Source: Candidatus Omnitrophota bacterium
GTDB taxonomy: Bacteria > Omnitrophota > Gorgyraeia > JAHJTE01
Direction of reading: 5' to 3'
NCBI GenBank assembly: GCA_040753675.1
Contig: JBFMEB010000006.1
Coordinates: 4,561-68,560 of the forward strand
DNA length: 64,000 nt
Shown: positions 1 through 64,000 of the stretch, in pieces
Numbering within the stretch: the first letter of the stretch is position 1
Layout of the letters: every line of letters begins with the position of its first letter
The notes under the pieces: generated by a model
What the model saw: only the letters and a program-made list of their open reading frames with translations
The model's database searches: none
Told to the model about the DNA's origin: nothing
Made by a program: the position numbers and the translations under genes

Positions 1-429
1 GGTTCTGATTTTTAAGGTAAGCGGCAAGTGAGTATTCTTTCTAATCAATCTCAATAATTTAGCCAATCTTTTTGGCTCTTTGAGAAGGGCTGCGCCTTCT
101 CCTCGGCGCACTACTTTTCTGACCGGGCAGGCAGCGTTAAAATCCAAAATATCTATAGGATGTTTATGGATTTCCTCCAAGGCATTTAGGATAAATTTTT
201 CTTCTCTACCGAGAATCTGTATGCCCAGCGGCCTGTCAGTATCATCAGATAGAAAAAAATCAGCAGTGCTATTTTTGTTATGGCTTAGAGCCCGCACATT
301 TATCATCTCGATGAATGCGAGCGGGCAGCCAAATCTGCGCATAAGCCGCCTATAGGCTAAATCAGTTATTCCGGCCATGGGCGCTAATATTAGGGCTGGC
401 TCAATTGTTAAATTAGCTATTTTAAGCAT
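1..429 (-). CDS. dus: tRNA-dihydrouridine synthase (DusB-like). The 5' part is present; the 3' end runs off the window start
   Basis: Reverse-strand translation from the ATG at 429 gives MLKIANLTIEPALILAPMAGITDLAYRRLMRRFGCPLAFIEMI...DILDFNAACPVRKV. This has the Dus 'APMAGITD' signature and the Dus-family nucleotide/substrate-binding motif (DFNAACP). It is missing from the ORF track only because it is edge-truncated. Confidence 0.8.
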   Translation of the reverse strand, partial: MLKIANLTIEPALILAPMAGITDLAYRRLMRRFGCPLAFIEMINVRALSHNKNSTADFFLSDDTDRPLGIQILGREEKFILNALEEIHKHPIDILDFNAACPVRKVVRRGEGAALLKEPKRLAKLLRLIRKNTHLPLTLKIRT

Positions 430-469
430 AGGTATATTCTATTAGAAAATTGAGTTTAAGTCCACTAGG

Positions 470-497
470 TTGACTTTCTTACGATTAGCGCTAAAAT
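470..497 (+). promoter_or_regulatory. Candidate sigma70 promoter, TTGACT-16-TAAAAT, upstream of ORF 510
   Basis: Good -35/-10 match read directly. It is divergent from dus. ATG 510 lies 12 nt downstream. Confidence 0.4.
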
Positions 498-509
498 ATA
501 CAGGTAAAT

Positions 510-1016
510 ATGAAGCTGATAAGACAGGATAATCTTTTAAAAATAGCAAAGACTTGGCATATAAAAAGAACCCCAAAATATCGAGCTTTTAAGTGTGCAA
601 ACTGCAGAAGGTTTTTACATCGAGCCTGGCATCACTGGCTTCATAGTGGTGGATTTAGAACTCCGATTCATCTTTGTCAGAAATGCCATAACAATTTGGA
701 CATTACTTATCCGGCTTTAAATCTTTACCCCGTTAGAGAACTACATAAAAAACATAGGAACTTCTCTAACGGGGTTAAGTTAAAAAAGATAAAATTTAGC
801 TTTAAGAAAGAAGTAAGAAAATTTTTAATTAAGATAATTTCTGGTTGGGATATTGCAGAATCGCCACTCTATAAACAATTTACTTGCGATTATTGTAAAA
901 GAATTATTTATAAGACATATCATATATTCTTTAAAGCAAACTCAAAAATTAGCGAAGTGCACCTGTGTAAATATTGCAATCGCCTTATACTATTAAAATC
1001 AAATATCAAAAATTAA
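510..1016 (+). CDS. Hypothetical protein with two tandem CxxC-(22-25)-CxxC zinc-ribbon-like repeats
   Basis: Internal duplication: FKCANCRRF...HLCQKCHN and FTCDYCKRI...HLCKYCNR. It has its own promoter-like sequence. No family recognised. Confidence 0.35.
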   Translation: MKLIRQDNLLKIAKTWHIKRTPKYRAFKCANCRRFLHRAWHHWLHSGGFRTPIHLCQKCHNNLDITYPALNLYPVRELHKKHRNFSNGVKLKKIKFSFKKEVRKFLIKIISGWDIAESPLYKQFTCDYCKRIIYKTYHIFFKANSKISEVHLCKYCNRLILLKSNIKN

Positions 1017-1150
1017 ATATCAAAATGACATATCAAAATTCAAAGTTTTAAAATAAATAATAAAAATGAAAAAAAAGAAATAAAGTAACTTAATTTTGCA
1101 TTTTGCATTGTAATTTTGATTTTTGCATTTTGATTTTTGCATTTTTGAGA
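997..1150. repeat. AT-rich imperfect palindrome of 'caaaat/attttg'-type degenerate repeats. Contains a 45-bp exact inverted copy of 8679-8722
   Basis: Left half is atcaaaa-type units and right half is ttttgcatttt-type units. Positions 1094-1138 are the exact reverse complement of 8679-8722. Confidence 0.8.
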
Positions 1151-1159
1151 GGATACATT

Positions 1160-1188
1160 TGCCAAACAATTATTTTCTTGCTATAATT
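1160..1188 (+). promoter_or_regulatory. Candidate promoter TTGCCA-17-TATAAT. ATG 1196 is only 7 nt after the -10, so the mRNA may be leaderless or nearly so
   Basis: Read directly: ttgccaaacaattattttcttgctataat. Confidence 0.4.
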
Positions 1189-1195
1189 ATGCCCT

Positions 1196-1630
1196 ATGAA
1201 TAAAATTAGATTTAAATTTATCAGCTTAATTTTGGTGATCTTTTTGGCTGTATTTATTGTTGGTTGTGCCTGGCTAAAGGAGTCAGGAAAAAAGTTATGG
1301 GGTTCTTCTACGCAAGCCTTGGAAAAGGCGAGATCCCAAGGCAAAGCTCAGGTTTTTGAATGTTCTTTATCGGCTTGTTTTGATGAATGCTTAAATATAA
1401 TGAGAGATATGAAAGCAACTGTTTTTGCAAAAGATAAAAGGCGAGGGGTATTAATAGCAATGGATTTTAAAGTCAAAGACGTCATTGATACTACAGAGTT
1501 AGGAATATTTTTTACAAAGAGCGAAAATTTGACTAAAGTAGAAATAACCAGCTTAAATCCTGTTCTTATCGATGAAGTCGGCCCAAAAATTTTAAGCGGC
1601 CTGGAGAAGAAATTTTCAATTGTTAATTAG
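1196..1630 (+). CDS. Hypothetical lipoprotein
   Basis: Signal peptide with a lipobox-like IVGC|AW. No recognisable domain. Confidence 0.5.
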   Translation: MNKIRFKFISLILVIFLAVFIVGCAWLKESGKKLWGSSTQALEKARSQGKAQVFECSLSACFDECLNIMRDMKATVFAKDKRRGVLIAMDFKVKDVIDTTELGIFFTKSENLTKVEITSLNPVLIDEVGPKILSGLEKKFSIVN

Positions 1631-1783
1631 GGCGTCGCAAAAGCTCCGCCCTTGATTACACAGATTATAAATGAAGATTACGGTGATTAAATCTTAAAAA
1701 ACAATCTCTGGAATCTAATCAAAAATCACTGTAATCATCAGCCCGAAACGAATTTTGTGAAGGGCTGAAAAAAAGGGGGCAAT

Positions 1784-2221
1784 ATGTTTAAAAAATTGTT
1801 GTTGATATCAGTTGTTTTAGTTATTGCAAGTTTTGCTTTAGGTTGCGAGAATATGGGGGAAAATACTAAAAAAGGAGCTGTGGTAGGCACGTTGATAGGC
1901 GCAGGCACAGGTGCGGTTATCGGGCATCAGACTGGCCGTGCCGGAGAAGGTGCAGCTATTGGCGCTGCAGTAGGCGGAGTTTCCGGCGGCCTCATTGGTT
2001 CCGGGATTGATAAAAGTACTCAAGCTGCAAAACTGGAAAAGCTTTCTTTAAGCGACGTAATTTTATTATCGAAAAATGGCATTGCCGATGAAGTTATTAT
2101 CAATAAAATTAATAATTCTGGCAGCATATTTAATCTTTCCAGCCAGGAAATCGGGCTTTTGAGGAAAGAAGGCGTAAGCGATGCAGTGATAGATACGATG
2201 TTGGCTACGGCTAAGAGGTAA
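1784..2221 (+). CDS. Glycine-zipper lipoprotein (SlyB / 17-kDa-antigen-like)
   Basis: LGC lipobox. Long GxxxG glycine-zipper stretch GAVVGTLIGAGTGAVIGHQTGRAGEGAAIGAAVGGVSGGLIGSGI. Confidence 0.6.
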   Translation: MFKKLLLISVVLVIASFALGCENMGENTKKGAVVGTLIGAGTGAVIGHQTGRAGEGAAIGAAVGGVSGGLIGSGIDKSTQAAKLEKLSLSDVILLSKNGIADEVIINKINNSGSIFNLSSQEIGLLRKEGVSDAVIDTMLATAKR

Positions 2222-2246
2222 AGAAAATAATTTCCTTCGCAATAAA

Positions 2247-2282
2247 AGAGGCCTCTGAGAGAGAGGCCTCAAATCCTTTTTA
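2247..2282 (+). terminator. Rho-independent terminator
   Basis: gaggcctc-tgagaga-gaggcctc hairpin followed by a T-tract. Confidence 0.7.
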
Positions 2283-2294
2283 AGATTAGAAGAC

Positions 2295-3167
2295 ATGCAG
2301 ACAAAATCAGCTCAAATAAAAAAAACACTCATCTTGACTCTTTTTTTAAACTGGCTGGTAGCTTTGGCCAAACTTGTTGTAGGAAAACAAATTGCCAGCA
2401 CCAGCATGTTCGCTGACGGAATTCATTCTTTTTCGGATAGTGCATCTAACATCATCGGTCTGGTAGGGATTTGGCTTGCCTATATGCCAAAGGATGAAGA
2501 TCATCCTTACGGCCATAAGAAATTCGAGACATTTGCTTCCTTAGGTATCGTATTATTGCTTATGCTGGGCTGTGTCAACATAATACACGAGAGTATTGAG
2601 CGCTTCAAAAATCCCGTTATCCCACAGGTAAGCATAATCAGCATTGGCGTTATGTTGGCTACCATGATTATAAATTTAATAGTTATGCTCTATGAGCGTA
2701 GGCGCGGGATTGTCCTTAACAGCGACATCTTAAAATCAGACTCTATGCACACCAGTGCCGATATTTTGACTTCGCTTTCGGTGTTGTTTAGCTTTGCCGC
2801 AGTAAAAATGGGTTTTATTATCCTTGACCCAGTAATAGCCTTGATAATTACTATCTTTATTGGCAAAGTTGCAATCGAGATAATATCCGATGCTTCAAAG
2901 GTGCTCTGCGATGCTACTATTATAGATTCCAAGAAGATTGAGCAGCTTTGTTTAACTATTCCCGGAGTAATAAAATGCCACAAGATCAGGACGCGGGGAA
3001 GGCCGGATGATATCTATGTTGATTTGCATATCTTAGTAAATAAGGATACTAAAATTGTAGCAGCTCACAATCTAAGTTCTATAATTGAAAAAAAGATAAA
3101 AAGCGAAATTGTTGGCGTTAGTGATGTAGTTGTCCACATTGAGCCATGTGACGGACACTGTGATTAA
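2295..3167 (+). CDS. Cation diffusion facilitator (CDF) family metal efflux transporter
   Basis: CDF signature HSFSDSASN in TM2, and the HGHKKFE and DSMHTSADILTS motifs typical of CzcD/FieF-type transporters. Confidence 0.85.
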   Translation: MQTKSAQIKKTLILTLFLNWLVALAKLVVGKQIASTSMFADGIHSFSDSASNIIGLVGIWLAYMPKDEDHPYGHKKFETFASLGIVLLLMLGCVNIIHESIERFKNPVIPQVSIISIGVMLATMIINLIVMLYERRRGIVLNSDILKSDSMHTSADILTSLSVLFSFAAVKMGFIILDPVIALIITIFIGKVAIEIISDASKVLCDATIIDSKKIEQLCLTIPGVIKCHKIRTRGRPDDIYVDLHILVNKDTKIVAAHNLSSIIEKKIKSEIVGVSDVVVHIEPCDGHCD

Positions 3168-3206
3168 AGTTTACAGCTAACAGTGTACAGTTTACAGTAA
3201 AGAGTA

Positions 3207-3464
3207 ATGGAAAATTTTGATTTTGAAAATCTAAATGTTTATAAAAAGTCATTGGAATTTATTCATAATATTTTGGAAATTTATAAAAAATTATCCAGAG
3301 AATTCCAGTATTCCATTTCTTTGGATTCAACGAGAGAATGTATTTCTGTTTTTAATGTTCTATATAGAGAATCCTTCATAGATGAAGGAATTTATAGCAA
3401 ATTACGCTTGGAAGCTAGAGAGATTACCAGCATGTTATGCGGTTTGATAGACTCAATTGGTTAA
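3207..3464 (+). CDS. Small, degenerate four-helix-bundle-like protein (23S rRNA IVS protein family, short)
   Basis: The N-terminus LNVYKKSLEFIHNILEIYKKL resembles 26704 (LEVYKISHKLAIEIHKM). It is flanked by inverted 'gtttacag / ctgtaaac' repeats. Weak call. Confidence 0.35.
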   Translation: MENFDFENLNVYKKSLEFIHNILEIYKKLSREFQYSISLDSTRECISVFNVLYRESFIDEGIYSKLRLEAREITSMLCGLIDSIG

Positions 3465-3519
3465 TACTGTTAACTGTTAACAGTAATCTGTAAACTTTTC
3501 CGACAGAATGGAGGAAATA

Positions 3520-3789
3520 ATGGCACGCAGAGGCGGACTTTCACACATACACTATAGAGAAAAAAGAGGGTTAAAAGTGAGCGCAGGCGAGCATGTTAAA
3601 GCCGGCAGCATCCTGACTCGCCAAGCAGATAAATGGAAACCTGGGATTAATGTTAGAGGTCAAGGCACATTATACGCATTGATAGACGGTGAGGTTTACT
3701 TTACACATAGAAAATCAAGATATAAGACAAAAAAGTCAGAGACAGTTATAAATATCAAGAAAGAGGAATCAAAGAAGACAGTAAAGTAG
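3520..3789 (+). CDS. rpmA: Ribosomal protein L27-like (divergent). Start placed at ATG 3520 with GGAGGA 5 nt upstream
   Basis: MARRGG...[47 protein letters not shown] aligns along the whole length of bacterial L27 (GG..KRLGVK..G..V.AGSII.RQRGT...PG.NVG.G.D.TLFA..DG.V.F). No rplU is adjacent. Confidence 0.6.
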
Positions 3790-3804
3790 TTTGTAGATTG
3801 TAGT

Positions 3805-4257
3805 TTGTTGTCAGTAACAACAGAATTTACTATGTCTAAGAAACTTTGGTTAGGCCTGGGTGCAGTATTTTTAATCTTGTTTGTATCGCAGGCCATATTT
3901 AATATCCGCAGGCATTTCCAGGAAAGTAAAGAATCTGATGTGCCGGAAATTATTGTGGATATGGCAACTTTAAACGAAACAATTTTAGCAGAAGAATTGG
4001 AGCCTAAACCAATTCCCAAAAATAATATACCTAAGGCCAAAGTTAGCCAAGTTTCTTCTTCAGATTTACCTAAAGATATGAAAGAAATTCAGCGGGCATT
4101 AAAATCAGCCGGTTTTAATCCTGGTGCTATTGACGGAAAGTTGGGTAGTCAGACAGAGGCTGCTATCAAGAATTTTCAGAAGGTTAGCAATCTTAAGGTT
4201 GATGGAAGAGTAGGCCGCAATACCTGGCGGCTGTTGAAGAAATATTTAAAAGATTAA
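3805..4257 (+). CDS. Membrane-anchored peptidoglycan-binding domain protein
   Basis: N-terminal TM. C-terminus LKSAGFNPGAIDGKLGSQTEAAIKNFQK...VDGRVGRNTWRLL matches the PG_binding_1 fold. Confidence 0.7.
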   Translation: MLSVTTEFTMSKKLWLGLGAVFLILFVSQAIFNIRRHFQESKESDVPEIIVDMATLNETILAEELEPKPIPKNNIPKAKVSQVSSSDLPKDMKEIQRALKSAGFNPGAIDGKLGSQTEAAIKNFQKVSNLKVDGRVGRNTWRLLKKYLKD

Positions 4258-4319
4258 CCGAACCCATTGATTTAATTTAAGTAAGGTGATATAATAATAA
4301 ATTAAATCTAAAATAAGGA

Positions 4320-4874
4320 GTGAACTTGAAACTAAGATTTATTTGGCTATTTTCGTTAGTATTATTTTTAGGCTCTTGCGTTTCCCTGACTGCCAATTTC
4401 AGTCCTGCAGATAAACTGTATTTCCAGGCAAAGCAGTTTGCAAAAGAAGGCAAGAGAGATTTTGTTTTTTTGAGCTTAAGCGAACTTATCCGGGAATACC
4501 CCGGCTATAAATTTATTGCAGAGGCAAGATTTGCCGTAGGCGAGTATCACTTTCTATCCGGTAATTATAATAAGGCGGTTAACGATCTCGTTGGATTTTT
4601 AAAAAACTATCCTAACCATAAGGGGAGCGTTTTTGCTAAGAGTTTCCTTTATAAAATTATTAATGATAATAAATGGATAAATAGCGAAGAAGCGGGAAAG
4701 ATTGCAAAGGCTATTAAAGAAGAATTTTTTTCTACTCCCGCCTTTTTTGTTTTTTCTGAATTTAAAGAAAAGAGCCTAAAGTCTCTCTTAGGAAATTCTT
4801 ATTCCTTAAAAGAATATGTAGATAAAATAGAAATATTCGCTAATGGCAAACTTTTACTCAGCGTCTCCCTTTAA
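4320..4874 (+). CDS. TPR-like lipoprotein. Candidate BamD/YbgF or pilotin (PilF/Tgl)-like; subtype unresolved
   Basis: Signal plus LGSC lipobox. TPR-like helical repeats (YFQAKQFAKEGKRDF..., FAVGEYHFLSGNYNKAVNDLVGFLKNYP). GTG/TTG start. Confidence 0.5.
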   Translation: MNLKLRFIWLFSLVLFLGSCVSLTANFSPADKLYFQAKQFAKEGKRDFVFLSLSELIREYPGYKFIAEARFAVGEYHFLSGNYNKAVNDLVGFLKNYPNHKGSVFAKSFLYKIINDNKWINSEEAGKIAKAIKEEFFSTPAFFVFSEFKEKSLKSLLGNSYSLKEYVDKIEIFANGKLLLSVSL

Positions 4875-6945
4875 GCGCTTAGTTAAAGTAATTCTAATTG
4901 TTGTCTGTTTGGTTATTATTTTTGACACCTTCCTTTCTCTTTTCCTATTCCGTTACGTCCACAGAGTAATCAATAATATCGATCCCAAATTGGGGAAAAT
5001 CTATATCTCACAAGTTAGCATAGATTTCCTAAGGGGCATTGTTTTACAGGACGTCTCTATTGTGGATAATGCCACTCCACCCCAAATTTTGTTTCAGGCT
5101 AAAAAACTTAATTTAAAATTTGATCCCCTATCGATTTTAAATAGAGAATTAAATTTTAATAGAATAAAATGCGTTGGTTTAGATATCTATATAAATAAAG
5201 ATTCTCAGACTTTAAAAAAAATATCTTTAATCAGCAAGGCTGCCTATGAAGAATTCTTAAAAAACCAGATTCTGCCATTAGAGTTAGTCTTTAAAGACCC
5301 ATCGGTAAATTTTATTTCGAGTAAGTTTATAGTTGCAGATTTTTCGGGAGAAGAACCAGGGATATGGATTGTCCGGCTAAAAGGTATGGCCGCTTTGAGA
5401 AATAAGAAAATTTTTTCGCAAGGCTCAGTTAATTTGGAACACAAACTTTCCGCAACCTCTTCCTTTATAAATCTTTTTAGAAATCAGTTTTTAAGCCAGG
5501 ATTTTGACTACCGGTTAATTGCCAACTTGAAAAAAAATGATTTCTTGATTGAAGATTTTGATATTATGGTCGGTTATGACCATATTAAAGGTCAGGCAAT
5601 TGTCAGTAATTTTACTACCTCCAAGCCTATTATTAATCTTATTGTTAATACCAGCAATCTTTCCATTGAGAATATAACTTCCTTAATTAAAGATTTTGAT
5701 ACGCGCGGCTCATTCAATTTATCTGCTGCGGCAAGGGGACCATTAGACAATCTGAAGTTTATTATTACCTTAAATTTCCTTGGTTGCACTTTTCGTTATT
5801 CCTCATTTCCGGTATTAAAAAATATTGTAGGAAAGGTTAAATTGACAGAAAGCGCACTTACCATTGATAATCTTTTCTTGATTTTTAATGACGTGGGCCT
5901 GAACGTTAACTCTCGAATAAGCCAGAAACAGGATACAACACAGATTAGCGCTGATATCAGTATAAAACCGTCCCAGGCGCAAATAGCTTTTTTGCCGCGT
6001 TCGATAAATATTAATTCTAACTGGCAGAGGAAGAATGTTGGTTTGGGTGGCAACTTATCTTTCACCTATGAGGCAACCGACAACAACAAGTATTCAATGA
6101 ATCTGGAAGAGGTGGCTTTTCTAAAAGAAAATGTTGGAGGGTCGCTGAAAGCTAAGAAAGTAATTTTTAGACAGATTCCCTTGCAGGGAGATAAAGAAAA
6201 AAAATTTGATTTGTCTGATTTTGCAGCAAAGTTTGAGCCAAAAAAAGGAGAATTTAACTTAAGCGATATAAAGGTATCTGGTTTTTCTGGTCAGATAAGT
6301 GCTAATATTTATCTTGGCGGCGCTGGCAGTTATCGTTATGCGTCATCTTTACTTGCGCAGAATCTGGATGCTTCACAGATACAAGCCGGGCTGGCAGTGC
6401 CTTATAATCTTTTAGGATTTATTTGGGCAAAAATATTTTCCAGTTCGACAGACAGGGATTTCACTAAAGGTATCTTATTAATAAAAAAAGGCAAATTACA
6501 GGAGACTGCTTTATTATTGTCTTTAGCCGAATATCTGAATATCAATTCCTTAAAAGCGATTGATTTCGATGAGATGCAGTTACGATTTTCATTTTTAAAA
6601 AACGGCGTATTTAGATACGGTTTGAAAAGCAAAGGTAAAGACGTAGTGTTGGATGCCAATTTCCAGATTGGTAAGGACCAGCAGCTCTCTGGTTATTTCA
6701 ATGCAAACATTAACCATACCTTATTGATGGAATCGAATAAATTGCGTAGATTGCTAAAGATGATTGGCGATGAGTCGGCTTCTGTAGATTTTCCTTTTAA
6801 ATTAGGAGGCACGATACATAAGCCAAGATTAAGCTGGTTACGTAATGATTTTAAACGTTCACTTGAACACGTAATTCCCGCTTGGTATAGGCAGGGAATG
6901 CAGAAAGGTATTGACGATGCAGTTGAGGAAATGTTCAAGGAGTAA
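4843..6945 (+). CDS. AsmA-family large outer-membrane-biogenesis-like protein
   Basis: N-terminal TM followed by a long beta-rich body. The C-terminal FPFKLGGTIHKPRLSW resembles the AsmA C-terminal motif. No secretin motifs. Confidence 0.5.
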   Translation: MANFYSASPFKRLVKVILIVVCLVIIFDTFLSLFLFRYVHRVINNIDPKLGKIYISQVSIDFLRGIVLQDVSIVDNATPPQILFQAKKLNLKFDPLSILNRELNFNRIKCVGLDIYINKDSQTLKKISLISKAAYEEFLKNQILPLELVFKDPSVNFISSKFIVADFSGEEPGIWIVRLKGMAALRNKKIFSQGSVNLEHKLSATSSFINLFRNQFLSQDFDYRLIANLKKNDFLIEDFDIMVGYDHIKGQAIVSNFTTSKPIINLIVNTSNLSIENITSLIKDFDTRGSFNLSAAARGPLDNLKFIITLNFLGCTFRYSSFPVLKNIVGKVKLTESALTIDNLFLIFNDVGLNVNSRISQKQDTTQISADISIKPSQAQIAFLPRSININSNWQRKNVGLGGNLSFTYEATDNNKYSMNLEEVAFLKENVGGSLKAKKVIFRQIPLQGDKEKKFDLSDFAAKFEPKKGEFNLSDIKVSGFSGQISANIYLGGAGSYRYASSLLAQNLDASQIQAGLAVPYNLLGFIWAKIFSSSTDRDFTKGILLIKKGKLQETALLLSLAEYLNINSLKAIDFDEMQLRFSFLKNGVFRYGLKSKGKDVVLDANFQIGKDQQLSGYFNANINHTLLMESNKLRRLLKMIGDESASVDFPFKLGGTIHKPRLSWLRNDFKRSLEHVIPAWYRQGMQKGIDDAVEEMFKE

Positions 6946-6948
6946 AAG

Positions 6949-8643
6949 ATGATGCAAGAGAAAAAATCGCTGGGCTTTAGTTTGGTTGAAGCAGGATTAT
7001 TAGGCTCGGAAGAGTTAAAATTAGCGGAAAAAGAGGCGAAAAAAAATAGCATATCCCTGCGAAAGGCTATTCTAAAATTGGGAATTATTGAGGAAGATGC
7101 GCTGGTTTCATTCTTAAGCACTCATTTAGGTATTCCCAGTATAGACTTGAGCACTTATTTGATAGACCCGGCAATTTTGCAGCATGTGCCAAAAGATTTG
7201 GCTGAAAAATATGACCTTATTCCGGTTTTTAAAATTGGCGATACATTGACATGTGCAATGTCTGAGCCCTTAAATATCGTTGCCCAGGATGAAATCCGCC
7301 TAAAGACAGGTTTTAATATCGAAGCAGTTGTGGCAAGGGAATCGGATATAAAAAGCGCAATCTATTCTTATTATGGAGAGAAGACTTCTGTAGAAGACGT
7401 AGTGAAGGAATTAGAACAAGTTGAGGCAGATTTAAAATCAGGCAGAGAGATAGCAGCTAAACGGCTTAAAGATTTAGCCCAAGAGCCTCCGCTTATCCGT
7501 TTGGTGAACCTTTTGATTATGAAGGCAATTAAAGAAGAAGCCAGCGATATTCATATCGAACCAGAAGAAAATACCCTGCGGGTGCGTTATCGTATTGACG
7601 GCATATTGCATGATGTTGAAGCCCCGCCAAAACATTTGCAGCAGGCAATAATTTCTCGTATTAAGATACTTTCTAATCTGGATATTGCAGAGCGCAGGAT
7701 TCCTCAGGATGGACGGTTTCAGGTTAGCGCAGAAAATAGGCGCATTGATATCCGAGTCTCTTGCGTGCCGACAATTTTTGGCGAAAATATTGTATTGAGA
7801 TTACTTGATACCACACACCTAAAGTTGAATTTGCAGGATTTAGGCTTTGAGAGCGAGGAATTGGAAAAATTCGAACGCTTTATCCAGAGGCCCCATGGAA
7901 TTATCTTGGTAACTGGACCTACCGGCAGTGGAAAGACAACGACTTTATATGCAGCTTTAAATAAGATAAATTCCGCAGAAAAAAATATTATTACTATTGA
8001 AGACCCTGTTGAATATCGTCTGGCAGGAGTGCGCCAGATTCAAGTTAATCCTAAGGTGAATCTTACCTTTGCTAATGGCTTACGTTCGATATTGCGCCAG
8101 GATCCTGATATAATAATGGTAGGAGAAATTCGCGATAGAGACACTGCCGAGATTGCTATACATGCTGCTTTAACCGGTCATTTAGTGCTTTCGACATTGC
8201 ACACTAATGATGCCGCCGGAGCAATTACCCGGCTTATTGACATGGGTATAGAACCATTTCTGGTCGCCTCATCGGTTATCGGCATAGTTGCACAAAGATT
8301 AGTGAGAACAATCTGTTCTGGTTGCAAAGAAGCATATCAAGTCTCAGATAAAATATTAGAAAGTATTGAGTTGGAGAGAACTGTTAGAGGTCCTGTATAT
8401 TTTCATCACGGTAGAGGCTGTAATAAATGCCTTAATACTGGCTTTCACGGTCGAACAGCAATTTTTGAACTCTTATTAATGGAAGAAACAGTCAGAGAAT
8501 TAACGCTAAAAAAGGCATCGACAAGTGCTATAAATCAAGCCGCAATTAAATTAGGTATGCGTAATTTAAGAGAATCTGGCTTAAAAAAGGTCAGTAGCGC
8601 TATAACCACTATTGAAGAATTAATGCGGGTTACTGAGGAGTAA
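6949..8643 (+). CDS. pilB: Type IV pilus / T2SS assembly ATPase (PilB/GspE/MshE family) with an MshEN-type N-terminus
   Basis: Tandem T2SSE_N domains. Walker A GPTGSGKTTT, Asp and His boxes. Tetracysteine CSGCKEAY...CNKCLNTGF. The N-terminus SLGFSLVEAGLLGSEELKLA fits the MshEN c-di-GMP-binding motif. Confidence 0.9.
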   Translation: MMQEKKSLGFSLVEAGLLGSEELKLAEKEAKKNSISLRKAILKLGIIEEDALVSFLSTHLGIPSIDLSTYLIDPAILQHVPKDLAEKYDLIPVFKIGDTLTCAMSEPLNIVAQDEIRLKTGFNIEAVVARESDIKSAIYSYYGEKTSVEDVVKELEQVEADLKSGREIAAKRLKDLAQEPPLIRLVNLLIMKAIKEEASDIHIEPEENTLRVRYRIDGILHDVEAPPKHLQQAIISRIKILSNLDIAERRIPQDGRFQVSAENRRIDIRVSCVPTIFGENIVLRLLDTTHLKLNLQDLGFESEELEKFERFIQRPHGIILVTGPTGSGKTTTLYAALNKINSAEKNIITIEDPVEYRLAGVRQIQVNPKVNLTFANGLRSILRQDPDIIMVGEIRDRDTAEIAIHAALTGHLVLSTLHTNDAAGAITRLIDMGIEPFLVASSVIGIVAQRLVRTICSGCKEAYQVSDKILESIELERTVRGPVYFHHGRGCNKCLNTGFHGRTAIFELLLMEETVRELTLKKASTSAINQAAIKLGMRNLRESGLKKVSSAITTIEELMRVTEE

Positions 8644-8672
8644 ACACGGTGCCTTGAATAAATAACGCTTTA

Positions 8673-8775
8673 ATGTAAAAATCAAAATGCAAAAATCAAA
8701 ATTACAATGCAAAATGCAAAATTTTTTAATTTTGATATGTCATTTTAATATTTAATTTTTAATATTTGATATAAA
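8673..8775. repeat. AT-rich imperfect palindrome (caaaat family) at the pilB1-pilC1 junction
   Basis: aaaatcaaaatgcaaaaatcaaaattacaatgcaaaatgcaaaat ... ttttgatatgtcattttaatatttaatttttaatatttgatat. Positions 8679-8722 are an exact inverted copy of 1094-1138. Confidence 0.8.
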
Positions 8776-8805
8776 GACAGTAGTATTTTTGGGAGATAAA
8801 TTAAT

Positions 8806-10032
8806 ATGAGTCCGATTTTTGCTTACAAAGCAAGAGATAAACAGGGTGCCTTAGTAAAAGGAATCTTAGAAGCAGGTTCACAAGATGAGCTTATAGATAA
8901 ATTGCATAAGATGGGTTATCTGGTCATAAGCCTGGGGCAAAAAAGCAGTCCGGCTTTTAAATTAGATTTCCTATTGGATAAATTCACAACTATAAGTATC
9001 ACAGAAAAACTTTTATTTTATATTCAATTTGCAAATTTAATTCAATCGAGTTTGCCGATCTTAACAGCTCTTAAGACATTATCTAGCGAAATTAAAAACA
9101 GACGATTTAAACTTGTGTTAGAGGATGTTGTGAAAAAAATCGAATCTGGGTTAAGCCTCTCAGAGGCATTAGCTAATCATTCTGAGGTATTCTCTGGACT
9201 TTTAGTGCATATGGTAAAGGCAGGTGAGGCAAGTGGTGCATTAGCGCAGGTGTTAACCAGGTTTTCAAAATTTGCTGAGGAAGACTATGATTTGCGTCAA
9301 AGAGTAAAAGCAGCCTTATTTTATCCCGTGCTTTTAAGCCTGGCCAGCGCCGCGTTGATAATATTTATCACTAGTTTTGTTGTCCCAAGTTTCGTAGCCA
9401 TTTTTCAAAAGGCAAAGGTTAAATTGCCTATCTCTACTCGGTTTCTTTATTGGTTGGGAATGGCTTTAAGAAGCAATTGGTTTTTATTTTTAATTTCTAT
9501 TTTTCTTTTTATCTTTGTGTTAAAATGGATTATTAATACTAAAAAGGGGCGTTTAATTTTTGATAGTTTTAAATTAAATTTGCCTTTGTTAGGAGATGTT
9601 TTTCGCAAATTAAGTATATCGCGTTTTAGCCGCACCCTGGCGACATTAGATGCAAGCGGGGTGCCGATATTAAAGTCTTTAGAAATTTCTAAGGAGGTGA
9701 TGGGTAATAAGTTAATAGAAAAAACCATAGAAGCAGGAAGCCAACTTGTTGAGCAAGGAAGCACGCTTTATGAAGCACTAAGAACTACTAATCAGTTTCC
9801 AGAAGAGGCATTGCAGATGATTTCAGCAGGAGAGCAGGGTGGTAATTTGGCACCGATGCTTTCTAAACTCTCTGATTATTATGAAAAACTCATTGATTAT
9901 CGCCTGAAACGATTAGTTAGTATAATTGAGCCTGCCTTTCTTGTAATAGTAGGAGGCGTGGTTGCCTTTATTATGGCTTCGATGTTGATGCCGATATTTG
10001 ATATGGTGAAGGTGATAAGGGCGATGAAATAA
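8806..10032 (+). CDS. pilC: Type IV pilus / T2SS inner-membrane platform protein (PilC/GspF)
   Basis: Two T2SSF repeats, three TMs, ~400 aa. Typical GspF architecture. Confidence 0.9.
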   Translation: MSPIFAYKARDKQGALVKGILEAGSQDELIDKLHKMGYLVISLGQKSSPAFKLDFLLDKFTTISITEKLLFYIQFANLIQSSLPILTALKTLSSEIKNRRFKLVLEDVVKKIESGLSLSEALANHSEVFSGLLVHMVKAGEASGALAQVLTRFSKFAEEDYDLRQRVKAALFYPVLLSLASAALIIFITSFVVPSFVAIFQKAKVKLPISTRFLYWLGMALRSNWFLFLISIFLFIFVLKWIINTKKGRLIFDSFKLNLPLLGDVFRKLSISRFSRTLATLDASGVPILKSLEISKEVMGNKLIEKTIEAGSQLVEQGSTLYEALRTTNQFPEEALQMISAGEQGGNLAPMLSKLSDYYEKLIDYRLKRLVSIIEPAFLVIVGGVVAFIMASMLMPIFDMVKVIRAMK

Positions 10033-10040
10033 GTGAGGAC

Positions 10041-10076
10041 ATAAGTTACGGTGGCGTTAGCAACGTAACTTATTTG
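10041..10076 (+). terminator. Hairpin after pilC1 (ataagttacg...cgtaacttat). Possible terminator or attenuator
   Basis: Perfect 10-bp inverted repeat with a 13-nt loop, followed by tttg. Confidence 0.4.
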
Positions 10077-10080
10077 TCCG

Positions 10081-10200
10081 AACTTACCCAGCACTTATTT
10101 TACTAAAAAGCTGGATAATAAAATTAAGATTTTATTCGAAGAAAATTTATTTTATTTCAAATCAAAGCCTGGCAGTAAAATAAGTGCTGGGTTAAATTCG
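10081..10200. repeat. ~120-bp MITE-like inverted-repeat element, copy A. It has 18-bp perfect arms cccagcacttattttact / agtaaaataagtgctggg
   Basis: Near-identical, with 3-4 differences, to 51154-51275. The internal aataaaat-taag-attttatt sub-hairpin is conserved. Confidence 0.85.
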
Positions 10201-10265
10201 TAGACGGCCTTACGGCCTACAATTTATGTCGCCCATTGGGCTCCATAAATTGTCTACTCATTTAA
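10200..10265 (+). ncRNA. Candidate structured 5' leader, a three-stem element upstream of the pilin gene (copy A)
   Basis: P1 gtagac/gtctac. P2 ggcc-ttac-ggcc. P3 aatttatg-(tcg...ctcc loop)-cataaatt. Then tcatttaa-GGAGG-ATG. The same architecture with compensatory changes occurs at 49486-49548. Confidence 0.5.
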
Positions 10266-10277
10266 GGAGGTGTTTTT

Positions 10278-10769
10278 ATGCGACGGGTTTTTGGTTTTAC
10301 GTTAATTGAATTACTAATTGTTATTGCAGTTATTGCTATTTTAGTTGGAATTACAGTTCCAAGGTTTTTAGGTATGAGAGATGAGGCAAATTCTGCTAAG
10401 GCATCAGGAGAGACCGCAGCCTTAAAAGCAGCAATTGAGGCATACAGAATACACAGGGGTGTCTTTGCTTATGACGGTGATCCTGATACTTGGCAAAGCC
10501 AGTTGACTGCCATGAGACCGCAGCTTATCGAATCAGTGCTTCCAGATCCATTTACTGCTGCTACCTCGCCAGATAATGAGTATCAACTCGATGTTTCACC
10601 CAATGGAAGGTATTATGTAATTTGGTCAATTGGGCCAGATGCAGAAGCAGATATTAGTGGAATTGACAATAATGGCACTATTCTTACCACCCCCGCTGGC
10701 GGCTGTAATATAACAACCACAACTTGTAATAGAACAGAAGATATTTACGCAACTAATGGAACGCCTTAA
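10278..10769 (+). CDS. Prepilin-type N-terminal cleavage/methylation domain protein (type IV pilin or pseudopilin)
   Basis: MRRVFG|FTLIELLIVIAVIAIL class III signal peptide. Confidence 0.85.
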   Translation: MRRVFGFTLIELLIVIAVIAILVGITVPRFLGMRDEANSAKASGETAALKAAIEAYRIHRGVFAYDGDPDTWQSQLTAMRPQLIESVLPDPFTAATSPDNEYQLDVSPNGRYYVIWSIGPDAEADISGIDNNGTILTTPAGGCNITTTTCNRTEDIYATNGTP

Positions 10770-10786
10770 GTTAGGTAGGATTAAAG

Positions 10787-11152
10787 TTGCGAAAACAGGG
10801 TTTTAGCCTTATAGAATTACTCATAGCCTGCGTTTTGCTTAGTATTGGCTTAGTCGGCTTGATTAATGCATTCTCTATTGGTTTTTCACAAAGTGGTCAA
10901 GCCAAGCAATACGCAGTTGCTAAAAATTTAGCTGAAGAGAAATTGGAAGAGATAAGAAATCTCTCTTATGCTAATGTAAGCCTCGAACCGAGGGCACCTG
11001 TTTTGGGTTTCTCGGATTTTGAGCGCCAAGTTAATGTAGGAGATGCAACGCCTATAGTACCTGGATTAAAACAGGTGCAAATAGACGTATTCTGGCAGGC
11101 AAAAGGAGGAGAAGTAAGCATAAGTTTGTATAGTTATGTGTCGGATATTTAG
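10787..11152 (+). CDS. PilV-like minor pilin (prepilin-type), TTG start
   Basis: MRKQG|FSLIELLIACVLLSIGLVGL matches PilV N-termini. Confidence 0.75.
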   Translation: MRKQGFSLIELLIACVLLSIGLVGLINAFSIGFSQSGQAKQYAVAKNLAEEKLEEIRNLSYANVSLEPRAPVLGFSDFERQVNVGDATPIVPGLKQVQIDVFWQAKGGEVSISLYSYVSDI

Positions 11153-11159
11153 GGTTTTT

Positions 11160-11292
11160 GTTAGATTGATTGGTAACGGTAACGAAGCCGGTATCGGTTA
11201 ACGGCTAAGGTAACGTAAAAACAAAAAGACGAATTCCGTAACCGAATAACGAAACGGGCATCGTAACCCTAACCTATAAACGTTGCCAAAGT
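11160..11292. repeat. 'gtaacg/cgttac' degenerate repeat cluster, palindromic in organisation
   Basis: ggtaacggtaacgaagccggtatcggttaacggctaaggtaacg ... ccgtaaccgaataacgaaacgggcatcgtaaccctaacc. Confidence 0.7.
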
Positions 11293-11304
11293 GGTTTTAA
11301 ATAT

Positions 11305-11826
11305 ATGATTTTTTCTCCTCGTGGTTTAACTTTACTTGAAGTCCTGATAAGTCTAGCCATTATCAGCATATTAATCGTTGCTGTAACTTTTACTGCGCTA
11401 AGCGTATTTCGCTCTTGGCCCACTGAGGCAGGCCATAGCGAAGAGCGGCTTTTAGCAGCAAATGCGCTTGAAAGGATGCTTAGAGAATTTAGAAGCAGCC
11501 TAAGAATAGTGCTTGCTCAAAGTAACCAAATTACATTTTGGTTAGATTCAAATGATAATGGCATTGAAGATACGCTAACGGAAGATGTAAATTTTTCTTG
11601 GTCAGGAGTAGCAGGTGAGAGCCTATACCTAGCTGAAGGAGCAGTAAGTCAAGAAATTTTAAAAAATATAAATAATTTTTCAATTGTCTATTTCGACGAT
11701 AATAATCAGGTTTTAACCACGCCAATAAATTTATCTTTAGTTAGATTATTAGAGATTAATTTATCTAATCAGATTGATGAGGAAGTGGTTAATTTAAGAT
11801 TCAAAGTAAAGTTGAGAAACCTATAA
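11305..11826 (+). CDS. Prepilin-type minor pilin (PilW-like pseudopilin)
   Basis: MIFSPRG|LTLLEVLISLAIISIL N-terminal methylation motif. Confidence 0.6.
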   Translation: MIFSPRGLTLLEVLISLAIISILIVAVTFTALSVFRSWPTEAGHSEERLLAANALERMLREFRSSLRIVLAQSNQITFWLDSNDNGIEDTLTEDVNFSWSGVAGESLYLAEGAVSQEILKNINNFSIVYFDDNNQVLTTPINLSLVRLLEINLSNQIDEEVVNLRFKVKLRNL

Positions 11827-11957
11827 GTAAAATCAAAAATCAAATATAAAAATGCAAAATGACAATGCAAAATTTAAAATTTATAAACTTAAGTTTAAAA
11901 TAATTTTACATTTTAATATGTAATTTTGATATTTAATTTTTGATATTTAATTTTTAT
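11827..11957. repeat. AT-rich imperfect palindrome (caaaat family) centred on taaacttaagttta
   Basis: aaatcaaaaatcaaatataaaaatgcaaaatgacaatgcaaaat ... attttaatatgtaattttgatatttaatttttgatatttaattttt. Confidence 0.8.
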
Positions 11958-13419
11958 GTTGTTTGTTTCTAGAAAGGGTGGCTTTATCCTAATCACCATC
12001 CTGATGTTCTTTGTCTTATTAACTGTCATTGTCGCTGTTTATTTATTCCTCTCCACCATTGAAATGCGCCAAGTGGTAAATAATTTAGATGATGCCAAAG
12101 CCCTTGCTTTAGCTGAAGCAGGAATAGAACGCGGTATAAGGGGAATTAGAGACGATGTGTTAACTACAACGCAGATAGGTATAGCTGATTTAAGAGGTGA
12201 AGATACAGATCTCTCAATAAGCATTGGAACGCGAGATAATATGCGCTATATAGATAGTGCAGTTGCGACAATAAATGCCAATACTGACCAAGCCATTTTA
12301 AGGAGATTTGACTCAAATTATACAAATACCAGAATAAATTCTATAGAATTACATGCTAGAGCAGCTAGGAGTGGCACTGGAACCAATCCTACTATGCAGG
12401 TTTCTTATACTGTTGACGGTGTTAATTATACGACAGCAATAACCCAGTTGCTCACCAGCACCACCTTAACTGATTTTTCTGCGAATATCACTGGCACGCT
12501 TAGTTGGCAAACAATTATGAGTGCGAATTTCCGGCTTCGGACTATGCGTACGGCAGGCACCCGGACTATTAATCTTGACTCTATGTATTTAAGAGTAACT
12601 TATGAAATAGATACAAATACTGAAAGTTGGGCAACAGGAGGTTTTGCTACTTTTCCTATTAACCTAGGCGACGGCACAATAGAATCTATAAACATTACTG
12701 CTGAGCAAGGAAAGGTGCATTTAAATACTGCTTCACAGCCGTTATTAAGATATCTGATGTTTGAGAGAGGCGTGCCAGGTGCTACTGCAAATACTTTGGC
12801 TAGAAGAATAGTTAACTATCGTGCTTCGAAATTTTTTGATTCAGTAGAGGAGTTAAAGCAAATTAACGGCATGACTCAAGTCTATTATGACTTGATAAAA
12901 GACTATGTCAGTGTGTATTCATTCATAAATACCTATGCAACACGGCTAACTGGTAATCGCGCTCCGATAAATATCAATACTGCCTCACGTGAAGTCTTAG
13001 AAGCTATTTTTGATCCATTGAATTTGGCTGCCAGCGATCCTGCTAGTCTTGCTACGGACATAATTAATACCAGAGCCAGCAATCCTTTTACTTGCTTTTA
13101 TTCTTCTGATTCTGCAATAACTACTGATTTTTATGACTTTATAATTAATCGTGCCTATCTAACTGCTGCCCAGCGAAATCGCGTTCTCGACAATGCTGAT
13201 GCCTCGCAATTAGTACCTGTTTCTGGCTATGCTGGTTTTAACGCAGCAACAACAGAGTTTTCATATGATACGAATAGTTTTTTGATAGATGCCGTGGGTA
13301 AAAAATCCGATTCAAGTCGTCGGGTAAAAACTATAATTAAAGACGACGGCAATAAATATTTAGATACATTTATTGGCGATACAACATTGACAAAATACTG
13401 GAGAGAGATTGCACAATAA
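11956..13419 (+). CDS. GspK/PilX-like large minor pseudopilin with tandem helix-hairpin-helix motifs
   Basis: PilX_N-like N-terminus (GGFILITILMFFVLLTVIVAVYLFLSTIEMRQ..ALALAEAGIERG). Two HhH units (LNTASQPLL...; INTASREVLEAIF) as in GspK. Confidence 0.6.
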   Translation: MLFVSRKGGFILITILMFFVLLTVIVAVYLFLSTIEMRQVVNNLDDAKALALAEAGIERGIRGIRDDVLTTTQIGIADLRGEDTDLSISIGTRDNMRYIDSAVATINANTDQAILRRFDSNYTNTRINSIELHARAARSGTGTNPTMQVSYTVDGVNYTTAITQLLTSTTLTDFSANITGTLSWQTIMSANFRLRTMRTAGTRTINLDSMYLRVTYEIDTNTESWATGGFATFPINLGDGTIESINITAEQGKVHLNTASQPLLRYLMFERGVPGATANTLARRIVNYRASKFFDSVEELKQINGMTQVYYDLIKDYVSVYSFINTYATRLTGNRAPININTASREVLEAIFDPLNLAASDPASLATDIINTRASNPFTCFYSSDSAITTDFYDFIINRAYLTAAQRNRVLDNADASQLVPVSGYAGFNAATTEFSYDTNSFLIDAVGKKSDSSRRVKTIIKDDGNKYLDTFIGDTTLTKYWREIAQ

Positions 13420-13460
13420 AGTTGATACACGGATAAACATATTCTGGGAATACTAAACAA

Positions 13461-13567
13461 AAGTCAAAAGTTGTCATACAATTGTCATACTATTGTCATA
13501 TATTGTCTATTTACAATGTATGACCATATTTGACTATTTATGACTACGTATGACTTATTACTGTCTG
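13461..13567. repeat. 'tgtcata/tatgaca' palindromic repeat element, copy A
   Basis: aagtcaaaagttgtcatacaattgtcatactattgtcata...atgtatgaccatatttgactatttatgactacgtatgacttattactgtctg. Near-identical to 39470-39572. Confidence 0.85.
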
Positions 13568-13577
13568 TTTTCTCTAA

Positions 13578-15209
13578 TTGGATAATATTATGACCGATAA
13601 CGAATTGCAACTTAATTTGACACCAAATACTATTTATACTCGCGAGCAGGCAGTCAGCGCTGAAGCAGTAATTGGAATTGATATTGGTTATCGAGATATA
13701 AAAATTGCTGAACTTAGGCGAAAAAGGACAAATGACGAATGGCAGGTGGAAAGCTGCGAAATATTAGATTTTTCTCAAAGCAAAAGCGAAGATGAAAATA
13801 AAGTAAAGATAAACATTTTAAAAAAATTTTTTGAAGACAAAAATATTAAAAAGGCAAAAGTTGCCTGCCTTATTAATGATGCAAATGTTTTAAATAAAAG
13901 AATACTTACGCCTCTATTAAGCGACTCAGAGCTTAAAGAGGCGATTCACTACAAGACAAAGGAATACATTAATTTTCCTCTTTCAGAGGCTTCTATTGAT
14001 TTTAAGATAATAGGCAAAGTAGAAGTTGAGAATGAAACAAAAGATGAAATTCTGGTAGTAGCCTGTCCACAAAAGGCAATTAACGATTACTTATCTTTAT
14101 TTAAAGAACTCAGAATATTACCCACCTCCTTTGTCAGTTTAGCTGTTGCTATCGAACATAACCTTTCCACTGTAAACCCTAAAGATAACGAGACAGTGGC
14201 TTTTGTTGATTTGGGAGCTACGCATACAGAACTTCAAATTTTTAAAGAAAGGAAGTTTAAATTTGGCCGCAAATTGCCTGTTATCGCTAATGCAATAACA
14301 AAGGCATTAACCACAGTGCTTCAAGGCGTCACAGGAAAGATTGCCCTAACATTTGAGGAAGCAGAGATTATAAAAAAAGAATGCGGCCTGCCGCAAGCCA
14401 GTAATGAAACTGTTTGTTCTAAAACAATAACTGCTAACCAGGTGTTGTCGCTAATTCGACCTGAGATAGAAAAACTGGTAAGTGAGATTGAACACTCTTT
14501 TTATTATTATCGGGAAGAATTTCAGGCAGGAAAGGTTGACCGCCTAATTCTCTTAGGCGCAGGTGCAAATCTTAAGAATCTAGCTCAATTTTTGGCTAAA
14601 GAATTAGGCATTGGCGTTGAGGTAGCTGAAAACGCTACTTTCTTCGCATCCATAGGAGTTGCAAGAAGTATTATAGAGCAACTTAAGACGAGGCAAAAAG
14701 AAATAAATTTGCTGCCCAAAGAGATTAAAGAACAAAATCAACTTTTGATTAGAAGATTAACCTTTGAGGTAATTATTACAGTATTTATTCTCACTTACAT
14801 TTTGTTCTTGCTGGGACTTAAGGTTGCCACTATCGGAATGCATAAGCGGCTGGAGGCCATCAAAGCTCAAATTTACAGCCTGCGCTATAAGCAACAAGAG
14901 GCATATATGAAAGGAATAATCAGCCAGGTTTATAGCCGGGAACCGCTCTGGCACGATTGTTTTGTTGAACTTAGCAATATAATCGGTGAAAATGTATATC
15001 TGACACGCCTGTCTCACCTTAAAGATGAGTTGACCTTGGAAGGCGTTGTTGTTTCTAAGACAGATACAACTGAAAGCATTCTTTCTGATCTTATGTTAAA
15101 GTTAGAAAAAGGCATATTTAAGAATGTGAGTCTCATCGAAAGCAAAACACAGAAGGACGACACAAAACCCAATGTGGGTGAATTTATAATAAAATGCCAA
15201 ATAGAATAA
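13578..15209 (+). CDS. pilM: PilM (actin-like ATPase) fused to a PilN-like TM/periplasmic segment. TTG start at 13578; alternative ATG at 13590
   Basis: N-terminal IGIDIGYRDIKIAEL actin-fold phosphate loop. ~350-aa PilM body, then a TM helix (LTFEVIITVFILTYILFLLGL) and a ~150-aa PilN-like tail. Confidence 0.75.
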   Translation: MDNIMTDNELQLNLTPNTIYTREQAVSAEAVIGIDIGYRDIKIAELRRKRTNDEWQVESCEILDFSQSKSEDENKVKINILKKFFEDKNIKKAKVACLINDANVLNKRILTPLLSDSELKEAIHYKTKEYINFPLSEASIDFKIIGKVEVENETKDEILVVACPQKAINDYLSLFKELRILPTSFVSLAVAIEHNLSTVNPKDNETVAFVDLGATHTELQIFKERKFKFGRKLPVIANAITKALTTVLQGVTGKIALTFEEAEIIKKECGLPQASNETVCSKTITANQVLSLIRPEIEKLVSEIEHSFYYYREEFQAGKVDRLILLGAGANLKNLAQFLAKELGIGVEVAENATFFASIGVARSIIEQLKTRQKEINLLPKEIKEQNQLLIRRLTFEVIITVFILTYILFLLGLKVATIGMHKRLEAIKAQIYSLRYKQQEAYMKGIISQVYSREPLWHDCFVELSNIIGENVYLTRLSHLKDELTLEGVVVSKTDTTESILSDLMLKLEKGIFKNVSLIESKTQKDDTKPNVGEFIIKCQIE

Positions 15210-15739
15210 AATCTGTGCCAAGCAAGTTAGATTTAAAGACCCTCTTTGCCAAGAATAGGTTTATTTTTCTTCTTGCCTTATCAGTCCTCATTTTCATCAT
15301 ATCAATTATTTATATATGCGTTCCCCTTTTGAAAAACCTAAACGCTGTTAGTAAGCTCTATAGAAGAGAGCAGTTAGAGTTTGACCGGATTCAAAAAGAA
15401 GCCTCGCTTTTAGATAATGTAAAAGCAAAAAATTTTACTGATAGTGAGCATATTCCAGCTGCCTTGGAAGAATTAACCAGAAAGGCAAATGAGTTAGGGA
15501 TTAAATTCGATGCGGTAAAACAGAGAGGTTTAGTATTCCTCGACGGCAATTATAAAATTTTACCCCTCTCTATAGAATCAACCTGTGATTTTCAGGCATT
15601 GGGTAATTTTCTAGGCAATCTGGAAAATTTAAAGGAAAGTGTTACGGTTGTTGACAAATTAGAAATTACCAGAGAAAAAGAAATCTTGCCTAATTTAAAG
15701 GTTGTTTTAGAGTTAGGTATGTATATTATATCTTATTAA
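15194..15739 (+). CDS. PilO-like inner-membrane pilus alignment protein
   Basis: Single N-terminal TM, coiled coil, ~180 aa. Overlaps the pilM/N stop. Confidence 0.55.
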   Translation: MPNRIKSVPSKLDLKTLFAKNRFIFLLALSVLIFIISIIYICVPLLKNLNAVSKLYRREQLEFDRIQKEASLLDNVKAKNFTDSEHIPAALEELTRKANELGIKFDAVKQRGLVFLDGNYKILPLSIESTCDFQALGNFLGNLENLKESVTVVDKLEITREKEILPNLKVVLELGMYIISY

Positions 15740-15741
15740 TT

Positions 15742-16185
15742 ATGAAAAATGCTCGCCTTATAATCTTATTAGTCTTAATAATAATCATGGTTTTTGTCTG
15801 GTCAACTTCTTTTAAAAAAATCAAGCGGCCAAGAATCATGGCTAAAGGTTCAGTGGCTCTTGAGCCTGAGAAGGATGTTAAAAGTTTTGTTTTTTGGCAG
15901 GATAGGATGGTTAAAGGGAGGAAGGTAAGTGCTTTTAAGCAATGGGGAAGAAATCCCTTTGCCTTAACCCAAGGGATGATTGCCGAGTCAAGCTTTCGTC
16001 TTTTGGGCATATTATGGGACATCAAAATTCCTCAGGCAATTATTAACGATACTGTAGTTGGCGTCGGCGATGTTATCGATGGTTACAATGTTGTTGGGAT
16101 TGAAAAGAATAAAGTGATATTAAATAATGGCACTAACACCTTAGAGTTAATCTTGTGGGAAGAGAAAGATGAAGGACAGAAATGA
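15742..16185 (+). CDS. PilP-like small protein
   Basis: N-terminal TM. C-terminal beta segment (VGVGDVIDGYNVVGIEKNKVILNNGTNTLEL) resembles the PilP/GspC-like domain. Position fits the operon. Confidence 0.4.
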   Translation: MKNARLIILLVLIIIMVFVWSTSFKKIKRPRIMAKGSVALEPEKDVKSFVFWQDRMVKGRKVSAFKQWGRNPFALTQGMIAESSFRLLGILWDIKIPQAIINDTVVGVGDVIDGYNVVGIEKNKVILNNGTNTLELILWEEKDEGQK

Positions 16186-16190
16186 TTAAA

Positions 16191-16283
16191 CGCAGATGAT
16201 CGCTGACAAATGAACAGATGATCACTGATTTTTAATTTTTATCTGTGTTCATCTGTCGCTTTTCAATCTGTGTTCATCTGTGT
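16191..16283. repeat. 'cagatga/catctgt' palindromic repeat element
   Basis: cgcagatgatcgctgacaaatgaacagatgatcactga ... atctgtgttcatctgtcgcttttcaatctgtgttcatctgtgtaca. The motif acgcagatgatcactgatg recurs at 39439-39460. Confidence 0.75.
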
Positions 16284-16297
16284 ACAAGGAGATTTTA

Positions 16298-18001
16298 ATG
16301 ACAGAAGAACGGAAAAATTTAGAGAAAATACTTTTAGAAGATAAACTCATTTCTCCAGAGAGGTTAAATCTTGCAAAAGAGGAAGCAAAAAAGAATGCAG
16401 TCTCTTTAGAGAAGATATTGATTAAGCAGGGAGTGGTAAATAATGAACAGATAGCTACGATTATTGCTGGTGAAATGGGTATACCTTTTATTGATGTATC
16501 GGATTATGCTATTGATAAAGAGGTTTTGAAGCTTATCCCCAAAGATTTGGCGAGCAAATATACCCTTATCCCGCTGTTTAAAGTCGGCAGCAGCCTGACC
16601 ATAGCTATGGCAGATCCCTCGGATATAGTTGCCATAGATGAGGTTCATTTAAAAAGTAAATGTGATATTGATGCAGTCTTAGGAATTGCCGGCGCGATTA
16701 CTAATGCCATTGATACTTATTACGGGGTTAAGGGCGATATAGAGCATATTGTCGAAGATATTAGCGAGGAAGATGTTAATAAAATGGTAGAGAAACTTAA
16801 AGAGTCGCAAGATACCAAAGATTCTTCTCAGTTAGCCGAGGAGGCGCCATTAATCCGCCTAGTGAATCTTTTGATTGTTCAGGCCGTAAAAGAAAGGGCA
16901 TCTGATATTCATATTGAGCCGGATGATAAACAATTGAGGGTGCGTTTCCGCATTGATGGCGTTCTTTATGAGAGACCTTCACCGCCTCAATTTTTGACAA
17001 ACGGAATTATATCTCGTGTAAAGATTCTTTCCAAAATGGATATTGCTGAAAAAAGAAAGCCGCAGGACGGAGGATTCGGTATTAAGGTCGGTAAAAAAGA
17101 TATAGATTTAAGAGTCTCAACTTATCCGACAATTTATGGCGAAAATGTGGTGATGAGACTTTTGGATAAAAGTAGCCTATTAATGGGCTTGGAAGATTTA
17201 GGGCTTTCTGACCAGGCCCTTAAAACCTTTAGCGAAATGATTCGCATGCCTTATGGCATAATTCTGGTAACTGGGCCGACAGGAAGCGGTAAAACCACTA
17301 CATTATACGCAACTTTACAGACAATAAATACTGTTTCAAAAAACATAATCACCTTGGAGGATCCAGTTGAATATAGGTTACCTCTAATAAGGCAGGCACA
17401 GGTTAACCCTAAAGCAGGCCTTACCTTTGCCTCTGGCTTAAGGTCAATATTAAGACAGGACCCCAATGTTATCATGGTTGGCGAAATCCGAGATTTAGAG
17501 ACAGTGGAGATTGCTGTGCATGCTGCTTTGACTGGCCAGTTGGTTTTCAGCACCTTGCATACCAACGATGCTCCTGGAGCAATAACCAGAATGATAGATA
17601 TGGGCGTAGAGCCATTTTTAATTGCCTCATCAGTTATTGGTGTAGTAGCCCAGCGGCTTGTTAGAGTATTATGCCCTGACTGTAAAGAAGCCTATAAACC
17701 TTCAGAGCAATTATTATCTAGTTTAGGTTTAGCGCCGGGTAAGGATTATAAGTTTTTTAAGGCACGTAGTTGTCGGCATTGTTATCAGATGGGCTATAAA
17801 GGCAGAATTGGAATCTATGAAGTTATGGTTATGAACGAAGCTCTTAGGAAACTTGCAATCAGTAAGGCATCCAGCGATGAAGTTATGCGCGAGGCGAGAA
17901 AATCAGGACTCGTAAGTTTGAGAGAAGACGGATTGCTTAAGGCGATAAATGGTATAACATCTATCGAAGAGGTTCTAAGAGTAACGCAGATGGAAGTGTG
18001 A
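16298..18001 (+). CDS. pilB: Second PilB/GspE/MshE-family assembly ATPase. ATG 16298, with AAGGAG 6 nt upstream
   Basis: GPTGSGKTTT Walker A. CPDCKEAY...CRHCYQMGY tetracysteine. MshEN-like N-terminal repeats (LEKILLEDKLISPERLNLA; SLEKILIKQGVVNNEQI). Confidence 0.9.
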   Translation: MTEERKNLEKILLEDKLISPERLNLAKEEAKKNAVSLEKILIKQGVVNNEQIATIIAGEMGIPFIDVSDYAIDKEVLKLIPKDLASKYTLIPLFKVGSSLTIAMADPSDIVAIDEVHLKSKCDIDAVLGIAGAITNAIDTYYGVKGDIEHIVEDISEEDVNKMVEKLKESQDTKDSSQLAEEAPLIRLVNLLIVQAVKERASDIHIEPDDKQLRVRFRIDGVLYERPSPPQFLTNGIISRVKILSKMDIAEKRKPQDGGFGIKVGKKDIDLRVSTYPTIYGENVVMRLLDKSSLLMGLEDLGLSDQALKTFSEMIRMPYGIILVTGPTGSGKTTTLYATLQTINTVSKNIITLEDPVEYRLPLIRQAQVNPKAGLTFASGLRSILRQDPNVIMVGEIRDLETVEIAVHAALTGQLVFSTLHTNDAPGAITRMIDMGVEPFLIASSVIGVVAQRLVRVLCPDCKEAYKPSEQLLSSLGLAPGKDYKFFKARSCRHCYQMGYKGRIGIYEVMVMNEALRKLAISKASSDEVMREARKSGLVSLREDGLLKAINGITSIEEVLRVTQMEV

Positions 18002-18040
18002 TATAAAGATAAATTTAAATATCAAAAATCAAATATCAAA

Positions 18041-18421
18041 ATGGCAATACAAAATTCAAAATCTGATGACTTTAAAGAGAAATTTAAACAAAGACTATAT
18101 GATTTTGTATTAAAGCTTATCAATTTTTTAGATAGTTTAGCTAAAGATAATGTTTCAAGAAGAATTAGTGACCAATTGTTAAGGAGCGGAACAAGTATTC
18201 TTGGGAATTATATTGAAGGTAAATCAGCAAGCAGTAAAAAAGAGTTTACTAATTTTTTTAATACTTCCTTGAAGTCGGCTAATGAAAGCAAATTATGGCT
18301 TACATTATTGCGTGATGCTAAACGAGCTAATACTGAAGAAGTAACTTGGTTTCTGAAAGAACTCGATGAGATTTCTAATATTTTTGCATCAAGCATTTTG
18401 ACACTTAAAGGTAAAAAGTAA
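18041..18421 (+). CDS. Four-helix-bundle protein (TIGR02436 / '23S rRNA intervening sequence protein' family)
   Basis: DQLLRSGTSILGNYIEGKSASSKKEFTNFFNTSLKSANESKLWLTLL matches the family core. The gene sits between pilB2 and pilC2 inside a caaaat/attttg palindrome (18002-18040 and 18422-18482). Confidence 0.75.
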   Translation: MAIQNSKSDDFKEKFKQRLYDFVLKLINFLDSLAKDNVSRRISDQLLRSGTSILGNYIEGKSASSKKEFTNFFNTSLKSANESKLWLTLLRDAKRANTEEVTWFLKELDEISNIFASSILTLKGKK

Positions 18422-18482
18422 TTTTTAATTTTAATATGTAATTTTGATTTTTGCAGTTTGATTTTTGAATTAGTTTTATATT

Positions 18483-19694
18483 ATGCCAAATTTCAGATAT
18501 AAGGTAAGAGACAGGGTGGGTAAACCTATTCTCGGCGTTATCGGAGCTAAGAATACAGAAATGCTCATTGAGTATTTTAAAAGTATGGGCTATACGCCGA
18601 TAACTGTCAGAGAACAGAGAGGCATAGGTATTTTAGAGTTCAGAAGGAAATTAAAAAAAATTACTTTAAAAGATATAAATATGATGACTCGCCAACTGGC
18701 TACTTTTGAAGGCGCGGGTATGCCGATACTTTCTGGGCTTAAAGCATTAGAGGATCAGACAGAGAATTGGCGGCTAAAAGAGATAGTGACAAAGATAAAG
18801 AAAGACGTGGAGGCAGGCAGCGAACTATCTGATGCCTTAGAACAGTTTCCAAATGTATTTTCAAATTTATATGTTAATATGGCCCGGGCTGGTGAGACAG
18901 CAGGAAAGCTTCATGAGATACTACTGCGGCTTGCAGAATTAGGCGAGAGGGATGCCAATACCCAAGCCCAGATAAAATCAGCTACACGTTATCCCTTGAT
19001 TGTAATTATTGTCATTTGTGCTGTTTTTTTAGGCATAACTACTTTTATCCTGCCAAAATTTGCCAATCTTTTTGAGAGATTTAATACAGAATTGCCTTTG
19101 CCTACTCGAGTGATGCTAGGAATTAATACAGCATTCCATAGATACTGGTATATCCTTTTGATTGCAGTTATTGCTGTTATAGTCGGGTTTCGGTTTTTTG
19201 TAAGAAGCAAAGGAGGACGCAAGATTTGGGATGCCTTTGTATTAAATATGCCCATTTTTGGCAAACTAATTCAAGATGTAATTATGGCTAGGTTTTCTCG
19301 CATTATGGGCACGCTTCTTCAAAGTGGCCTGCCAGTCTTAAAAGCCCTGGATATAACCAGTGGCGTCCTTGATAATGTTATTGTAGCCAAGGCATTAGAT
19401 GATGTTAAAGATAATGTTAGAGAGGGAAGAGGTATGTCGCAGCCACTTGCTTTACATAAGGTTTTTCCGCCGATGGTAGTGCATATGGTTGCAGCAGGTG
19501 AAGAAAGCGGAGCGCTTGATTCTCTACTGGTTAAGATTGCTGAGCATTTTGATGCTGAGGTGGAAAGTGCAATAAAAAATTTGACTACCTTGATTGAACC
19601 AATACTTATATTTATTTTGGGTATTATCGTCCTTGGGTTAGCCTTGGCGATATTCTTGCCAATGTGGAATATGTCCAGATTGTTCTTGAAATAA
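18483..19694 (+). CDS. pilC: Second PilC/GspF platform protein
   Basis: Two T2SSF repeats, three TMs. Confidence 0.9.
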   Translation: MPNFRYKVRDRVGKPILGVIGAKNTEMLIEYFKSMGYTPITVREQRGIGILEFRRKLKKITLKDINMMTRQLATFEGAGMPILSGLKALEDQTENWRLKEIVTKIKKDVEAGSELSDALEQFPNVFSNLYVNMARAGETAGKLHEILLRLAELGERDANTQAQIKSATRYPLIVIIVICAVFLGITTFILPKFANLFERFNTELPLPTRVMLGINTAFHRYWYILLIAVIAVIVGFRFFVRSKGGRKIWDAFVLNMPIFGKLIQDVIMARFSRIMGTLLQSGLPVLKALDITSGVLDNVIVAKALDDVKDNVREGRGMSQPLALHKVFPPMVVHMVAAGEESGALDSLLVKIAEHFDAEVESAIKNLTTLIEPILIFILGIIVLGLALAIFLPMWNMSRLFLK

Positions 19695-19718
19695 AACTGC
19701 AAACTGCAGAAAAGTTCT

Positions 19719-19754
19719 TGACAATTATATATGTAAATGTTATTTTAATTAAAG
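19719..19754 (+). promoter_or_regulatory. Candidate promoter (TTGACA-17-TATTTT) upstream of pilin 19779
   Basis: Perfect -35 read directly. The -10 is weak. Confidence 0.3.
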
Positions 19755-19778
19755 ATAAACTTTGGGGGGAGGTGAGGT

Positions 19779-20162
19779 ATGTTGAAGAGATTAAGAGGTT
19801 TTACGTTAATCGAATTAGTTATTGTTTTAGCAATATTAGCAATATTAGCCGCTGTGGCAATTCCCAGATTCGTGGACTTATCTAAGAAGGCAAGAAGAGC
19901 AACTGCTGAGTCAGAATTAGGTTCTTTGCGCGCCGCAGCACAACTTTATTATGCTTCTGTGGCCCTGAGCGGAAACCCAAGCTTTCCTACTAGTGAAGCA
20001 GCGTTAAGAGCCAGGCTCGACCAAGATATAACGCAATTGGATACAAATACTACTGCAAGAAGCTTTGACTGGGTTTACTATGGAACCGGAACTTCTGCTG
20101 GTAGAGTAGCTAAGACAGGCCCATATACTGCTGGAGGTGCAGGCGCAGGCTGGAACTGGTAG
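19779..20162 (+). CDS. Type IV pilin (prepilin-type), likely the major subunit of module 2
   Basis: MLKRLRG|FTLIELVIVLAILAILAAVAIPRF. 127 aa. Confidence 0.85.
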   Translation: MLKRLRGFTLIELVIVLAILAILAAVAIPRFVDLSKKARRATAESELGSLRAAAQLYYASVALSGNPSFPTSEAALRARLDQDITQLDTNTTARSFDWVYYGTGTSAGRVAKTGPYTAGGAGAGWNW

Positions 20163-20204
20163 ACTTTGGCTTAACAAGAAGTTAATTTATTTTAATCTAG
20201 AACA

Positions 20205-20235
20205 AAAAAGGGAGAAAAAATTCTCCCTTTTTTTG
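20205..20235 (+). terminator. Rho-independent terminator after the pilin gene
   Basis: aagggaga-aaaaat-tctccctt followed by ttttttt. Confidence 0.65.
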
Positions 20236-20252
20236 TAATTATTCTGAAATTG

Positions 20253-21116
20253 ATGATGGTAAGCGTAATTATTCCCGTATATAATGAAGAGAAAAATCTT
20301 CAGTATGTTATTAGCTCAATAAAGTCAGCGCTCAAGGGTAATTTTGAGCTATTGATAATTAATGATGGCTCAACTGATAAGTCAGCAGATATAATTAGAA
20401 ATAGTGGAGCAGTTTTGGTTAATCAGCCCTATCGCATGGGCAACGGCGCTGCCATAAAACGGGGTATCAGAGAAGCCAAAGGCGATATATTAGTATTTAT
20501 GGATGGGGACGGCCAGCATAAGGCAGAGGATATTCATCGGCTATTAGAGCACATTGAGGAGTTTGATATGGTTGTAGGGGCAAGGACTAATAACTCGAAT
20601 ATGTGTTTACATCGAAGGCTGGCAAATAAAATTTATAACTGGCTGGCTTCTTATGTGACTAGCTTCCGGATAGAAGATTTGACCTGTGGGTTTCGCGCCA
20701 TCAAAAAAACCTTGGCTTTAAAGTTTGTTTATTTACTGCCAAACACCTTTTCCTATCCTACGACTTTAACCTTGGCAGTGCTTAAGACAGGCAGGAGTAT
20801 AAAGTATATCCCCATAACTACTACTGCCAGAGAAGGAAAGAGCAAGATTAACACAATCTACGACGGAGCAGGTTTCTTGTTAATTCTATTTAAGATTGCG
20901 ACATTATTTTCGCCATTTAAAATATTTCTGCCCATAAGTATATTATTTTTTATTTTGGGCCTTATAAATTATGCCTATACCTTTTTTACGGCTCATAGGT
21001 TTACGAGCATGTCAGCCCTTCTTTTTACAACTTCTGCAATTATTTTTATGCTTTCTTTGGTTTCTGAGCAGATTTCGCTATTGAGAATGCAACACAGTGA
21101 AGACAATAGAGAATAG
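20253..21116 (+). CDS. GT2 family glycosyltransferase, polyprenyl-phosphate sugar synthase (DPM synthase / ArnC-like)
   Basis: VSVIIPVYNEE...DGSTD...FMDGDGQH DxD region, plus C-terminal TM helices typical of DPM1/ArnC-type enzymes. Confidence 0.8.
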   Translation: MMVSVIIPVYNEEKNLQYVISSIKSALKGNFELLIINDGSTDKSADIIRNSGAVLVNQPYRMGNGAAIKRGIREAKGDILVFMDGDGQHKAEDIHRLLEHIEEFDMVVGARTNNSNMCLHRRLANKIYNWLASYVTSFRIEDLTCGFRAIKKTLALKFVYLLPNTFSYPTTLTLAVLKTGRSIKYIPITTTAREGKSKINTIYDGAGFLLILFKIATLFSPFKIFLPISILFFILGLINYAYTFFTAHRFTSMSALLFTTSAIIFMLSLVSEQISLLRMQHSEDNRE

Positions 21117-22626
21117 TTTAATTATAATTATAATTTGTTTTATCTCTTTAGTCTATTTACTTTGCTTAGATACCCAACTCGGTAGTTTTGGCGGTGATAA
21201 TGCTCAATATATCATCTTGGCAAAGGCGTTAAGTTCAGGCCAAGGCTATCGAGCAATAAACTTTCCTCATCAGCCTCCTTACACTCTTGTCCCTCCGGTT
21301 TTTGCTCTAATGCTTTCACCGATTGTGTATTTTTTTGGATACAATTTTTTCCTAATGCATATTTTAATCTTGGTCTTAGCAGCCTTTTCTTTAGTTTTTC
21401 TATTTCTACTTCTTAAAAACAAAGTGAACTTGGCTACAGCCAATTTAATAGTCTTTTTAACTGGCGGTCACTTTCTTTTGCTTACTTTGGCATTAACGCA
21501 GATATTGACCGAAATTCCTTACATCTTTTTTAGTTTAGTTGCTTTTTTTAGTTTTGAGCAATTTATTAAGTTAAAAGAGAAAAAATTTTTTTATATTTTT
21601 GTATGTATAATAGCAACAGTTGCGGCGAGTTTGACTCGAACTATAGGGATAATCATTCCTCTGAGTTTTATAACCCTTGGCTTAATTAAGTTAAAGAAAG
21701 AAGAGAGGGCAAAGGCAGTTATTTGTTTAGGACTTTTGTTGCTCATACCAGGTTTAATTTGGTTTGCCAGAAATATTTTAGTTGCTTCTCCCTTTGAACC
21801 TGAGGGAATTTTTCAGCAATTCTTTATGTTAGATTTATATGATGATGATGCTGGCAATATTGGTTTGACAAATTTATTCAATAGAATTTTTTTTAATGCT
21901 AAGGATTGTGCAGACTGGGCATTTAATTATGTATTTCCGGCATTTATTTTTTCGAAAGTACCGTTACCTTTCTTTGCTATATTAAGGGGATTGTTTATTC
22001 TCATTTTATGTCTGGGTCTCTGGCAGCATTTGCATAAGAAACTGAGCAGTTTAGAGATATACTTTTCGCTTTATATATTCTTCCTGCTTTTTTGGCATAT
22101 CTTTGAGATTGCCCGTTATTTACTGCCTGTGCAATTTTTATTATTTTTATATTTTTTTGAAGGCCTTAAGTATTTGGGCAATTTAAATCTTAAACCAAAG
22201 GCAAAAGGAATCTTGACGACTTTGGTTTATTTAATTATACTTTTAAGCCTTTTCTTGAATAGTATACACACCTACAGGACAATAAAAGACTATTGTTCTG
22301 CCCCAACAGATCATCGTCTAATAAATTTTCTAATTGCCAATAAATGGGTTAAGGCTAATACCGAGAAAGATGCTGTAATCTTGTCTCGCAAGCCTACTAT
22401 TACCTCCTTGTTTAGTGAACGACAGTCTCTAGGCTATCCATTTACCAAAGATGATAAAAGAATTATTGATTATATTAAGGCGCATGCAATTAAGTACATT
22501 ATTTTGGATGAGTATTTTAGAGAATCAGCTCGGTTTTTGGCTGTGGCAATTAAAAAAAATCTGCCTCTTTTTAAACTGAGATATAGGGTTTCTGATACTT
22601 TGGTTTTTGAATTTAAGCCAGATTAA
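21097..22626 (+). CDS. GT-C fold polytopic membrane glycosyltransferase (ArnT/PMT/TfpW-like)
   Basis: ~11 predicted TMs in the N-terminal two thirds and a soluble C-terminal domain. Directly follows the polyprenyl-P-sugar synthase. Confidence 0.55.
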   Translation: MKTIENSLIIIIICFISLVYLLCLDTQLGSFGGDNAQYIILAKALSSGQGYRAINFPHQPPYTLVPPVFALMLSPIVYFFGYNFFLMHILILVLAAFSLVFLFLLLKNKVNLATANLIVFLTGGHFLLLTLALTQILTEIPYIFFSLVAFFSFEQFIKLKEKKFFYIFVCIIATVAASLTRTIGIIIPLSFITLGLIKLKKEERAKAVICLGLLLLIPGLIWFARNILVASPFEPEGIFQQFFMLDLYDDDAGNIGLTNLFNRIFFNAKDCADWAFNYVFPAFIFSKVPLPFFAILRGLFILILCLGLWQHLHKKLSSLEIYFSLYIFFLLFWHIFEIARYLLPVQFLLFLYFFEGLKYLGNLNLKPKAKGILTTLVYLIILLSLFLNSIHTYRTIKDYCSAPTDHRLINFLIANKWVKANTEKDAVILSRKPTITSLFSERQSLGYPFTKDDKRIIDYIKAHAIKYIILDEYFRESARFLAVAIKKNLPLFKLRYRVSDTLVFEFKPD

Positions 22627-22632
22627 TTACCT

Positions 22633-23790
22633 ATGAATATATTATTTATAGCCTGGAATTTTCCGCCCAAGTTAGGCGGGATGGAAAATATAGTATTCAA
22701 TATCTATCAGAGACTAAAAACTCGCTTTAATATTGTAGTTTTAGCGCCTTTTGCCAGCAGGGATAAGGAAGAAAATGATTCTGCGATAATTAGATGCCCT
22801 TTTAGAGGCTTTTTAGCTTTTAATTTCTGGATTTTTTACAAAGGACTGCGTCTAATTAGGAATAAACAGATTAATCTGATTTTTTCCTTAAGTTTTCTCA
22901 CCAGCCCAATTTCAATTATATTAGGTAAAATTTTTAATAAAGAAGTAATAACTCAAGTTTTCGGCCTCGATGTAATATATCCAAATTTTTTATATCAACT
23001 AATTTGCCGTTTATTTTTCCCATTGAATAACTTAGTAATTTCCATAAGCAATTATACTAAACAAGAATTGCTAAAGAGAAAAGTAAAGGAAGAAAGAATC
23101 AGAGTAATTTATCCGGGCGTAGATAGCCAGAAGCTGTTTTCTAATGCGAATATCGAAGAACTTAAAATTAAATACCAATTGCAAGATAAGAAGATAATCT
23201 TAAGCGTTTGTAGGTTGGCTAAAAGGAAGGGTATAGCAGAATTCATACTTTTTGCTCTTCCGAAGATTATTGAAGCAGTTCCGCAAGTGGTATATCTGGT
23301 AGTAGGAGATAATCCTTTCCAGGCCATGTTCCATAAGCAGGATGTAATGGCACAGGTTAAGCAGGCAATTACAATTACCAAAGCCGAATCTTATGTGAAA
23401 TTGTTGGGGGGGATAGACCCATATTCTAATATACAGACACTCTCAGAGATTTATAATTTATGCGATGTATTTGTTTTGCCTGTCATCGCTCTTAAGGACG
23501 ATATAGAAGGTTTCGGTGTAGTCTTTTTAGAGGCTAGCGCCGCAGGCAAAGTTACCGTGGGAACAAACGTAGGCGGAATTCCTGATGCAATTGAAGATAA
23601 AAAAAGCGGTATTTTAATTGAGCCGAATGATTATGCCAGATTAGCAGAAGAAATTATTTTTTTACTTAAGAATGATCGAAAACGCAAAGAAATGGGGGAA
23701 TACGGCCGCAGAAGAGTTAAAGATAAATTTGACTGGAGCGTAACGATAGAAGAATATTCAAATACGCTGAACAGACTAACATATGGATAA
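22633..23790 (+). CDS. GT4 family (GT-B) glycosyltransferase
   Basis: C-terminal EGFGVVFLEASAAGKVTVGTNVGGIPDAIED E-x7-E motif region. Confidence 0.85.
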   Translation: MNILFIAWNFPPKLGGMENIVFNIYQRLKTRFNIVVLAPFASRDKEENDSAIIRCPFRGFLAFNFWIFYKGLRLIRNKQINLIFSLSFLTSPISIILGKIFNKEVITQVFGLDVIYPNFLYQLICRLFFPLNNLVISISNYTKQELLKRKVKEERIRVIYPGVDSQKLFSNANIEELKIKYQLQDKKIILSVCRLAKRKGIAEFILFALPKIIEAVPQVVYLVVGDNPFQAMFHKQDVMAQVKQAITITKAESYVKLLGGIDPYSNIQTLSEIYNLCDVFVLPVIALKDDIEGFGVVFLEASAAGKVTVGTNVGGIPDAIEDKKSGILIEPNDYARLAEEIIFLLKNDRKRKEMGEYGRRRVKDKFDWSVTIEEYSNTLNRLTYG

Positions 23791-23793
23791 CAA

Positions 23794-24552
23794 GTGAACA
23801 TTGCAAATTTCGATACCAAGATCAATCGGAGTTTTTATGAAAATTTTTATAGGGGAGGCATTGTTGATAGATCTAGGGTTGAAACTCTCAAACAAAGTTA
23901 CCGTATAGCCTTAATCCGTTCTTTAGCAGGTAATTTAGGTATTGGGGCTAGCAAAAAAGTTTTGATAATAGGATGCGGTTCTGGAGATGACATTGCGGTT
24001 TATAACCATGGCGTGATAGCATCTGATTTGTCTTTTAATGCAATTAAATTGTCGAGGCATCGTTATCCAGACAACAAATATGTAGTGGCTGATTGTAGTT
24101 ACCTACCTTTTAAAAATAATTATTTTGATTTTGCAATTTGCTCTGAAGTAATTGAGCATATTAACAGCCCCATATATTTGCTGTCAGAAGTGTATAGAGT
24201 TTTGCAAGAAAATGGCGCGTTAATTATAACTGTACCGAACTGGTTAAGTTTTTTTGGCGTCGCAAGAAAAACACTTGAATTGTTAGTTGGTCATTCTATT
24301 ACGGCCAATAATCAGCCCATAGATAATTGGTACACTTTTAAGACATTACGGAGGAGATTATTAAAATGCCACCTTGAAATACAATGTATCAGAGGTTGCT
24401 GGTATTTTCCTCCTATAAGTTGGAGGAATTTAGCTTTATTGCCCGACAGTCTCGCTTACCGGATATTAGGAAAATTGATAAAAATAGATAAATTTCTGGG
24501 GAGAAAAATACCTTTTTTGGGACATATAATTTTAGCAGTATGTAAAAAATAA
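23794..24552 (+). CDS. Class I SAM-dependent methyltransferase
   Basis: VLIIGCGSGDD motif I and DFAICSEVIEHI motif. Confidence 0.8.
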   Translation: MNIANFDTKINRSFYENFYRGGIVDRSRVETLKQSYRIALIRSLAGNLGIGASKKVLIIGCGSGDDIAVYNHGVIASDLSFNAIKLSRHRYPDNKYVVADCSYLPFKNNYFDFAICSEVIEHINSPIYLLSEVYRVLQENGALIITVPNWLSFFGVARKTLELLVGHSITANNQPIDNWYTFKTLRRRLLKCHLEIQCIRGCWYFPPISWRNLALLPDSLAYRILGKLIKIDKFLGRKIPFLGHIILAVCKK

Positions 24553-24559
24553 GAAATGA

Positions 24560-26605
24560 ATGAGAGATTTTTTTAAGATCTTAAAAGAGTTAAAAGATTA
24601 TGAAGACTATTTAGCAGTGATAGTTTTTTTTATTTTTGTTTTTTTAATCTATTTTAAGAGTTTAGCTACTCCATTTGTATTTGATGACATCCATATGATT
24701 CTACGCAACAGTTATATAAAAGAACTTAAAAATCTGCATTTGCCATTTATTCGCGGCCGTGTGACAAACGTACCCTTAGAGAAAGGAATGTATCGGCCAC
24801 TATTAATGGCGAGTTTTGCCTTTAATTATCTTTTTGGCAGATTAAATCCAATTGGCTATCACATTATTAATATGATGTTTCATTTCTTAAATGCCTCGTT
24901 ATTATTTCTTTTATTTAAGCAGTTATTAAAAAAAGGCTCTTTTTGGCCAGCATTTATTGCTAGTTTATTATTCTTGCTCCATCCTGTAAACAGCGAAGCA
25001 GTAATTTATATATCATGTCGTTCAACCTTAATGGCTTCTTTTTTTCTTTTGTTAGGCCTGCTTTCTTATGCAAAATGGGAAGGACAGAAATTTGATAAAA
25101 AATATTATCTTAGTTTAATTAGTTTTGCCTGCGGTCTTTTTACTAAAGAAGTTATGATTATCTTTCCTTTGATGTTAATGAGTTACGATTTTCTCTTTAG
25201 AAAAGACTCAAAGCGCACTTTTACTGCTTTTATCAAAAGTCATTTCTTGTTCTTATTTATTGCCATATCTTATCTTTTATTAAGGCATAACTTAATCGGC
25301 GCCTTTACTAATTTAAGTTTGAAACGCAGTATTTATGAGAATTTCCTTACGAATTTACATGCCGGTGTTTATTATTTTAAATTATTCTTTTATCCTGTCA
25401 ATCTATGTATAGGTAGATATTTTCCTACCAGTAAATCTTTTTTTGAGCCGCAGATTTTGCAGTCAGCTGGAATTGTAGTTACCCTTGCAGTAATTGCTAT
25501 GGCGGTCTCCATTCGTTACCCAGTAGTTACTTTTGGAATATTTTGGTTTTTTTTAAATTTAGTGCCAAAGTTTATTGCCTCTTTAGCTTTATTAGCAGCC
25601 GAACACCATCTCTATCTGCCGGCAATGGGCATAGTTATGGTTATAGCCTTTGTCTTAAAGAAGATTAATGAGGTTTTGCAAGAGAGAAAATATAAATTGA
25701 TAAAAATGATGGTAGTGATATTGATTTTGAGCTTATTGTCTATTAGTGCAATACTTAGCTATCAGCGAAATGTTGTCTGGAATGACGAAACTGCTTTATG
25801 GCTTAATAATATTAAACATTCTCCTTTAGCCTGGGGGGCTTATAACAATCTTGGCTTACTCGCCTTAGGCAAAGGTAGATATGAAGAGGCGCATCAATAT
25901 TTTATTAAAGCCTTGGCAGGCCTGGAGCGTCTCGCCTCACCAGGCATGGAGATAGATTTGCATACTAACTTAGGAAGACTTTATTTGGAAACTGGAAAAT
26001 TAGATTTAGCCCAAGAAGAATTTTTTAAAGTGCTTGCTCTTAATCCTTTTGTTGCCGAGGCTCATAATAATTTGGGATTGGTCTATGCGAGGAAAGGCCT
26101 GCAAGAAAAAGAGAAAGAAGAGTTTAAATTAGCAATGGAATTAGACCCTTCTCTCGTAGAGGCATATAGCAACTTGGCAATTTCTTATTTCCGAGCGAAG
26201 GACTATCAACAGGCAATAGAACTCTCAAATAAGGCAATTAAGTTAAACCCAGATTACTCTAAACCTTATCTAGTTTTGTCAAAAATTTATGAAGAATTGA
26301 AAGATTTTAATCAATCGATCATTTTTAAGAAAATGGCAATGAATTTAATGCCAACCGATGCACAAGATTATTACGAGTTGGGGCTGCTCTATGGCAAGAT
26401 TGATAATACAAAAGCCATTGAAGCCTTTAAAGAAGCTATTAAATTGAATCCAGAATTTGCTGGTGCGCATAACAACTTGGCAGTAATTTATGCTAATTTA
26501 GAACCTCCCCAGCTTGAGCTTGCCAGGAAACACGCTCAATTTGCTTTGAAATACGGATATAAGGTTAAGCCTCAAGTATTGAGGCAGCTGGGGATTGAGC
26601 CATGA
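24560..26605 (+). CDS. Membrane protein with an N-terminal GT-C/PMT_2-like polytopic domain and C-terminal TPR repeats
   Basis: Multiple TMs up to ~aa 400, then at least 5 TPR units (AWGAYNNLGLLALGKGRYEEAHQYF..., AEAHNNLGLVYARKG..., AGAHNNLAVIYANL...). Confidence 0.65.
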   Translation: MRDFFKILKELKDYEDYLAVIVFFIFVFLIYFKSLATPFVFDDIHMILRNSYIKELKNLHLPFIRGRVTNVPLEKGMYRPLLMASFAFNYLFGRLNPIGYHIINMMFHFLNASLLFLLFKQLLKKGSFWPAFIASLLFLLHPVNSEAVIYISCRSTLMASFFLLLGLLSYAKWEGQKFDKKYYLSLISFACGLFTKEVMIIFPLMLMSYDFLFRKDSKRTFTAFIKSHFLFLFIAISYLLLRHNLIGAFTNLSLKRSIYENFLTNLHAGVYYFKLFFYPVNLCIGRYFPTSKSFFEPQILQSAGIVVTLAVIAMAVSIRYPVVTFGIFWFFLNLVPKFIASLALLAAEHHLYLPAMGIVMVIAFVLKKINEVLQERKYKLIKMMVVILILSLLSISAILSYQRNVVWNDETALWLNNIKHSPLAWGAYNNLGLLALGKGRYEEAHQYFIKALAGLERLASPGMEIDLHTNLGRLYLETGKLDLAQEEFFKVLALNPFVAEAHNNLGLVYARKGLQEKEKEEFKLAMELDPSLVEAYSNLAISYFRAKDYQQAIELSNKAIKLNPDYSKPYLVLSKIYEELKDFNQSIIFKKMAMNLMPTDAQDYYELGLLYGKIDNTKAIEAFKEAIKLNPEFAGAHNNLAVIYANLEPPQLELARKHAQFALKYGYKVKPQVLRQLGIEP

Positions 26606-26673
26606 GTTATGGGTTATGTGCTATGGGTTATGAGCCATGTGCTAGGAGTTATGCGCTTTGTGTTATGAGTTAA
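26596..26673. repeat. Tandem degenerate 14-bp repeat, ~5.5 units of g[ag]g[ct][ct]atg[tg]g[ct]tat
   Basis: gagccatgagttat gggttatgtgctat gggttatgagccat gtgctaggagttat gcgctttgtgttat gagtta. Confidence 0.8.
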
Positions 26674-26703
26674 AATTATACTAATGTATAAGAAAGGAGA
26701 AAT

Positions 26704-27075
26704 ATGCAGAGTTATAAAGATTTAGAAGTATATAAAATTTCGCATAAGTTAGCAATCGAAATTCATAAAATGACATTGGAATTACCTTATTTTGAAATGT
26801 ATGAGGAAGGCAGTCAAATAAGAAAATCTGCTAAAGCGATTCCAGCAAATATTGTTGAGGGATTTGGAAGGAAGAAATATCAGCAAGATTACTTGCGTTT
26901 TGTTATTATTGCTCATGCTTCCTGTAATGAGACAATAGAACATTTAGAAATTTTATTTGAAACAGGTTCTTTAAAAGATAGGGATAAATTCAATTATTTT
27001 CTAAAACAATATGATATCCTTGGCAGAAAACTTAATAAATTTATCCAAGCAATCGAAAAACAGCTGGAAATCTAA
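26704..27075 (+). CDS. Four-helix-bundle protein (23S rRNA IVS protein family), canonical member
   Basis: YKDLEVYKISHKLAIEIHKMT...IRKSAKAIPANIVEGFGRKKYQQDYLRFVIIAHASCNETIEHL is the classic family pattern. Confidence 0.85.
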   Translation: MQSYKDLEVYKISHKLAIEIHKMTLELPYFEMYEEGSQIRKSAKAIPANIVEGFGRKKYQQDYLRFVIIAHASCNETIEHLEILFETGSLKDRDKFNYFLKQYDILGRKLNKFIQAIEKQLEI

Positions 27076-27116
27076 ACACAAAGCCCAAAGCTCACGACAC
27101 ATTAGCCCAATATCCC

Positions 27117-27145
27117 TTGACTTTTTCTTTTTGCTATGATAAATT
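27117..27145 (+). promoter_or_regulatory. Candidate promoter TTGACT-17-TAAATT upstream of the histidine-kinase operon
   Basis: Read directly. Confidence 0.3.
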
Positions 27146-27188
27146 CAAAAGATAGATTATTGACTAATTAATTACCTTAAGTGCTTTA

Positions 27189-28901
27189 ATGGCAAAGACT
27201 AAACGAAAAATTAAAGATAGGGCGACATGGCTTCTTACTCTTTATGAGATTGCCAGAGAAGTAAATTCTAATTTAGGTCTTAAGCATTGTCTTAATTCTA
27301 TTATTGATAACACAGTAAAACTTCTTAATGTGGAGAGAGCTTCTTTAATGCTCTTTGATAAGCAGAGAAAAGAATTGAAGATAGAGTCGGCAGTTGGCAT
27401 CAGCGCACAGATTATAAGAAAGGCAAGGGTTAAAGTAGGAGAAGGTGTTTCCGGCTGGGTAATGAAGACAGGAAAGGCACTTTTACTTAATGATATATCT
27501 AAAGATAGAAGATTTCGCCCAAGAGAAAAGGGGAGATATTACAATCAGTCGCTTTTAAGCGTGCCTTTAAAAGCGCGTGGAGAGGTAATCGGGGTCCTTA
27601 ATGTTAATAATAAACGCCGGAAGCAAGTATTTACCAGAGATGATTTAGAACTTCTAAGCGCCTTGGCTAATGAGGCTTCCATCGCTGTATATAATGCACG
27701 GCTTTATCAGCAATTGTTGAGCGTCAATGAACGCCTAAAAGAGTTAGATAGATTAAAGTCTGATTTTGTTTCGAATGTTTCTCACGAATTAGGCACCCCA
27801 TTAGCTACTTGCAGATACTTTACCTCTCTAATGCTAAAAGAATCAGCAGGACCGGTGAGCCAACAGCAAAGAGAATATCTGCAACTCATGGATTCTAATA
27901 TCGAGCGCCTGACTCGGTTGATAAATAATTTGCTTTCTCTTTCTCGGATTGAAGCTGGCAGGTTTGAGTTAAGACGCTCTATGGTAAATGTGGCAAATTT
28001 AAGCAAAGAGGTTTTGCGGACATTTGAAGGGCAGCTTAGCGAAAAACAAATAAACATTGAAGATAAGATTCCCCAGAATGTCCCGGAAGTCTATGCTGAT
28101 TCTGAAAGAATAATTGAAGTTTTTACTAATTTAATTGGCAATGCTATTAAATTTAGCCCTAAGAACAGCGTAATTTCATTAAACGCCGCAACTATTACTA
28201 AAGAATTGTCAGCTGGAGGAGAGAGGAGATATTTACTGTCTAGCGTATCAGATACAGGAAAAGGTATTGCTGCCTCTGACTTAGATAAGATTTTCAATAA
28301 ATTCGAACAATTAAAAACTGACTTACCCCAACGAGAAAGGGGCACTGGTTTGGGCTTAGCCATTTGTAAAGAAATCGTTAAATTGCATAAAGGTGATATT
28401 TGGGCAGAATCGGAATTAGGTAAAGGCAGTACCTTTTTCTTTGCTCTTCCTATATACAACGAGGAAGAATATTTCTTAGAGCGGATTTTAGACGAAATAA
28501 AGCGGTCACGAATTAACCGTAGCCCGGTATCATTAGTTGTTTTAGCTATTAAGAATTTCCCAGACACTAAAGCTGGTTTGTCAGCCGATGAGCTTTTAAG
28601 TTTATTATTTGATTTGGAGACTATTGCCAAGAAAACCGTGCGTCGGCCTAATGATATAGTGATAAGATTTAAAAAAGGCGAGATACTAGCCATCTTAGCT
28701 GATACTCACAAAGAAGGTGCCTATGCTTTGGGCGGCCGCGTAAGAGATATGCTTCAGAACTATGAATTTAAAAGTTCTCGAGGACCGATAAAATTACATT
28801 TTGAAATTGGCATAGTAACTTACCCTGATGATGCGCCTAATGAATTAGAGTTATTGCGTCAAGTGGATAAGATATTGGAAGAAAAAGGAGTCAGACGGTG
28901 A
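27189..28901 (+). CDS. Sensor histidine kinase: GAF, HisKA, HATPase_c and a C-terminal degenerate GGDEF domain
   Basis: GAF (aa ~20-170). H-box VSHELGTPL. G-boxes. The C-terminal ~140 aa align to the GGDEF C-terminal half, with GGDEF replaced by FKKGE but an RxxD (RPND) at the I-site position. Confidence 0.8.
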   Translation: MAKTKRKIKDRATWLLTLYEIAREVNSNLGLKHCLNSIIDNTVKLLNVERASLMLFDKQRKELKIESAVGISAQIIRKARVKVGEGVSGWVMKTGKALLLNDISKDRRFRPREKGRYYNQSLLSVPLKARGEVIGVLNVNNKRRKQVFTRDDLELLSALANEASIAVYNARLYQQLLSVNERLKELDRLKSDFVSNVSHELGTPLATCRYFTSLMLKESAGPVSQQQREYLQLMDSNIERLTRLINNLLSLSRIEAGRFELRRSMVNVANLSKEVLRTFEGQLSEKQINIEDKIPQNVPEVYADSERIIEVFTNLIGNAIKFSPKNSVISLNAATITKELSAGGERRYLLSSVSDTGKGIAASDLDKIFNKFEQLKTDLPQRERGTGLGLAICKEIVKLHKGDIWAESELGKGSTFFFALPIYNEEEYFLERILDEIKRSRINRSPVSLVVLAIKNFPDTKAGLSADELLSLLFDLETIAKKTVRRPNDIVIRFKKGEILAILADTHKEGAYALGGRVRDMLQNYEFKSSRGPIKLHFEIGIVTYPDDAPNELELLRQVDKILEEKGVRR

Positions 28902-29287
28902 AGGCAGAAGCTGGAGGCTCAATAAAAAAGAGGATTCTTGTTGTTGACGACGAGCCAGACTTTCTCATGGCCATTAAGGCAATGTTAGAGGCTAATAATT
29001 TTACTGTTTTGACTGCGGTTGACGGCCAGGAAGGGTTGAATTTAGCAAGGCGAGAAAAGCCTGATTTGATTGTTTTGGATTTAATGCTTCCCAAGATGGA
29101 TGGATACAAGGTATGTAGGTTCCTTAAATTTGATGAAAAATATCAAAAGATTCCAATAATTATGCTTACTGCCCGGGGCCAGGAAGAAGATAAACAACTA
29201 GGAAAGGAGATGGGCGCTGACTTCTATATTGTTAAATCAGAGAGGCCGGAGGTTTTATTGGATAAAATTAAGGAATTTCTTAAATAG
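28898..29287 (+). CDS. Single-domain response regulator (CheY-like receiver)
   Basis: ILVVDDEPDF...DLIVLDLMLPKMDG...T...K receiver hallmarks. Confidence 0.85.
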   Translation: MKAEAGGSIKKRILVVDDEPDFLMAIKAMLEANNFTVLTAVDGQEGLNLARREKPDLIVLDLMLPKMDGYKVCRFLKFDEKYQKIPIIMLTARGQEEDKQLGKEMGADFYIVKSERPEVLLDKIKEFLK

Positions 29288-29289
29288 CC

Positions 29290-30924
29290 ATGGAGAAAAC
29301 CAGCAAAATATTAATCGGGATAGATATAGGAGAATATTCTATTAAAGCTGTAAAGATAGAAAAGACAGCTTCGGGATTGCGGATTCTAGATTTTATTACC
29401 AAAGATGAAATCTCTAAAAATGCACAAGGCGAAATCGACCCCGCTGTTATAAAGGATATTTTAAATAAGTTCTCAATTGAGGGGGCGCAGATTTGTTCTG
29501 TTATTTCTGGAGGAGACATAGTAGTTAAGCACGCTATTGTGCCATTTATGCCCAAGGAGGAATTAAAAGACGCAGTGCGTTGGTCTTTGAAGGAAGTAGT
29601 AAATTTCAACTTAGAGGAAAGCAAAGTCGACTTTCAGATACAAGATGCTATTACCGGCACAGATGGCATAAAGCGCAACGAGGTCTTAGCTGTAGCAGTT
29701 AACAATGCGGTTATTGATAAAAATGTAAAATTACTCCAAGCAGCCGGCATAGAGCCATACTTAATTACTACGAGCCATTTTGCCTTAGCAAATTTGGTTG
29801 CGCATAACGAACGAATAATGCAAGGTAAAACCAATGTCTTGATTGACATCGGGTTTAAGAAAACTACCATCTTAATTTTTAGAGGCACAAAATTAGAATT
29901 TATCCGACAGATTTCTTCCGCAGGAGATAGTTTTACCAAGGCTTTAAGCGGCGTGGTGGTTACATTTCCCAAACGAATAGAATTGGATTTTAAAAAAGCG
30001 CAAGAGTTAATAAGACAATGCGGCATTCCTTCTAAATTTGAAGCGAATGCTAACGTCCAAGATGTTCCGTTGTCTCAAATATCTGTATTAATGCGGCCGG
30101 TTTTGGAGCGTTTTCTCACTGATGTGCGGGGCTCTTTTAAATATTTTAGGGAAGAATTCCAAGTTGAGTCAATAGATCAGATTTTTTTATCAGGTTCCGG
30201 TGCGATGTTAAAGAATTTAGTTGAATTTGTAAAGGATGGTTTGGGAGGTATACCTACTCAGTTAATTCCCATGCCTGAGCGGTTAGGCTTCCAGGTAGAT
30301 AAAGATAAGTTGTTACCCCTTCTGCCTGCATTGTCAGTGAGTATAGGAGCATGTTTAGGAGAGGATAATGTTATAAATTTAGTTCCTAAGTCGGTAAAGA
30401 TGCAGAAATCTATAAGTGTCCAGCAAAGAATATTAAGTTTTGCTGGTATTATACTTCTTATAATTGTACCTTTTACTTTCATATCATTAATACTAAAGTT
30501 GAACCGTTATAAAAGGATTCTCATATCCTATAATGACTATTATAGTAATCTGGTTAAATTACGCACCTTGAGGGATAATATTGTCGAACGCCAGAAGTTT
30601 TTCAATGAAATTATCGGTCGGGAACAAAATCTTTTCTTATATTTGAAAGAATTGAGCCGCATCGTGCCCAGTGCAATTGAGTTTAGGCATCTTGAATATG
30701 ATAAAACCCAAGAGATATTTTTAATACAAGGCTTAGCTTATAGCGCTGAAATTTCTTCTGAGAAATCTTTATCTAATTTTCTGCTTGACTTAGAAAATTC
30801 TCCTTATTTTAGTGATGTAAATCTGATTTCTAGCAAAAAAACTAGTACCGATCAGATAGAAATCGTAGATTTTGTATTAAGTGTTAAATTAACCAAAGTT
30901 AACCCCGTTAGAGATTACAAGTAA
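29290..30924 (+). CDS. pilM: Second PilM-PilN fusion protein
   Basis: ILIGIDIGEYSIKAVKIE actin-like N-terminus. C-terminal TM (ILSFAGIILLIIVPFTFISLIL) plus a PilN-like tail. Paralogous to 13578-15209. Confidence 0.75.
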   Translation: MEKTSKILIGIDIGEYSIKAVKIEKTASGLRILDFITKDEISKNAQGEIDPAVIKDILNKFSIEGAQICSVISGGDIVVKHAIVPFMPKEELKDAVRWSLKEVVNFNLEESKVDFQIQDAITGTDGIKRNEVLAVAVNNAVIDKNVKLLQAAGIEPYLITTSHFALANLVAHNERIMQGKTNVLIDIGFKKTTILIFRGTKLEFIRQISSAGDSFTKALSGVVVTFPKRIELDFKKAQELIRQCGIPSKFEANANVQDVPLSQISVLMRPVLERFLTDVRGSFKYFREEFQVESIDQIFLSGSGAMLKNLVEFVKDGLGGIPTQLIPMPERLGFQVDKDKLLPLLPALSVSIGACLGEDNVINLVPKSVKMQKSISVQQRILSFAGIILLIIVPFTFISLILKLNRYKRILISYNDYYSNLVKLRTLRDNIVERQKFFNEIIGREQNLFLYLKELSRIVPSAIEFRHLEYDKTQEIFLIQGLAYSAEISSEKSLSNFLLDLENSPYFSDVNLISSKKTSTDQIEIVDFVLSVKLTKVNPVRDYK

Positions 30925-31184
30925 TGTTCTACACCTATGTTCTTAGAAGCAAAAAGGATAAAAAGCAATATACCGGCACTACTTCTAACTTACGGAAACG
31001 CTTCAAGGAGCATAATGATAACAAGGTAACCTCTACCAAAGGCAGAGGCCCTTTTGAACTAATATATTTTGAATTCTGCTTAAACAAACACGATGCCTTT
31101 GCTAGGGAAAGATTTCTAAAAAGTGGCATGGGTAAACGTTACTTAAAAAACAGATTGAAGCGTTTCCTATCTCTAACGGGGTAA
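30924..31184 (+). CDS. GIY-YIG nuclease-superfamily small protein (UPF0213/YhbQ-like)
   Basis: FYTYVLRS...KQYTGTTSNLRKRFKEHN is the GIY-YIG motif. Its start overlaps the pilM/N stop (TAATG). Confidence 0.8.
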   Translation: MFYTYVLRSKKDKKQYTGTTSNLRKRFKEHNDNKVTSTKGRGPFELIYFEFCLNKHDAFARERFLKSGMGKRYLKNRLKRFLSLTG

Positions 31185-31185
31185 A

Positions 31186-31842
31186 ATGAAACCTTTAACA
31201 TTAGACATTGATAAGCGCCAGATAATAATTTTAGTTGTGGGCGTAGCCATGCTTTTTGCCCTTATCCTCTATTGGCAATTTTTTTATGCGCCTAAAGCCG
31301 CGGAAGTTTCAGCTATATCTGTAAAGGTTAAAGATCTAGATATTAATATTAAAGAAGAGGAAGCTAAGCGTCAAGCTTTGGACTACGAAAAAGAGATAAA
31401 TAAAATCCAACAAGAAGTCTCTCGCCTTCAGGATAAATTTCCTTCCCAGAATGAGTTGCCAACTTTATTCCAGGAATTATTTAATCAAGCTGATAAATTT
31501 AAAATCGAAATTATCTCTCTTGAGCCGGATAAGCCATCCATTTATAAAACACAAGGCGAAGAAAAGACTGGTCTCATTTTTAATAAAGTTCCCTTAAAAA
31601 TACAGTTGAGGGCAAACTACAAGCCTTTAGCTGAATTCTTAAAAGCATTATATGAAAATCCGAAATTTGCTTTTAGTTTTGATGATTTAAAAATAGACAA
31701 GATTCAGAGCCGCGAGACTAAAGTTGCAAAATTAGAAATTAATTTAGTCTTAGGTGCGTTTGTCTTGTCTCACGAAGGAGCTGTATCTCTGGAAGAGGAT
31801 TTGCAAAAAACTTTTGATATGAATCTGCGGGGATTAAAGTAA
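31186..31842 (+). CDS. PilO-like protein (module 2)
   Basis: N-terminal TM plus coiled coil. Position and size as for 15194-15739. Confidence 0.55.
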   Translation: MKPLTLDIDKRQIIILVVGVAMLFALILYWQFFYAPKAAEVSAISVKVKDLDINIKEEEAKRQALDYEKEINKIQQEVSRLQDKFPSQNELPTLFQELFNQADKFKIEIISLEPDKPSIYKTQGEEKTGLIFNKVPLKIQLRANYKPLAEFLKALYENPKFAFSFDDLKIDKIQSRETKVAKLEINLVLGAFVLSHEGAVSLEEDLQKTFDMNLRGLK

Positions 31843-32402
31843 TGGATAAAGAGAAGAAAGAATTGATACTAGCACCCATACTTGTTATTATAGCCATACT
31901 ATTTGTCTTATCTACCGTAAAAAAAGTTATGCGCTCTTTTCCGCAACGCAAAGTGGGAATGCCTTCTCCGGCTGTTATAGATAAATCAAAATTACAAAAG
32001 CATACTCCTGTTCCTTTAAGCCCACCACGATTTGAAAAAGTTGTCCCCTCAGAGATAAATGCTGCGCCAGCCGAGGAAGCCAAATTTGATATTGACACTA
32101 TAGACTGGGGCAGAGACCCTTTTACTTTTGATCTGGCACTTCTTTTTAGCTCAGATAAAGATCAGGGGCACTTAGCAAAATTAGAACAACTTTCCAGGCT
32201 TAAACTCACCGGCATGATTATTTCTAAAGACAACCCGAAGGATTCAATTGCGGTAATTAACGGCGAAAACTTGAAAGTAGGAGAAATGATCTCCGGATTT
32301 ATATTGAAAGAGGTTAAGACTAATTCTGTTGTTCTGGCGTGGGATAGCGAAGAATTTACATTGATGCTATGGGAAGAAGAATCCCAAAAGAAAGAAAGGT
32401 AA
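31842..32402 (+). CDS. PilP-like protein (module 2)
   Basis: N-terminal TM. C-terminal GMIISKDNPKDSIAVINGENLKVGEMISGFILKEV resembles the C-terminus of 15742. Confidence 0.4.
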   Translation: MDKEKKELILAPILVIIAILFVLSTVKKVMRSFPQRKVGMPSPAVIDKSKLQKHTPVPLSPPRFEKVVPSEINAAPAEEAKFDIDTIDWGRDPFTFDLALLFSSDKDQGHLAKLEQLSRLKLTGMIISKDNPKDSIAVINGENLKVGEMISGFILKEVKTNSVVLAWDSEEFTLMLWEEESQKKER

Positions 32403-33103
32403 ATAAGCCTGCCATAATTAGCCCCGAGACACTACGAGCTATTTCTAAGATAAGCGAAGCTATTATCTCTGATTTGTATCTGGAAGATATACTGCGTTTA
32501 ATTGTGACGGTCAGCGCGAGAATAATGAATTCAAAGATTTGTTCATTGATGTTATTAGATCCTCAAAAAAATGAGTTGGTAATTCGTGCCACTCAATCGG
32601 TTAGTCCCTTGTATAACAAAAAGCCGAATTTAAAAGTTGGTGTCGGCGTTGCTGGTTTAGTAGCTAAAGAAAACAAGCCGATGATTATCAGTGATGTTAA
32701 AACAGATCCGCGTTATTTAAATAGAGAAATTGCCAAAAAAGAAAATTTATGTTCCCTCTTAAGCGTGCCCTTAAGAGTTAAAGGCAAGGTCATCGGTGTT
32801 TTTAATTTATACACCTCTAAGCCACATAAATTCAGCGATGCTGAAGTTAAGGTTTTAACCAGCGTGGCTAATCAGGCAGCGATTGCTATTGAGCACGCTA
32901 GACTTATGGTAGAGACTGATGTAATTAAAGAGGAATTGGCAACGCGAAAAGCAGTAGAGCGGGCAAAGGGACTACTTATGCGCCAGGAAGGCTTAGATGA
33001 AGAAGGTGCCTTCAGAAAGATTCAGAAGACAAGTATGGATACACGCAGGTCGATGCGTGAAATAGCCGAAGCAATTATTTTAACAAGCCAAATGAAGAAA
33101 TAG
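32369..33103 (+). CDS. GAF-ANTAR RNA-binding antiterminator-like regulator
   Basis: GAF domain (aa ~25-175). C-terminal ANTAR (ELATRKAVERAKGLLMRQEGLDEEGAFRKIQKTSMDTRRSMREIAEAII). Confidence 0.8.
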   Translation: MGRRIPKERKVNKPAIISPETLRAISKISEAIISDLYLEDILRLIVTVSARIMNSKICSLMLLDPQKNELVIRATQSVSPLYNKKPNLKVGVGVAGLVAKENKPMIISDVKTDPRYLNREIAKKENLCSLLSVPLRVKGKVIGVFNLYTSKPHKFSDAEVKVLTSVANQAAIAIEHARLMVETDVIKEELATRKAVERAKGLLMRQEGLDEEGAFRKIQKTSMDTRRSMREIAEAIILTSQMKK

Positions 33104-33137
33104 CCCCTTCTGTTAGGAATTAAAATCTTTCCTGCTG

Positions 33138-35420
33138 ATGGTCAAAAATAATATTTATTCAGAAACAGTTAAGCTTCTTGGGCTTACCGTCAAGAAGGTC
33201 TCCCTTTATTCGCGAAACCATCCCATCGTAACAGCATCAATGAATCAGCTATTCCAACATTTACAACAGATACTTTCTGAAATTTCTCAGGTTACAATTT
33301 CCACCAAAGGAGAAGAGATATTTTTTAATGACACCTCTTTGCTGCGCAAAGAATTAGGAACACAAGAATTAATTGAAAAATTAAAACAATTCCGCATAGA
33401 TAGTATTTCTTTTAGTCCTGGCTTAGAATTGAAAGAATTGGAACATCTGATTCTTGTTTTAAGTAGCGGCAAGAAAATAGACGAAAACCAACAGCAACTC
33501 AAAGATAATTTTTTCAGCAAAGGTTTTGCTCATATACGTGCCAATCTTATTCGCTACGAAAAAGTAACCGAAGGACAAAGAGTGGTAGCGAAAGACGCTA
33601 TCTTAGAGGCAGAAAGTTTTATAAAAAAGGAAGCCCAAGAGCCAGATAAACCGGGAGAAATAATTCTTAGCGATTTTCTTAGTGGAAAAGTATTAGATCT
33701 GCCTTTAGAGAAATATCAACAGGACATTTTATCAAAATTTATAAATAATCCTGCGAGTTTTGCCCAGCCAATTTTACAAGCAGCAGTTTCCCGTGGAAAC
33801 TTAGGTGAGATTTTAGATAAATTTAAGGAATTCATTTTAGATGCGTTAACAAATGAACTTTGCGCTAAAAAAAGAAAACCAGAAAGATTAGTTTCTTCTT
33901 TTGAAAAAAGTATCGCTTCTGGCTTAACTGAGCCACAGATAGCTGAAAAACTCAAAATAAAAAAAGACGAATTAACCGAAATTTTCTCAAAATTTAACGA
34001 TGAACTAAAACTTCATATGTTGATTAAGTACTTCCAGGATAGTAGGCCTAATAATGATAAATTTATAGAGCGCTCGAGTAAATTGCTAACTGACAACGAA
34101 GAATTGAATAGATTAAAAGATAAATTGAAACAAGCGTTATTGGATGGCGGCTTGACAGATGTTGATAGCGATGCCTTGCTTGGACAGATTGATAATACCT
34201 TGGTGAAAGAGGAAAAAATTACCATCTCAAAGATAGAATATGAGCATTTGAAAAATAAGGCAGAAATTTTTGATAAGACATTGCTGGAAAGGGTAAAACA
34301 GGTAACCCTGGAGCTGGAAAAGAAAACTAAGCGCCTAGGGGATGAGAAAGAGCGGGTGGATACTGTAATCCGCAATCTCGCCGAGGGCCTAATTGTGGTT
34401 GATAAAGATGGCAAAGTGGTGATGATTAATCCCGCCGCTGAGCAATTATTAGGAATTTCCAAAGAGAATAAGATAGGCAAACATATACTAGAAGATATCA
34501 GTAGCCATCAACTTGTGGCTTTAACAAGGGGAAATTTAGCTGACGAAGGTGGGCAAGTCAGCAAAGAAATAGAGCTTAAAAGTAAAGACGAGAAGACCCA
34601 GAAGATATTGCGGGCAAGCACGGCAGTGGTAGAGAATGAAGACGGTAATACGGTAGGTATGGTTATGGTTTTAAGTGACATTACTCGACAGAAACAAGTA
34701 GAAAAAATGAAGTCAGACTTTTTCTCACATATGAGCCACGAATTACGTACCCCCATTATTGCGGCACAAAAGTCTATCTCGCTTTTGCTAACTCAGACAG
34801 CAGGAAATATTAATGATGACCAGAATAAATTTTTAGGTATTGCCAATTCTAACCTCGTTCGGTTATCGCGATTAATTGACAATATACTGGATATGTCAAA
34901 AATTGAAGCTGGCAAGCTAAAGATTAATTCCATTAAATTCGATATTGCTGAGCTTATTAGAGATATCACCAATTCTCTTTCTAGTTGGGCTACTGATAAG
35001 CATATCCAGCTGGTTGCTGATGTGCCTGGTAAAGCAATCGAGATTGAGGCAGATAAAGAGCGGATTAGCCAGGTTCTGACGAATTTTATAGGTAATGCAC
35101 TTAAATTTACACCTCAGGAAGGCAAAATCACAGTTTCAGGTAAGGAACTAGTTAAAGATGATATAGAATCAATCCAGGTTAGCGTAACAGATAGTGGCAT
35201 CGGCATTGAAAAAAATGACCTGGAGAGAATATTTAATAAGTTTGAACAAGTAAGCCTATCATCTCCCATAGGAGTAAGTGGAACCGGTTTAGGATTATAT
35301 ATATGTAAAGAAATTATCCAATTACATAATGGCAAGGTTTGGGCTGAAAGTGAAGTCGGGAAAGGCAGTGCTTTTAGCTTTATTATTCCAAAGAAATTCG
35401 TAAATGAAGCCACAACTTAG
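33138..35420 (+). CDS. Large PAS-domain sensor histidine kinase
   Basis: ~400-aa N-terminal helical region. PAS (NLAEGLIVVDKDGKVVMINPAAEQLLGI). HisKA (MSHELRTPI). HATPase_c (GTGLGLYICKEII). Confidence 0.85.
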   Translation: MVKNNIYSETVKLLGLTVKKVSLYSRNHPIVTASMNQLFQHLQQILSEISQVTISTKGEEIFFNDTSLLRKELGTQELIEKLKQFRIDSISFSPGLELKELEHLILVLSSGKKIDENQQQLKDNFFSKGFAHIRANLIRYEKVTEGQRVVAKDAILEAESFIKKEAQEPDKPGEIILSDFLSGKVLDLPLEKYQQDILSKFINNPASFAQPILQAAVSRGNLGEILDKFKEFILDALTNELCAKKRKPERLVSSFEKSIASGLTEPQIAEKLKIKKDELTEIFSKFNDELKLHMLIKYFQDSRPNNDKFIERSSKLLTDNEELNRLKDKLKQALLDGGLTDVDSDALLGQIDNTLVKEEKITISKIEYEHLKNKAEIFDKTLLERVKQVTLELEKKTKRLGDEKERVDTVIRNLAEGLIVVDKDGKVVMINPAAEQLLGISKENKIGKHILEDISSHQLVALTRGNLADEGGQVSKEIELKSKDEKTQKILRASTAVVENEDGNTVGMVMVLSDITRQKQVEKMKSDFFSHMSHELRTPIIAAQKSISLLLTQTAGNINDDQNKFLGIANSNLVRLSRLIDNILDMSKIEAGKLKINSIKFDIAELIRDITNSLSSWATDKHIQLVADVPGKAIEIEADKERISQVLTNFIGNALKFTPQEGKITVSGKELVKDDIESIQVSVTDSGIGIEKNDLERIFNKFEQVSLSSPIGVSGTGLGLYICKEIIQLHNGKVWAESEVGKGSAFSFIIPKKFVNEATT

Positions 35421-35437
35421 CGAGCAAGCTAAAGTTC

Positions 35438-35457
35438 CCTGCCTGCCGGCAGGCAGG
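35438..35457. repeat. GC-rich 20-bp perfect palindrome cctgcctgccggcaggcagg, copy 1 of 2
   Basis: Also at 45877-45896 (19/20). Both copies lie immediately 3' of a gene stop in an AT-rich genome. Possible terminator hairpin or protein site. Confidence 0.8.
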
Positions 35458-35491
35458 TGTAAGTTATCTGCTCATTGAAGGAGGTCAATCA

Positions 35492-35920
35492 ATGGATAAA
35501 AAAACACCAAATGCAAATAGCGACATAGACATACTACTTATTGATGATGAGAAAGATTTTGTTTCAACAATGGAATTTTGGCTTAAAGGTCAAGGCTACA
35601 AAGTTCAGACTGTCTTTAATGGCCAAGATGCTTTAAAAATAATAAAGGTGCAGGCTCCACATATTGTTTTTCTCGATATAAATATGCCGGTTATGGACGG
35701 TATTGAGACCTTAAAAAGGATTCGGCAGATTGATAGCGAGCTACCGGTAGTTATGATTACTGCCCATGATACTGACGAGAACAGAAAGGAGGCTTATAAA
35801 TTGAAAGCCAATGCCTTTTTTGATAAGTCAAAAGACTTCTATGAAGCAGACCATATTATAAAATCAATATTGCATTTTTTTGCTAAGGGCAAAAAAGACA
35901 ACAATAAAAAGGGCAATTGA
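35492..35920 (+). CDS. Single-domain response regulator (CheY-like) with a basic C-terminal tail
   Basis: ILLIDDEKDF...HIVFLDINMPVMDG...T..K. Confidence 0.85.
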   Translation: MDKKTPNANSDIDILLIDDEKDFVSTMEFWLKGQGYKVQTVFNGQDALKIIKVQAPHIVFLDINMPVMDGIETLKRIRQIDSELPVVMITAHDTDENRKEAYKLKANAFFDKSKDFYEADHIIKSILHFFAKGKKDNNKKGN

Positions 35921-35942
35921 TAAGGGTATCTTTTAGGAAATT

Positions 35943-37160
35943 ATGCCAGAGCTGAAAGATAAAAAAATACTACTCGCCTCAAGCGATACAAATTGCGCTG
36001 AGATAATTATTTTATTGCTTAAAAGCTGGGGTTATGCTTCGTCTTGGATAAAAGAATCCAAGGAGGTAATTGAGGCTATCTCAAAATTGCAACCAGACTT
36101 AATTATAGTTGATTCTAGTTTAGGCGGGACAGATCCCTTTAATCTTATCAAAGAAATAAAGGCAGATTACCACAATGGTCATATACCTATACTAATGATA
36201 TTAGAAAAGAAGAATGTGCGCCGAGATATTTTAGAGATTGAACAAGGCCTGGATGATTACCTGACCAAGCCGCCTGATCCTATTGATTTAGAGGTGCGTC
36301 TGGAAATGGCGCTTCGTAGAACCGAGCATCATTTTTTTGCTAACGCCCTGTCAAAGTTACCTGGCAGCCGGATGTTAGAAAAAATTATCCAGCAAAAACT
36401 TGAGCATAAAGAAATATTTTCATTTCTTTACTGCGATATAAATAATTTTAAATCCTTCAACGATAAATACGGTTTTGAGCGCGGCGATGCAGTTATAATG
36501 CAGACGGCACATATTATTACTAATGCAGTGAAGCTATTCGGTAGCACAAATGATTTCGTCTTTCACATTGGAGGAGATGATTTCGTCATACTTACCTCAA
36601 GTGTATCTGAGGCAGCAGTAACTAAATATATAATTGATGAATTTGATAAGTTGATTCTTTTTCATTATGCCCCTATAGATAGGGACAGAGGTTTTATAAG
36701 GATTAGAGATAGGCAAGGAAAGATTGTCAATTTTCCCCTAATGGCTATATCTATTGCAATTGTGAATAATGTAGATAGACAGATTAATAGTTTGATTGAA
36801 TTTGTTGAGATAGCCTTTGAAATTAAACGCTATCTAAAACAAGACAAGCATAGTTCTAGTCTGGTTAATAGAAGAAAAGCGAGATACGATTACGAGATTA
36901 AGAAAGAAGACGAATTAAAACAGGAAGCCAGAGTCAGTAGCCTTAAAAAAAGACAGATATATAGGCCTCTTGGCCAAATACTCCTAGAGAAAAACTTAAT
37001 AAATAATCAACAATTGGAAAGCGCTCTTATTAAACACTGGAGTTCTAACCGTCGTCTGGGGCAGGTGTTAGTGGATATGAATCTTATTGATTCTAAACAG
37101 TTAGAGCAAATCTTTAAAAAGAGCCCTAAACATTCGCAAGCCCACTATGTTGGAGCATAA
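35943..37160 (+). CDS. Receiver, GGDEF (GGDDF variant) and C-terminal MshEN-like c-di-GMP-binding module
   Basis: REC (DLIIVDSSLGG). GGDEF core YCDINNFKSFNDKYGFERGD...FHIGGDDFVIL. C-terminal tandem 24-aa motifs PLGQILLEKNLINNQQLESALIKH and RLGQVLVDMNLIDSKQLEQIFKK fit RLGxxLLxxGLIxxxxLxxxLxxQ. Confidence 0.75.
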   Translation: MPELKDKKILLASSDTNCAEIIILLLKSWGYASSWIKESKEVIEAISKLQPDLIIVDSSLGGTDPFNLIKEIKADYHNGHIPILMILEKKNVRRDILEIEQGLDDYLTKPPDPIDLEVRLEMALRRTEHHFFANALSKLPGSRMLEKIIQQKLEHKEIFSFLYCDINNFKSFNDKYGFERGDAVIMQTAHIITNAVKLFGSTNDFVFHIGGDDFVILTSSVSEAAVTKYIIDEFDKLILFHYAPIDRDRGFIRIRDRQGKIVNFPLMAISIAIVNNVDRQINSLIEFVEIAFEIKRYLKQDKHSSSLVNRRKARYDYEIKKEDELKQEARVSSLKKRQIYRPLGQILLEKNLINNQQLESALIKHWSSNRRLGQVLVDMNLIDSKQLEQIFKKSPKHSQAHYVGA

Positions 37161-37641
37161 TTTTATGGAAATAAAAATTTACGGCGATCCTATATTGCGA
37201 AAGAAATGTTTTACGGTTAAAGAAATAGGCGAGGGAGAACTGCGTATCTTTGATGAAATGCTGCAGGAGATGCGCAAAAAAGGCGGCGTTGGCTTAGCTG
37301 CTTGCCAAGTAGGCATTAATAAACAGATGCTTGTGGTTGATGTGGCAGGTAAGATTTTAAAGTTAGCTAACCCAAAGATACTGAAGCGCCAGGGGGCTTT
37401 AGCTATTGAAGAAGGATGTCTAAGTTTACCTGAAATTCTAATTAAAGTTAAACGAGCAAAGAAGATAAACTTAGAAGCTATTAATGAATTAAACCAGAAA
37501 ATTTCACTAACTTGCGAAGATATTTTAGCTATTGTTTTGCAGCATGAGATTGACCACTTAGAAGGCAGGTTAATAATCGATTATCTTCCCTGGTATAAAA
37601 AGATTAAGGCAATAAGAAAATTGAAAGCAAAAAAAGCTTAG
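37147..37641 (+). CDS. def: Peptide deformylase. Likely true start ATG 37165, MEIKIYGDP
   Basis: GVGLAACQVG, EGCLSLPE and QHEIDHLEG motifs. Confidence 0.85.
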   Translation: MLEHNFMEIKIYGDPILRKKCFTVKEIGEGELRIFDEMLQEMRKKGGVGLAACQVGINKQMLVVDVAGKILKLANPKILKRQGALAIEEGCLSLPEILIKVKRAKKINLEAINELNQKISLTCEDILAIVLQHEIDHLEGRLIIDYLPWYKKIKAIRKLKAKKA

Positions 37642-37680
37642 GAGAGAAAGATGCCCCTCAACAGTGCTCGGGCTCAAGTG

Positions 37681-37748
37681 AAATTTAGCGCCAGTGGCAA
37701 ATTTCACTTGACAAAAATAAGTAAAATTGATAGTGTAGACCTACTAAT
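37681..37748 (+). promoter_or_regulatory. Candidate operator hairpin (gtgaaattt-N12-aaatttcac) overlapping a TTGACA-17-TAGTGT promoter upstream of pckA
   Basis: Perfect 9-bp inverted repeat read directly. The -35 is perfect and the -10 is weak. Confidence 0.3.
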
Positions 37749-37788
37749 TTTTATTTTAAAAAATAAAATTTTGAAGGATTAGATTAGT

Positions 37789-39435
37789 ATGATAAGTGAC
37801 AAAGAATTAGAAAAAATTCTAAGCGTTGTTAAGCGGCTAAAAACCCAAGCAAATGTAAGCAGGCCAACCGAAGCAGAACTGCGCAAAGAAGCGCAGAGTT
37901 TTGCTACCCCCACCGAGTTTGGTAACTATAATTTTGTTTCTTCGGTAAAAAATAGAAGTGCTGGCCTTACCGTATATGTTGGCTCTACAGAGGTTGCTCA
38001 ATCCGCGTTAAGCCATCGTCAAAAAGAAATTGTCAAGAACTTGCCCCAGACCCTTGCTACGCTTTTTTCCTATTTAGAGAGAGCGCCTTTTGTTTATACT
38101 AAAAATTCTATGGGTGATAATCCTTACTTTGCTTGCCAATGCAATCTTTTTGTTTCTGTATATCGCAAGGAAATGGTAAGACTTAGCTTTATGGTTAACC
38201 GTACGCTTTTCCCAGCCAATGATTCTGCCAAAGCACAAGGTCCGGATTTTTATTTAGTATATGTCCCTGAATGGCAAGAGAAAGATAGGCAAATTTTAGT
38301 TTTTCCCGAAATCGGTGTAACCTTTGTCTTAGGAACGGATTACTACGGAGAAGCAAAAAAGGGTTTTTTACGTTTAGGAATGTGGTATGCTAAACAGCGG
38401 GAAATGTTGGGATTGCACGCTGGCTCTAAGATTATTTATGCTAAAGATGCAAAAACTGGGAAAATCAAAAAATATTCTATGCTTATCTTTGGTCTTACTG
38501 CAACCGGTAAGACCACACATTCATGTCACGACCACGGCCTTAATTTAAAAGGCGAGGGTATTGAGATTGTCCAGGATGACGTTGTATTTTTGTGTAAAGA
38601 CGGCTCTACCTTAGGCACAGAAAGAGGTTTTTATCTTAAGACAGAAGGCGTAAGCCTTAAAACCCAACCGCTTATTTACAAAGCAGCGACCAGCCCACAC
38701 GCTGTGTTTGAAAATGTCTCTGTTGATTATAGAGGTAAGGTTTATTTTGACGACGATACCCTGACCGGAAACGGCCGGGGAATTATGCAACGAGATGATT
38801 TTGGCAAATTTAAAAGTAAGAGTATTAATACTCCTTCTTTGGCTGAACTGGACGGTATGATTATCGCTCTGATTACCAGGCGCAACACCGTAGTTCCGAT
38901 TGCTGCAAAATTAAATCCGGAACAGGCAGCGGCATTCTTTATGTTAGGAGAGTCTATAGAGAGTTCAGGTTCTGATCCTAAGCGCGCCGGCGAATCAGTG
39001 AGAGAAGTAGGTACTAATCCGTTTATAATCGGTGAGGCTTCTTATGAAGGTAATTGGTTTTATCAGTTTTTAAAATCCCATCAGGATAAAATTAGTTGCT
39101 TCTTATTGAATACTGGTGGCATCGGCGAAATAATAGAAGTCACTGAAGAGGGCTCTAAAATAACTAAACGCAAAGTTGAGCGCGTTGCAATTTCTGAAAT
39201 GGCTGCAATTATTCGCGGCATTGTTAGAAATTCCATTAAATGGACGAAAAGCAATTATTTCAATTATGAGGTGCCGCAGAAAGTGGAATCTATTGATATT
39301 CTTCGTTTTAATTTAGCGAATTTCTATTCTCCTGAAGAAATTCAGGCATACCTTAATGATTTAAAGGCGGAACGCGCAGAATATTTTCAGAAGTTCTCCA
39401 GGCTTAATCCTGCCATTATTAATTCAGTCCAATAA
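37789..39435 (+). CDS. pckA: Phosphoenolpyruvate carboxykinase (ATP)
   Basis: ~548 aa. Kinase-1a-like IFGLTATGKTTHS. Overall PEPCK-ATP architecture. Confidence 0.7.
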   Translation: MISDKELEKILSVVKRLKTQANVSRPTEAELRKEAQSFATPTEFGNYNFVSSVKNRSAGLTVYVGSTEVAQSALSHRQKEIVKNLPQTLATLFSYLERAPFVYTKNSMGDNPYFACQCNLFVSVYRKEMVRLSFMVNRTLFPANDSAKAQGPDFYLVYVPEWQEKDRQILVFPEIGVTFVLGTDYYGEAKKGFLRLGMWYAKQREMLGLHAGSKIIYAKDAKTGKIKKYSMLIFGLTATGKTTHSCHDHGLNLKGEGIEIVQDDVVFLCKDGSTLGTERGFYLKTEGVSLKTQPLIYKAATSPHAVFENVSVDYRGKVYFDDDTLTGNGRGIMQRDDFGKFKSKSINTPSLAELDGMIIALITRRNTVVPIAAKLNPEQAAAFFMLGESIESSGSDPKRAGESVREVGTNPFIIGEASYEGNWFYQFLKSHQDKISCFLLNTGGIGEIIEVTEEGSKITKRKVERVAISEMAAIIRGIVRNSIKWTKSNYFNYEVPQKVESIDILRFNLANFYSPEEIQAYLNDLKAERAEYFQKFSRLNPAIINSVQ

Positions 39436-39469
39436 GTAACGCAGATGATCACTGATGTCAGCTGAACCG

Positions 39470-39572
39470 GGTCAAAAGTTGTCATACAATTGTCATACCA
39501 TTGTCATATGTTGTTTTTATAATATATGACAATACTTGACTATTTATGACTATGTATGACTTATTGCTGTCT
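39470..39572. repeat. 'tgtcata/tatgaca' palindromic repeat element, copy B, preceded by the acgcagatgatcactgatg motif
   Basis: gggtcaaaagttgtcatacaattgtcataccattgtcatatg...atatatgacaatacttgactatttatgactatgtatgacttattgctgtct. About 90% identical to 13461-13567. Confidence 0.85.
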
Positions 39573-39681
39573 TAATCTAGTTAATTTTGATACTATTGCT
39601 TTTTTGGCTGAATTGTCGTAGAATAAAACATTGGTTTATAGATTGTTTTGCCTAACGTAGAGACCTTAATGGAGGTAGAGT

Positions 39682-41265
39682 ATGCACCATATTTTAGTTA
39701 GTGATAAGCTCGCCGAAGAAGGACTTAAAATTTTCAATTCAGAGAAAAGCTTTAAAGTTGATGTTAAAACAGGGCTTAGCCCTAAAGAACTCCAAGCCAT
39801 TATCAAGGATTATGATTGCTTGGTAGTAAGGAGCGCCACAAAGGTAACTGCGGATATTATACAGGAAGCTAAAAACCTTAAAATTATTGGCAGAGCTGGC
39901 GTTGGCCTGGATAATGTCGATTTAGAGGCAGCGAATAAAAAGGGCATTATCGTCATGAATACTCCTGCTGGTAATACTATCTCCACGTCTGAACACACCA
40001 TGAGTTTAATCCTTTCTTTATCCAGGAATATCCCCAGCGCAGATGTTTCAATGAAGAAAGGTGAATGGGAAAGAAATAAATTTATGGGGGTTGAGCTTTA
40101 CGGCAAGACTCTGGGCCTCGTGGGTATGGGTAAAATCGGCAGCGAGGTTGCAAAACGCGCTCTTTCCTTTGGAATGGTTGTTATTGCTTATGACCCGTTT
40201 TTATCCAAAGAGGCAGCAAGCCAATTGGGCGTTGAACTCGTAGAATTAAAAGACTTGCTTACTCAGAGCGACTATATAAGCATTCATGCACCATTGACTG
40301 ACGATACCAGAAATATGATTTCAACTAAAGAATTAGCATTGGTTAAAAAGAGCGTAAGGATTATTAATTGTGCTCGGGGCGGCATAGTCGACGAGAACGC
40401 ATTAATCTTGGCAGTAAAAGAAGGTAAAATAGCTGGTTTTGCCTTAGATGTTTACGAGAAAGAGCCGCCTGGGAAAAATGAGTTTCTAGACTTAAACAAT
40501 TGCGTTCTTACTCCTCATTTAGGGGCTTCCACCGCAGAAGCACAGGTCAATGTTGCCATCCAGATTGCCGAGCAGATACGCGATGCACTTTTAGGTAAAG
40601 GCATACGTAATGCTGCTAATTATCCTTGCCTGGAGCCAGAGGTTTGCAAGGTTATGAGTCCATATATAACCTTAGCAGAAAAGCTCGGCCTTTTTGCCAG
40701 TCAGATAGTTGAGGGCAGAATTCAAGACATTAACATAACATATAGCGGCGAAATTGCAAAGTACGATTTAAAGACATTAACTATGGCAGTTACCAAGGGT
40801 ATACTTTATTCGATGTTGCAGGATAGTGTTAATTTCGTCAATGCCTTATCACTTGCCCAGGAACGCAGAATAAAGGTAAACGAGATAAAATCAAACAGAG
40901 TAGAGGAGTTCGCAAACCTAATAGAAGTGATTATTAAGACTGACAAAGGGCAGTTAAGAACTGCTGGAACGCTTTCTGCTAATGGCCAGCCCAGGATAGT
41001 TCTTATAAATAATTTTTATGTTGAGGTATCACCATCCGGTTTTATGTTGGTCATTGATAATATTGATAAGCCCGGAATCATTGGTACTGTCGGGACAGTC
41101 ATTGGCAAAAATAAGATAAATATTGCAGGCATGACGTTCGGAAGAGAGTCTCAAGGAGGCAAAGCCATAACTGTTTTGAATGTTGACAGCGCAGTATCGG
41201 ATAAGGTAATCTCTGAAATAAAGGAAAATAAAAATATTAAAAAGGTGCGTTTTATTAAACTATGA
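39682..41265 (+). CDS. serA: D-3-phosphoglycerate dehydrogenase with C-terminal ASB/ACT domains
   Basis: NAD-binding GMGKIGSEVAKRA, catalytic R/H/E residues. 527 aa. Confidence 0.9.
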   Translation: MHHILVSDKLAEEGLKIFNSEKSFKVDVKTGLSPKELQAIIKDYDCLVVRSATKVTADIIQEAKNLKIIGRAGVGLDNVDLEAANKKGIIVMNTPAGNTISTSEHTMSLILSLSRNIPSADVSMKKGEWERNKFMGVELYGKTLGLVGMGKIGSEVAKRALSFGMVVIAYDPFLSKEAASQLGVELVELKDLLTQSDYISIHAPLTDDTRNMISTKELALVKKSVRIINCARGGIVDENALILAVKEGKIAGFALDVYEKEPPGKNEFLDLNNCVLTPHLGASTAEAQVNVAIQIAEQIRDALLGKGIRNAANYPCLEPEVCKVMSPYITLAEKLGLFASQIVEGRIQDINITYSGEIAKYDLKTLTMAVTKGILYSMLQDSVNFVNALSLAQERRIKVNEIKSNRVEEFANLIEVIIKTDKGQLRTAGTLSANGQPRIVLINNFYVEVSPSGFMLVIDNIDKPGIIGTVGTVIGKNKINIAGMTFGRESQGGKAITVLNVDSAVSDKVISEIKENKNIKKVRFIKL

Positions 41266-42428
41266 TTCGTAAATCGTCAATCTTTTTCCTAAGCCTCATC
41301 ATAATTTTTTCTCTGTGTCAAATTTTGTTTGCCAGTCCCCGCGTAAATATCTTAGGTCTCTCTGATGGGTTTATAGATTTAGGTAAAATGAAAGAGGGCG
41401 TTAGCAAGAAAAGTTCGATTTCAATCGAGAATGCCGGCGATGAGATTCTTATTATTAAATCTGTCCAGCCAAGTTGTGGTTGCGTAAAAATCATAAGCCC
41501 CCAGAAAGAGCTATTAATAAAACCGAAAGAAAAGCAAGAGATTGTATTTAGCTTTAATTCCACTGGTTACTCTGGCATTACTAAAGAATATCTTTATTTG
41601 GAAACTAACGATCCCAGCCAAAAGAGTCTGAGGATAGAGGCAAGAGCTTTGGTGTTACGTTCTCTATCGTCTATAACAAAGAGGTTTATGCAATTCAGCC
41701 CTGTTTTTATTCTAAGCGCCGGACTTGTTGATGGGATAAATCCCTGTGCATTTACTGTAATCGTATTTTTTATGTCATTTTTATTTTTTGTCGGCTATTC
41801 TCGAAAAGAGATTTTTATCGTAGGCGGCTCTTTTATTTTGGCGGTTTTCCTTACCTATCTTTTAATCGGATTAGGAATTTTAGGGACACTAAGACATTTG
41901 TCTAGTTTTGTCTATATCAGCCGTATTTTATATTACCTGACCGCGATTTTGGCTTTTATCCTGGGGCTTTTAAGTCTTATTGACTTTTGGCAGTATCATA
42001 AGACTAAAAGTTTGCAAAATATAATTTTAAAATTACCTGATTTTTTAAAAAACAGAATTACTCGGGTAATAAATAAAAGTTTAGATAAACGACGCCGTAG
42101 CATCAAAGATATCTTTTCTTTAATTGCTGCTTCGTTTTCCTGCGGCATTATTGTCTCTCTTTTAGAAAGCGCCTGCACCGGCCAGATGTATTTACCTACC
42201 ATAGTTTTTATGCTCAAAAATTCTGCTTTAAAATTGCGTGCCTTAGTATATTTATTATTGTATAATGTGATGTTTATTTTCCCGCTAATCATCATCTTTT
42301 TATTAGCCGGTTTTGGCGTAAGTTCGCAAACATTTTCCCGCATAGCTGGGAAAAATATAGGCATAATTAAGTTATTAACAGCAATTTTATTTTTCGCTTT
42401 AGGGGTTTTCTTGTTATTGGTAATTTAA
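41262..42428 (+). CDS. DUF1573-domain protein fused to a DsbD/CcdA-type transmembrane thiol-disulfide transporter domain
   Basis: N-terminal periplasmic DUF1573 (GFIDLGKMKEGVSKKSSISIENAGDEILIIKSV). Then six TMs with CAFTV... cysteines, like the cytochrome c biogenesis DsbD_2 family. Confidence 0.55.
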   Translation: MIRKSSIFFLSLIIIFSLCQILFASPRVNILGLSDGFIDLGKMKEGVSKKSSISIENAGDEILIIKSVQPSCGCVKIISPQKELLIKPKEKQEIVFSFNSTGYSGITKEYLYLETNDPSQKSLRIEARALVLRSLSSITKRFMQFSPVFILSAGLVDGINPCAFTVIVFFMSFLFFVGYSRKEIFIVGGSFILAVFLTYLLIGLGILGTLRHLSSFVYISRILYYLTAILAFILGLLSLIDFWQYHKTKSLQNIILKLPDFLKNRITRVINKSLDKRRRSIKDIFSLIAASFSCGIIVSLLESACTGQMYLPTIVFMLKNSALKLRALVYLLLYNVMFIFPLIIIFLLAGFGVSSQTFSRIAGKNIGIIKLLTAILFFALGVFLLLVI

Positions 42429-42429
42429 T

Positions 42430-43305
42430 ATGAAAAAAATTCTCCCTCTTTTATTATCAGTTTGTCTTTTTGCTTTTAATAATGCTTTTGCGAGCCAGTT
42501 AAGCATTATTTATACTGGCGAGACCTACGCTACGCTTTTTCCCTGTCATTGTCCGGCAGAGCCTGCTGGAGGAGTTAGCCGCAGAGCAACTAAGATTAAC
42601 CAATTACGCAAGGAAAACCCGAATTCGCTCCTTTTAGAAGTAGGCAATTCTTTTGCTGGAGGTAGTAGGGATTATAATAAACAGGCAGAAGAGTTAGATA
42701 AGCAAAGGACCAAGGTATATTTTAAGTGTTTAAGTTTAATGGGCTATGATGCAGTAATGGCAGACGAGGGATTTCTTCGTTATGGCAAGGATTTTTTAAG
42801 GGAGATTGTACAAGAGTCCGGCCTTGAGTTTATTAACTTAAGTAGCCTGATTTTTAAATCTCATATTATTAAGGAGATAAACGGATTAAAAATTGCAGTT
42901 ATAGGTTTTGAGGGATATAATGAGCAATTCGGATTGAGTAAAGATAGGATTGACGAACTTAAGAGATTAACTGACAAATTGAAAAAAGAAAATATTAATC
43001 TTGTTATTGTTTTAACTGACCAGAATGAACAAGATATTTACGAACTGACTAAAAATGTCGAAGGGATAGATTGCATAATTAGTACTGTTAACTATGGCAC
43101 TAATCAAAAACAGGTAATCACAGTAGGACAGACGCTTTTAGCATTGTCTTATTGGCAGGCGAGAAGACTAACTCGACTAAATTTAAATGTTGAGGATGGA
43201 AGAATAAAAAGTTATTCTTTTGAGGAGATAAAATTAACTCCTGATGTACCGGATGACCCCGAAGTGGCAGCATTACTGGCAAAATACCCAGAGTTTAAGA
43301 GATAA
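42430..43305 (+). CDS. Secreted hypothetical protein, possibly a 5'-nucleotidase/metallophosphatase-like fold. Weak call
   Basis: Signal peptide. LSIIYTGETYATLFPCHCP...LLLEVGNSFAGG loosely resembles the N-terminal metallophosphatase region, but the metal ligands are not conserved. Confidence 0.3.
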   Translation: MKKILPLLLSVCLFAFNNAFASQLSIIYTGETYATLFPCHCPAEPAGGVSRRATKINQLRKENPNSLLLEVGNSFAGGSRDYNKQAEELDKQRTKVYFKCLSLMGYDAVMADEGFLRYGKDFLREIVQESGLEFINLSSLIFKSHIIKEINGLKIAVIGFEGYNEQFGLSKDRIDELKRLTDKLKKENINLVIVLTDQNEQDIYELTKNVEGIDCIISTVNYGTNQKQVITVGQTLLALSYWQARRLTRLNLNVEDGRIKSYSFEEIKLTPDVPDDPEVAALLAKYPEFKR

Positions 43306-43330
43306 AATTGTACCTAAACGGAGAATTCCT

Positions 43331-45839
<2,509 letters not shown>

Positions 45840-45876
45840 AATTCCAAATTGCAAGCACCAAATAACAAACAATATC

Positions 45877-45896
45877 TCTGCCTGCCGGCAGGCAGG
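45877..45896. repeat. GC-rich palindrome tctgcctgccggcaggcagg, copy 2
   Basis: 19/20 identical to 35438-35457. Lies 3' of purA. Confidence 0.8.
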
Positions 45897-45900
45897 CAAT

Positions 45901-46010
45901 ATCAAAATTACAATGACCAAAACTTAATTTTTAAAAGTTTGTAATTTTACTCATTGGAATTTGAGATTTATTTGGAATTTGGGATTTGTTTATTGGAATT
46001 TAACAGGGGC
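45901..46010. repeat. 'ttggaatttg' degenerate repeat half-element sharing the 22-mer atcaaaattacaatgaccaaaa with 61209-61230
   Basis: atcaaaattacaatgaccaaaa...tcattggaatttgagatttatttggaatttgggatttgtttattggaattt. Confidence 0.75.
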
Positions 46011-46097
46011 AAAAAAGAAAAATGGTATTACAATTCCCCTATGGGGAAATAATTTCATGACAGCCAGGACTAAACAAAAAAAGGAGGGTTTTTAAAA

Positions 46098-48191
46098 ATG
46101 GGTTTGATTCTTCTCGCACCTTTGGGTTCTTTATTAGCGTTGTTTATAGTGGGCGTTTTAATCATATGGATTCTTCGCCAGCCTGAAGGGAATGAAAGGA
46201 TGATAGAGATTGCCCGCTATGTGCAGCAAGGCGCATATACCTATATAAAGCAGCAATATAAAATCGTGGGTATATTTTTCTTTGTTGTCTTCTTTCTATT
46301 ATTATTTTTGGCACTAAAAGGGCACTTGGTAATATTTGTCCCGTTTGCTTTTTTAACTGGTGGATTTTTTTCCGGACTTTCTGGCTTTATCGGTTTATCA
46401 GTTGCAGTACGCGCTGGTAACCGTACTGCCCATGCTGCGACTAAAAGCCTGAATTCTGGTTTGCGTGTTGCTTTTAATGCTGGCTCAGTTATGGGTTTAA
46501 CTGTGGTAGGTTTGGGTCTTTTGGATTTGTCTATCTGGTATTTTCTTCTTGATTGGTATTATACAAGCCATCCTGTTTTAATCGGAGCAGACAAAATCAG
46601 CGCAATTACTTCTACAATGCTTTGTTTTGGGATGGGAGCAAGTTCGCAGGCGTTATTTGCAAGAGTAGGAGGAGGAATATTTACTAAGGCAGCTGATGTT
46701 GGAGCAGACTTGGTAGGTAAAGTTGAGGCAGGCATACCTGAGGATGATCCACGAAATCCGGCGGTTATTGCTGATAATGTGGGCGACAATGTCGGCGATG
46801 TTGCTGGAATGGGCGCAGACCTTTACGAGTCATACGTTGGTTCAATTGTCGCCACTATGGCTTTGGCTGTAGCAGCAGGCTTAGGCGTAAAAGGAGTTAT
46901 TGTGCCAATGACTATGGCTGCCTGCGGAGTGCTCGCTTCAGTTATTGGTATATTTTGCGTGAAAACAAAAGAGGCAGCAGGCCAAGCGGTGTTATTGAAT
47001 GCGCTAAGGAGAGCGATAATCATTACTGGAATTTTAACTGCTATCAGTTCTTATCTGGTTATAATGGCAAGTTTGGGTAGGAGTTATTTCGGAGTTTATT
47101 TATCAGTATTAACTGGATTGCTCACAGGAATATTCTTGGGTTTATCTACTGAATATTTTACTTCAAGTCGCTATAGGCCAACCATTAGTATAGCTAATTC
47201 AGCCTCAACCGGGCCAGCTACAGTAGTGATTGCCGGAATGTCAGTTGGGATGCTTTCGACTTCAATACCGGTTTTGCTTGTCTCAGTAGGAGTATTAGCT
47301 GCGTTTTATTTAGCAGGCGGTGCTAACAATTTCAATCTTGGCCTTTACGGAATCGGAATTGCTGGTATAGGCATGTTAAGCACGTTAGGCATCACCTTGG
47401 CTACTGACGCATACGGTCCGGTTGCTGATAATGCTGGCGGTAATGCGCAGATGTCAAATTTAGACCCAGAAGTGCGCAAGCGCACAGACAGTTTAGATGC
47501 GCTCGGTAACACTACTGCTGCTACGGGCAAAGGATTTGCCATTGGCTCAGCTGCTTTGACAGCCTTGGCGTTAATTGTTGCTTACAAAGAACAAGTAGAG
47601 ATTTTAGGCGGACATTTTGATTTAAGTTTCTTAAATCCTAAGTTGATTACCGGGATATTTATCGGCTCTATGTTGGTATTTTTATTCTGTTCGCTCACCA
47701 TGCGCGCAGTGGGAAATGCTGCTGGGAAAATTGTCATTGAAGTTCGCCGGCAATTCAAAGAAATTGTAGGACTAATGGCAGGGACTGCAAAAGCTGATTA
47801 CAGCCGTTGCGTTAAAATTGCAACTCAAGCAGCTCAGAAAGAAATGGTTTTTCCATCGTTATTGGCAATTACTTCTCCTGTCATAGTCGGTTTATTAATG
47901 GGCTTGGAAGCCGAGGTTGGATTACTTATGGGAGCACTTGCCAGCGGCTTTATCGTAGCTATCATGATGGCTAATTCTGGAGGTGCTTGGGACAATGCAA
48001 AGAAATATATCGAAGAAGGTAATCTGGGCGGCAAAGGTTCACTGGCTCATAAAGCAGCAGTTGTGGGCGACACAATCGGCGATCCCTTTAAAGACACATC
48101 AGGGCCTTCTTTAAATATCTTAATAAAGCTAATGTCAATGGTTTCTATTGTATTTGCTTCCGTGGTCATCAAGTATAGTCTGTTTAAATGA
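46098..48191 (+). CDS. hppA: Membrane-bound proton/sodium-translocating pyrophosphatase (V-type H+-PPase)
   Basis: [33 protein letters not shown] and [22 protein letters not shown] signatures. ~16 TMs, 697 aa. Confidence 0.9.
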
Positions 48192-48317
48192 TGGCAGATA
48201 TTGAGGCGAAAATTATCTGCTTATTAAACTTGACTTTAGAAATAAATTATGTTAATCTAAATCTCTAACCTTATAGTATCCAAGGAGTTAAACTTATAGT
48301 AATAACAGGAGGGTTGT

Positions 48318-48965
48318 ATGTTAAGATCTAAAACCATTAGTATTTTAGTAATTTTATTTTTACTGAATTTCTTGGTTTCGGGTTGTTCCGTAATTTTTCA
48401 AAAAGGCAGACGTTCCGATGTTCAGAGAATCAGAGAATTAGAAAGTAAACTTGCTGAGTTAGAGAAGGCAAGAACGGCCTTAGAAAGAAGCCTATCAAAA
48501 GAAATTGCTGATAAGCAAGTCAGCCTAGAAATGGCAGAAAAAGGCCTGGTAGTAACATTTTTAGCTGAAATTCTTTTTGATTCTGGAAAGGCAAAGATTA
48601 AGAAAGAAGCTATGCCGATTTTAGACAAGGTGGTTAATGTTGTAGAGACCGTGGTGCCGGATTTGAGCATTGGTGTCGAAGGGCATACTGATAATCAGCC
48701 TATAAAATATTCTGGCTGGAAATCTAATTGGGAGCTTTCTACTGCCAGGGCTACAAGTGTTATTCATTATTTTATTGACGAGAAGGGGGTAGAGCCGAGT
48801 CGACTTGCAGCAGTAGGTTATGGTGAGTTTAAGCCAGTAACCAGCAACGATACGTCAGAAGGCCGGCGTAAAAATAGGCGAGTTGAGATAGTGATTATGC
48901 CTAAAATTTCTAAGTCTCAAGAGGTCTCTGATGTGAGAGAGGGCTCAGCCAAGACTTTAAAATAA
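48318..48965 (+). CDS. OmpA-family (OmpA/MotB C-terminal domain) lipoprotein
   Basis: LVSGC lipobox, coiled coil. OmpA_C region VVTFLAEILFDSGKAKIK...GHTDNQPI...NWELSTARATSV...RLAAVGYGE...RRVEIVI. Confidence 0.85.
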   Translation: MLRSKTISILVILFLLNFLVSGCSVIFQKGRRSDVQRIRELESKLAELEKARTALERSLSKEIADKQVSLEMAEKGLVVTFLAEILFDSGKAKIKKEAMPILDKVVNVVETVVPDLSIGVEGHTDNQPIKYSGWKSNWELSTARATSVIHYFIDEKGVEPSRLAAVGYGEFKPVTSNDTSEGRRKNRRVEIVIMPKISKSQEVSDVREGSAKTLK

Positions 48966-48977
48966 AGGAGACTGTTT

Positions 48978-49343
48978 ATGGAATGGTTAAAAGAAAATAC
49001 GAATATCTGGATTGTAACTATGTTATTAATCGTTTGTTTTTTTTGGGCACTATCTTCGACAGTAGCCTTAAATAAATTAAAAAGAGAAATAGGAGATTTG
49101 AAGGGCTCAAAATTTTCTTTGGAAGAGCAATACGATTCGCTTTCAAAAGCCAAGCTTGAGTCTGATAGTAAGCTTGATGAACTTACAAAAACTCTTGAGC
49201 AGGAAAGAAAGATATACGCTGATACTTTGACTGAGCTCAATCAGGAAAAGTTAAACACAAAAGCGCTTAAAGCTGAGTTAGAAAAAACTGCAAGACTCAA
49301 TGAAGATTTACAAGCCCAGCTAAAGAAAGCTGGTGTAAAGTAG
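48978..49343 (+). CDS. Membrane-anchored coiled-coil protein, hypothetical
   Basis: One N-terminal TM, then heptad-rich sequence. Confidence 0.4.
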   Translation: MEWLKENTNIWIVTMLLIVCFFWALSSTVALNKLKREIGDLKGSKFSLEEQYDSLSKAKLESDSKLDELTKTLEQERKIYADTLTELNQEKLNTKALKAELEKTARLNEDLQAQLKKAGVK

Positions 49344-49376
49344 GTTTCCAAGACTCTTAATCTAGCCGTCAAATTC

Positions 49377-49403
49377 TGGGGGATATAAAATCCCCCATTT
49401 TGT
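49377..49403 (+). terminator. Rho-independent terminator (gggggat-ataaa-atccccc + ttttg)
   Basis: Read directly. Confidence 0.55.
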
Positions 49404-49415
49404 TAAGTGAGACCA

Positions 49416-49477
49416 CCCCGCCCTTTTGGTTAGGGCGGAATTGAAAAATAAAAATATATCTCGCCAAAAGGGCGGGG
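49416..49477. repeat. Inverted-repeat hairpin element (ccccgcccttttgg...ccaaaagggcgggg). Architectural analogue of the 10081-10200 element
   Basis: 14-bp perfect arms, 34-nt loop. Followed by the same ttaaattcg junction and the three-stem leader. Confidence 0.7.
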
Positions 49478-49485
49478 TTAAATTC

Positions 49486-49548
49486 GCAGACGACCTTACG
49501 GTCTACAGCTTACGTCGTTAACACTCCGTAAGTTGTCTGCTCATTTAA
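49486..49548 (+). ncRNA. Candidate structured 5' leader, copy B, upstream of uppS
   Basis: P1 gcagacgac/gttgtctgc. P2 gacc-ttac-ggtc. P3 agcttacg-(tcg...ctcc)-cgtaagtt. Then tcatttaaa-ATG. Every stem differs from copy A by compensatory changes. Confidence 0.5.
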
Positions 49549-49549
49549 A

Positions 49550-50275
49550 ATGAGTAGCAAATTAAATTTAGACCCAAAGACAATTCCTCAACATGTTGCC
49601 ATAATTATGGACGGCAATGGCCGCTGGGCTAAGAAGCAAGGTCTTCCTAGATCAGAAGGGCATAAAAAAGGCGTAGAGAGAGTTAGGGAAATTGTCGAAG
49701 AAGCAGCCAGGCTAAAAATAAAGGTACTTACCCTTTATGCCTTCTCAACTGAAAACTGGAAGAGGCCTAAGAAAGAAATTAATTTATTGATGAGGCTGTT
49801 AAAGGTTTTTTTAAACAAAGAAATAAAAAATTTTAATAAGAATAATATTCGTTTTGAATGCATTGGCAGGATTAGTCAATTGCCTGCTTCGGTAATAGAA
49901 TCATTAGAGCGGGTGAGACATATTACTAAAAATAATAACGGTTTGATTCTGAATTTGGCTCTTAATTACGGAAGCCGGCCTGAGATTATCGATGCGCTAA
50001 ACAATATAATCAAGGATTATTCCAGCGGCCGCTTAAATGAAAAAAATATCGATGAAAATATTTTTTCACAATATCTATACACTAAAAATCTTCCTGATCC
50101 GGATCTATTGATCCGCACCAGTGGCGAACAGAGAGTTAGCAATTTTTTGCTTTGGCAGATTTCTTATGCCGAATTATTTTTTTCTAAAAAACTTTGGCCA
50201 GATTTTAGTGCTGATGACTTTTTTGAAGCAATTCTTGAATATCAGAATAGAGCCAGAAGATTTGGGGGTATTTAG
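49550..50275 (+). CDS. uppS: Undecaprenyl diphosphate synthase
   Basis: HVAIIMDGNGRWAKK and ...FSTENW..., ...RTSGEQRVSNFLLWQ motifs. Confidence 0.9.
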   Translation: MSSKLNLDPKTIPQHVAIIMDGNGRWAKKQGLPRSEGHKKGVERVREIVEEAARLKIKVLTLYAFSTENWKRPKKEINLLMRLLKVFLNKEIKNFNKNNIRFECIGRISQLPASVIESLERVRHITKNNNGLILNLALNYGSRPEIIDALNNIIKDYSSGRLNEKNIDENIFSQYLYTKNLPDPDLLIRTSGEQRVSNFLLWQISYAELFFSKKLWPDFSADDFFEAILEYQNRARRFGGI

Positions 50276-50281
50276 TCGGCT

Positions 50282-51085
50282 ATGGAATTAAGGAAAAGAA
50301 TTTTAAGTTCGATTTTACTTATTAGCATAACTATTGCTGCTATCAAGATATCGTGGCTGTTTGGTATTGTTGCTACGGTTTTGATTGCGTTGGCCTTAAA
50401 CGAATTTTTTGCAATGGTTCAAAGCAACGACATCAAGGTGTTTCGTTATTTTGGAATTTTAATTGGGATAATTATACCCATATCCATATTTTTTAAGTTT
50501 GAATTAACCAGAAGCTGGGAGTTGTTCTTTATCATTTTATTATTTATTTGCCTTTTTCTCTTACAACTAAGCCGTAAGGACATAGCTGCTTCACTGGTGG
50601 CTATTTCTGTTACTATCTTTGGGATTCTTTATATTTCCTGGCTTTTTAGTTTTATTATAAAGTTACGCTTAATCTCGCCCTATGGCGAAAGCTTAGTGGG
50701 TATGCTCATCCTTACGGTTAAATCTGGAGATATTGGAGCTTATTTAGTGGGCTCGCGTTTTGGAAGACACCCGTTAATTGCGCGTATTAGCCCTAAAAAA
50801 ACAGTCGAAGGAACAATAGCTGGGTTCGTCTGCAATATGTTATTCTGTTTAGTTAGTAAAAGTTTTTTGCCGATATTTAGTTATGGACACCTGATTTTCC
50901 TTGGTTTATTTATGGGTGTGATGTCTTTATTTGGGGACTTGTCTGAATCTTTAATCAAACGCGATTGTAAGGTTAAAGACGCAGGTAGCCTATTTCCCGG
51001 CTTAGGCGGTGTCTTGGATGTTCTAGATAGCCTTCTTTTTACAACTCCGGCAATTTATTTTTATGTGAGCGTAATATTAAAGTGA
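50282..51085 (+). CDS. cdsA: Phosphatidate cytidylyltransferase
   Basis: SGDIGAYLVGSRFGRHPL...SPKKTVEGTIAG signature. Multi-TM. Confidence 0.85.
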   Translation: MELRKRILSSILLISITIAAIKISWLFGIVATVLIALALNEFFAMVQSNDIKVFRYFGILIGIIIPISIFFKFELTRSWELFFIILLFICLFLLQLSRKDIAASLVAISVTIFGILYISWLFSFIIKLRLISPYGESLVGMLILTVKSGDIGAYLVGSRFGRHPLIARISPKKTVEGTIAGFVCNMLFCLVSKSFLPIFSYGHLIFLGLFMGVMSLFGDLSESLIKRDCKVKDAGSLFPGLGGVLDVLDSLLFTTPAIYFYVSVILK

Positions 51086-51128
51086 GCAGACAATTTACGA
51101 AAAGCAGGATCTTTGAGTAAATTGTAGT

Positions 51129-51145
51129 CCCGACGATACGTCGGG
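51129..51145 (+). terminator. Hairpin cccgacg-ata-cgtcggg after cdsA. Weak terminator candidate
   Basis: 7-bp stem. No strong T-tract. Confidence 0.3.
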
Positions 51146-51153
51146 CGTCTGCG

Positions 51154-51275
51154 AACTTAACCCAGCACTTATTTTACTAAGAAAGCTGGATAATAAAATT
51201 AAGATTTTATTCGAAGAAAATTTATTTTATTTCACATTTAAGCCTGGCAGTAAAATAAGTGCTGGGTCAAATTCG
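51154..51275. repeat. ~120-bp MITE-like inverted-repeat element, copy B, near-identical to 10081-10200
   Basis: Same 18-bp arms and the same internal sequence, with 3-4 differences (caaatcaaag vs cacatttaag). Confidence 0.85.
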
Positions 51276-51320
51276 ACCAAACAATCCGTCACAAAACTTG
51301 GCGGATTGTGGTCTCATTTG

Positions 51321-52475
51321 ATGAAGAAAATAGCGATTTTAGGTTCAACCGGAAGTATTGGCAAAAGTGTGCTCTCAGTAATTGAACATTTTCCTGATGA
51401 TTTTTCTGTGGTAGGCTTAACCGCAGCAAGTAATATCAATCTTCTCGCAGCACAAATTAGAAAATTTAAGCCTAGGGTGGCTGCTTGTCTGCATAGGGAT
51501 TTAGGCAAAAAGCTTAAAAGTCAAGTTTCCAGTAAGACAAAGATTTTTTTTGGAGAAGAAAGCCTCAATTTAGTAGCCACCTTAAAAGAAGCTGACCTTA
51601 TCCTGATAGCCATAAGCGGCTTTAGCGCTTTGTATCCTCTACTGGCAGCTATCCAAGCAGGCAAACATATTGCACTGGCTAATAAAGAGGCATTGGTAAG
51701 CGCAGGTTCGTTAATTAGTAAGGAAATTATCAAGCACAAAACCACTTTGATTCCCATTGACAGCGAGCAATGTGCGATTTTTCAGTGCTTAGCAAAAGAG
51801 CCAGCTAAAAAGTTCGTTAAAACTATATACCTTACGGCCAGCGGCGGCCCGCTTTATTTCAAGAAAGATAGAAATTTTAATAAGATAAGCAAGGAAGAAG
51901 TGCTAAGGCATCCCCGTTGGTCCATGGGGAAAAAGATAACCGTTGATTCAGCTACTTTAATGAACAAAGGCCTGGAAGTTATTGAGGCAAAATGGTTATT
52001 CGCAATAAACCCAGATCAAATAAAAGTTTTAATACATCCTCAGGCGATAGTGCATTCAATGGTAGAATTTATTGACGGTTCAATTTTGGCTCAGCTATCT
52101 ATCACCGACATGAAGTTACCAATACAATTTGCTTTAAGCTACCCAAATAGAATTAGTTCGCCTTTTGCCTCTTTGGATTTTAGAAAGTTTGGAACTTTAA
52201 ATTTCTTTGAGCCGGATAATAAACGTTTTCCCTGTCTTTCTTTAGCATATCGAGCGCTTAAGTCTAAGCCGAGCGCGACCACAGTGTTAAACGCAGCCAA
52301 TGAAGAGGCAGTAACTGCATTTTTGACCAATAGGCTGAAATTTTCCGATATTGCAAAGGTCGTAGAAGAGACTTTAGGCAGACACAAACCAATTGATTAT
52401 TTGAGTTTAAAAAATATCGTTGAGATAGATTTTTGGGCGCGCGCAAAATCTAAAGAATTTATAGAAAGGATCTAA
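51321..52475 (+). CDS. dxr: 1-deoxy-D-xylulose 5-phosphate reductoisomerase. ATG 51321; the ORF-track TTG 51306 is less likely
   Basis: MKKIAILGSTGSIGKSVL NADPH-binding N-terminus. LANKE and NKGLE motifs. Confidence 0.9.
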   Translation: MKKIAILGSTGSIGKSVLSVIEHFPDDFSVVGLTAASNINLLAAQIRKFKPRVAACLHRDLGKKLKSQVSSKTKIFFGEESLNLVATLKEADLILIAISGFSALYPLLAAIQAGKHIALANKEALVSAGSLISKEIIKHKTTLIPIDSEQCAIFQCLAKEPAKKFVKTIYLTASGGPLYFKKDRNFNKISKEEVLRHPRWSMGKKITVDSATLMNKGLEVIEAKWLFAINPDQIKVLIHPQAIVHSMVEFIDGSILAQLSITDMKLPIQFALSYPNRISSPFASLDFRKFGTLNFFEPDNKRFPCLSLAYRALKSKPSATTVLNAANEEAVTAFLTNRLKFSDIAKVVEETLGRHKPIDYLSLKNIVEIDFWARAKSKEFIERI

Positions 52476-52478
52476 AAT

Positions 52479-53558
52479 ATGCTTATTTTTCTTGCGGTAT
52501 TAAGTGTGTTAATTCTTATTCATGAATTTGGACATTTTATAGTGGCTCGGCGGTTAGGTATTCGCGTAGAAAGATTTTCTTTAGGTTTTGGTCCAAAATT
52601 GTTCGGTATAAAAGGTAAAGAGACAGAATATGTAATTTGTGCTGTTCCTATCGGTGGATACGTAAAAATGGCAGGCGATAGCCGACAAACAGTTAGAGGA
52701 GAAAAAGATGAATTTCTTTCTCGTCCTGTAGGCCAAAGAGCAAGTATAGTTATTATGGGGCCGATTTTTAATTATATATTATCCTTTTTTTGTTTTTGGG
52801 CTGTTTTCTTTATCGGGTTTCCAGTTTTAACCTCTAAGGTGGGGAGTCTAATTGAAAATATGCCAGCAAAAGAAGCAGGCGTAAAAGTAGGCGATAGAAT
52901 TATTTCCGTGGACGCTACAGCGACTTCTTATTGGGAGGATGTTGCTACAATAATACATGAAAAAAAAGAGGGCGAAATAGTTAACTTGAAAATAGAAAGA
53001 GATAATAAGCAAATAGATATGCGCATAGCACCTGAATTTAAAAAGACAAAAAATTTATTAGGCGAAGAAGTGACTGTTGCCATCATTGGGATAGCTCCAT
53101 CAGAAGAAGCAGTTGAAGTACGATATGGTCTATTAGAATCATTAAAGCTGGGAGCAACGCGATTGATAGATATAACTAGTCTTACCTTTCAGGCTTTGGG
53201 GAGAATGGTTATCGGCGGCCTATCTTTAAGAGAATCAGTAACTGGTCCCTTAGGGATATTTTTTGCTACCACCAGGGCATCTAAATACGGCCTAACTGCA
53301 CTTTTACATCTAGTGGCGGTTTTGGGAGTAAGTTTAGGAGTATTTAATATTCTTCCTGTTCCTTTATTAGACGGAGGCCATCTATTTTTCTTAGCTATTG
53401 AGCGCATAAGAAAAAAACCTTTATCTCTAAAGTTAGAGGAATTACTGAATAAGATAAGCATGTCTTTTTTGCTTTTGCTTGTCTTAGTGGTTTTTTATAA
53501 CGATTTAATCAGATATAGGATATTTGAAAAGATACTAAAATTCTTTTCCTCTTTATAA
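52479..53558 (+). CDS. rseP: RIP zinc metalloprotease RseP (site-2 protease)
   Basis: HEFGHF zinc motif, PDZ domain, C-terminal LDGG motif. Confidence 0.85.
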   Translation: MLIFLAVLSVLILIHEFGHFIVARRLGIRVERFSLGFGPKLFGIKGKETEYVICAVPIGGYVKMAGDSRQTVRGEKDEFLSRPVGQRASIVIMGPIFNYILSFFCFWAVFFIGFPVLTSKVGSLIENMPAKEAGVKVGDRIISVDATATSYWEDVATIIHEKKEGEIVNLKIERDNKQIDMRIAPEFKKTKNLLGEEVTVAIIGIAPSEEAVEVRYGLLESLKLGATRLIDITSLTFQALGRMVIGGLSLRESVTGPLGIFFATTRASKYGLTALLHLVAVLGVSLGVFNILPVPLLDGGHLFFLAIERIRKKPLSLKLEELLNKISMSFLLLLVLVVFYNDLIRYRIFEKILKFFSSL

Positions 53559-53561
53559 CAT

Positions 53562-54629
53562 ATGATAAAAAGACGTAAGACCAGATTAATTATGGTTGGC
53601 AATGTTGCTATTGGTTCGGCCAGGAAAATAATTATTCAATCAATGGCAAAGACCGATACTGCTGATATTGCCACGACTATAAAACAGATACGGGAAGTAG
53701 AGAAAGTTAAAGGCGAGCTAATACGCGTTGCAGTAAAGGACCAAAGCAGTGCAAAGGCAATTGGCGAAATCAAGAGCGCAATAGGTATTCCACTTATTGC
53801 TGATATACATTTTGACTATAGGCTCGCTTTAACGGCAATTGCCTCAGGGGTAGATAAGATTCGCCTAAATCCGGGAAATATCTACAAAGAAAAAGAGGTA
53901 GCCAGCATAGCAGCCGCTGCCAAAGAAAGAAATATCCCTATTCGGGTAGGCGTGAATTCCGGCTCGCTACGCAAAGAAAGCTCAGTAACAGTTAATTCCT
54001 TGGTTAGTTCTGCCTTAGCGTATATTAAATTGTTAGAAAAATACCGTTTCTATGATATTGTTGTATCTTTGAAATCCTCAGACATTTTTCAAACCGTGCA
54101 AGCGAACAAAAAAATTGCCTCGATAATTGATTATCCTTTGCATTTGGGAGTTACCGCAACTGGTTTTGCAGATATCGGGTTTGTAAAATCTGCTATTTGT
54201 TTAGGTATGTTGCTTAGCGATGGAATCGGTGATACAATTAGAGTATCTTTGACCGCCCATCCTTGTGAAGAGGTAATAGCAGCTAAAAAGATTCTGGCTG
54301 CTTTAGATATAAATAATCCTATTGAATTAATCGCCTGTCCGACTTGCGGCCGATGCCAGGTGGACTTAACTGGCATGGTAAGCGATTTAGAGGTGGTTAT
54401 TAAACATCTTGATTTAAACAAGTTGGCAGCAGGCCCCTTGAAGGTCGCCATAATGGGTTGTGTAGTAAATGGCCCGGGCGAAGCCAGATGGGCTGATTTA
54501 GGCTTGGCTTTTGGTAAAGATTACGGTCTTTTTTTTAAAAAAGGCAAACCAATAAAGAAGGTTAATCAAAAACAAGCTGTTAGGTTTTTAATCACTGAGA
54601 TTAGAAAGACATTAAAGCCAACACACTAG
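53562..54629 (+). CDS. ispG: 4-hydroxy-3-methylbut-2-en-1-yl diphosphate synthase
   Basis: TIM-barrel N-terminal domain. Three-Cys 4Fe-4S motif CPTCGRC...GCVVNGPGE. Confidence 0.9.
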   Translation: MIKRRKTRLIMVGNVAIGSARKIIIQSMAKTDTADIATTIKQIREVEKVKGELIRVAVKDQSSAKAIGEIKSAIGIPLIADIHFDYRLALTAIASGVDKIRLNPGNIYKEKEVASIAAAAKERNIPIRVGVNSGSLRKESSVTVNSLVSSALAYIKLLEKYRFYDIVVSLKSSDIFQTVQANKKIASIIDYPLHLGVTATGFADIGFVKSAICLGMLLSDGIGDTIRVSLTAHPCEEVIAAKKILAALDINNPIELIACPTCGRCQVDLTGMVSDLEVVIKHLDLNKLAAGPLKVAIMGCVVNGPGEARWADLGLAFGKDYGLFFKKGKPIKKVNQKQAVRFLITEIRKTLKPTH

Positions 54630-54638
54630 GAGGATTAG

Positions 54639-55898
54639 ATGCTTGAACAACTCAGGGCAAGAATAAGGAAATCACTGCTTGCACATAAAGATCTTCTCCT
54701 TAAGAAGGATGAGCTAAAAAGAGAACAGTTAAAGAAAACTATTGATTCGATTATTAAAGAAGCAGCCAGTCGTGAGAGAGTAGACTTAGATGAGGCAGCA
54801 CATAATAGGTTATTAGAGGAAGTTCTCAATGAATTAATTAGCTTAGGTCCTTTACAGGATTTAATGGATGATGATACTGTTACTGAGATAATGGTTAACG
54901 GCCCAGACAAAGTATATGCGGAAAAAAACGGCTCTATGATTTTAACCGATGTCAAATTTCGCGATGAGGCACATTTAATGCACACAATTGAGAAATTGAT
55001 TGCCCCTTCTGGCAGACGAGTAGACGAATCAAGCCCCTTTGTTGACTTTTCATTTGTTGACGGCTCTCGGATAAATATCATAATTCCTCCAGTTTCTTTA
55101 GTGGGACCGGTTATAACTATCCGTAAATTTTCACCTGAAATTGCAAAGGTCGAAGATCTCCTACGTTTAAACACTTTAGATAAGCGTATGTCAGATTTTT
55201 TGGTAGCCACTATCAAAGCCAAGGCAAATTTAGTATTTTCCGGCGCAACCGGAGTTGGAAAGACCACAACGTTAAATGTATTATCTTCATATATCTCTAA
55301 TCAAGAACGCATAGTCAGCATTGAGGATACGGCAGAGTTACGGCTTAAGCAGGAACATGTGGTACGTTTAGAAAGCCGGCCACCCAATATAGAAGGTAAA
55401 GGCGATATCCAGATTCGTGACCTGTTTAGGAATTCCTTGAGGATGCGTCCGGACCGAATAATCTTAGGAGAGATCAGAGCTTCGGAAGCCTTAGACTTAA
55501 TCCAGGCAATTTCCAGCGGCCATTCTGGATCTTTAGCAGTAATTCACGCCAGCTCTCCTTCAGATTGCCTCTACAGGATGGAGATGATGATCTTAATGAG
55601 TGGGATATCCTTGCCTTCGTGGGTAATTAGGAAAAACATTGCAAATGCAATTGATATAATTGTGCAGATGGCACAATTTGACGATGGCAGTAGAAAAATC
55701 ACCGCAATCACCGAGGTGCATGATATTGAAGGCAGAGAAGATATTGAGTTGGTAGATTTGTTTATTTTTGACCATCAAGGATACGATGACAAAGGAAGGG
55801 TCTTAGGCTCGTTTAAGGCATGCGGCAACATGCCTGAGATTTATGAAAAGCTCAAGTTACTAAAAATAAATTTAGACCCTAATATTTTTAAGGAATAA
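54639..55898 (+). CDS. CpaF/TadA-type secretion ATPase (Tad/Flp pilus or T2/T4SS ATPase family)
   Basis: IMVNGPDKVY, Walker A GATGVGKTTTLN, IVSIEDTAEL, RPDRIILGEIR, GHSGSLAVIHASS motifs. Confidence 0.85.
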   Translation: MLEQLRARIRKSLLAHKDLLLKKDELKREQLKKTIDSIIKEAASRERVDLDEAAHNRLLEEVLNELISLGPLQDLMDDDTVTEIMVNGPDKVYAEKNGSMILTDVKFRDEAHLMHTIEKLIAPSGRRVDESSPFVDFSFVDGSRINIIIPPVSLVGPVITIRKFSPEIAKVEDLLRLNTLDKRMSDFLVATIKAKANLVFSGATGVGKTTTLNVLSSYISNQERIVSIEDTAELRLKQEHVVRLESRPPNIEGKGDIQIRDLFRNSLRMRPDRIILGEIRASEALDLIQAISSGHSGSLAVIHASSPSDCLYRMEMMILMSGISLPSWVIRKNIANAIDIIVQMAQFDDGSRKITAITEVHDIEGREDIELVDLFIFDHQGYDDKGRVLGSFKACGNMPEIYEKLKLLKINLDPNIFKE

Positions 55899-57148
55899 TG
55901 ATGCGGTTTTCAAATGCCTTTATCCCTACTCTAAAAGAGTCTTCCCAAGAGACAGATTCAATAAGCCATGCCCTGATGTTACGCGCTGGCCTTATTCGCA
56001 TGCTTACTTCTGGAGTATATATTTATTTACCGCTGGGTTGGAGGGTATTAAAAAAAATACAGGATGTTATCCGCAGCGAATTAGACAAGGTAGGGGCTCA
56101 GGAGTTATTGTTGCCTGCATTACAACCTTTAGAGCTGTGGAAGCTAACTGGCAGAGATAAGGATTTAGGCCAGACGCTCATTTGCTTTACTGATAGAAAG
56201 AACAGAAAATTATGCTTAGGTCCGACTCATGAAGAGGTTATTACTGATTTAGTTAAAAATAATATCTCTTCTTACCGGCAAATGCCTTTGATTCTGTATC
56301 AAATACAGACTAAATTCCGTGATGAGCTGCGTCCTCGGGGCGGATTGATGCGTAGCTGTGAATTTATTATGAAAGATGCATATAGCTTTGATATTGACGA
56401 AGCAAGTTTAGATAAAAATTATCAGCTGATGTGCGATTGTTATAATAAAATATTCAGCCTTTTGGGGCTTAATTCAGTAAGGTTAGAAGCTGACCCTGGA
56501 GTTATCGGCGGCAGCGAGTCTCATGAATTTATGGTATTTTCAGAAAACGGTGAGGATAAATTGCACTATTGCCCATCTTGCAAAAAAACCTTCAGCTTTA
56601 AAGAAGGGCAGAGTTCATGTCTTAAATGTAAGAAAGATTTAATCCTTAAGAACGCCATTGAACTTGCGCATACCTTTAAACTAGGGATGAAATATTCAAA
56701 GGTTCAGTCAGCCACATTTTTAAATGAAAAAGGAAAACGCCAGCCCGTTATCATGGGCTGTTATGGTATCGGAGTAAGCAGGCTGCTGCCAGCGATAATT
56801 GACCAGCATCATGATGAAAAAGGCATAATCTGGCCAAAAGAAGTCTCCCCATTTGATGTAGGTATAGCCGTAGTTGAATTCTCAAAACCAAAAGCATTAG
56901 AATTAGCAGATAAATTGTCTTCTCGCATTGAGTCATTGGGTAAATCTGTTCTTCTGGATGACCGTGATATTCGCGCAGGAGTAAAATTTAATGACCTTGA
57001 TTTAATCGGTATTCCTTTAAGGATTATTATTGGCAAGCATTGGCTGGAAAACGGAGATTTGGAAATAATCTTTAGAAAAGATAAATCAAAAACAATTAAG
57101 ATAAAAGAACAAGAAGTAGAAGAAAAAATAAAGACCTTACTATCATGA
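55898..57148 (+). CDS. proS: Prolyl-tRNA synthetase, short form without the INS editing domain
   Basis: The N-terminus MRFSNAFIPTLKE...SHALMLRAGLIRM matches bacterial ProRS. Class II motifs 2 and 3 (FRDELRPRGGLMRSCEF; GCYGIGVSRLL). Only 416 aa. Contains a CxxC...CxxC insert. Confidence 0.85.
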   Translation: MMRFSNAFIPTLKESSQETDSISHALMLRAGLIRMLTSGVYIYLPLGWRVLKKIQDVIRSELDKVGAQELLLPALQPLELWKLTGRDKDLGQTLICFTDRKNRKLCLGPTHEEVITDLVKNNISSYRQMPLILYQIQTKFRDELRPRGGLMRSCEFIMKDAYSFDIDEASLDKNYQLMCDCYNKIFSLLGLNSVRLEADPGVIGGSESHEFMVFSENGEDKLHYCPSCKKTFSFKEGQSSCLKCKKDLILKNAIELAHTFKLGMKYSKVQSATFLNEKGKRQPVIMGCYGIGVSRLLPAIIDQHHDEKGIIWPKEVSPFDVGIAVVEFSKPKALELADKLSSRIESLGKSVLLDDRDIRAGVKFNDLDLIGIPLRIIIGKHWLENGDLEIIFRKDKSKTIKIKEQEVEEKIKTLLS

Positions 57149-57597
57149 TACAATTGCCTCAAGATTTAACCAAAAAAATAGAAGACTTGATTACACAAGC
57201 TGGCTTTATAATCTTTGATTTTAGAATACTTACTTGCGGACGGACTAAGACCTTAAAGATTTTGATTGATGCTCCAAACGGAGGAATCGGCCTTAATGAA
57301 TGCACCCAGATTAATCGCCAATTGAGCGAGTTGCTTGAAAAAGAAGACTTTTTTAAAGACAGGTATATTGTTGAAGTTTCTTCTCCAGGGGTGGATTGGC
57401 CGCTTAAAGAAAGAAAAGATTTTCAGCGTGTACTCTCCCGGTTGATTCATCTGTATTTTAAAGAGCAATTTGCACAAAAAACAGAATTAATCGGGATTTT
57501 AGAAGAAGTAAAAGATGATTCGTTAATTTTGAGCGTTGAAGGCAAAAGCATAGAGATAAAACTTAATATCATTAGTAAGGCAAGAGAGGAAATGTAA
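57145..57597 (+). CDS. rimP: Ribosome maturation factor RimP
   Basis: ...RYIVEVSSPGVDWPLK... core. The canonical rimP-nusA-infB order is preserved. Confidence 0.8.
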   Translation: MIQLPQDLTKKIEDLITQAGFIIFDFRILTCGRTKTLKILIDAPNGGIGLNECTQINRQLSELLEKEDFFKDRYIVEVSSPGVDWPLKERKDFQRVLSRLIHLYFKEQFAQKTELIGILEEVKDDSLILSVEGKSIEIKLNIISKAREEM

Positions 57598-57599
57598 CC

Positions 57600-57670
57600 G
57601 CAAAGGCGCAAAAGAAAGCAAAAAATACCGCAAAGGCACAAAAGAAAATCTTTGCGGTATTTAGCGGTAT
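57600..57670 (+). promoter_or_regulatory. Direct repeat (ccgcaaaggc[ga]caaaagaaa x2) plus an 11-bp hairpin ataccgcaaag...ctttgcggtat in the rimP-nusA spacer
   Basis: Read directly. Possible attenuator or processing site in the nusA leader. Confidence 0.35.
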
Positions 57671-57723
57671 CAGGAATTTTAGAAGGATTTTTGCGTTTTA
57701 GCGATAAAAAAGGTGAAGATAAA

Positions 57724-58920
57724 ATGAATGGAGAGATATTAGCTGTATTAGAGCATATAGAGCGCGAAAAAGGAATTAATAAAGAAGTTTTAATTGCTGC
57801 CGTGGAATCGGCTTTAGCTACTGCAGCGAGAAAATCAATCGGGGTAGCCCATACGCCGGGCGAGGACATCAAAGTTAAGTTAGATCCTGAGACTGGTAAG
57901 ATTAGCGTATATGTGGGTAAGGAGAAAGTGAATTCTGAAAATTTCGGCAGAATTGCCGCTCAGACAGCAAAGCAGGTAATAATTCAAAAAATCCGTGAGG
58001 CAGAAAAGGATGTAATATTCAATGAATTCCATAATAAGATAGGAGATATTGTCACTGGTACAGTATATAGATTTGATAAAGGCAGTATTATTGTTGATTT
58101 ATTAGGAAAGGCAGAAGGATTACTGCCTAAGAGTGAACAGTCTTCCAAAGAAGAATTTAGGCAAGGTCAGCGCATTTGCGCATTTTTACTCGATGTGCGG
58201 CGTGAATCCAAAGGGCCTCAGATAATACTCTCGCGCACAAATCCTAATTTAGTGCGCAAACTTTTTGAGTTAGAAGTTCCTGAAATCTACGAAGGGATTG
58301 TTGAGATTAAGGCGATTGCCCGCGAGCCCGGCGAGAGGACAAAAATTGCCGTATGGAGCAAGGATGAAAAGGTTGATTCAGTGGGTGCCTGTGTGGGGAT
58401 GCGCGGCAATCGAGTTAAGAATATAGTAACTGAACTGCACGGAGAAAAGATTGATATTGTTCGTTGGTCGTCTGACAGCGAAAGTTATATTTCCGCTGCT
58501 TTAAGCCCTGCCCAGATAAGCCAAATTAAATTTGAGAAAGACTCTCAGAAAGTAGAGATAATTGTTGAGAAAGACCAACTTTCTTTGGCAATAGGAAAGT
58601 TCGGGCAAAATGTACGGCTGGCAAGCAAGTTGACAGGTTGGAATATAGATATCCGCACCAAAGAGATGTTAGAACAAAAAGAGGCGAAGGCTAAGGAGGC
58701 TAAAGAAGAAACAAAGGAAATTACTGTTCAATCTGATATAATGACACTGAAAGGCGTAGGAGAAAAGTTGGCAGCCCTCTTGATAGATGCCGGCTTTAAA
58801 ACAATAGAATCCATAGCAAATGCTGATGTCGAAGGGTTGGTAAAGATTAAAGGCGTAGGAAATAAAAAGGGAGAAAATCTGATTAAAGAAGCGAAAAAAC
58901 AAACCAAAGGAAAAAGGTAG
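57724..58920 (+). CDS. nusA: Transcription termination/antitermination factor NusA. Start at ATG 57724
   Basis: MNGEILAVLEHIEREKGINKEVLIAAVESAL N-terminus, S1 domain and two KH domains. C-terminal HhH. Confidence 0.9.
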   Translation: MNGEILAVLEHIEREKGINKEVLIAAVESALATAARKSIGVAHTPGEDIKVKLDPETGKISVYVGKEKVNSENFGRIAAQTAKQVIIQKIREAEKDVIFNEFHNKIGDIVTGTVYRFDKGSIIVDLLGKAEGLLPKSEQSSKEEFRQGQRICAFLLDVRRESKGPQIILSRTNPNLVRKLFELEVPEIYEGIVEIKAIAREPGERTKIAVWSKDEKVDSVGACVGMRGNRVKNIVTELHGEKIDIVRWSSDSESYISAALSPAQISQIKFEKDSQKVEIIVEKDQLSLAIGKFGQNVRLASKLTGWNIDIRTKEMLEQKEAKAKEAKEETKEITVQSDIMTLKGVGEKLAALLIDAGFKTIESIANADVEGLVKIKGVGNKKGENLIKEAKKQTKGKR

Positions 58921-58935
58921 ATTCTTTAAATTAAT

Positions 58936-61113
58936 ATGAAAGTTCATGAATTAGCAAAAGAATTAGAAACAACTTCAAGCGAGCTTATTAAGACCTTAGC
59001 CTCATTAGGGATTAAAGCTAAAGATCATCTGAGTACGCTTACTGAAGCTAATGTTAAGAAAGCGCGTTTGAAATTTAAGTCCGCTCTTAAATCTAAGGCA
59101 AAAGAGGCGGCAAAGAAAACCAAGAAGAAAATAACAGTTAGTAAGGTAGTCAAAAAGAAAAAGAAAGAGAAAAAACCAAAAGAAAAGCCTTCTAAAAAAG
59201 TAAAAGAAACTCCCAAGACAGTTTCTTCCACTATAACTCCAATAAAGCCTGCGGCAGAAGTCGTCGTAGCAGAGCGCCCTCCTGTTAGCCCAAAAAAAGA
59301 AAAACCTATAATTGAAATTAAAGAAGAACGCATAGAAGAGCCTAAGAAGAAAGCAGAAAAACTTACTGAGGTTGAAGTAGGATTTCCTATCAATGTTAAA
59401 GATTTGGCGGTGAAGATTAATCAAAAAACCTCTCTCTTAATAAAGAATTTGATGGATAGGAAAGTATTTGTTACCATTAATCAGTCATTAAAAGATGAGG
59501 TTGCTAAAGAGTTAGCACATGATTTTGGATACGAATTGAAGCCGGCTCCGACGCGGGAAGAGAAATTATTAGCCGAACATCTTTCCCTTTCAACTAAGGA
59601 TTTAAAACCACGCCATCCGGTAGTAACTTTTATGGGACACGTTGACCACGGTAAGACTTCGATACTTGATTATATACGTAAATCAAAATTGGCTGATAAG
59701 GAACATGGTGGCATTACTCAGCATATCGGAGCATACGGCGTTACTTTGCCGAAAGGAAAAATTACGTTTCTGGATACTCCGGGCCACGAGGCATTCACTG
59801 CTATGCGGGCTCGCGGAGCTAACGTAACTGATATAGTTGTTTTGGTGGTAGCGGCAGATGACGGAGTCATGCCACAAACAATTGAGGCGATAAATCATGC
59901 TAAGGCAGCTAATGTGCCGATAGTGATTGCTATAAACAAAGCAGATAAAGCGCCTGAGAATGTGGATAACGTAAAGAGGCAGCTTATTAAATATGAACTA
60001 ACTGCAGAGGATTTGGGCGGTAAAACCATTACGGTTGCTGTTTCAGCCAAGACCGGCCAGGGAATTGACGAACTCTTAGAACTAATTCTTTTGGAAGCCG
60101 AACTTCTGGAATTAAAGGCTGATTTTTCAAAACCAGCGAATGGGGTAGTCGTTGAGTCGAATTTAAGTAAAGGCAGAGGAGTTGAAGTTACTGTCCTTGT
60201 CCAGCAAGGGGTTTTGCACCTGGGAGATACCATTTTAATTGAAGAGTATTGTGGTAACGTCAAGGCAATGTTTGACAGTTTAGGCAGGAATGTCTCACAG
60301 GCAGAGCCGGCAACAGCAGTAAAGATATTGGGTTTACCAGGGGTACCGCAGGCAGGCGAGAAATTCTATGTTGTTGCTGATGAAAAAATAGCCAGAGAAA
60401 TAGCCGAAAAGCGGCGCCAGATAAAACAAAAACAAAAGACAGCAAGCCGCGCCCATATTACGTTAGAAGATTTGCATAAGAGAATACAGGAAGGCAAGGT
60501 CAAGGAATTGCCTATAATTCTAAAGGCAGATGTCCAGGGTTCTGTAGAAGCATTGGCAGATTCTTTAAAACAGTTATCCACTGAAGAGGTCAAAATTACT
60601 ATAATTCATGCCGGCGTAGGAGAGATAAATTCTTCTGATGTAGTCCTGGCAGCTGCCTCTGACGCAATAATTATCGGCTTTCACGTTGAGCCTGATTCGA
60701 GGACAAAAGAATTCGCCCAGAAGGAGGGGGTTGAAATAAGGACTTACCGTATCATCTATGAGGCGATCCAGGAACTCAAAGCTGCATTGGAAGGCCTCTT
60801 AGAGCCGACAATTAGAAGAAAACTTATCGGTAGGATTTTAGTAAAAAAGATGTTTAATCTTACTAAGGCAGGCAAGGTAGCAGGTTGTTTTGTGCAAAAA
60901 GGAAAGGTGAGCCGTTCTAATATGGTAACTGTTTTAAGAAACGGCGAAAAGATTTTTGAAGGAAAAATTTCTAATTTAAAACGTTTTAAAGACGATGTGC
61001 GCGAAGTTGCCGAAAATATGGAGTGCGGAATTTCCTTAAGCGGATTTTCCGATATCCAAGAAGGAGACATTGTCGAGGCATTTGAGGAGGAGAGGATAGC
61101 ACGTAAACTTTGA
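58936..61113 (+). CDS. infB: Translation initiation factor IF-2
   Basis: Lys-rich N-terminal region. G-domain [22 protein letters not shown]-terminal beta-barrels. Confidence 0.95.
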
Positions 61114-61149
61114 AGCACAGATTAGCGCAGATTGTTTCTTAAGTAGCAA

Positions 61150-61330
61150 ATAGAAAGAATTCTTAAATTCCAATATACAATTACCAAATTCCAAACAATT
61201 TTACAATATCAAAATTACAATGACCAAAATAGAAAATCCTTAAGCTTTTTGTCTAGAATATTGGAATTTGGAATTTGTTTGTGATTTGTAATTTGGAATT
61301 TGTGATTTTGAGCTTTTCTTGCTACTCGTT
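61150..61330. repeat. 'caaattcc / ggaatttg' imperfect palindromic repeat element. Full element with both arms
   Basis: aaattccaatatacaattaccaaattccaaa...atcaaaattacaatgaccaaaa...ttggaatttggaatttgtttgtgatttgtaatttggaatttgtgattttgag. Confidence 0.8.
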
Positions 61331-61376
61331 GCTCGCTACTCTCTATTTTAAATAGTATATAAATAATTTTAAAAAC

Positions 61377-62360
61377 ATGATTAAGCAAAGAATACTGAGT
61401 GGGATGCGGCCGACAGGTAAGCTTCACTTGGGCCATCTTGCTGGTGCGTTAGACAATTGGGTGAAGTTACAGAATACTTATGAGTGTTTTTTTATGGTCG
61501 CTGATTGGCATGCCTTAATGAGCGAATATGAGGATACCTCTAAGATTAAAGGCAATATAATCGATAATGTTGCTGATTGGCTTAGCGTAGGAATAGACCC
61601 TGAGATTTCCACTATTTTTATCCAGTCTTGCATTAAAGAGCATCTTGAGTTAGGCATGATTTTTTCCTGCATTATTCCTTTGAGTTGGTTGGAAAGAATA
61701 CCTACTTATAAAGAGCAATTAAAAGAAATTAAAAACCGCGATATACATACCTATGGATTTTTGGGCTATCCCGTATTACAGGCTGCCGATATCTTAGTTT
61801 ATAATGCTGATGCTGTTCCAGTAGGGCTTGATCAATTGCCGCATTTAGAACTTACCCGCGAGATAAGCAGGCGTTTTAATCATATCTATAAAAAAGAGGT
61901 TTTTAAAGAGCCACTGGATATCTTGACGAAAAGCCCAAAGTTATTAGGTATTGACGGCAGGAAAATGAGCAAAAGTTATGATAATACAGTTAACCTTTCT
62001 GATAGCCCGGATACGATAAAGCATAAAGTGCTACAGATGATTACTGATCCGGCGCGTATACATAAATCTGACCCAGGACATCCTCAGCGCTGCAGCGTCC
62101 ATTCTTACTATGAAGTATTTTTCCCAGATTATGCTCCGACGGTTTCTGATTACTGTAAGAAAGCTTTAGTCGGTTGCAGGCAATGTAAGGAAGATTTAGC
62201 TAAGCGGCTAAATGAATTGCTTAAACCGATTAGAGAAAAAAGAAAAGCGTTGCTTTTAGATAGGGACAGAATAGAGAAAATTATAGAAAAAGGCAACGAA
62301 AGGGCACAGGCAGCAGCCAGCCAAGTAATGAAGACAGTCAAAGAAGTGGTAGGAATATGA
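61377..62360 (+). CDS. trpS: Tryptophanyl-tRNA synthetase
   Basis: SGMRPTGKLHLGHLAG (HIGH) and KMSKS motifs. Confidence 0.9.
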   Translation: MIKQRILSGMRPTGKLHLGHLAGALDNWVKLQNTYECFFMVADWHALMSEYEDTSKIKGNIIDNVADWLSVGIDPEISTIFIQSCIKEHLELGMIFSCIIPLSWLERIPTYKEQLKEIKNRDIHTYGFLGYPVLQAADILVYNADAVPVGLDQLPHLELTREISRRFNHIYKKEVFKEPLDILTKSPKLLGIDGRKMSKSYDNTVNLSDSPDTIKHKVLQMITDPARIHKSDPGHPQRCSVHSYYEVFFPDYAPTVSDYCKKALVGCRQCKEDLAKRLNELLKPIREKRKALLLDRDRIEKIIEKGNERAQAAASQVMKTVKEVVGI

Positions 62361-63097
62361 CCTATAGGATAAAACTGGATATTTTTGAAGGGCCATTAGA
62401 TCTTCTTTTGTATTTGATTAAAAGAAATGATATTAATATTTACGATATCCCCATTGCAAAGGTTACTGAGCAGTATCTACAGTATATGGAGTTGATGCGT
62501 CTTTTGGATTTAGAGATTGCTTCTGAGTTTTTAGTTATGGCAGCCACCTTAATCGAAATAAAATCCCAAATGCTACTGCCAAAAGAGGAAGCCCCTCAAG
62601 AGGAAGAACTAGACCCTCGCGCTGATCTCGTTAACAGATTGTTAGAATATCAGAAGTATAAACAGGTAGCTGAAACTTTAAGGCAGAGGGAACTTGTTTT
62701 TAAAGATGTTTTTAGTAGAAGGCCAGAGACTTTAGAAGAGAGAGAGTCGGGCGAGGTTTATTTTGAGGCAAGTCTATTTGATTTAATATCTGCTTTCACT
62801 AAGGCATTAAAAGAGGTACCCAAAGAAGTATTCTATGAAATTATTAAAGACGAGTTTACGGTTGAACAGAAGGTTCATGATATTTTAAGGTTGCTCTTAA
62901 ACGAGACGAATATTTATTTGGATGACCTTTTTGCCCAAGCAAAGAATAAATTAGAGATTATTGCTACTTTTTTGGCAATACTCGAATTAATTCGTTTACA
63001 GGAGATTACCGTAGCTCAAAAAGAGGCTTTTGGCCGTATCTTGATACGGCGCTTCGAAGAGCGGATAAAGCCGGCTAATTTTGCCCAAAACCAATAA
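62357..63097 (+). CDS. scpA: Segregation and condensation protein A
   Basis: FEGPLDLLLYLIKRNDINIYDIPIAKVTEQYL N-terminal ScpA signature. Confidence 0.85.
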   Translation: MTYRIKLDIFEGPLDLLLYLIKRNDINIYDIPIAKVTEQYLQYMELMRLLDLEIASEFLVMAATLIEIKSQMLLPKEEAPQEEELDPRADLVNRLLEYQKYKQVAETLRQRELVFKDVFSRRPETLEERESGEVYFEASLFDLISAFTKALKEVPKEVFYEIIKDEFTVEQKVHDILRLLLNETNIYLDDLFAQAKNKLEIIATFLAILELIRLQEITVAQKEAFGRILIRRFEERIKPANFAQNQ

Positions 63098-63098
63098 T

Positions 63099-64000
63099 AT
63101 GGAAAAAGAAAACATTAGTCCAGAAATTCTTAAATTACAAGAGACAGAGGAAGATGTAGTTTTAAACATCTCTCTGCGTCCTACAAAATTAAGCGAATTT
63201 GTTGGCCAGGAGGCGGCTTTAAGTTCACTAAGTATTGCTTTAAAGGCGGCAAAGGAAAGGAATGAACCATTAGAACACGCTCTTCTTTCTGGACCGCCTG
63301 GCTTAGGCAAGACTTCTTTAGCCCACATCATAGCCCACGAAATGCACTCAAATATTACTGCTACCTCAGGCCCGGCGATTGAGCGAGCAGGAGATTTGAT
63401 TGGGATTTTAACTAATTTAAACAAAGGAGATATATTTTTTATCGACGAAATTCACCGGCTTTCGCGTGTAGTAGAAGAGTTTCTTTATCAGGCAATGGAA
63501 AGTTTTCAGATTGATTTTGTTATAGATAAAGGCCCCTATGCAAAGACGATAAAATTTAATCTAAAACCCTTTACCCTTATCGGAGCTACTACCCGTTCAG
63601 GACTTCTAACTGCTCCGATGCGTAGCCGTTTTGGCTTACTTTTTCATCTTGATTTTTATCAGCCGCAAGAGATAGCTAAAATCGTTGCCAATTCAGCAAA
63701 GATTTTAGGCGTCGGCCTTGATGAAAAAGGTGCGTTAGAGATCGGCAGAAGAAGTAGGGGTACTCCTCGAGTTGCAAATCGCCTGCTTCGGCGTGTGCGC
63801 GATTATGCGCAAGTAAAAAAGATAGATAAGATAACCGATAAGGTAGCAGCCGATGCTTTAGATGCCTTAAACATTGACCAATACGGCCTTGACCAGCTTG
63901 ACCGAAAGGTGCTGCGTACTATTATTGAGCACTACGAAGGCGGGCCAGTAGGTATCGATTCTTTATCTGCTACATTAAACGAAGATGCAGATACGCTTGT
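63099..64000 (+). CDS. ruvB: Holliday junction branch-migration helicase RuvB. The N-terminal ~300 aa are present; the 3' end runs off the window
   Basis: LRPTKLSEFVGQE, Walker A GPPGLGKTSLA, Walker B FIDEIHRL, sensor TTRSGLLTAPMRSRFG. Edge-truncated, hence absent from the ORF track. Confidence 0.9.
   Translation, partial: MEKENISPEILKLQETEEDVVLNISLRPTKLSEFVGQEAALSSLSIALKAAKERNEPLEHALLSGPPGLGKTSLAHIIAHEMHSNITATSGPAIERAGDLIGILTNLNKGDIFFIDEIHRLSRVVEEFLYQAMESFQIDFVIDKGPYAKTIKFNLKPFTLIGATTRSGLLTAPMRSRFGLLFHLDFYQPQEIAKIVANSAKILGVGLDEKGALEIGRRSRGTPRVANRLLRRVRDYAQVKKIDKITDKVAADALDALNIDQYGLDQLDRKVLRTIIEHYEGGPVGIDSLSATLNEDADTL

Follow-up and report, generated by a model that had tools for sequence, protein, structure and literature searches.

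Palindromic spacers in an Omnitrophota genome as probable gene-less copies of an inserted cassette of heptamer arrays and a four-helix-bundle gene

Intervening sequences (IVSs) that bear an open reading frame (ORF) occur in the 23S rRNA genes of Leptospira and Coxiella burnetii (PMC4990558; Ralph and McClelland 1993, cited therein). In Coxiella, the IVS carries terminal inverted repeats and tandem heptamers (GACAGAT) before the start codon of an S23p ORF, which encodes a four-helix-bundle (4HB) protein, and its stem is cut by RNase III (PMC4990558). Avd in the solved complex of a diversity-generating retroelement is a pentamer that works with structured RNA (PMC10053308; PDB 4DWL, 8UBE). The protein family PF05635 includes the ORF of the Leptospira and Coxiella 23S rRNA IVSs and is related to Avd. 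Where rRNA IVSs come from, how they move and what their conserved ORF does has been asked since the early 1990s, and the results reported here bear on these questions.

Correia/NEMIS elements (Neisseria), ERIC (enterobacteria) and the Rickettsia palindromic elements are MITE-like intergenic palindromes that are co-transcribed with operons. RNase III cuts Correia elements in the transcript, and Rickettsia palindromic elements can sit in frame inside genes. The STRR heptamers of cyanobacteria are tandem 7-nt intergenic repeats. Other heptameric intergenic repeats are GGGAATC (Xanthomonas) and GGGGA(T/C)T (Nostoc), and 70–75 convergent heptamer pairs in Xanthomonas are able to form stem-loops (PMC4692102). 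A search of full-text literature, covering few subscription journals, returned no paper that ties 4HB genes to heptamer arrays outside rRNA.

The window analyzed here is the whole 64,000-nt stretch of contig JBFMEB010000006.1 from a Candidatus Omnitrophota bacterium. A sequence-only reading of this DNA had described long AT-rich imperfect palindromes in several spacers around pilus genes. We propose that these palindromes derive from an inserted cassette and are copies of it that lack the gene. In the complete cassette, two inverted arrays of ~7-nt units surround a ~125-aa 4HB gene (PF05635/TIGR02436). We consider this explanation probable.

Palindromic elements of family 1

The palindromes are present where they had been reported and lie far beyond chance. 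The longest exact inverted match joins 1092–1138 to 8677–8723 and is 47 nt long, whereas distant exact inverted repeats reach 15–19 nt at most in 20 dinucleotide-preserving shuffles of the window. An exact inverted duplicate of 45 bp had been claimed at this place. The duplicate is real, but its length is 47 nt, and the two elements that contain it, E1 and E2, are inverted copies of each other over both arms. The arms of a single element pair imperfectly. Arms 995–1047 and 1092–1144 (53 nt) are 75% complementary, 11829–11874 and 11902–11947 (46 nt) are 78% complementary, and 18012–18062 and 18421–18471 (51 nt) are 75% complementary. The complementarity between arms of different elements is 81–88%.

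The repeat unit is a degenerate heptamer. TRF gives period 7 at all four elements of this family (family 1, F1; elements E1–E4), and the autocorrelation of the arrays peaks at lags 7 and 13–14. Period 7 is also found at elements of families F2, F3 and F7, and the periods at F4 and F6 are 8 and 10–11. The elements consist of tandem 7-nt units in intergenic positions, often as convergent pairs, as is typical of heptameric SSR/STRR-type arrays. A shared, hexamer-like unit had been proposed earlier; the hexamer CAAAAT alone is at chance level across the window (115 observed, 111 in shuffles). ATCAAAAT is over-represented, with 24 copies observed and 9.6 in shuffles, and 10 of the 24 fall inside the elements, which cover 0.9% of the window. 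In the shuffled-sequence control suggested together with that proposal, both this motif and the inverted match stand above the shuffles.

E1 (991–1153, minus strand) is a gene-less F1 element, recognized from its inverted repeat, its arm-profile matches and the similarity of both of its arms to E2. It has a 3′-type arm (994–1047), a 5′-type arm (1092–1153) and an AT-rich center of ~47 nt, and its orientation is opposite to that of E2–E4. The upstream ORF (510–1016) runs into E1 with its last seven codons and its stop. E2 (8665–8779, plus strand) is likewise gene-less and lies at the gspE/gspF junction, where it was recognized from the arm profiles and its similarity to E1. Its 5′ arm (8665–8721) and 3′ arm (8723–8775) adjoin directly, and ATT (8701) stands at the position of the start codon. 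Over both arms E1 and E2 are near-identical inverted copies, the center of ~47 nt being extra in E1.

E3 (11821–11955, plus strand), also gene-less, lies at the junction of a pseudopilin gene and a T2SS-K-like gene and was recognized from the arm profiles and from relic codons. Its 5′ arm spans 11821–11879 and its 3′ arm 11902–11953. A relic start codon and nine codons (MQNDNAKFK) are kept at 11852–11878; the N-terminal consensus of the family is MQNDKxKFK. The ATG of the downstream gene (11956) is supplied by the last bases of E3. E1–E3 are 115–163 bp long, non-coding and dispersed, with terminal inverted repeats.

E4 (18003–18482, plus strand) is a complete F1 cassette, with an inverted repeat and a PF05635 gene, that fills the gspE2/gspF2 spacer. 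The 5′ arm (~18010–18068) includes the start codon and the first ~9 codons, and the 3′ arm is at 18420–18472. The stretches 18002–18040 and 18422–18482 had been taken for two spacers. Both are arms of one gene-containing element of 481 nt. The gene enclosed in one of the palindromes, the key fact about them, had been overlooked when they were described as spacers.

Cassettes with a four-helix-bundle gene

The gene in E4 (18041–18421, plus strand) encodes a 126-aa 4HB protein that matches Pfam PF05635 (E 7.7e-19) and NCBIfam TIGR02436 (E 2.4e-23). Its predicted structure has four helices, with a pLDDT of 93. The closest PDB structures are 2RLD and 2GSC, followed by bAvd (4DWL). 2GSC is Xcc0516, a 4HB protein of Xanthomonas. 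There are more than 3300 homologues, of which the nearest share 75–88% identity and come from several phyla. All three PF05635 genes in the window (18041–18421, 26704–27075 and the truncated 3207–3464) lie in complete cassettes, flanked by inverted tandem-heptamer arrays, each with its own heptamer; E1–E3 are without an ORF. The neighbors of the 4HB genes in the window are secretion, ribosomal and signaling genes.

Profiles of the 5′ and 3′ F1 arms were built from 59 cassettes, and within the window they match E1–E4 only. The arms of E1–E3 align better to the arms of 4HB cassettes than to shuffled AT-rich sequence. Judged by sequence, the arms of E1–E3 are shown to be those of the gene-carrying E4 and its relatives. 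E4 itself is ruled out as the parent of E1–E3, because their arms are closer to cassettes of other organisms, from other metagenomes, than to E4.

Other families of the same design are present in the window. The F2 cassette (3166–3498, plus strand) lies at the junction of a cation-efflux gene and rpmA (L27) and was recognized from its arms, PF05635 and period 7. Its arms (3166–3199 and 3465–3498) are built of xxxACAG heptamers and enclose a truncated 85-aa PF05635 ORF (3207–3464). At this junction, the same arms are also present in the related locus L101, and L102 has a 21-nt spacer. The F3 cassette (26596–27112, plus strand; inverted repeat, PF05635, period 7) has, in this order, ~10 tandem TTATGxG heptamers (26602–26672), a 123-aa PF05635 gene (26704–27075) and an inverted array (27068–27112). 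Its relatives carry inverted arrays of other heptamers.

Gene-less palindromes of these other families also occur. One with TTGTCATAC units of 10–11 nt lies at the T2SS-K/pilM junction (13463–13566; fold z −5.6), which is a 16-nt spacer in L102. A second TTGTCATAC palindrome (39471–39572; fold z −5.5) lies between the genes for PEP carboxykinase (pckA) and phosphoglycerate dehydrogenase (serA). Between purA and the H+-pyrophosphatase gene, repeats and TRF revealed a palindrome whose arms consist of GGAATTTG heptamers (45839–46003). Its inner core (45898–45922) resembles the F1 start region, and on a plasmid of Dolichospermum its GAATTTG array is found beside a 4HB gene. A second palindrome with GGAATTTG arms, found from repeats, inverted repeats and TRF, lies between infB and a class-I tRNA-synthetase gene (61158–61310). 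A core that the F1 palindromes share with the elements at 45901 and 61209 had been reported; we confirm it, at 45898 and 61206. These two elements stay short of E 1e-3 with the F1 arm profiles.

In 78 distinct F1-related cassettes, the stretch around the start codon (about −25 to +28) inversely repeats the ~52 nt after the stop, and in most of them the inverted repeat has z of at least 4 against shuffles. Conservation of the F1 arm sequences extends over Omnitrophota, Parcubacteria/Gribaldobacteria, Saccharibacteria and WOR-3. In one Gribaldobacteria (CPR) genome, for example, they enclose a 4HB gene located between S30AE and SecA. A secA of CPR carries an arm-like in-frame insert. Further gene-less arm pairs are found in loci L015, L053, L079 and L095. 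Among 100 cassettes there are ~47 host contexts, counted over related loci that are non-independent (several share host sites) and that all come from metagenome assemblies except for the plasmid records. The upstream neighbor has the same strand as the cassette in 31 cases and the opposite strand in 2; for the downstream neighbor these numbers are 32 and 0.

Nine of 11 plasmid 4HB loci from cultured bacteria, mostly cyanobacteria, have inverted heptamer arrays (inverted-repeat z 5–17). These are from Nostoc (two species), Dolichospermum, Planktothrix, Euhalothece, Gloeocapsa, Pseudanabaena, Chlorohelix and Treponema. The 4HB locus of Anabaena cylindrica has a weak inverted repeat (z 2.9), and at the Bernardetia locus the flanking repeats appear direct, not inverted. 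Comparison across these loci shows that many phyla have 4HB genes within inverted heptamer arrays, the heptamers themselves being unrelated. No conserved rRNA motif was found in loci L001–L103, and no cassette lies inside an rRNA gene there. Carriage of the cassettes by phages is unsupported, with no match among 50,697 phage records and none in IMG/VR by pattern scan.

For each of the three complete cassettes, both the MFE fold and the centroid fold pair the 5′ arm with the 3′ arm. Paired positions make up 75–79% of the F1 arms, the mismatches are mainly transversions, and pairing also occurs with the register moved by 7. The folds of the AT-rich elements are weakly stable, with strand-dependent z-scores from −0.01 to −3.9. 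In a fixed register, sense-strand G·U outnumbers A·C, by 133 to 55 counted as cells and by 29 to 9 counted as positions; an earlier count from local alignments was ambiguous (119 vs 92). This excess weakly favors pairing as RNA, and coding constraints and base skew can partly explain it. Compensatory double changes within F1 number 32, compared to 43 in permutations, and broken pairs are slightly commoner than in permutations. There is no evidence for selection on pairing itself within F1. The arms are conserved as an array of motifs without compensatory covariation.

Insertion sites and alternative explanations

The spacers at the four F1 sites E1, E2, E3 and E4 are 179, 162, 129 and 481 nt long in the window. 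The E1 junction is a 22-nt spacer in the syntenic locus L101, and the E4 junction (gspE2/gspF2) is a 12-nt spacer in L102. At the E2 junction (gspE/gspF), L101 has a spacer of 9 nt and L102 one of 24 nt, and L100 holds a different palindrome there. The E3 junction (pseudopilin/T2SS-K) holds a full cassette of another family in L100 and L101 and an element-free spacer of 72 nt in L102. Since the F1 elements occupy junctions that are short, element-free or otherwise occupied in syntenic relatives, E1–E4 are, on this comparison of sites, insertions and not pilus regulators or inversion sites. The earlier suggestion of REP/MITE-like repeats agrees with this, the elements being dispersed, in both orientations, and missing from the same junctions in the relatives.

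No consistent target-site duplication was detected by direct alignment of flank to flank (mean 13.3, cross-locus null 12.9; 2 of 74 above the 99th percentile). L030 and L044 have isolated flanking direct repeats, and L104 has some of ~100 nt. There is no domain of a transposase, integrase or reverse transcriptase in the 42 window ORFs scanned, a set outside of which lie ~10 longer plus-strand ORFs. Rfam and tRNA scans of the window gave no match, rRNA included. The search for promoters and terminators found none peculiar to the arms. The strongest promoter-like candidate (1159–1187) is just outside E1 and is conserved in relatives without E1.

Could the arrays bind a regulator or nucleoid protein of the host and so control the pilus/type II secretion operons? 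Pilus genes surround four F1 elements, and the preservation of the arms as repeated motifs without compensatory covariation fits sequence-specific binding. However, the same arms flank the 4HB gene at S30AE/SecA in CPR and occur in ~47 other contexts, and the orthologous pilus operons of L101 and L102/L103 have the 9–24-nt or element-free 72-nt spacers. The unrelated palindrome at gspE/gspF of L100 and the palindromes of the same design at the housekeeping junctions purA/H+-PPase, infB/tRNA-synthetase and pckA/serA also argue against such control, which we regard as very unlikely; the role that the sequence-only reading had tied to the pilus genes finds no support. The same reading had raised the inversion of 1196–8643; the 47-nt inverted copies would then be the ends of an invertible 7.5-kb segment, in other words a DNA switch. 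It is true that an exact inverted repeat of 47 nt suffices for occasional homologous recombination. But gene order and orientation between the copies are as in L101 and L102, every gene of the segment is co-directional with its neighbors, no recombinase domain occurs among the ORFs scanned, and the match consists of two opposite copies of one whole dispersed element. Such a switch is extremely improbable.

The arrays might also be simple-sequence repeats, grown in place by polymerase slippage at AT-rich spacers, and not mobile copies. E1 and E2, 7.5 kb apart, share 47 exact bases and both arms, different phyla have kept the sequence and order of the arms as well as the gene between them, and E3 retains 4HB coding sequence, all of which argue against growth in place. 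In its favor, bacterial heptamer repeats are over-represented, for which slippage has been suggested (PMC4692102), the number of heptamers differs among Coxiella strains (PMC4990558), and the arms can pair with the register moved by 7. Slippage may extend the arrays, but it cannot account for dispersed, oriented, two-armed copies, and we consider it an improbable origin. A last alternative, compatible with the cassette explanation, is that the elements are former insertions now used by the host as operon-internal modules for RNA processing, stability or translation. Elements fill most or all of their spacers, in many cases the upstream gene takes its stop codon, and the downstream gene the A of its ATG, from the end of the element, and some insertion sites are common to diverged genomes. 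Against host use, the corresponding junctions of relatives do without elements, and a single junction can be occupied by different families. We see it as a possibility, though a doubtful one.

Proposed mechanism and comparison with known systems

According to the cassette explanation, which we prefer, the cassette would be transcribed together with the host operon, because it is almost always co-oriented with its neighbors. In the transcript the arms may pair into a long imperfect stem that is able to slip register. This stem would hide the 4HB start codon and would be cut by RNase III, as in rRNA IVSs. By analogy with these, arm pairing in the operon transcript and cutting by RNase III are probable, and if the stem is cut, insertion between genes would be tolerable. 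Loss of the loop between the arms could lead to the gene-less forms, which would themselves be copyable, because E1 and E2 are near-identical. That the 4HB protein may recognize the heptamer arrays is speculative. Sites of dsRNA processing at the RNA level, which had been put forward earlier, are a plausible prediction, because the complete form has the anatomy of the 23S rRNA IVS that RNase III cuts. Protein-binding arrays, another earlier suggestion, are possible.

A wider idea can be offered tentatively. PF05635 genes with inverted heptamer arrays may form one class of mobile cassettes spanning phyla, with rRNA IVSs, STRR and Xanthomonas heptamers as special cases or gene-less remnants. An Avd-like pentamer would recognize its own array, as RNA or single-stranded DNA, and drive copying free of transposase, possibly via an RNA intermediate. 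We think this broader scheme speculative and would not rely on it. The elements provide material for tests in the form of cognate protein–array pairs, defined transcripts and natural presence/absence polymorphisms. They also matter for annotation, as "spacers" made of such elements supply stop and start codons of the neighboring genes and risk being taken for regulatory regions.

Avd has the same fold as the 4HB proteins of the window and belongs to the same superfamily. Its Foldseek matches, however, are weak (E 0.045–0.2, 10–13% identity). The hallmarks of a diversity-generating retroelement and of an invertible switch were also not found: reverse-transcriptase and recombinase domains are absent among the window ORFs scanned, and orientation is that of the syntenic relatives.

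Like the Correia, ERIC and Rickettsia elements, those described here are imperfect palindromes of 100–150 bp, dispersed in both orientations inside transcription units, and the in-frame insert in the CPR secA recalls the Rickettsia palindromic elements. They have no sequence relation to these elements, no consistent target-site duplication was found here, and their arms are heptamer arrays. As in MITEs, there are short, non-coding, dispersed copies with inverted repeats. A target-site duplication and a transposase-encoding parent belong to the definition of MITEs. Here no consistent duplication and, among the window ORFs scanned, no transposase domain were found, and the gene-carrying parent encodes a 4HB protein in place of a transposase.

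The heptamer repeats of Xanthomonas and Nostoc are tandem 7-nt units as well, intergenic and often inside operons. A 4HB/S23p gene is unmentioned in PMC4692102, whereas the arrays described here are the arms of 4HB cassettes. On the plasmids of Nostoc, Dolichospermum and Planktothrix the heptamer arrays are the arms of 4HB cassettes.

The rRNA IVSs are alike in more respects. In both systems terminal inverted repeats form a stem around an S23p/PF05635 ORF, tandem heptamers precede the start, the ribosome-binding site is poor and the start codon is near or inside the stem. Both have short forms without the gene, and both are regarded as selfish. The complete cassettes thus have the PF05635 ORF and the inverted repeats enclosing it, as IVSs do, but not the location in an rRNA gene. 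Elements here lie between protein-coding genes of operons and not in an rRNA helix, both of their arms are long heptamer arrays (~50 nt or more), and empty and alternatively occupied sites are documented. Cutting by RNase III was shown for the IVSs and is predicted for the elements here. In many phyla the gene junctions receive insertions of a two-armed heptamer cassette, with or without its 4HB gene, and our results suggest that rRNA IVSs and the tandem heptamers of cyanobacteria and Xanthomonas may be one phenomenon.

Palindromes and the gene they enclose

AT-rich imperfect palindromes with common arms are present where the sequence-only reading had placed them. The paired arms are 995–1047/1092–1144 in element E1 (991–1153; 53 nt, 75% complementary), 11829–11874/11902–11947 in E3 (11821–11955; 46 nt, 78%), and 18012–18062/18421–18471 in E4 (18003–18482; 51 nt, 75%). 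Arms compared between elements are 81–88% complementary. An inverted duplicate had been described as a 45-mer; the match is there but is 47 nt exact (1092–1138 versus 8677–8723, the latter in E2, 8665–8779). The longest distant exact inverted repeat in 20 dinucleotide-preserving shuffles of the window was 15–19 nt. Both arms of E1 match E2 in opposite orientation, and a ~47-nt centre distinguishes the two; by their sequence, they are sister copies. The arms repeat a degenerate heptamer, with period 7 at every element (TRF) and arm autocorrelation maxima at lags 7 and 13–14. The hexamer CAAAAT is not enriched window-wide; ATCAAAAT is, with 24 copies versus 9.6 expected, and its copies cluster in the elements.

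Two stretches taken for separate spacers (18002–18040 and 18422–18482) flank one overlooked ORF, the four-helix-bundle (4HB) gene of E4 (18041–18421). Its 126-aa product matches Pfam PF05635 ('23S rRNA-intervening sequence protein', E 7.7e-19) and NCBIfam TIGR02436 ('four helix bundle protein', E 2.4e-23). It is confidently predicted to fold as a four-helix bundle (pLDDT 93). In structure comparison, 2RLD ('S23 ribosomal protein family', five chains) and 2GSC (Xcc0516) come first; the retroelement protein bAvd (4DWL, 8UBE) comes next, with weaker matches. The 5' arm of E4 contains the start codon and first ~9 codons, and the 3' arm begins at the stop codon. This F1-family protein has >3300 homologues, the closest (75–88% identical) from Omnitrophota, Gribaldobacteria and other CPR bacteria, WOR-3, and Planctomycetes.

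Profiles of the 5' and 3' arms, built from 59 related cassettes, match only E1–E4 in the window. By arm type, E2, E3, and E4 have the direction of the surrounding genes, and E1 has the opposite one. The arms of E2 abut directly, with ATT at the start-codon position; E3 retains ATG and nine codons, MQNDNAKFK (family consensus MQNDKxKFK). As judged from these arms, the gene-less elements are the same cassette minus the gene. A form such as E2 could have arisen by deletion of the loop between the inverted repeats. E4 was rejected as parent of E1–E3 because their arms are closer to cassettes from other organisms.

Cassettes of the same design

The two further PF05635 genes of the window each lie between inverted arrays, with a different heptamer in each. 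In family F3 (26596–27112) the gene (26704–27075, E 6e-27) is preceded by about ten TTATGxG units (26602–26672) and followed by an inverted array (27068–27112). In F2, a truncated gene (3207–3464) lies between xxxACAG units at 3166–3199 and 3465–3498. Across 78 distinct related F1 cassettes, the ~52 nt past the stop codon recur in inverted form at about −25 to +28 relative to the start codon (z of 4 or more in most), and the arms are also conserved in sequence. Genes for relatives of the F3 protein have inverted arrays of other heptamers on both sides.

Of 11 plasmid loci from cultured bacteria examined for distant homologues, 9 share this design (inverted-repeat z 5–17). Upstream and downstream units are (TAATTCG)x4 and (TTACGAA)x4 in Nostoc flagelliforme; (TAATTCG)x4 then (GAATTTG)x6, and (TTACGAA)x4, in Dolichospermum; (GTCGGAG)x4 and (CGACCTC)x5 in Nostoc punctiforme; and CAGTTAC/CAGTGAG and (CACTGGT)x13 in Euhalothece. 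Inverted heptamer arrays likewise occur in Planktothrix, Gloeocapsa, Pseudanabaena, Chlorohelix, and Treponema. The inverted repeat of Anabaena cylindrica is weak (z 2.9), and the repeats in Bernardetia look direct, not inverted.

Some plasmid 4HB genes with heptamer arms lie inside defence loci (L121, L123, L125, L126): between cas2 and cas1 (Anabaena cylindrica), adjoining cas1 (Pseudanabaena), between helicase and N6-methylase genes (Chlorohelix), and between DUF1156 and HEPN genes (Gloeocapsa). An F3-type cassette of an uncultured bacterium (L104, 1840–2850) has a giant gene on either side (8477 and 6362 aa); direct repeats of ~100 nt, with hairpins inside them, bracket it, and a duplication this long was seen at none of the other sites.

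Insertion at gene junctions

Syntenic Omnitrophota loci were found through homologues of the window's GspF: L100 (90% identity), L101 (71%), and L102/L103 (66%). The junction upstream of the gene at 1196 is 179 nt in the window, with E1, and 22 nt in L101. The gspE–gspF junction is 162 nt with E2, 168 nt with an unrelated GGGTTAG-unit palindrome in L100, 9 nt in L101, and 24 nt in L102. Between the pseudopilin and T2SS-K genes are 129 nt with E3, a full 4HB cassette of an ATCAG-unit family in L100 and L101, and 72 element-free nt in L102. The gspE2–gspF2 junction is 481 nt with E4, 12 nt in L102; the cation-efflux–L27 junction is 340 nt with the F2 cassette, 21 nt in L102, and in L101 has the same arms enclosing another palindrome. 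A TTGTCATAC palindrome lies between T2SS-K and pilM (158 nt), where L101 has a gene-less ATCAG-family palindrome and L102 16 nt. By these comparisons, the elements have inserted between genes. Other palindromes built alike occupy the purA–H+-PPase, infB–tRNA-synthetase, and pckA–serA junctions.

The best sigma-70-like promoter match of the first 20 kb (1159–1187, TTGCCA-17-TATAAT with TG) follows immediately on E1; both L101 and L102, which have no E1, conserve its −10 box. Some palindromic elements are nested. In L101 (3247–3645), an AATGCCT/AATGTCT-unit palindrome replaces the ORF within the F2 arms. An F1 arm in L015 (7591–7680) is split by a GC-rich hairpin (GCCTGCC…GGCAGGC), and a similar one adjoins the window element at 45880 (45880–45900). 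F1 arm-like sequence (…AAATTCAAAATTCAAAAATCAAAAATCAAAATGACAATTCAAAATTCAAAAAT…) is in frame within secA of a Gribaldobacteria genome (L003, 3931–3991; also L004–L012), recalling the Rickettsia palindromic elements inside genes; SecA length there differs by sample (846, 862, 871 aa).

The window is ordinary chromosome, with genes for pilus/secretion, signalling, and housekeeping. Domains of transposase, integrase, or reverse transcriptase were absent from the 42 ORFs scanned (~10 longer plus-strand ORFs lay outside the scan). All ORFs with a domain match are on the plus strand and GC skew is positive throughout; the first 32 kb hold two full gspE/gspF/pilM-N/pilO-like gene sets and a third pilM-N/pilO set. 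Another dispersed intergenic repeat (10086–10192, 51152–51275, 49468–49517) has arms ACCCAGCACTTATTTTACT / AGTAAAATAAGTGCTGGGT of 19–27 nt, 93–100% complementary, around an AT-rich loop of ~70 nt. Two of the copies, with small GC hairpins alongside, share 96% identity over 94 nt. Copies precede a pseudopilin gene and dxr, and Rfam gave no match. ORF 510–1016, with a 42%-identical homologue in L101, contains a 32-nt inverted repeat (716–786; 78% complementary, 7-nt loop, GC-containing core CCCCGTTAGAG/CTCTAACGGGG).

Mode of action and known systems

Complete cassettes nearly always share the orientation of their neighbours (same versus opposite, 31 versus 2 upstream and 32 versus 0 downstream). 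Elements fill their spacers wholly or for the most part; the upstream gene often stops at the terminal TAA, and the downstream ATG often begins with the terminal A. In predicted folds of all three complete cassettes, the 5' arm pairs with the 3' arm around the ORF. By analogy with rRNA intervening sequences (IVSs), this stem would form in the operon transcript and be cut by RNase III, so that insertion between genes might be tolerated, and the buried start codon would limit 4HB translation. F1 arms pair at 75–79% of positions, registers shifted by 7 being nearly as good. Compensatory covariation was not found in F1 (32 double changes versus 43 in permutations), and AT-rich copies have weak fold z-scores. 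On the sense strand, G.U exceeds A.C (133 versus 55 cells, 29 versus 9 positions), to which coding constraints or base skew could contribute. What is conserved, as the sequences indicate, is therefore an inverted array of motifs. Such an array suits sequence-specific recognition no less than it suits a plain RNA stem, and is perhaps recognised by the element's own pentameric protein.

A suggested role in pilus regulation is not supported, given syntenic pilus junctions without elements and about 47 different host contexts among 100 F1 cassettes. Nor is inversion of the segment between the 47-nt copies, which belong to whole-arm copies in opposite orientation, E1 and E2. The REP/MITE-like reading is partly supported: gene-less copies are dispersed in both orientations and MITE-like in behaviour, but they come without a transposase-encoding parent, nor was a consistent target-site duplication found. 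RNA processing is partly supported, by the IVS analogy. The palindromes are most aptly seen as members, lacking the gene, of a family of IVS-like four-helix-bundle cassettes that inserts at operon gene junctions.

In the Coxiella 23S IVS, an S23p ORF with tandem GACAGAT heptamers ahead of its start codon lies between terminal inverted repeats, and the stem is cut by RNase III (PMC4990558); the anatomy is that of the cassettes here. Complete cassettes agree with ORF-bearing rRNA IVSs in every tested feature except the defining rRNA location (none of the 100 F1 cassettes compared lies inside rRNA), and because of this one difference they are termed IVS-like and not filed as IVSs. Our full-text literature search, of partial coverage, found no paper tying heptamer arrays to the 4HB gene outside rRNA; this link may have been described elsewhere. 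Heptameric intergenic repeats of Xanthomonas and Nostoc, including convergent pairs, have been reported as unexplained, with no mention of the 4HB gene (PMC4692102). The gene-less copies fit the description of these repeats, convergent pairs included, and also that of the cyanobacterial STRR repeats.

Follow-up and report, generated by a model that had tools for sequence, protein, structure and literature searches.

Upstream of both a pilin gene and uppS, the 64,000-nucleotide stretch of Candidatus Omnitrophota DNA analysed here (hereafter the window) carries an element of paired stems whose sequence differs between the two loci in a base-pair-preserving way. The original prediction took this element for a cis-regulatory leader, riboswitch-like element or small RNA, with a cruciform-forming protein-binding site as a fallback. 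The question raised by these loci is whether the structure serves the particular genes that follow it or has another reason to be conserved.

Modules between the genes of the window

The two-locus architecture with compensatory changes was recovered (10192-10265 and 49478-49548; 82-90 bits with model R1, nested fold), with some corrections to its details. The P3 stems, described as completely different, differ at three of eight pairs, two of them compensatory and one a G·T; the extended gacgac/gttgtc pairing proposed for the uppS copy is not conserved in the family, in which P2 is closed by G17 pairing with C43; and an outer helix, TTAAAT/ATTTAA, set off from P1 by a conserved TC/TC loop, had been missed. 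The pilin-side element is a long-form module on the plus strand (10192-10265; R1 82.5 bits) made of this outer helix P0 and its TC/TC loop, P1 (GTAGAC/GTCTAC), P2 (GGCC-TTAC-GGCC), a TAC junction and P3 (AATTTATG/CATAAATT), which encloses an inner TC/TC loop and a small stem. On its 3' side, the module is followed by GGAGG (10266-10270) and then by the pilin ATG (10278; N_methyl motif, Pfam). At the other end of the same intergenic region, a short two-stem module on the minus strand (10025-10091; R2 70.9 bits, E = 3e-16; R1 36 bits), which starts with TAAGTGAGGACA when read on the gene strand, includes the TAA stop codon (10030-10032) of a PilC-like T2SSF gene (ORF 8806-10032; Pfam T2SSF). A long central hairpin, H1 (CCCAGCACTTATTTTACT...AGTAAAATAAGTGCTGGG, 10087-10191; fold of 10030-10290, z = -8.9), completes composite A. 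Composite C, between cdsA and dxr, consists of a long-form minus-strand module (51074-51164; R1 56.6 bits, E = 8e-15; P2 = GCCCGACGTATCGTCGGGAC) whose terminal AAGTGAG contains the cdsA stop codon TGA (51083-51085; ORF 50282-51085; Pfam CTP_transf_1), a central hairpin that is a second copy of H1 (51160-51267; family D6, with 96% identity between H1 and 51182-51275), and a short-form plus-strand module (51263-51325; R2 46.4 bits, E = 1e-9; R1 24 bits) with a covarying outer helix, TCAAAT/ATTTGA. The dxr ATG is at 51309 (Pfam DXP_reductoisom). Both minus-strand modules, 10025-10091 and 51074-51164, were absent from the initial inventory of loci, and their presence turns each intergenic region into one large dyad. 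A composite is formed by two inverted modules flanking a long, perfect, genome-specific hairpin (H) and spans the whole intergenic region; its two modules are not alike in form or sequence.

Composite B lies at the uppS locus. A terminator-like canonical hairpin followed by TTTTG (TGGGGGAT...ATCCCCCA; 49377-49397, plus strand) stands upstream of it, separate from the repeat, and is kept in all four syntenic relatives. Then come the 11-mer TTAAGTGAGAC (49403-49413, plus strand), which resembles the 11-nt outer edge of a stop-side module that has decayed, the central hairpin H2 predicted by folding (CCCCGCCCTTTTGG...CCAAAAGGGCGGGG, 49416-49477) and the long-form start-side module on the plus strand (49478-49548; R1 89.9 bits, E = 2e-25). 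The relative L189 has the identical 11-mer 3' of the terminator, with neither H2 nor a module, and we interpret 49403-49413 as a possible remnant of a stop-side module. Hairpins of the H2 type also flank modules in L079 and L102. The uppS ATG (49550; Pfam Prenyltransf) directly follows CTCATTTAAA, with no Shine-Dalgarno (SD) motif, so that the proposed succession of ribosome-binding site and start codon at both loci holds for pilin and fails for uppS. The lack of an SD after some modules is not special, since only ~22 of the 57 genes in the window have an SD-like motif. Two truncated relatives had also been proposed. The dxr copy is a genuine short form (46 bits), and the response-regulator copy exists as a weak, decayed relic (35390-35481, plus strand; R1 17 bits, E = 0.036) between histidine kinase and response regulator genes (Pfam HATPase_c and Response_reg). 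Only the 3' half of a module is left there (GTAAGTTATCTGCTCATTGA, then AGGAGG), with an unrelated palindrome, CTGCCTGCCGGCAGGCAG (35439-35456), embedded in it. The window total is therefore five modules and one relic.

Hairpins in such positions could form a promoter/terminator cassette, in which H would be an intrinsic terminator working in both directions and the next promoter would lie in the start-side module. H is indeed a long and GC-based hairpin, after which comes TTAAATT or TAAGTT, and a terminator scan flags one short module, at 51281-51309. However, this is the only module flagged, 49377-49397 being a separate feature; the tails lack a proper U tract and a canonical terminator already exists upstream of composite B. 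Moreover, the gene strand of the three composites has no sigma-70-like sites, and the variable P2 and loop lengths disrupt any fixed -35/-10 spacing, which makes this cassette hardly credible. A sigma-54 reading was ruled out by inspection of the consensus.

Fold, pairing and strand preference

In its basic form the module measures ~62 nt and folds as a bulged hairpin, in which P0 is followed by an invariant 2x2 TC/TC loop, P1, a 2-nt junction and P3, the last containing another TC/TC loop and ending in a small apical stem. The long form (~75 nt) adds the highly variable P2 hairpin nested at the junction, and modules range overall from 55 to 90 nt. Since P2 is optional, the three stems originally described are not the core design. 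P2 is not the only nested insertion found in loops, as a CTGCC palindrome occurs in the P3 loops of L068, L019, L071 and the window (35439). The outermost bases pair inside each module (columns 4 and 114: UA 94, CG 8), and long-form copies conserve the UAC junction and the P3 core. Folds of 10192-10265 and 49478-49548 have z = -5.0, equalled by none of 200 shuffles. As expected by the original prediction, the stems are kept in additional copies: in the 106-copy set 90% of cells are paired, reaching 98% in P3, where seven of eight pairs have changed on both sides, values attained by 0/500 shuffles and compared with 31-44% pairing in register-slid controls. These figures have to be read knowing that the P0/P1 invariance of the long-form set is imposed by the search pattern and that the pair counts of the short-form set, gathered with a structure-aware model, are biased toward structure; an nhmmer profile of the long form missed most short modules, and a second covariance model was used instead.

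In a palindromic repeat, such covariation alone is insufficient to demonstrate RNA function, because DNA-level hairpin-templated correction yields an identical pattern. Stems are 97-98% Watson-Crick, and their ~1400 cells contain 16 G·T and 12 A·C, without the excess of G·U over A·C typical of structured RNA. For 132 of 143 modules, the complementary strand gives the more stable fold; this strand presents tandem GA/GA mismatches and GAA, GTAA and GCAA loops, with GAA-type triloops (34 in all) outnumbering GNRA tetraloops. GAA triloops are more characteristic of stable DNA hairpins than of RNA.

A host function exerted at the DNA level, as a site where a nucleoid, topoisomerase, replication or recombination protein recognises a cruciform or hairpin, would agree with these Watson-Crick-only stems, with DNA-type stable loops such as GCGAAGC, with the dyad symmetry of the whole composite and with the TC/TC mismatches (GA/GA on the other strand), which have escaped 'correction' in 155 exact frames. 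BIMEs, for instance, bind gyrase and IHF. Nevertheless, we consider this function improbable: it has no known partner protein, and a chromosome-structural role predicts neither the gene polarity of the module ends nor their loss at orthologous sites, both described below.

An Omnitrophota family at gene boundaries

The search for further copies advocated in the original prediction was productive. Exact long-form matches comprise 102 true ones in 56 Omnitrophota genomes and four chance matches elsewhere, and 143 modules were found in 753 kb of Omnitrophota DNA, compared with no covariance-model match in 495 kb of non-Omnitrophota uppS loci. This control consists of UppS-guided metagenome loci, 50-59% relatives from other lineages, and is useless for synteny. 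The frame X5-TC-Y4...rcY4-TC-rcX5 occurs 155 times in the 753 kb versus twice in the 495-kb control, and 2-11 times with other loop dinucleotides. The core sequence is conserved phylum-wide. Rfam gave no match in the window at the gathering threshold, in keeping with the earlier view that the motif was not a described one, and at E <= 10 only spurious miRNA or long-hairpin matches; the window contains no tRNA or tmRNA, and a literature search on Omnitrophota repeats, palindromes, intergenic regions and RNA motifs retrieved nothing relevant. We conclude that this is a repeat family specific to Candidatus Omnitrophota, absent from Rfam and for which we found no description in the literature.

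The genes downstream of modules are unrelated (pilin, uppS, dxr, rpoA, infA, rplS, leuA, ispD, tRNAs), and different species share copies at the same positions before rpoA, infA, rplS, leuA and ispD. Copies in the opposite orientation adjoin stop codons and tRNA 3' ends (0-5 nt). Adjacent pairs with facing 5' ends number 26, 16-308 nt apart, and no opposite (tail-to-tail) pair is nearer than 467 nt. A start codon lies at most 45 nt away in 77/106 copies, versus 14/106 in a reverse-direction control, and 19 of the 23 stop-side modules contain the upstream stop codon in their terminus. The two kinds of end differ systematically (start-side CTCATTT versus stop-side CTCACTT): the outer end on the stop side is TAAGTGAG and provides the stop codon of the upstream gene, and that on the start side is CTCATTTAA and adjoins the SD or ATG of the next one. 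All 57 genes of the window are co-directional, and modules located inside such arrays must be co-transcribed. L067 contains the sole ORF found between two facing modules, an 88-aa GIY-YIG ORF at the position of H.

This precision could indicate that the modules are selected as RNA, as a kind of intercistronic punctuation that would be compatible with a repeat origin. Once the transcript had been terminated or cleaved around H, the upstream mRNA or tRNA would be capped at its 3' end by H together with the stop-side module (in its tandem G·A form), and the start-side module would do the same for the 5' end of the downstream mRNA, immediately before the SD or ATG. RNA ends would thereby be protected from exonucleases, or RNase III-type processing would take place at a defined site, in a way comparable to the intercistronic RNase III hairpins of phage T7. 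The exact abutment to stop codons, tRNA 3' ends and SD/ATG argues for it, as do the polarity of the ends (the stop-side sequence yields no ATG), the transcription that co-directional genes impose, the positions common to different species, the occupation of the pilin site in at least four of five genomes compared, and the fact that, on the strand transcribed first from either side, the gene-end module is the more stable GA form. By contrast, the absence of G·U enrichment, the prevalence of GAA triloops over GNRA tetraloops and the existence of syntenic relatives without modules (in L188 the dxr ATG is 7 nt past the cdsA stop, and L187, L188 and L190 have only the terminator at uppS) speak against it, and we regard it as a tenable but doubtful explanation.

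Turnover and homogenisation

Occupation of orthologous sites is variable. At uppS, only the window has a module; among the four syntenic relatives, three (L187, L188 and L190) have the terminator alone and L189 the possible remnant. The cdsA-dxr spacer contains the composite in the window, L187 and L190, and is reduced to 7 nt in L188 and replaced by 55 nt of unrelated sequence in L189. At the pilin site, the window and three of four relatives have a module match (none in L193), in forms that differ between genomes even at 90% PilC identity. In unconstrained columns, identity is 0.70 for pairs from the same genome versus 0.52 for pairs from different genomes, orthologous rpoA copies share only 0.37-0.48, and H types are genome-specific. 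Copies within a genome are closer to each other than to orthologous copies, that is, they are homogenised.

These data bear directly on the leader initially proposed, a riboswitch-like element or small RNA sensing a ligand or protein and controlling pilin and uppS. The conserved fold with compensatory changes directly 5' of start codons and the UAC junction and P3 core conserved in the long form had made it attractive. Nonetheless, the element is multi-copy, occurs in both orientations next to functionally unrelated genes rather than in a fixed orientation before functionally coherent ones, and is just one arm of inverted module-hairpin-module composites. Its presence varies at the very loci first described, where some orthologous uppS and dxr sites lack it; the short form does without P2 and the junction; and there is neither an Rfam match nor G·U tolerance, and the antisense strand folds better. 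A gene-specific leader is thus very improbable: the conserved, base-pair-preserving structure stands, its regulatory interpretation does not, and the cruciform or DNA-level fallback is nearer the evidence than the main idea was.

Several features of mobile DNA were also looked for. The modules do not bear the REP terminal tags GTAG/CGTC, their termini being T(Y)AAAT or TAAGT and GTAG/CGTC appearing only around the inner P2, on the complementary strand. Integron attC sites (R''/R' RYYYAAC/GTTRRRY) were rejected on inspection of the consensus: GTTAAAT occurs in the window copies, but most copies have GGGATAAAT, GGATTAAAT or similar sequences, and the adjoining genes are housekeeping genes, not cassettes. 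A TAA or TTAA target-site duplication was rejected as well: the terminal bases covary within the module (TC...GA in 8/8) and are unmatched between composite ends, and comparison of filled (window, L187, L190) and empty (L188, L189) sites revealed no direct repeat at the junctions. No transposase was found between facing modules. In the 753 kb of Omnitrophota DNA, tblastn detected no RAYT-like match (a weak negative, with E. coli RAYT and IS200 TnpA as queries), and the only Y1 transposase belongs to an ordinary IS200 in L046, with unrelated CCCCGCCCC hairpins.

Origin and maintenance of the modules

Being multi-copy between genes and present in both orientations, the modules behave as a REP- or MITE-type repeat and not as a switch for particular genes. 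We therefore favour, as the probable explanation, a repeat family that resembles REP/BIMEs or MITEs and is kept up at the level of DNA hairpins. The modules would spread and stay palindromic as single-stranded DNA hairpins, possibly through a hairpin-recognising enzyme, as in REP/RAYT or IS200-type elements, or through template-switch or gene-conversion correction. Tolerance of the repeat may be explained by the self-contained folding of each module together with harmless or useful signals at its ends, namely stop codons at one end and an A/U-rich, ATG-free or SD-compatible sequence at the other. Secondarily, the modules could cap mRNA 3' and 5' ends as stable hairpins, as REP elements do.

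Some observations count against the repeat family: no mobilising enzyme was found in the 753 kb, no target-site duplication was seen, and left and right modules differ, unlike classical terminal inverted repeats. The phylum-wide core and the shared positions before rpoA, infA and rplS represent more persistence than in most selfish repeats, which hints at a function, and the systematic difference between start-side and stop-side ends implies selection at the mRNA or translation level. A bolder scenario, which we consider unlikely, is that Omnitrophota domesticated a palindromic repeat as general intercistronic punctuation that defines and protects mRNA and tRNA ends in one-strand gene arrays, in a manner reminiscent of mitochondrial tRNA punctuation and phage T7 RNase III sites. 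The invariant tandem G·A loops (U·C on the other strand) might then be the points recognised or cut by a dedicated nuclease or binding protein.

Omnitrophota are all uncultivated. The modules can be expected in a sizeable share of their intergenic regions, where they are easily misread as riboswitches or small RNAs; they constitute a cautionary case in which clean covariation in a palindromic repeat is no proof of RNA function. As they mark gene boundaries precisely, they can aid start and stop calling, and the genome-specific central hairpins could act as strain or lineage markers.

Comparison with known systems

Phage T7 RNase III sites are bulged intercistronic hairpins of ~25 bp with internal loops that leave a protective hairpin on the upstream RNA. 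Their likeness to the modules suggests a possible function by analogy only, the sequences being unrelated. The subterminal hairpins of IS200/IS605 elements and of the PATEs derived from them form in single-stranded DNA, have conserved mismatches and are recognised by HUH Y1 enzymes. Their folding is asymmetric between strands much as in the Omnitrophota modules, although IS200/IS605 ends are directly oriented on one strand and the modules are inverted. Small non-coding inverted-repeat units of ~100-250 bp are known as the Correia/nemis MITEs of Neisseria, the pneumococcal BOX elements and the Rickettsia RPE. Correia transcripts are RNase III substrates, and BOX elements are modular. Like all of these, the Omnitrophota composites fold into long hairpins, are gene-adjacent and co-transcribed, and vary in presence between orthologous sites. 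In contrast with MITEs, they have no detectable target-site duplication or autonomous parent, and their arms, inverted modules of one family, differ in form and sequence, each being kept as its own hairpin.

A further comparison concerns REP sequences, whose GTAG- and CGTC-tagged forms have also been reported from the PVC superphylum (Di Nocera et al. 2013, PMC3733652). REPs are mostly inverted dimers 20-100 bp apart, able to fold into larger structures, and are located between co-directional ORFs, near or overlapping the end of the upstream ORF, to which their termini often give the stop codon; G·T pairing is common in their stems (PMC3733652). The Omnitrophota modules depart from them in size (55-90 nt versus 20-40 nt), in their two invariant 2x2 mismatch loops and occasional three-way junction, in their TAAAT or TAAGT termini instead of GTAG/CGTC, and in the scarcity of G·T pairs. 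Likewise, the composite adjoins the downstream start, which REPs precede at variable distance, no RAYT was found in the 753 kb, and the core sequence is common to a whole phylum. Despite these differences, the modules share with the REP, REPIN and BIME elements of E. coli and Pseudomonas the condition of multi-copy, intergenic, imperfect palindromes arranged as inverted dimers, with stop codons provided by their termini, subfamilies distinguished by complementary stem changes and mosaic combination with other motifs; even their optional P2 hairpin, on the complementary strand, reads GTAG-hairpin-CGTC.

Module structure and copies in the window

The sequences preceding the pilin gene (copy A, 10192-10265) and uppS (copy B, 49478-49548) are as originally described, and each folds alone into the nested structure with a z of ~-5, none of 200 shuffles being as stable. 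An outer helix, P0 (TTAAAT/ATTTAA), which the original prediction had missed, is separated from stem P1 by a symmetric internal loop, TC/TC. The P3 stems, reported there as completely different, diverge in only three of their eight pairs, two of them compensatory and the third a G·T, and the ribosome-binding site claimed for both loci is absent from copy B, where CTCATTTAAA is directly followed by ATG. According to Pfam, copy A is flanked by a PilC-like T2SSF gene and a pilin gene with the N-methylation motif, and copy B by a 121-aa ORF and uppS; the other flanking pairs are cdsA and dxr, and a histidine kinase gene and a response-regulator gene, in that order. The G+C content of the window is 37%, and all of its 57 long ORFs lie on the plus strand. 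At 49540-49560, the opening codons of uppS (AAAATGAGTAGCA) nearly match the reverse complement of the module 3' end (GTCTGCTCATTT), so that the start codon can pair with it, and this pairing forms a 9-bp hairpin in the minimum-free-energy fold.

A covariance-model search of the window recovered five modules, three on the plus strand (10188-10269, 49474-49552, and 51263-51325) and two additional copies on the minus strand (10025-10091 and 51074-51164), together with one relic (35390-35481). The long hairpin H1 (10087-10191) also has a second copy, 96% identical, at 51160-51267.

Size of the family and conservation of its structure

Scanning species-representative genomes with the long-form pattern AAATTCGNAGAC-N30-60-GTCTNCTCATTT returned 106 stretches. 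True copies account for 102 of them, from 56 genomes labelled Omnitrophota or Omnitrophica or, in a few cases, "uncultured Planctomycetales/Planctomycetia"; the other four are chance matches in other phyla, devoid of the inner motifs. Copy number is high in some genomes, with 12 aligned copies in JBDRCZ. In the alignment of the 106 copies, 90% of cells are paired over the whole structure (31-44% in register-slid controls) and 98% in P3, where both sides have changed in seven of eight pairs; the observed values were reached by none of 500 shuffles. That P0 and P1 do not vary in this alignment is imposed by the scan pattern. Independently of any model, 753 kb of Omnitrophota DNA contains 155 instances of the frame X5-TC-Y4...rcY4-TC-rcX5, against two in a 495-kb control; with other loop dinucleotides the frame is found 2-11 times. 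The control, made up of uppS loci from other lineages, gave no match to the model. The element corresponds to no Rfam family, and we found no description of it in the searchable literature.

Weaker partners of the minus-strand type adjoin many copies in other genomes. An alignment of 32 of them defines a short form of ~62 nt, consisting of P0 (TAAGT/ACTTA and covarying variants), the TC/TC loop, a variable P1, a 2-nt junction, and P3, with 97% pairing and both sides changed in 12 of 19 pairs, counts that are biased because these sequences were gathered with a structure-aware model. In the long, three-stem form, a variable hairpin P2 (7 to ~35 nt), with a closing G-C pair and TAC after it, is added to the short form. 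Since the scan pattern fixes P0, P1, and the CTCATTT end of the sampled loci, long forms at the ends of upstream genes (stop side) are under-sampled. Neighbouring modules are nearly always arranged 5' end to 5' end: the 26 facing pairs are 16-308 nt apart, and none in the opposite arrangement comes closer than 467 nt. Each facing pair encloses a perfect hairpin, H (15 to ~130 nt), the whole forming a composite. A GIY-YIG ORF occupies the usual H position between two facing modules at locus L067, and L100 is similar. Small intergenic GIY-YIG nuclease ORFs (86-88 aa) thus comprise this one (~1500-1800 of L067), that of L100, and one in the window (30924-31184).

Strand and pairing preferences

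The stems are almost wholly Watson-Crick, with 16 G·T and 12 A·C among ~1400 cells; in RNA helices under selection, G·U is usually much better tolerated than A·C. The conserved TC/TC mismatches of the originally described strand are tandem GA/GA on the complementary one, and the loops TTC (23 in P2 and 11 in P3), TTAC, TGGC, and TTGC become GAA, GTAA, GCCA, and GCAA, including GCGAAGC-type mini-hairpins. Tandem sheared G·A pairs and C(GAA)G triloops have a stabilising effect, notably on DNA hairpins. In 132 of 143 modules the complementary strand has the higher predicted stability, the mean difference being 4.2 kcal/mol under RNA parameters and 1.15 kcal/mol under DNA parameters. Because the composite is a dyad, either DNA strand, or a transcript from either side, meets a GA-form module, H, and a TC-form module in turn.

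Gain and loss at orthologous sites

Some module positions are common across species, since 20 of the 78 downstream ORFs belong to nine orthologous groups present in different genomes, including rpoA, infA, rplS, leuA, ispD, and a YqeY-like gene. In the columns left free by the scan pattern, identity is 0.70 for same-genome pairs, 0.52 for different-genome pairs, and 0.37-0.48 among three orthologous rpoA copies. The H types are genome-specific and differ at orthologous sites.

Two separate sets of four syntenic relatives cover the uppS to dxr region (L187-L190) and the PilC to pilin region (L191-L194). Upstream of uppS, the window has a terminator followed by hairpin H2 and a module; all four relatives (UppS 68-71% identical) keep the terminator (GGGGGAT...ATCCCCCATTTTGTTA), and none has H2 or a module, L189 showing only apparent end remnants. 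Between cdsA and dxr, the full composite of the window has full counterparts in L187 and L190, where H type and module form differ from case to case, the spacer being 7 nt in L188 (TGAGGGCGGGATG) and 55 nt of unrelated sequence in L189. Between PilC and pilin, where the window carries a short module, H1, and a long module, the models match L191, L192, and, weakly, L194. In L191 (90% PilC identity) there is only a short-form module with a different P1, and in L194 the P0/TC frame surrounds an inner hairpin of another kind; the 67-nt spacer of L193 gave no model match and resembles a module only in its TAAATTCG start. These sites have gained, lost, or replaced modules or let them decay, whereas a dedicated regulator would be expected to be stably retained. 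Overall, the structural observation is confirmed and much extended, and the riboswitch-like leader proposed in the original prediction is not supported.

Fit to gene boundaries

An ORF start (at least 50 codons, same strand) lies within 45 nt beyond 77 of the 106 long copies, compared with 14 of 106 in the reverse-direction control. Start distances cluster at 0-3 nt, without a Shine-Dalgarno (SD) motif, and at 10-18 nt, with AAGGAGG then ATG; such SD-less starts are not special, because only ~22 of the 57 window genes (~39%) have an SD-like motif. Several copies are located upstream of tRNAs and about nine adjoin a convergent tRNA 3' end at 0-5 nt. On the stop side, the stop codon of the upstream ORF falls inside the terminal helix in 19 of the 23 modules facing such an ORF, as either the TAA or TGA of TAAGTGAG (in the window, PilC stop at 10030-10032 and cdsA stop at 51083-51085). 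The ends are polar, CTCATTTA on the start side versus CTCACTTA on the stop side, the latter leaving no ATG on the gene strand.

This systematic difference between ends, together with the long persistence of modules ahead of rpoA, infA, and other such genes, speaks for the main rival explanation, namely that modules may have been recruited to cap RNA ends or to serve as processing sites between cistrons, which we regard as rather unlikely and which is compatible with a repeat family. The element is probably a new family of modular, palindromic intergenic repeats that extends across Omnitrophota. Its modules, which we infer to be mobilised, would spread and be maintained at the level of DNA hairpins, and may be tolerated because their ends fit gene boundaries.

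We also observed tRNA 5' halves ending in the anticodon loop and fused to the outer end of a reversed module: tRNA-Met in L045 (1-500, minus strand) and tRNA-Gly-TCC in L044 (~2030-2150). In L082 (~7300-7412), no more than a short copy of the anticodon-loop region is fused to the module. In L045, the tRNA half, module, and spacer (~182 nt) are tandemly duplicated upstream of an intact tRNA-Met. The junction between tRNA half and module, GCTCATACTTAAATGAGC, is itself a palindrome.

Other repeats in the window

A second, unrelated family of AT-rich intergenic dyads with ~13-nt periodic words (AAAATCAAAATGCAAAAT... and its reverse complement) fills the intergenic regions at 994-1143, 8670-8772, 11828-11953, 18010-18094, 18402-18471, 45898-46001, and 61182-61308. 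Two intergenic arrays of GTCATAC/TATGAC-type short words (TTGTCATACAATTGTCATAC..., families D9 and D14), 85-90% identical, lie at 13463-13566 and 39471-39572, upstream of the genes at 13578 and 39682. The words GCAGATGATCGCTGA and GAACAGATGATCACTGAT, with their complements, recur in two intergenic regions (16186-16279 and 39436-39460). An 18-nt perfect palindrome, CTGCCTGCCGGCAGGCAG, occurs twice (35439-35456 and 45878-45895) against none expected and is also present in L068, L019, L071, L188, L190, and L191, nested in module P3 loops or alone in intergenic DNA; it probably represents a further small palindromic repeat, one inserting into hairpin loops. A short ORF (3207-3464) with a sub-threshold match to the 23S rRNA intervening-sequence protein (32.0 bits, cut-off 33.8) is flanked by ACAGTTTACAG/CTGTAAACT-type inverted words; in L191 and L192, full-length homologues lie downstream of the pilin genes, a few genes away.

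Comparison with known repeat systems

The composite does not fit the MITE pattern: a filled-versus-empty site comparison revealed no target-site duplication, the two arms of the composite are not identical, and no autonomous parent element was found. A tblastn search of the 753 kb with RAYT and IS200 queries, a weak negative, detected no RAYT and only an ordinary IS200 in L046. This IS200-type Y1 transposase gene (6946-7380, 144 aa), flanked by CCCCGCCCCTTGGGGCGGGG hairpins unrelated to the modules, belongs to JBDRCZ, the genome with the most numerous and most uniform module copies.

The closest described class is REP/REPIN/BIME. REP-type elements are palindromes present in many copies, mostly paired head to head at a typical distance of 20-100 bp, that sit between co-directional or convergent ORFs, often supply the stop codon, and occur in the PVC superphylum (Di Nocera et al. 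2013, PMC3733652). By contrast, the Omnitrophota modules are two to three times longer, contain two 2x2 loops that do not vary and, in some cases, a nested hairpin, and lack a terminal GTAG or CGTC tag, tetramers flanking only P2 on the complementary strand; their composite, moreover, adjoins the downstream start as well.

Follow-up and report, generated by a model that had tools for sequence, protein, structure and literature searches.

A mosaic, palindromic intergenic repeat of Omnitrophota and CPR genomes

A 105-nt hairpin found twice in the window, the 64,000-nt stretch of Candidatus Omnitrophota DNA analyzed here, forms the middle of a stereotyped cassette of three hairpins that lies between genes and measures about 220-245 nt. 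We are confident that this cassette is a dynamic mosaic repeat. A role in the processing or stability of co-transcribed RNA is a more tentative proposal. Our overall reading, to which we give roughly even weight, is that the cassette is a mosaic, non-coding, palindromic intergenic repeat of Omnitrophota and CPR that probably acts as co-transcribed mRNA punctuation.

Architecture of the cassette in the window

The arm sequence CCCAGCACTTATTTTACT occurs exactly four times in the window, at 10087-10104 (+), 10174-10191 (-), 51161-51178 (+) and 51249-51266 (-), compared to a mean of 0.12 occurrences in the shuffled window. These arms delimit two central hairpins of arm family F1, neither assigned to a strand: one at locus 1 (10087-10191, with a 69-nt AT-rich core) and one at locus 2 (51161-51266, 96% identical to the first). 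The first-pass annotation had described two near-identical hairpins with perfect 18-bp arms, and both are real; its figure of about 97% identity is slightly high, as the copies are 95.1% identical (116/122) over the coordinates given there and 96.2% identical from arm to arm. The 100 nt on either side of the two hairpins are 51% and 48% identical, equal to background, which rules out a segmental duplication, in agreement with what that annotation had argued. Chance similarity or a larger segmental duplication could appeal only to AT-rich composition; we assign this explanation a negligible probability, and it is refuted by the exact 18-mers, by the flank identity and by dozens of homologous elements elsewhere.

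The inverted repeat extends ~7-8 nt past the 18-bp arms (cGAAcTTA(A)CCC... / ...GGGTyAAATTCg), so the repeated unit spans ~10073-10200 and 51147-51275, and the 18-bp perfect stem lengthens to ~25 bp. Folding, a check proposed with the original claim, yields long hairpins for copies 1 and 2 (-41.7 and -39.6 kcal/mol; z = -6.6 and -5.1). With its 105-nt length, 18-bp perfect arms and lack of an ORF, the F1 hairpin fits a small non-coding inverted-repeat element.

At both F1 loci, three parts occupy the entire stop-to-start gap. Their order along the genes is the stop codon of gene X, an END module, the central hairpin, a START module and the ATG of gene Y. The END module is a stem-loop of ~57-84 nt in the window; the central hairpin rests on a GC-rich CCC...GGG base, above which the stem is A/T-rich and the core variable; and the START module mirrors the END type and is often followed by GGAGG. 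At locus 1, the END-side module (10030-10086, - strand) is one long stem that forms a separate hairpin in a 240-nt fold. It is matched by our covariance model R1 at 10029-10087 (-) with 63.5 bits (E = 5.6e-13), and its outer strand starts at the TAA stop codon of pilC (10030-10032), which encodes a T2SSF-family protein. The three-stem START-side module of this locus (10192-10265, + strand) is supported by both R1 (38 bits, E = 1.4e-6) and folding. It contains a P1 helix of TTAAAT/ATTTAA and two UC/UC internal loops, and is followed by GGAGG at 10266-10270 and by the ATG (10278) of a pilin with an N_methyl motif.

Locus 2 has the same plan with the module types exchanged. Its END-side module (51077-51160, - strand) is a three-stem mirror image with a weak R1 match (12.7 bits at 51078-51160), is recovered as three-stem in a 244-nt fold, and, when reverse-complemented, aligns by eye with the module of locus 3; the outer strand of the locus 2 module overlaps the final codons of cdsA and its TGA stop (51083-51085). 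The one-stem START-side module (51267-51321, + strand) is supported by R1 (54.3 bits, E = 1.1e-10) and by folding, and its P1 helix, TCAAAT/ATTTGA, is a compensatory variant of that at locus 1. The final base of this module is the A of the dxr ATG (51321-51323), and there is no Shine-Dalgarno sequence at this module or the dxr start. The encoded Dxr (384 aa) is 100% identical to P0001. The two whole cassettes fold into three hairpins at -89.5 and -90.4 kcal/mol (z = -9.5 and -10.8).

The central slot can hold other arm families. At locus 3, an F2 hairpin (49416-49477, no strand assigned) has perfect 14-bp arms, CCCCGCCCTTTTGG and CCAAAAGGGCGGGG, confirming the earlier observation of an unrelated-sequence hairpin at this position. 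F2 arms fill the same cassette slot at 1680-1760 of L009, and CCAAAAGGGCGGG, TAAAAAGGTGAGGG and CAAAAAGTGGTGG represent further families. The three-stem START-side module of locus 3 (49478-49548, + strand; R1 39.8 bits, E = 4.7e-7) stops 1 nt short of the uppS ATG (49550). No END-side module is present at this locus; an ordinary terminator-like hairpin (49377-49397) lies upstream of the cassette. The gene 5' of the locus, previously named frr, instead matches no Pfam family and is preceded by an OmpA-family gene. Throughout the window, R1 matches adjoin only these central hairpins, in mirrored orientation. A probable decayed cassette at 35421-35491 (+ strand) was identified by sequence from a palindrome (CCTGCCTGCCGGCAGGCAGG), the 3' half of a START module (tgtaagttatctgctcattgaa) and GGAGG; R1 does not detect it, and the gene that follows encodes a response regulator with a Response_reg domain.

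These structures change how the first-pass annotation is to be read. Its central claim, that a repeated non-coding inverted-repeat element is physically joined to a structured "leader", is borne out. The leader is indeed structured and coupled to the hairpin, but it is not specific to leaders, since a mirror-image module also lies at the 3' end of the upstream gene. Likewise, the small upstream hairpins that had been called terminator-like have no T-tract and are reverse-strand copies of the leader module.

Distribution, pairing and turnover

We gathered related loci by exact match to one arm; the identity of that arm is therefore partly by construction, while the second arm, the element length and the modules were free of selection in this search. 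The first-pass annotation had called for a search for extra copies, and in other genomes this search succeeded: with the 18-mer arm, two-armed elements are present in at least 11 species-level genomes (5 Omnitrophota and 6 CPR), and the 17-mer arm finds many further elements in metagenome contigs. Overall, the stem recurs in dozens of genomes of uncultured Omnitrophota and CPR. Three MAGs contain 4-5 exact-arm matches each. Several matches lie at contig ends, as expected of repeats that break assemblies. Arm-to-arm spacing peaks at 69-71 nt (58 elements), keeping the hairpin near 100 nt in length. Core sequences diverge while the arms are conserved, and in some elements the core shrinks to a loop of 2-6 nt. 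A core orientation fixed relative to the genes is rejected for CPR, where 53 pairs show the same orientation and 44 the opposite one. Viral contigs contain no copies, only one chance single-arm match within a coding sequence, and no element is adjacent to a tRNA. A literature search found no earlier description; the 10-mer AAGTGCTGGG retrieves only papers on human or other mammalian sequences.

The elements occupy a consistent genomic setting. Co-directional gene pairs flank 39 of 45 elements and convergent pairs flank one; ~60 nt separate the arms from the stop codon on one side and from the start codon on the other. Ribosomal protein genes make up 13 of 40 downstream genes (p < 1e-4), and pilin genes account for two more. 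The genes on either side, among them pilC/pilin, cdsA/dxr and those of ribosomal-protein operons, have housekeeping functions and keep a conserved order.

The cassette stems are under strong selection to pair. Across three module alignments, 97.3%, 96.5% and 96.0% of cells are paired, double-sided changes affect 17/20, 16/24 and 17/22 pairs, and the observed covariation score was reached by 0 of 500 shuffles. Of 1272 pair cells, only ~1% are G.U, and these show no strand bias. Such a scarcity is uncommon where the constraint is on RNA alone, and points to pairing at the DNA level; together, the almost purely Watson-Crick pairing and the mirror symmetry suggest that a DNA or single-stranded DNA form matters for propagation. 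Moreover, conserved unpaired bases (TTCG...CTC and the UC/UC loops) emerge when each module is read outward, so that an END module in the sense mRNA carries their complement (GA/GA). Neither the outward-read unpaired bases nor the scarcity of G.U pairs is accounted for by an RNA-only role. We also considered a structural switch that would lengthen the central stem with the inner P1 strands and pair the two outer strands, giving a perfect four-way junction. It was rejected because P1 covaries within modules and the END and START modules of one cassette mostly differ at the variable positions (TCAAAT versus TTTAAT or TTCAAT).

Comparison of orthologous junctions shows that related genomes gain or lose the cassette as one unit. 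The cdsA-dxr gap measures 220 nt in the window, compared to 16 nt in L027 (whose Dxr is 83% identical to that of the window), 55 nt in L028 and 50 nt in L125, while L123 carries a different cassette at this junction. The cassette upstream of uppS is missing in L028, L123 and L125. The START module of locus 3 is ~93% identical, by eye, to the module preceding dxr in L123, whereas Dxr itself is only 65% identical. Cassette parts also recombine, with different arm families, one- or three-stem modules and either core orientation brought together. Overall, the suggestion that this DNA is mobile or dynamic is supported, if indirectly, by the empty orthologous sites, the near-identical module at a non-orthologous junction and the presence of both hairpin orientations. 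The mobile 120-bp unit originally envisaged holds in part: it is the entire stop-to-start cassette, not the hairpin alone, that is gained or lost.

A possible role in operon mRNA, and alternatives

Searches for signals of independent transcription were negative. The window has no match to Rfam at gathering thresholds, and a permissive scan gave only miRNA-precursor-like noise far below threshold. A consensus scan for sigma-70 sites (-35/-10 boxes with 16-18 nt spacing) found none in 9950-10350, nor any at loci 2 and 3 within or beside a hairpin or module. A candidate sigma-54 promoter (TGGCAG...TGCT) was rejected for its wrong spacing and lack of conservation. No terminator-like site lies in 9950-10350; the inner stem of the locus 2 START module (51281-51309) was flagged as terminator-like, but it abuts the dxr ATG, and at locus 3 the hairpin upstream of the cassette is the only terminator-like one. 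The cassettes of the window thus do not fit the pattern of an intrinsic terminator, a GC-rich hairpin directly before a T-tract. Nearly all cassettes separate genes that run in the same direction, and they carry no promoter or terminator signature; they are therefore probably transcribed within operon mRNA.

In such an mRNA, the cassette is predicted to fold as three adjacent hairpins (~-90 kcal/mol) and could punctuate the message between cistrons. At the base of the central hairpin, the long perfect duplex would be a target for a double-strand-specific RNase such as RNase III, as in Correia elements. After cleavage, the END stem-loop would cap the 3' end of the upstream message, and the START stem-loop would cap the 5' end of the downstream message and present its ribosome-binding region. 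E. coli RNase III has a weak consensus, with an outer box of WNAGWG/CWCUNW and a full form of WNAGWGNNCWUNNN^ (PMC4357697). The UAAGUG/CACUUA of the arm matches the outer box, and the inner CWU box is unmatched. The enzyme requires an uninterrupted duplex of ~20 bp or more; the cassette stem is 18 bp when perfect and ~25 bp when extended. Because RNase III has little sequence specificity, it leaves unexplained the 17-18 nt arm identity across phyla. As for spread, the cassette may move by trans-acting recombination or transposition on DNA hairpins, or by gene conversion between copies.

A bolder form of the punctuation model, which we regard as a long shot, holds that the cassette is a horizontally spreading "operon punctuation cassette" of Omnitrophota and CPR that re-segments polycistronic mRNAs. 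The cassette would then be self-propagating DNA, without terminal duplication or a known transposase, perhaps moving as hairpins. It would deliver a double-strand RNase site, stem-loops that protect the 3' and 5' ends, and a region for starting translation, fitted exactly from stop to start. Ribosomal-protein operons above all would be re-segmented, in ultra-small bacteria, and 8-18 nt of the arm (CCCAGCAC...) would be the recognition site of a putative conserved protein.

Against these proposals stand four alternatives with lower probability. The cassette could be a classical MITE, a deletion derivative of an IS moved by a transposase encoded elsewhere, with the 18-bp arms or the outer TnAAATGAG/CTCATTnAA ends serving as transposase-binding terminal repeats and any RNA effects incidental. 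Perfect terminal inverted repeats, small size, multiple copies (two in 64 kb) with conserved arms and drifting cores, insertion polymorphism with empty sites in L027, L028 and L125, hairpins in either orientation, and matches at contig ends all fit this idea. We nonetheless consider it unlikely, and a MITE in the strict sense is not supported: target-site duplication, a check named at the outset, is not general at either the hairpins or the cassette ends, and neither an autonomous partner nor a transposase was found in the related DNA searched. The hairpin flanks are inverted rather than direct repeats. For the cassette ends, the longest string common to both flanks averages 5.5 nt within cassettes and 4.9 nt between them, and direct repeats stand out in two cassettes only, those of L021 (11 nt, a point in favor of a MITE) and L012 (7 nt). 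In 0.84 Mb of related DNA (~125 loci), no ORF lies between paired arms; the widely spaced pairs are all three-mismatch chance matches or neighboring elements. A tblastn search of the related DNA for an IS200/RAYT-like gene was also negative, though this is a weak test, with an IS200 TnpA sequence as the query. In addition, the START type always faces a gene start, and module stems vary by compensatory changes rather than as copies of one master sequence. A DNA-level site, in which the palindromes extrude as hairpins or cruciforms or bind a protein symmetrically, strikes us as quite unlikely. A recombinase, gyrase or a nucleoid protein (as for BIMEs) or integron-like single-strand recombination would be candidates. 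Such a site would agree with the two-fold mirror symmetry of the entire cassette, the Watson-Crick-only covariation without strand bias described above, the GC clamp with its AT-rich center, the location in highly transcribed operons and the attC-like module outline (a stem, a small internal loop, a bulged stem and a variable tip). However, no partner protein was found, and the END/START orientation is fixed relative to the genes, which indicates selection through expression. Integron attC sites were rejected: the R-box consensus (GTTRRRY / RYYYAAC) fits GTTAAAT at locus 1 but fails in most copies (GTCAAAT, GTTTAAT, GTTCAAT, GTAAATT and the CPR form GTAAAGG), and the neighboring genes, rather than being integron cassettes, are housekeeping genes whose order is conserved.

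The remaining two alternatives treat the element as a transcription unit or its control region. A portable, possibly bidirectional promoter and 5' leader, with an outward TAAAAT -10 box in each arm and a start near GGG, is in our view improbable. In its favor, AGTAAAATAAGTGCTGGG holds a 5/6 match to the -10 hexamer, both mirror-image modules would be leaders of outward transcripts, the elements precede highly expressed genes (ribosomal proteins and pilins), and Correia elements carry promoters (PMC10969869). But the consensus scan found no sigma-70-like site at any of the three loci, arm families CCAAAAGGGCGGG, TAAAAAGGTGAGGG and CAAAAAGTGGTGG lack a -10-like hexamer, and a -35 box would have to sit in the core, which is found in either orientation and may be no more than a loop of 2-6 nt. 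In 39 of 45 cases, moreover, transcription to the left would run antisense to the gene upstream. Lastly, a free-standing small RNA gene would specify a protein-binding, rod-like RNA of ~100 nt with a conserved closing stem. The conservation of this length and terminal stem across phyla, the strong folds (z = -4.5 to -8.7) and the TAnnnT-like hexamers ~8 nt 5' of CCCAGC in many CPR copies could be read in this way. Yet we judge it highly improbable, and the small RNA gene raised in the first-pass annotation finds no promoter or terminator support in the window and no conservation of such signals across phyla. There is no Rfam family beyond the generic noise, the core lacks conserved sequence and can be deleted, and its occurrence in either orientation argues further against such a gene; the hairpin always has a module on each side and lies between genes.

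Relation to known intergenic repeats

The closest parallels to the cassette are other palindromic repeats. Correia elements undergo RNase III cleavage at their terminal inverted repeats, can carry promoters and be inverted, and differ in presence and absence between strains (PMC10969869). Like the cassette hairpin, these Neisseria elements (CREE/NEMIS) are non-coding sequences of ~100-150 bp with long terminal inverted repeats that form one hairpin; they occur in many copies, typically just upstream of genes, and are co-transcribed. The cassette is unrelated in sequence and has no TA target duplication. Its arm also differs from the 26-bp Correia terminal repeat. Unlike Correia elements, it spans from stop to start, places two structured mirror-image modules around the hairpin, uses several interchangeable arm families, shows no evident promoter or IHF site, and is spread over two distant phyla instead of a single genus.

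The REP, BIME and REPIN sequences of proteobacteria are intergenic imperfect palindromes in alternating orientation, built as mosaics of a few motif types. They are transcribed in operons, can stabilize upstream mRNA and are also bound by DNA proteins. The cassette shares the alternating orientation of palindromic units in its mirrored modules around the hairpin. Its modules are larger (57-84 nt in the window versus 20-40 nt for REPs) and different in sequence, and it adds a central hairpin of ~100 nt and a tight link to the downstream start codon. Convergent gene pairs often enclose REPs, which avoid spacers close to promoters; of the elements studied here, only 1 of 45 lies between convergent genes. 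The RAYT (Y1 HUH transposase) gene of REPINs was not found in the tblastn search, a weak test as noted. BOX elements of Streptococcus pneumoniae (boxA-boxB-boxC) are three-part intergenic repeats with inverted, related outer modules that form stable stem-loops near genes. The cassette resembles them in its modular three-part plan but has no sequence relation to them; its outer modules are independent hairpins with covarying stems, and a long hairpin, whose arms are conserved across phyla, makes up its middle.

Two further systems share individual features. Integron attC sites, like the cassette modules, conserve structure over sequence as imperfect palindromes of ~60-140 nt, and lie in the gap from a stop codon to the next gene in the same direction, and pairing of single-stranded DNA matters for them; the cassette differs in having two mirrored modules and a hairpin per junction rather than one oriented site. 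In phage T7 early and late mRNAs, intercistronic RNase III hairpins are cleaved to leave stem-loops that protect the ends. These are likewise long hairpins between cistrons of a polycistronic mRNA, but are not repeated mobile DNA and lack mirror-image modules and conserved 18-nt stems. The cassette seems to be a palindromic intergenic repeat of the Correia/BIME/BOX sort, apparently not yet described.

If our reading holds, structured cassettes of uncultured lineages move between gene junctions, including those of ribosomal-protein operons, and apparently between phyla. They would offer a model for selfish palindromic DNA that is tolerated or exploited in minimal genomes, a candidate natural "insulator" between cistrons, and, in CCCAGCAC...GTGCTGGG and the modules, a sequence handle for finding the recognizing protein. 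Even as purely selfish DNA, the cassette would add a member to the REP/Correia/BOX class where none was described before. It could also serve as an annotation marker for MAGs, in which cassettes would break assemblies and create spurious small ORFs. Cassettes shift predicted start codons, of which the dxr start in the window is an example. A short ORF, encoding MKPKVME and ending in a stop codon, opens END modules; it can be a by-product of mirror symmetry, as AATGAG is the reverse complement of CTCATT.

Cassettes between stop and start codons

Two inverted pairs of the arm CCCAGCACTTATTTTACT, four copies in all, are present in the window, against a mean of 0.12 in shuffled sequence. Each pair matches exactly and bounds a hairpin, one at the pilC/pilin junction (locus 1; arms 10087-10104 with 10174-10191) and one at the cdsA/dxr junction (locus 2; arms 51161-51178 with 51249-51266); we term this 18-nt arm family F1. 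The two elements are 96.2% identical arm to arm (95.1% over the coordinates of the first-pass annotation), and their long-hairpin folds reach -41.7 and -39.6 kcal/mol (z = -6.6 and -5.1). In their 100-nt flanks, identity falls to the background level (51% and 48%), so the pair is a discrete repeat and not part of a larger segmental duplication, as the annotation had argued. The third hairpin that it described (49416-49477; here locus 3, upstream of uppS) has perfect 14-bp arms of a different sequence. The host is a Candidatus Omnitrophota MAG (window GC content 37%), and the window's Dxr is 100% identical to the NCBI MAG protein P0001. In a simple longest-ORF scan, all 58 genes lie on the + strand (1-64000), and only about one-third have a recognisable Shine-Dalgarno 4-mer upstream.

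Matches to a covariance model built from 25 sequences resembling the annotated "leader" are confined in the window to these three loci. START modules follow the hairpin on the + strand at 10192-10265 (locus 1), 51267-51321 (locus 2) and 49478-49548 (locus 3), and END modules precede it on the - strand at 10029-10087 (locus 1; 63.5 bits) and 51078-51160 (locus 2; a weak match). The upstream hairpins had been read as terminator-like, and prove instead to be mirror-image copies of the leader without a T-tract. Because modules flank the hairpins in mirrored orientation, loci 1 and 2 are each a three-part cassette of END module, central hairpin and START module. Folded in full, each cassette gives three hairpins side by side, at -89.5 kcal/mol for locus 1 (z = -9.5) and -90.4 kcal/mol for locus 2 (z = -10.8). 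Module types run one-stem then three-stem at locus 1 and three-stem then one-stem at locus 2, and still the hairpins between them are 96% identical. Locus 3 comprises hairpin and START module only, downstream of an ordinary terminator-like hairpin, and 35421-35491 is, from its sequence, probably a decayed fourth copy.

The upstream gene's stop codon lies within the END outer strand (pilC TAA 10030-10032; cdsA TGA 51083-51085), and START modules extend as far as the ribosome-binding site or the ATG. Locus 1 has GGAGG (10266-10270) and the pilin ATG (10278) after its START module; at locus 2, the module's final base coincides with the A of the dxr start codon (ATG 51321). The mechanical dxr ORF call begins at a TTG at 51306, inside the START module (51306-51323); the true start is ATG 51321, and the 384-aa product from it matches P0001 exactly. 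Such cassettes can displace automated start-codon calls. CPR, the second group of carriers, has a cassette that opens with the TAA of TAAAGGGC and finishes with ...TTTTGGC directly before the ATG, without a Shine-Dalgarno sequence. Distances from arm to codon are about 59-61 nt on the stop side and about 60-65 nt on the start side. With crude ORF calling (70-aa minimum; neighbours within 400 nt), 39 of 45 elements lie between co-directional genes and one between convergent genes, while five have apparently divergent neighbours, most of them ORF-calling artefacts by inspection. Pfam assigns ribosomal proteins to 13 of 40 downstream genes (L11, L25, S18, S11, L5, L6, L2, L3, L17, S2, L27, L22 and S8), an enrichment with binomial p = 4e-8 to 9e-5 at 5-10% background. 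An L32 gene, recognised by inspection of its N-terminal sequence, and two pilin genes also lie downstream of elements.

Module pairing and interchangeable arms

Module stems are strongly supported by covariation. Paired cells amount to 97.3% in 25 Omnitrophota modules, 96.5% in 18 CPR END modules and 96.0% in 17 CPR START modules, with double-sided changes at 17 of 20, 16 of 24 and 17 of 22 pairs, respectively; in each set, none of 500 shuffles reached the covariation score. Shifting the 3' pairing partner by 1-3 columns drops pairing to 21-64% across the three alignments. The P1 change from TTAAAT/ATTTAA to TCAAAT/ATTTGA, noted in the first-pass annotation, belongs to this covariation. Two features are out of the ordinary. 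Of 1272 pair cells, only about 1% are G.U, and A.C mismatches are similarly rare, which gives no preference for either strand. Read outward from the hairpin, either module conserves two unpaired 2x2 UC/UC loops (pattern TTCG...CTC); the END module therefore has tandem GA/GA loops in the sense mRNA. Even so, END-type and START-type modules belong to separate subfamilies, each in a constant orientation with respect to the genes. In the sense direction, END modules open with (stop)-ATG and a frame of 3-13 codons, for example MKPKVME*.

An exact search with the 18-mer arm, limited to a single genome for each species, gave 26 loci, of which about 20 are true two-armed elements, from five Omnitrophota and six CPR MAGs; taxa are named as in the MAG records, and recovery through exact arm matches biases this sample. 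One of the five Omnitrophota MAGs bears a Planctomycetales label yet has Omnitrophota-type modules; the CPR carriers are Parcubacteria, Paceibacterota, Yanofskybacteria and "Saccharibacteria". A 17-mer arm found 92 additional metagenome stretches. Across 58 two-armed elements the distance between 15-nt arms peaks sharply at 69-71 nt (range 68-75), and core sequences vary among lineages despite this constant spacing; a minority have a loop of just 2-39 nt. CPR cores show 53 same-orientation pairs versus 44 opposite, relative to flanking genes. The slot between these modules can also be taken by other arm families: CCCGCCCTTTTGG at locus 3 and in the related locus L009 (1680-1760), CCCTCACCTTTTTA in L025, CCCTCCCACCACTTTTTG in L123, and several CCCAGCAC variants. 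In all of them, a GC-rich CCC...GGG base leads into a T-run and an A-run. In two CPR loci (L093 ~105-130, L103 ~255-280), a second minimal hairpin, CCCAGCACTTAGAATAAGTGCTGGG, lies about 55 nt from the main one, and the two form a longer composite before a gene.

Gain, loss and possible function

The cdsA-dxr gap is 220 nt in the window, where it holds the F1 cassette. It is empty in the related genome L027 (16 nt; Dxr 83% identical to the window's), in L125 (50 nt; 71%) and in L028 (55 nt; 67%), and in L123 and L124 (228 nt; 65%) it holds a different cassette with other arms and modules. Between dxr and rseP, L027 carries other palindromic inserts, versus a 3-nt gap in the window. Upstream of uppS, L028 retains the host terminator and ttttgttaagtgagaca without the hairpin and module, which are missing in L123 and L125 too. 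Judged by eye, the window's START module before uppS shares about 93% identity with the L123 START module before dxr, and the hairpin and the ATG mark the exact limits of this similarity. On these comparisons, the cassette is a dynamic, modular repeat whose parts are exchanged, given the empty sites, the shared module at another junction and the like hairpins with unlike modules. It is repeated, structured and orientation-specific, fills the stop-to-start gap, and is gained and lost.

The proposal of a mobile element holds for gain and loss between relatives; no regular target duplication was found at the elements. Related loci yielded no arm pair enclosing a gene, the related DNA searched no IS200/RAYT-like gene (a weak test), and viral contigs no copies. 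Direct repeats containing the Shine-Dalgarno region flank two cassettes, at L021 6248-6479 (AAGGAGGTCAA, 11 nt) and L012 4474-4663 (GAGGAGT, 7 nt). In outline the cassette resembles its closest analogues, Correia elements, REP/BIME mosaics and pneumococcal BOX, but its sequence, its host range and the lack of a regular target duplication or, in the weak search above, of a RAYT gene set it apart from each. As an integron attC site, it fails the R-box test. There was no Rfam match, and we found no prior description in the searchable literature. We class it among the intergenic mosaic palindromic repeats, distinguished by three hairpins that together span the gap from stop codon to start codon, by interchangeable arm families, by arms common to Omnitrophota and CPR, and by enrichment inside ribosomal-protein operons.

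Scans of the window's cassettes found neither consensus promoters nor terminators, and since the cassettes lie inside operons, they are probably co-transcribed with them. The ideas that the cassette is a promoter, or its hairpin a free-standing sRNA gene, are both weakened by arm families that lack a -10-like hexamer and by cores that are inverted or nearly absent. Within a co-transcribed cassette, the perfect 18-25 bp duplex at the hairpin base is a plausible candidate RNase III substrate, by analogy with Correia elements, for which this role is demonstrated (PMC10969869). UAAGUG/CACUUA within the arm fits the outer box of the weak consensus for E. coli RNase III (PMC4357697); the inner box is unmatched. 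After cleavage, the upstream mRNA would carry the END stem-loop as its 3' terminus, and the downstream mRNA the START stem-loop as its 5' terminus. An RNA-only model does not explain the mirror symmetry, Watson-Crick-only pairing and cross-phylum arm identity, which point to recognition or propagation as DNA or single-stranded DNA by a putative protein.

Other repeats and inserts

Separate from the cassette, AT-rich low-complexity imperfect palindromes made of AAAATCAAAAAT and GCAAAATGACAAT units (families D1-D3) occupy window spacers 1017-1195, 8644-8805, 11827-11955, 18010-18094 and 18402-18482. A second repeat of about 110 nt (families D6/D9; GTCAAAAGTTGTCATACAATTGTCATAC...GTATGACTTATT), with internal inverted GTCATAC/GTATGAC units, has two copies 85-90% identical (13463-13566 and 39471-39572), both just upstream of genes. 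The 20-nt perfect palindrome CCTGCCTGCCGGCAGGCAGG lies in intergenic spacers of the window (35441-35460, ~45880) and of L027 (~2820, ~5030), embedded in the latter between inverted simple repeats. A further CCC...GGG hairpin family, with arms CCCCGTTAGAGAA / TTCTCTAACGGGG, occurs at 728-774, inside a predicted ORF (510-1016) without a Pfam family, and in two metagenome loci (L077 5252-5331, 6060-6137 and 6774-6907; L119 7650-7764). The related locus L089 (3555-4331) contains seven direct, diverging copies of an arm-like 15-mer (CCAGCACTTATT...) with no inverted partner, at intervals of 27-162 nt (mostly 120-160 nt); the array probably represents an unrelated tandem repeat and may be coding.

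Two small ORFs also stand out. One of 85 aa (3207-3464, within 3168-3507) scores 32 bits, just short of the cut-off of 33.8, for the four-helix-bundle protein 23S_rRNA_IVP; inverted acagtttacagtaaag / ctgttaacagtaatctgtaaac repeats lie on either side of it, and an L27-like gene (3508-3789) follows directly. The other, an 86-aa stand-alone GIY-YIG nuclease-domain ORF (30924-31184; E = 1.3e-16) between two longer genes, looks like a small selfish insert.
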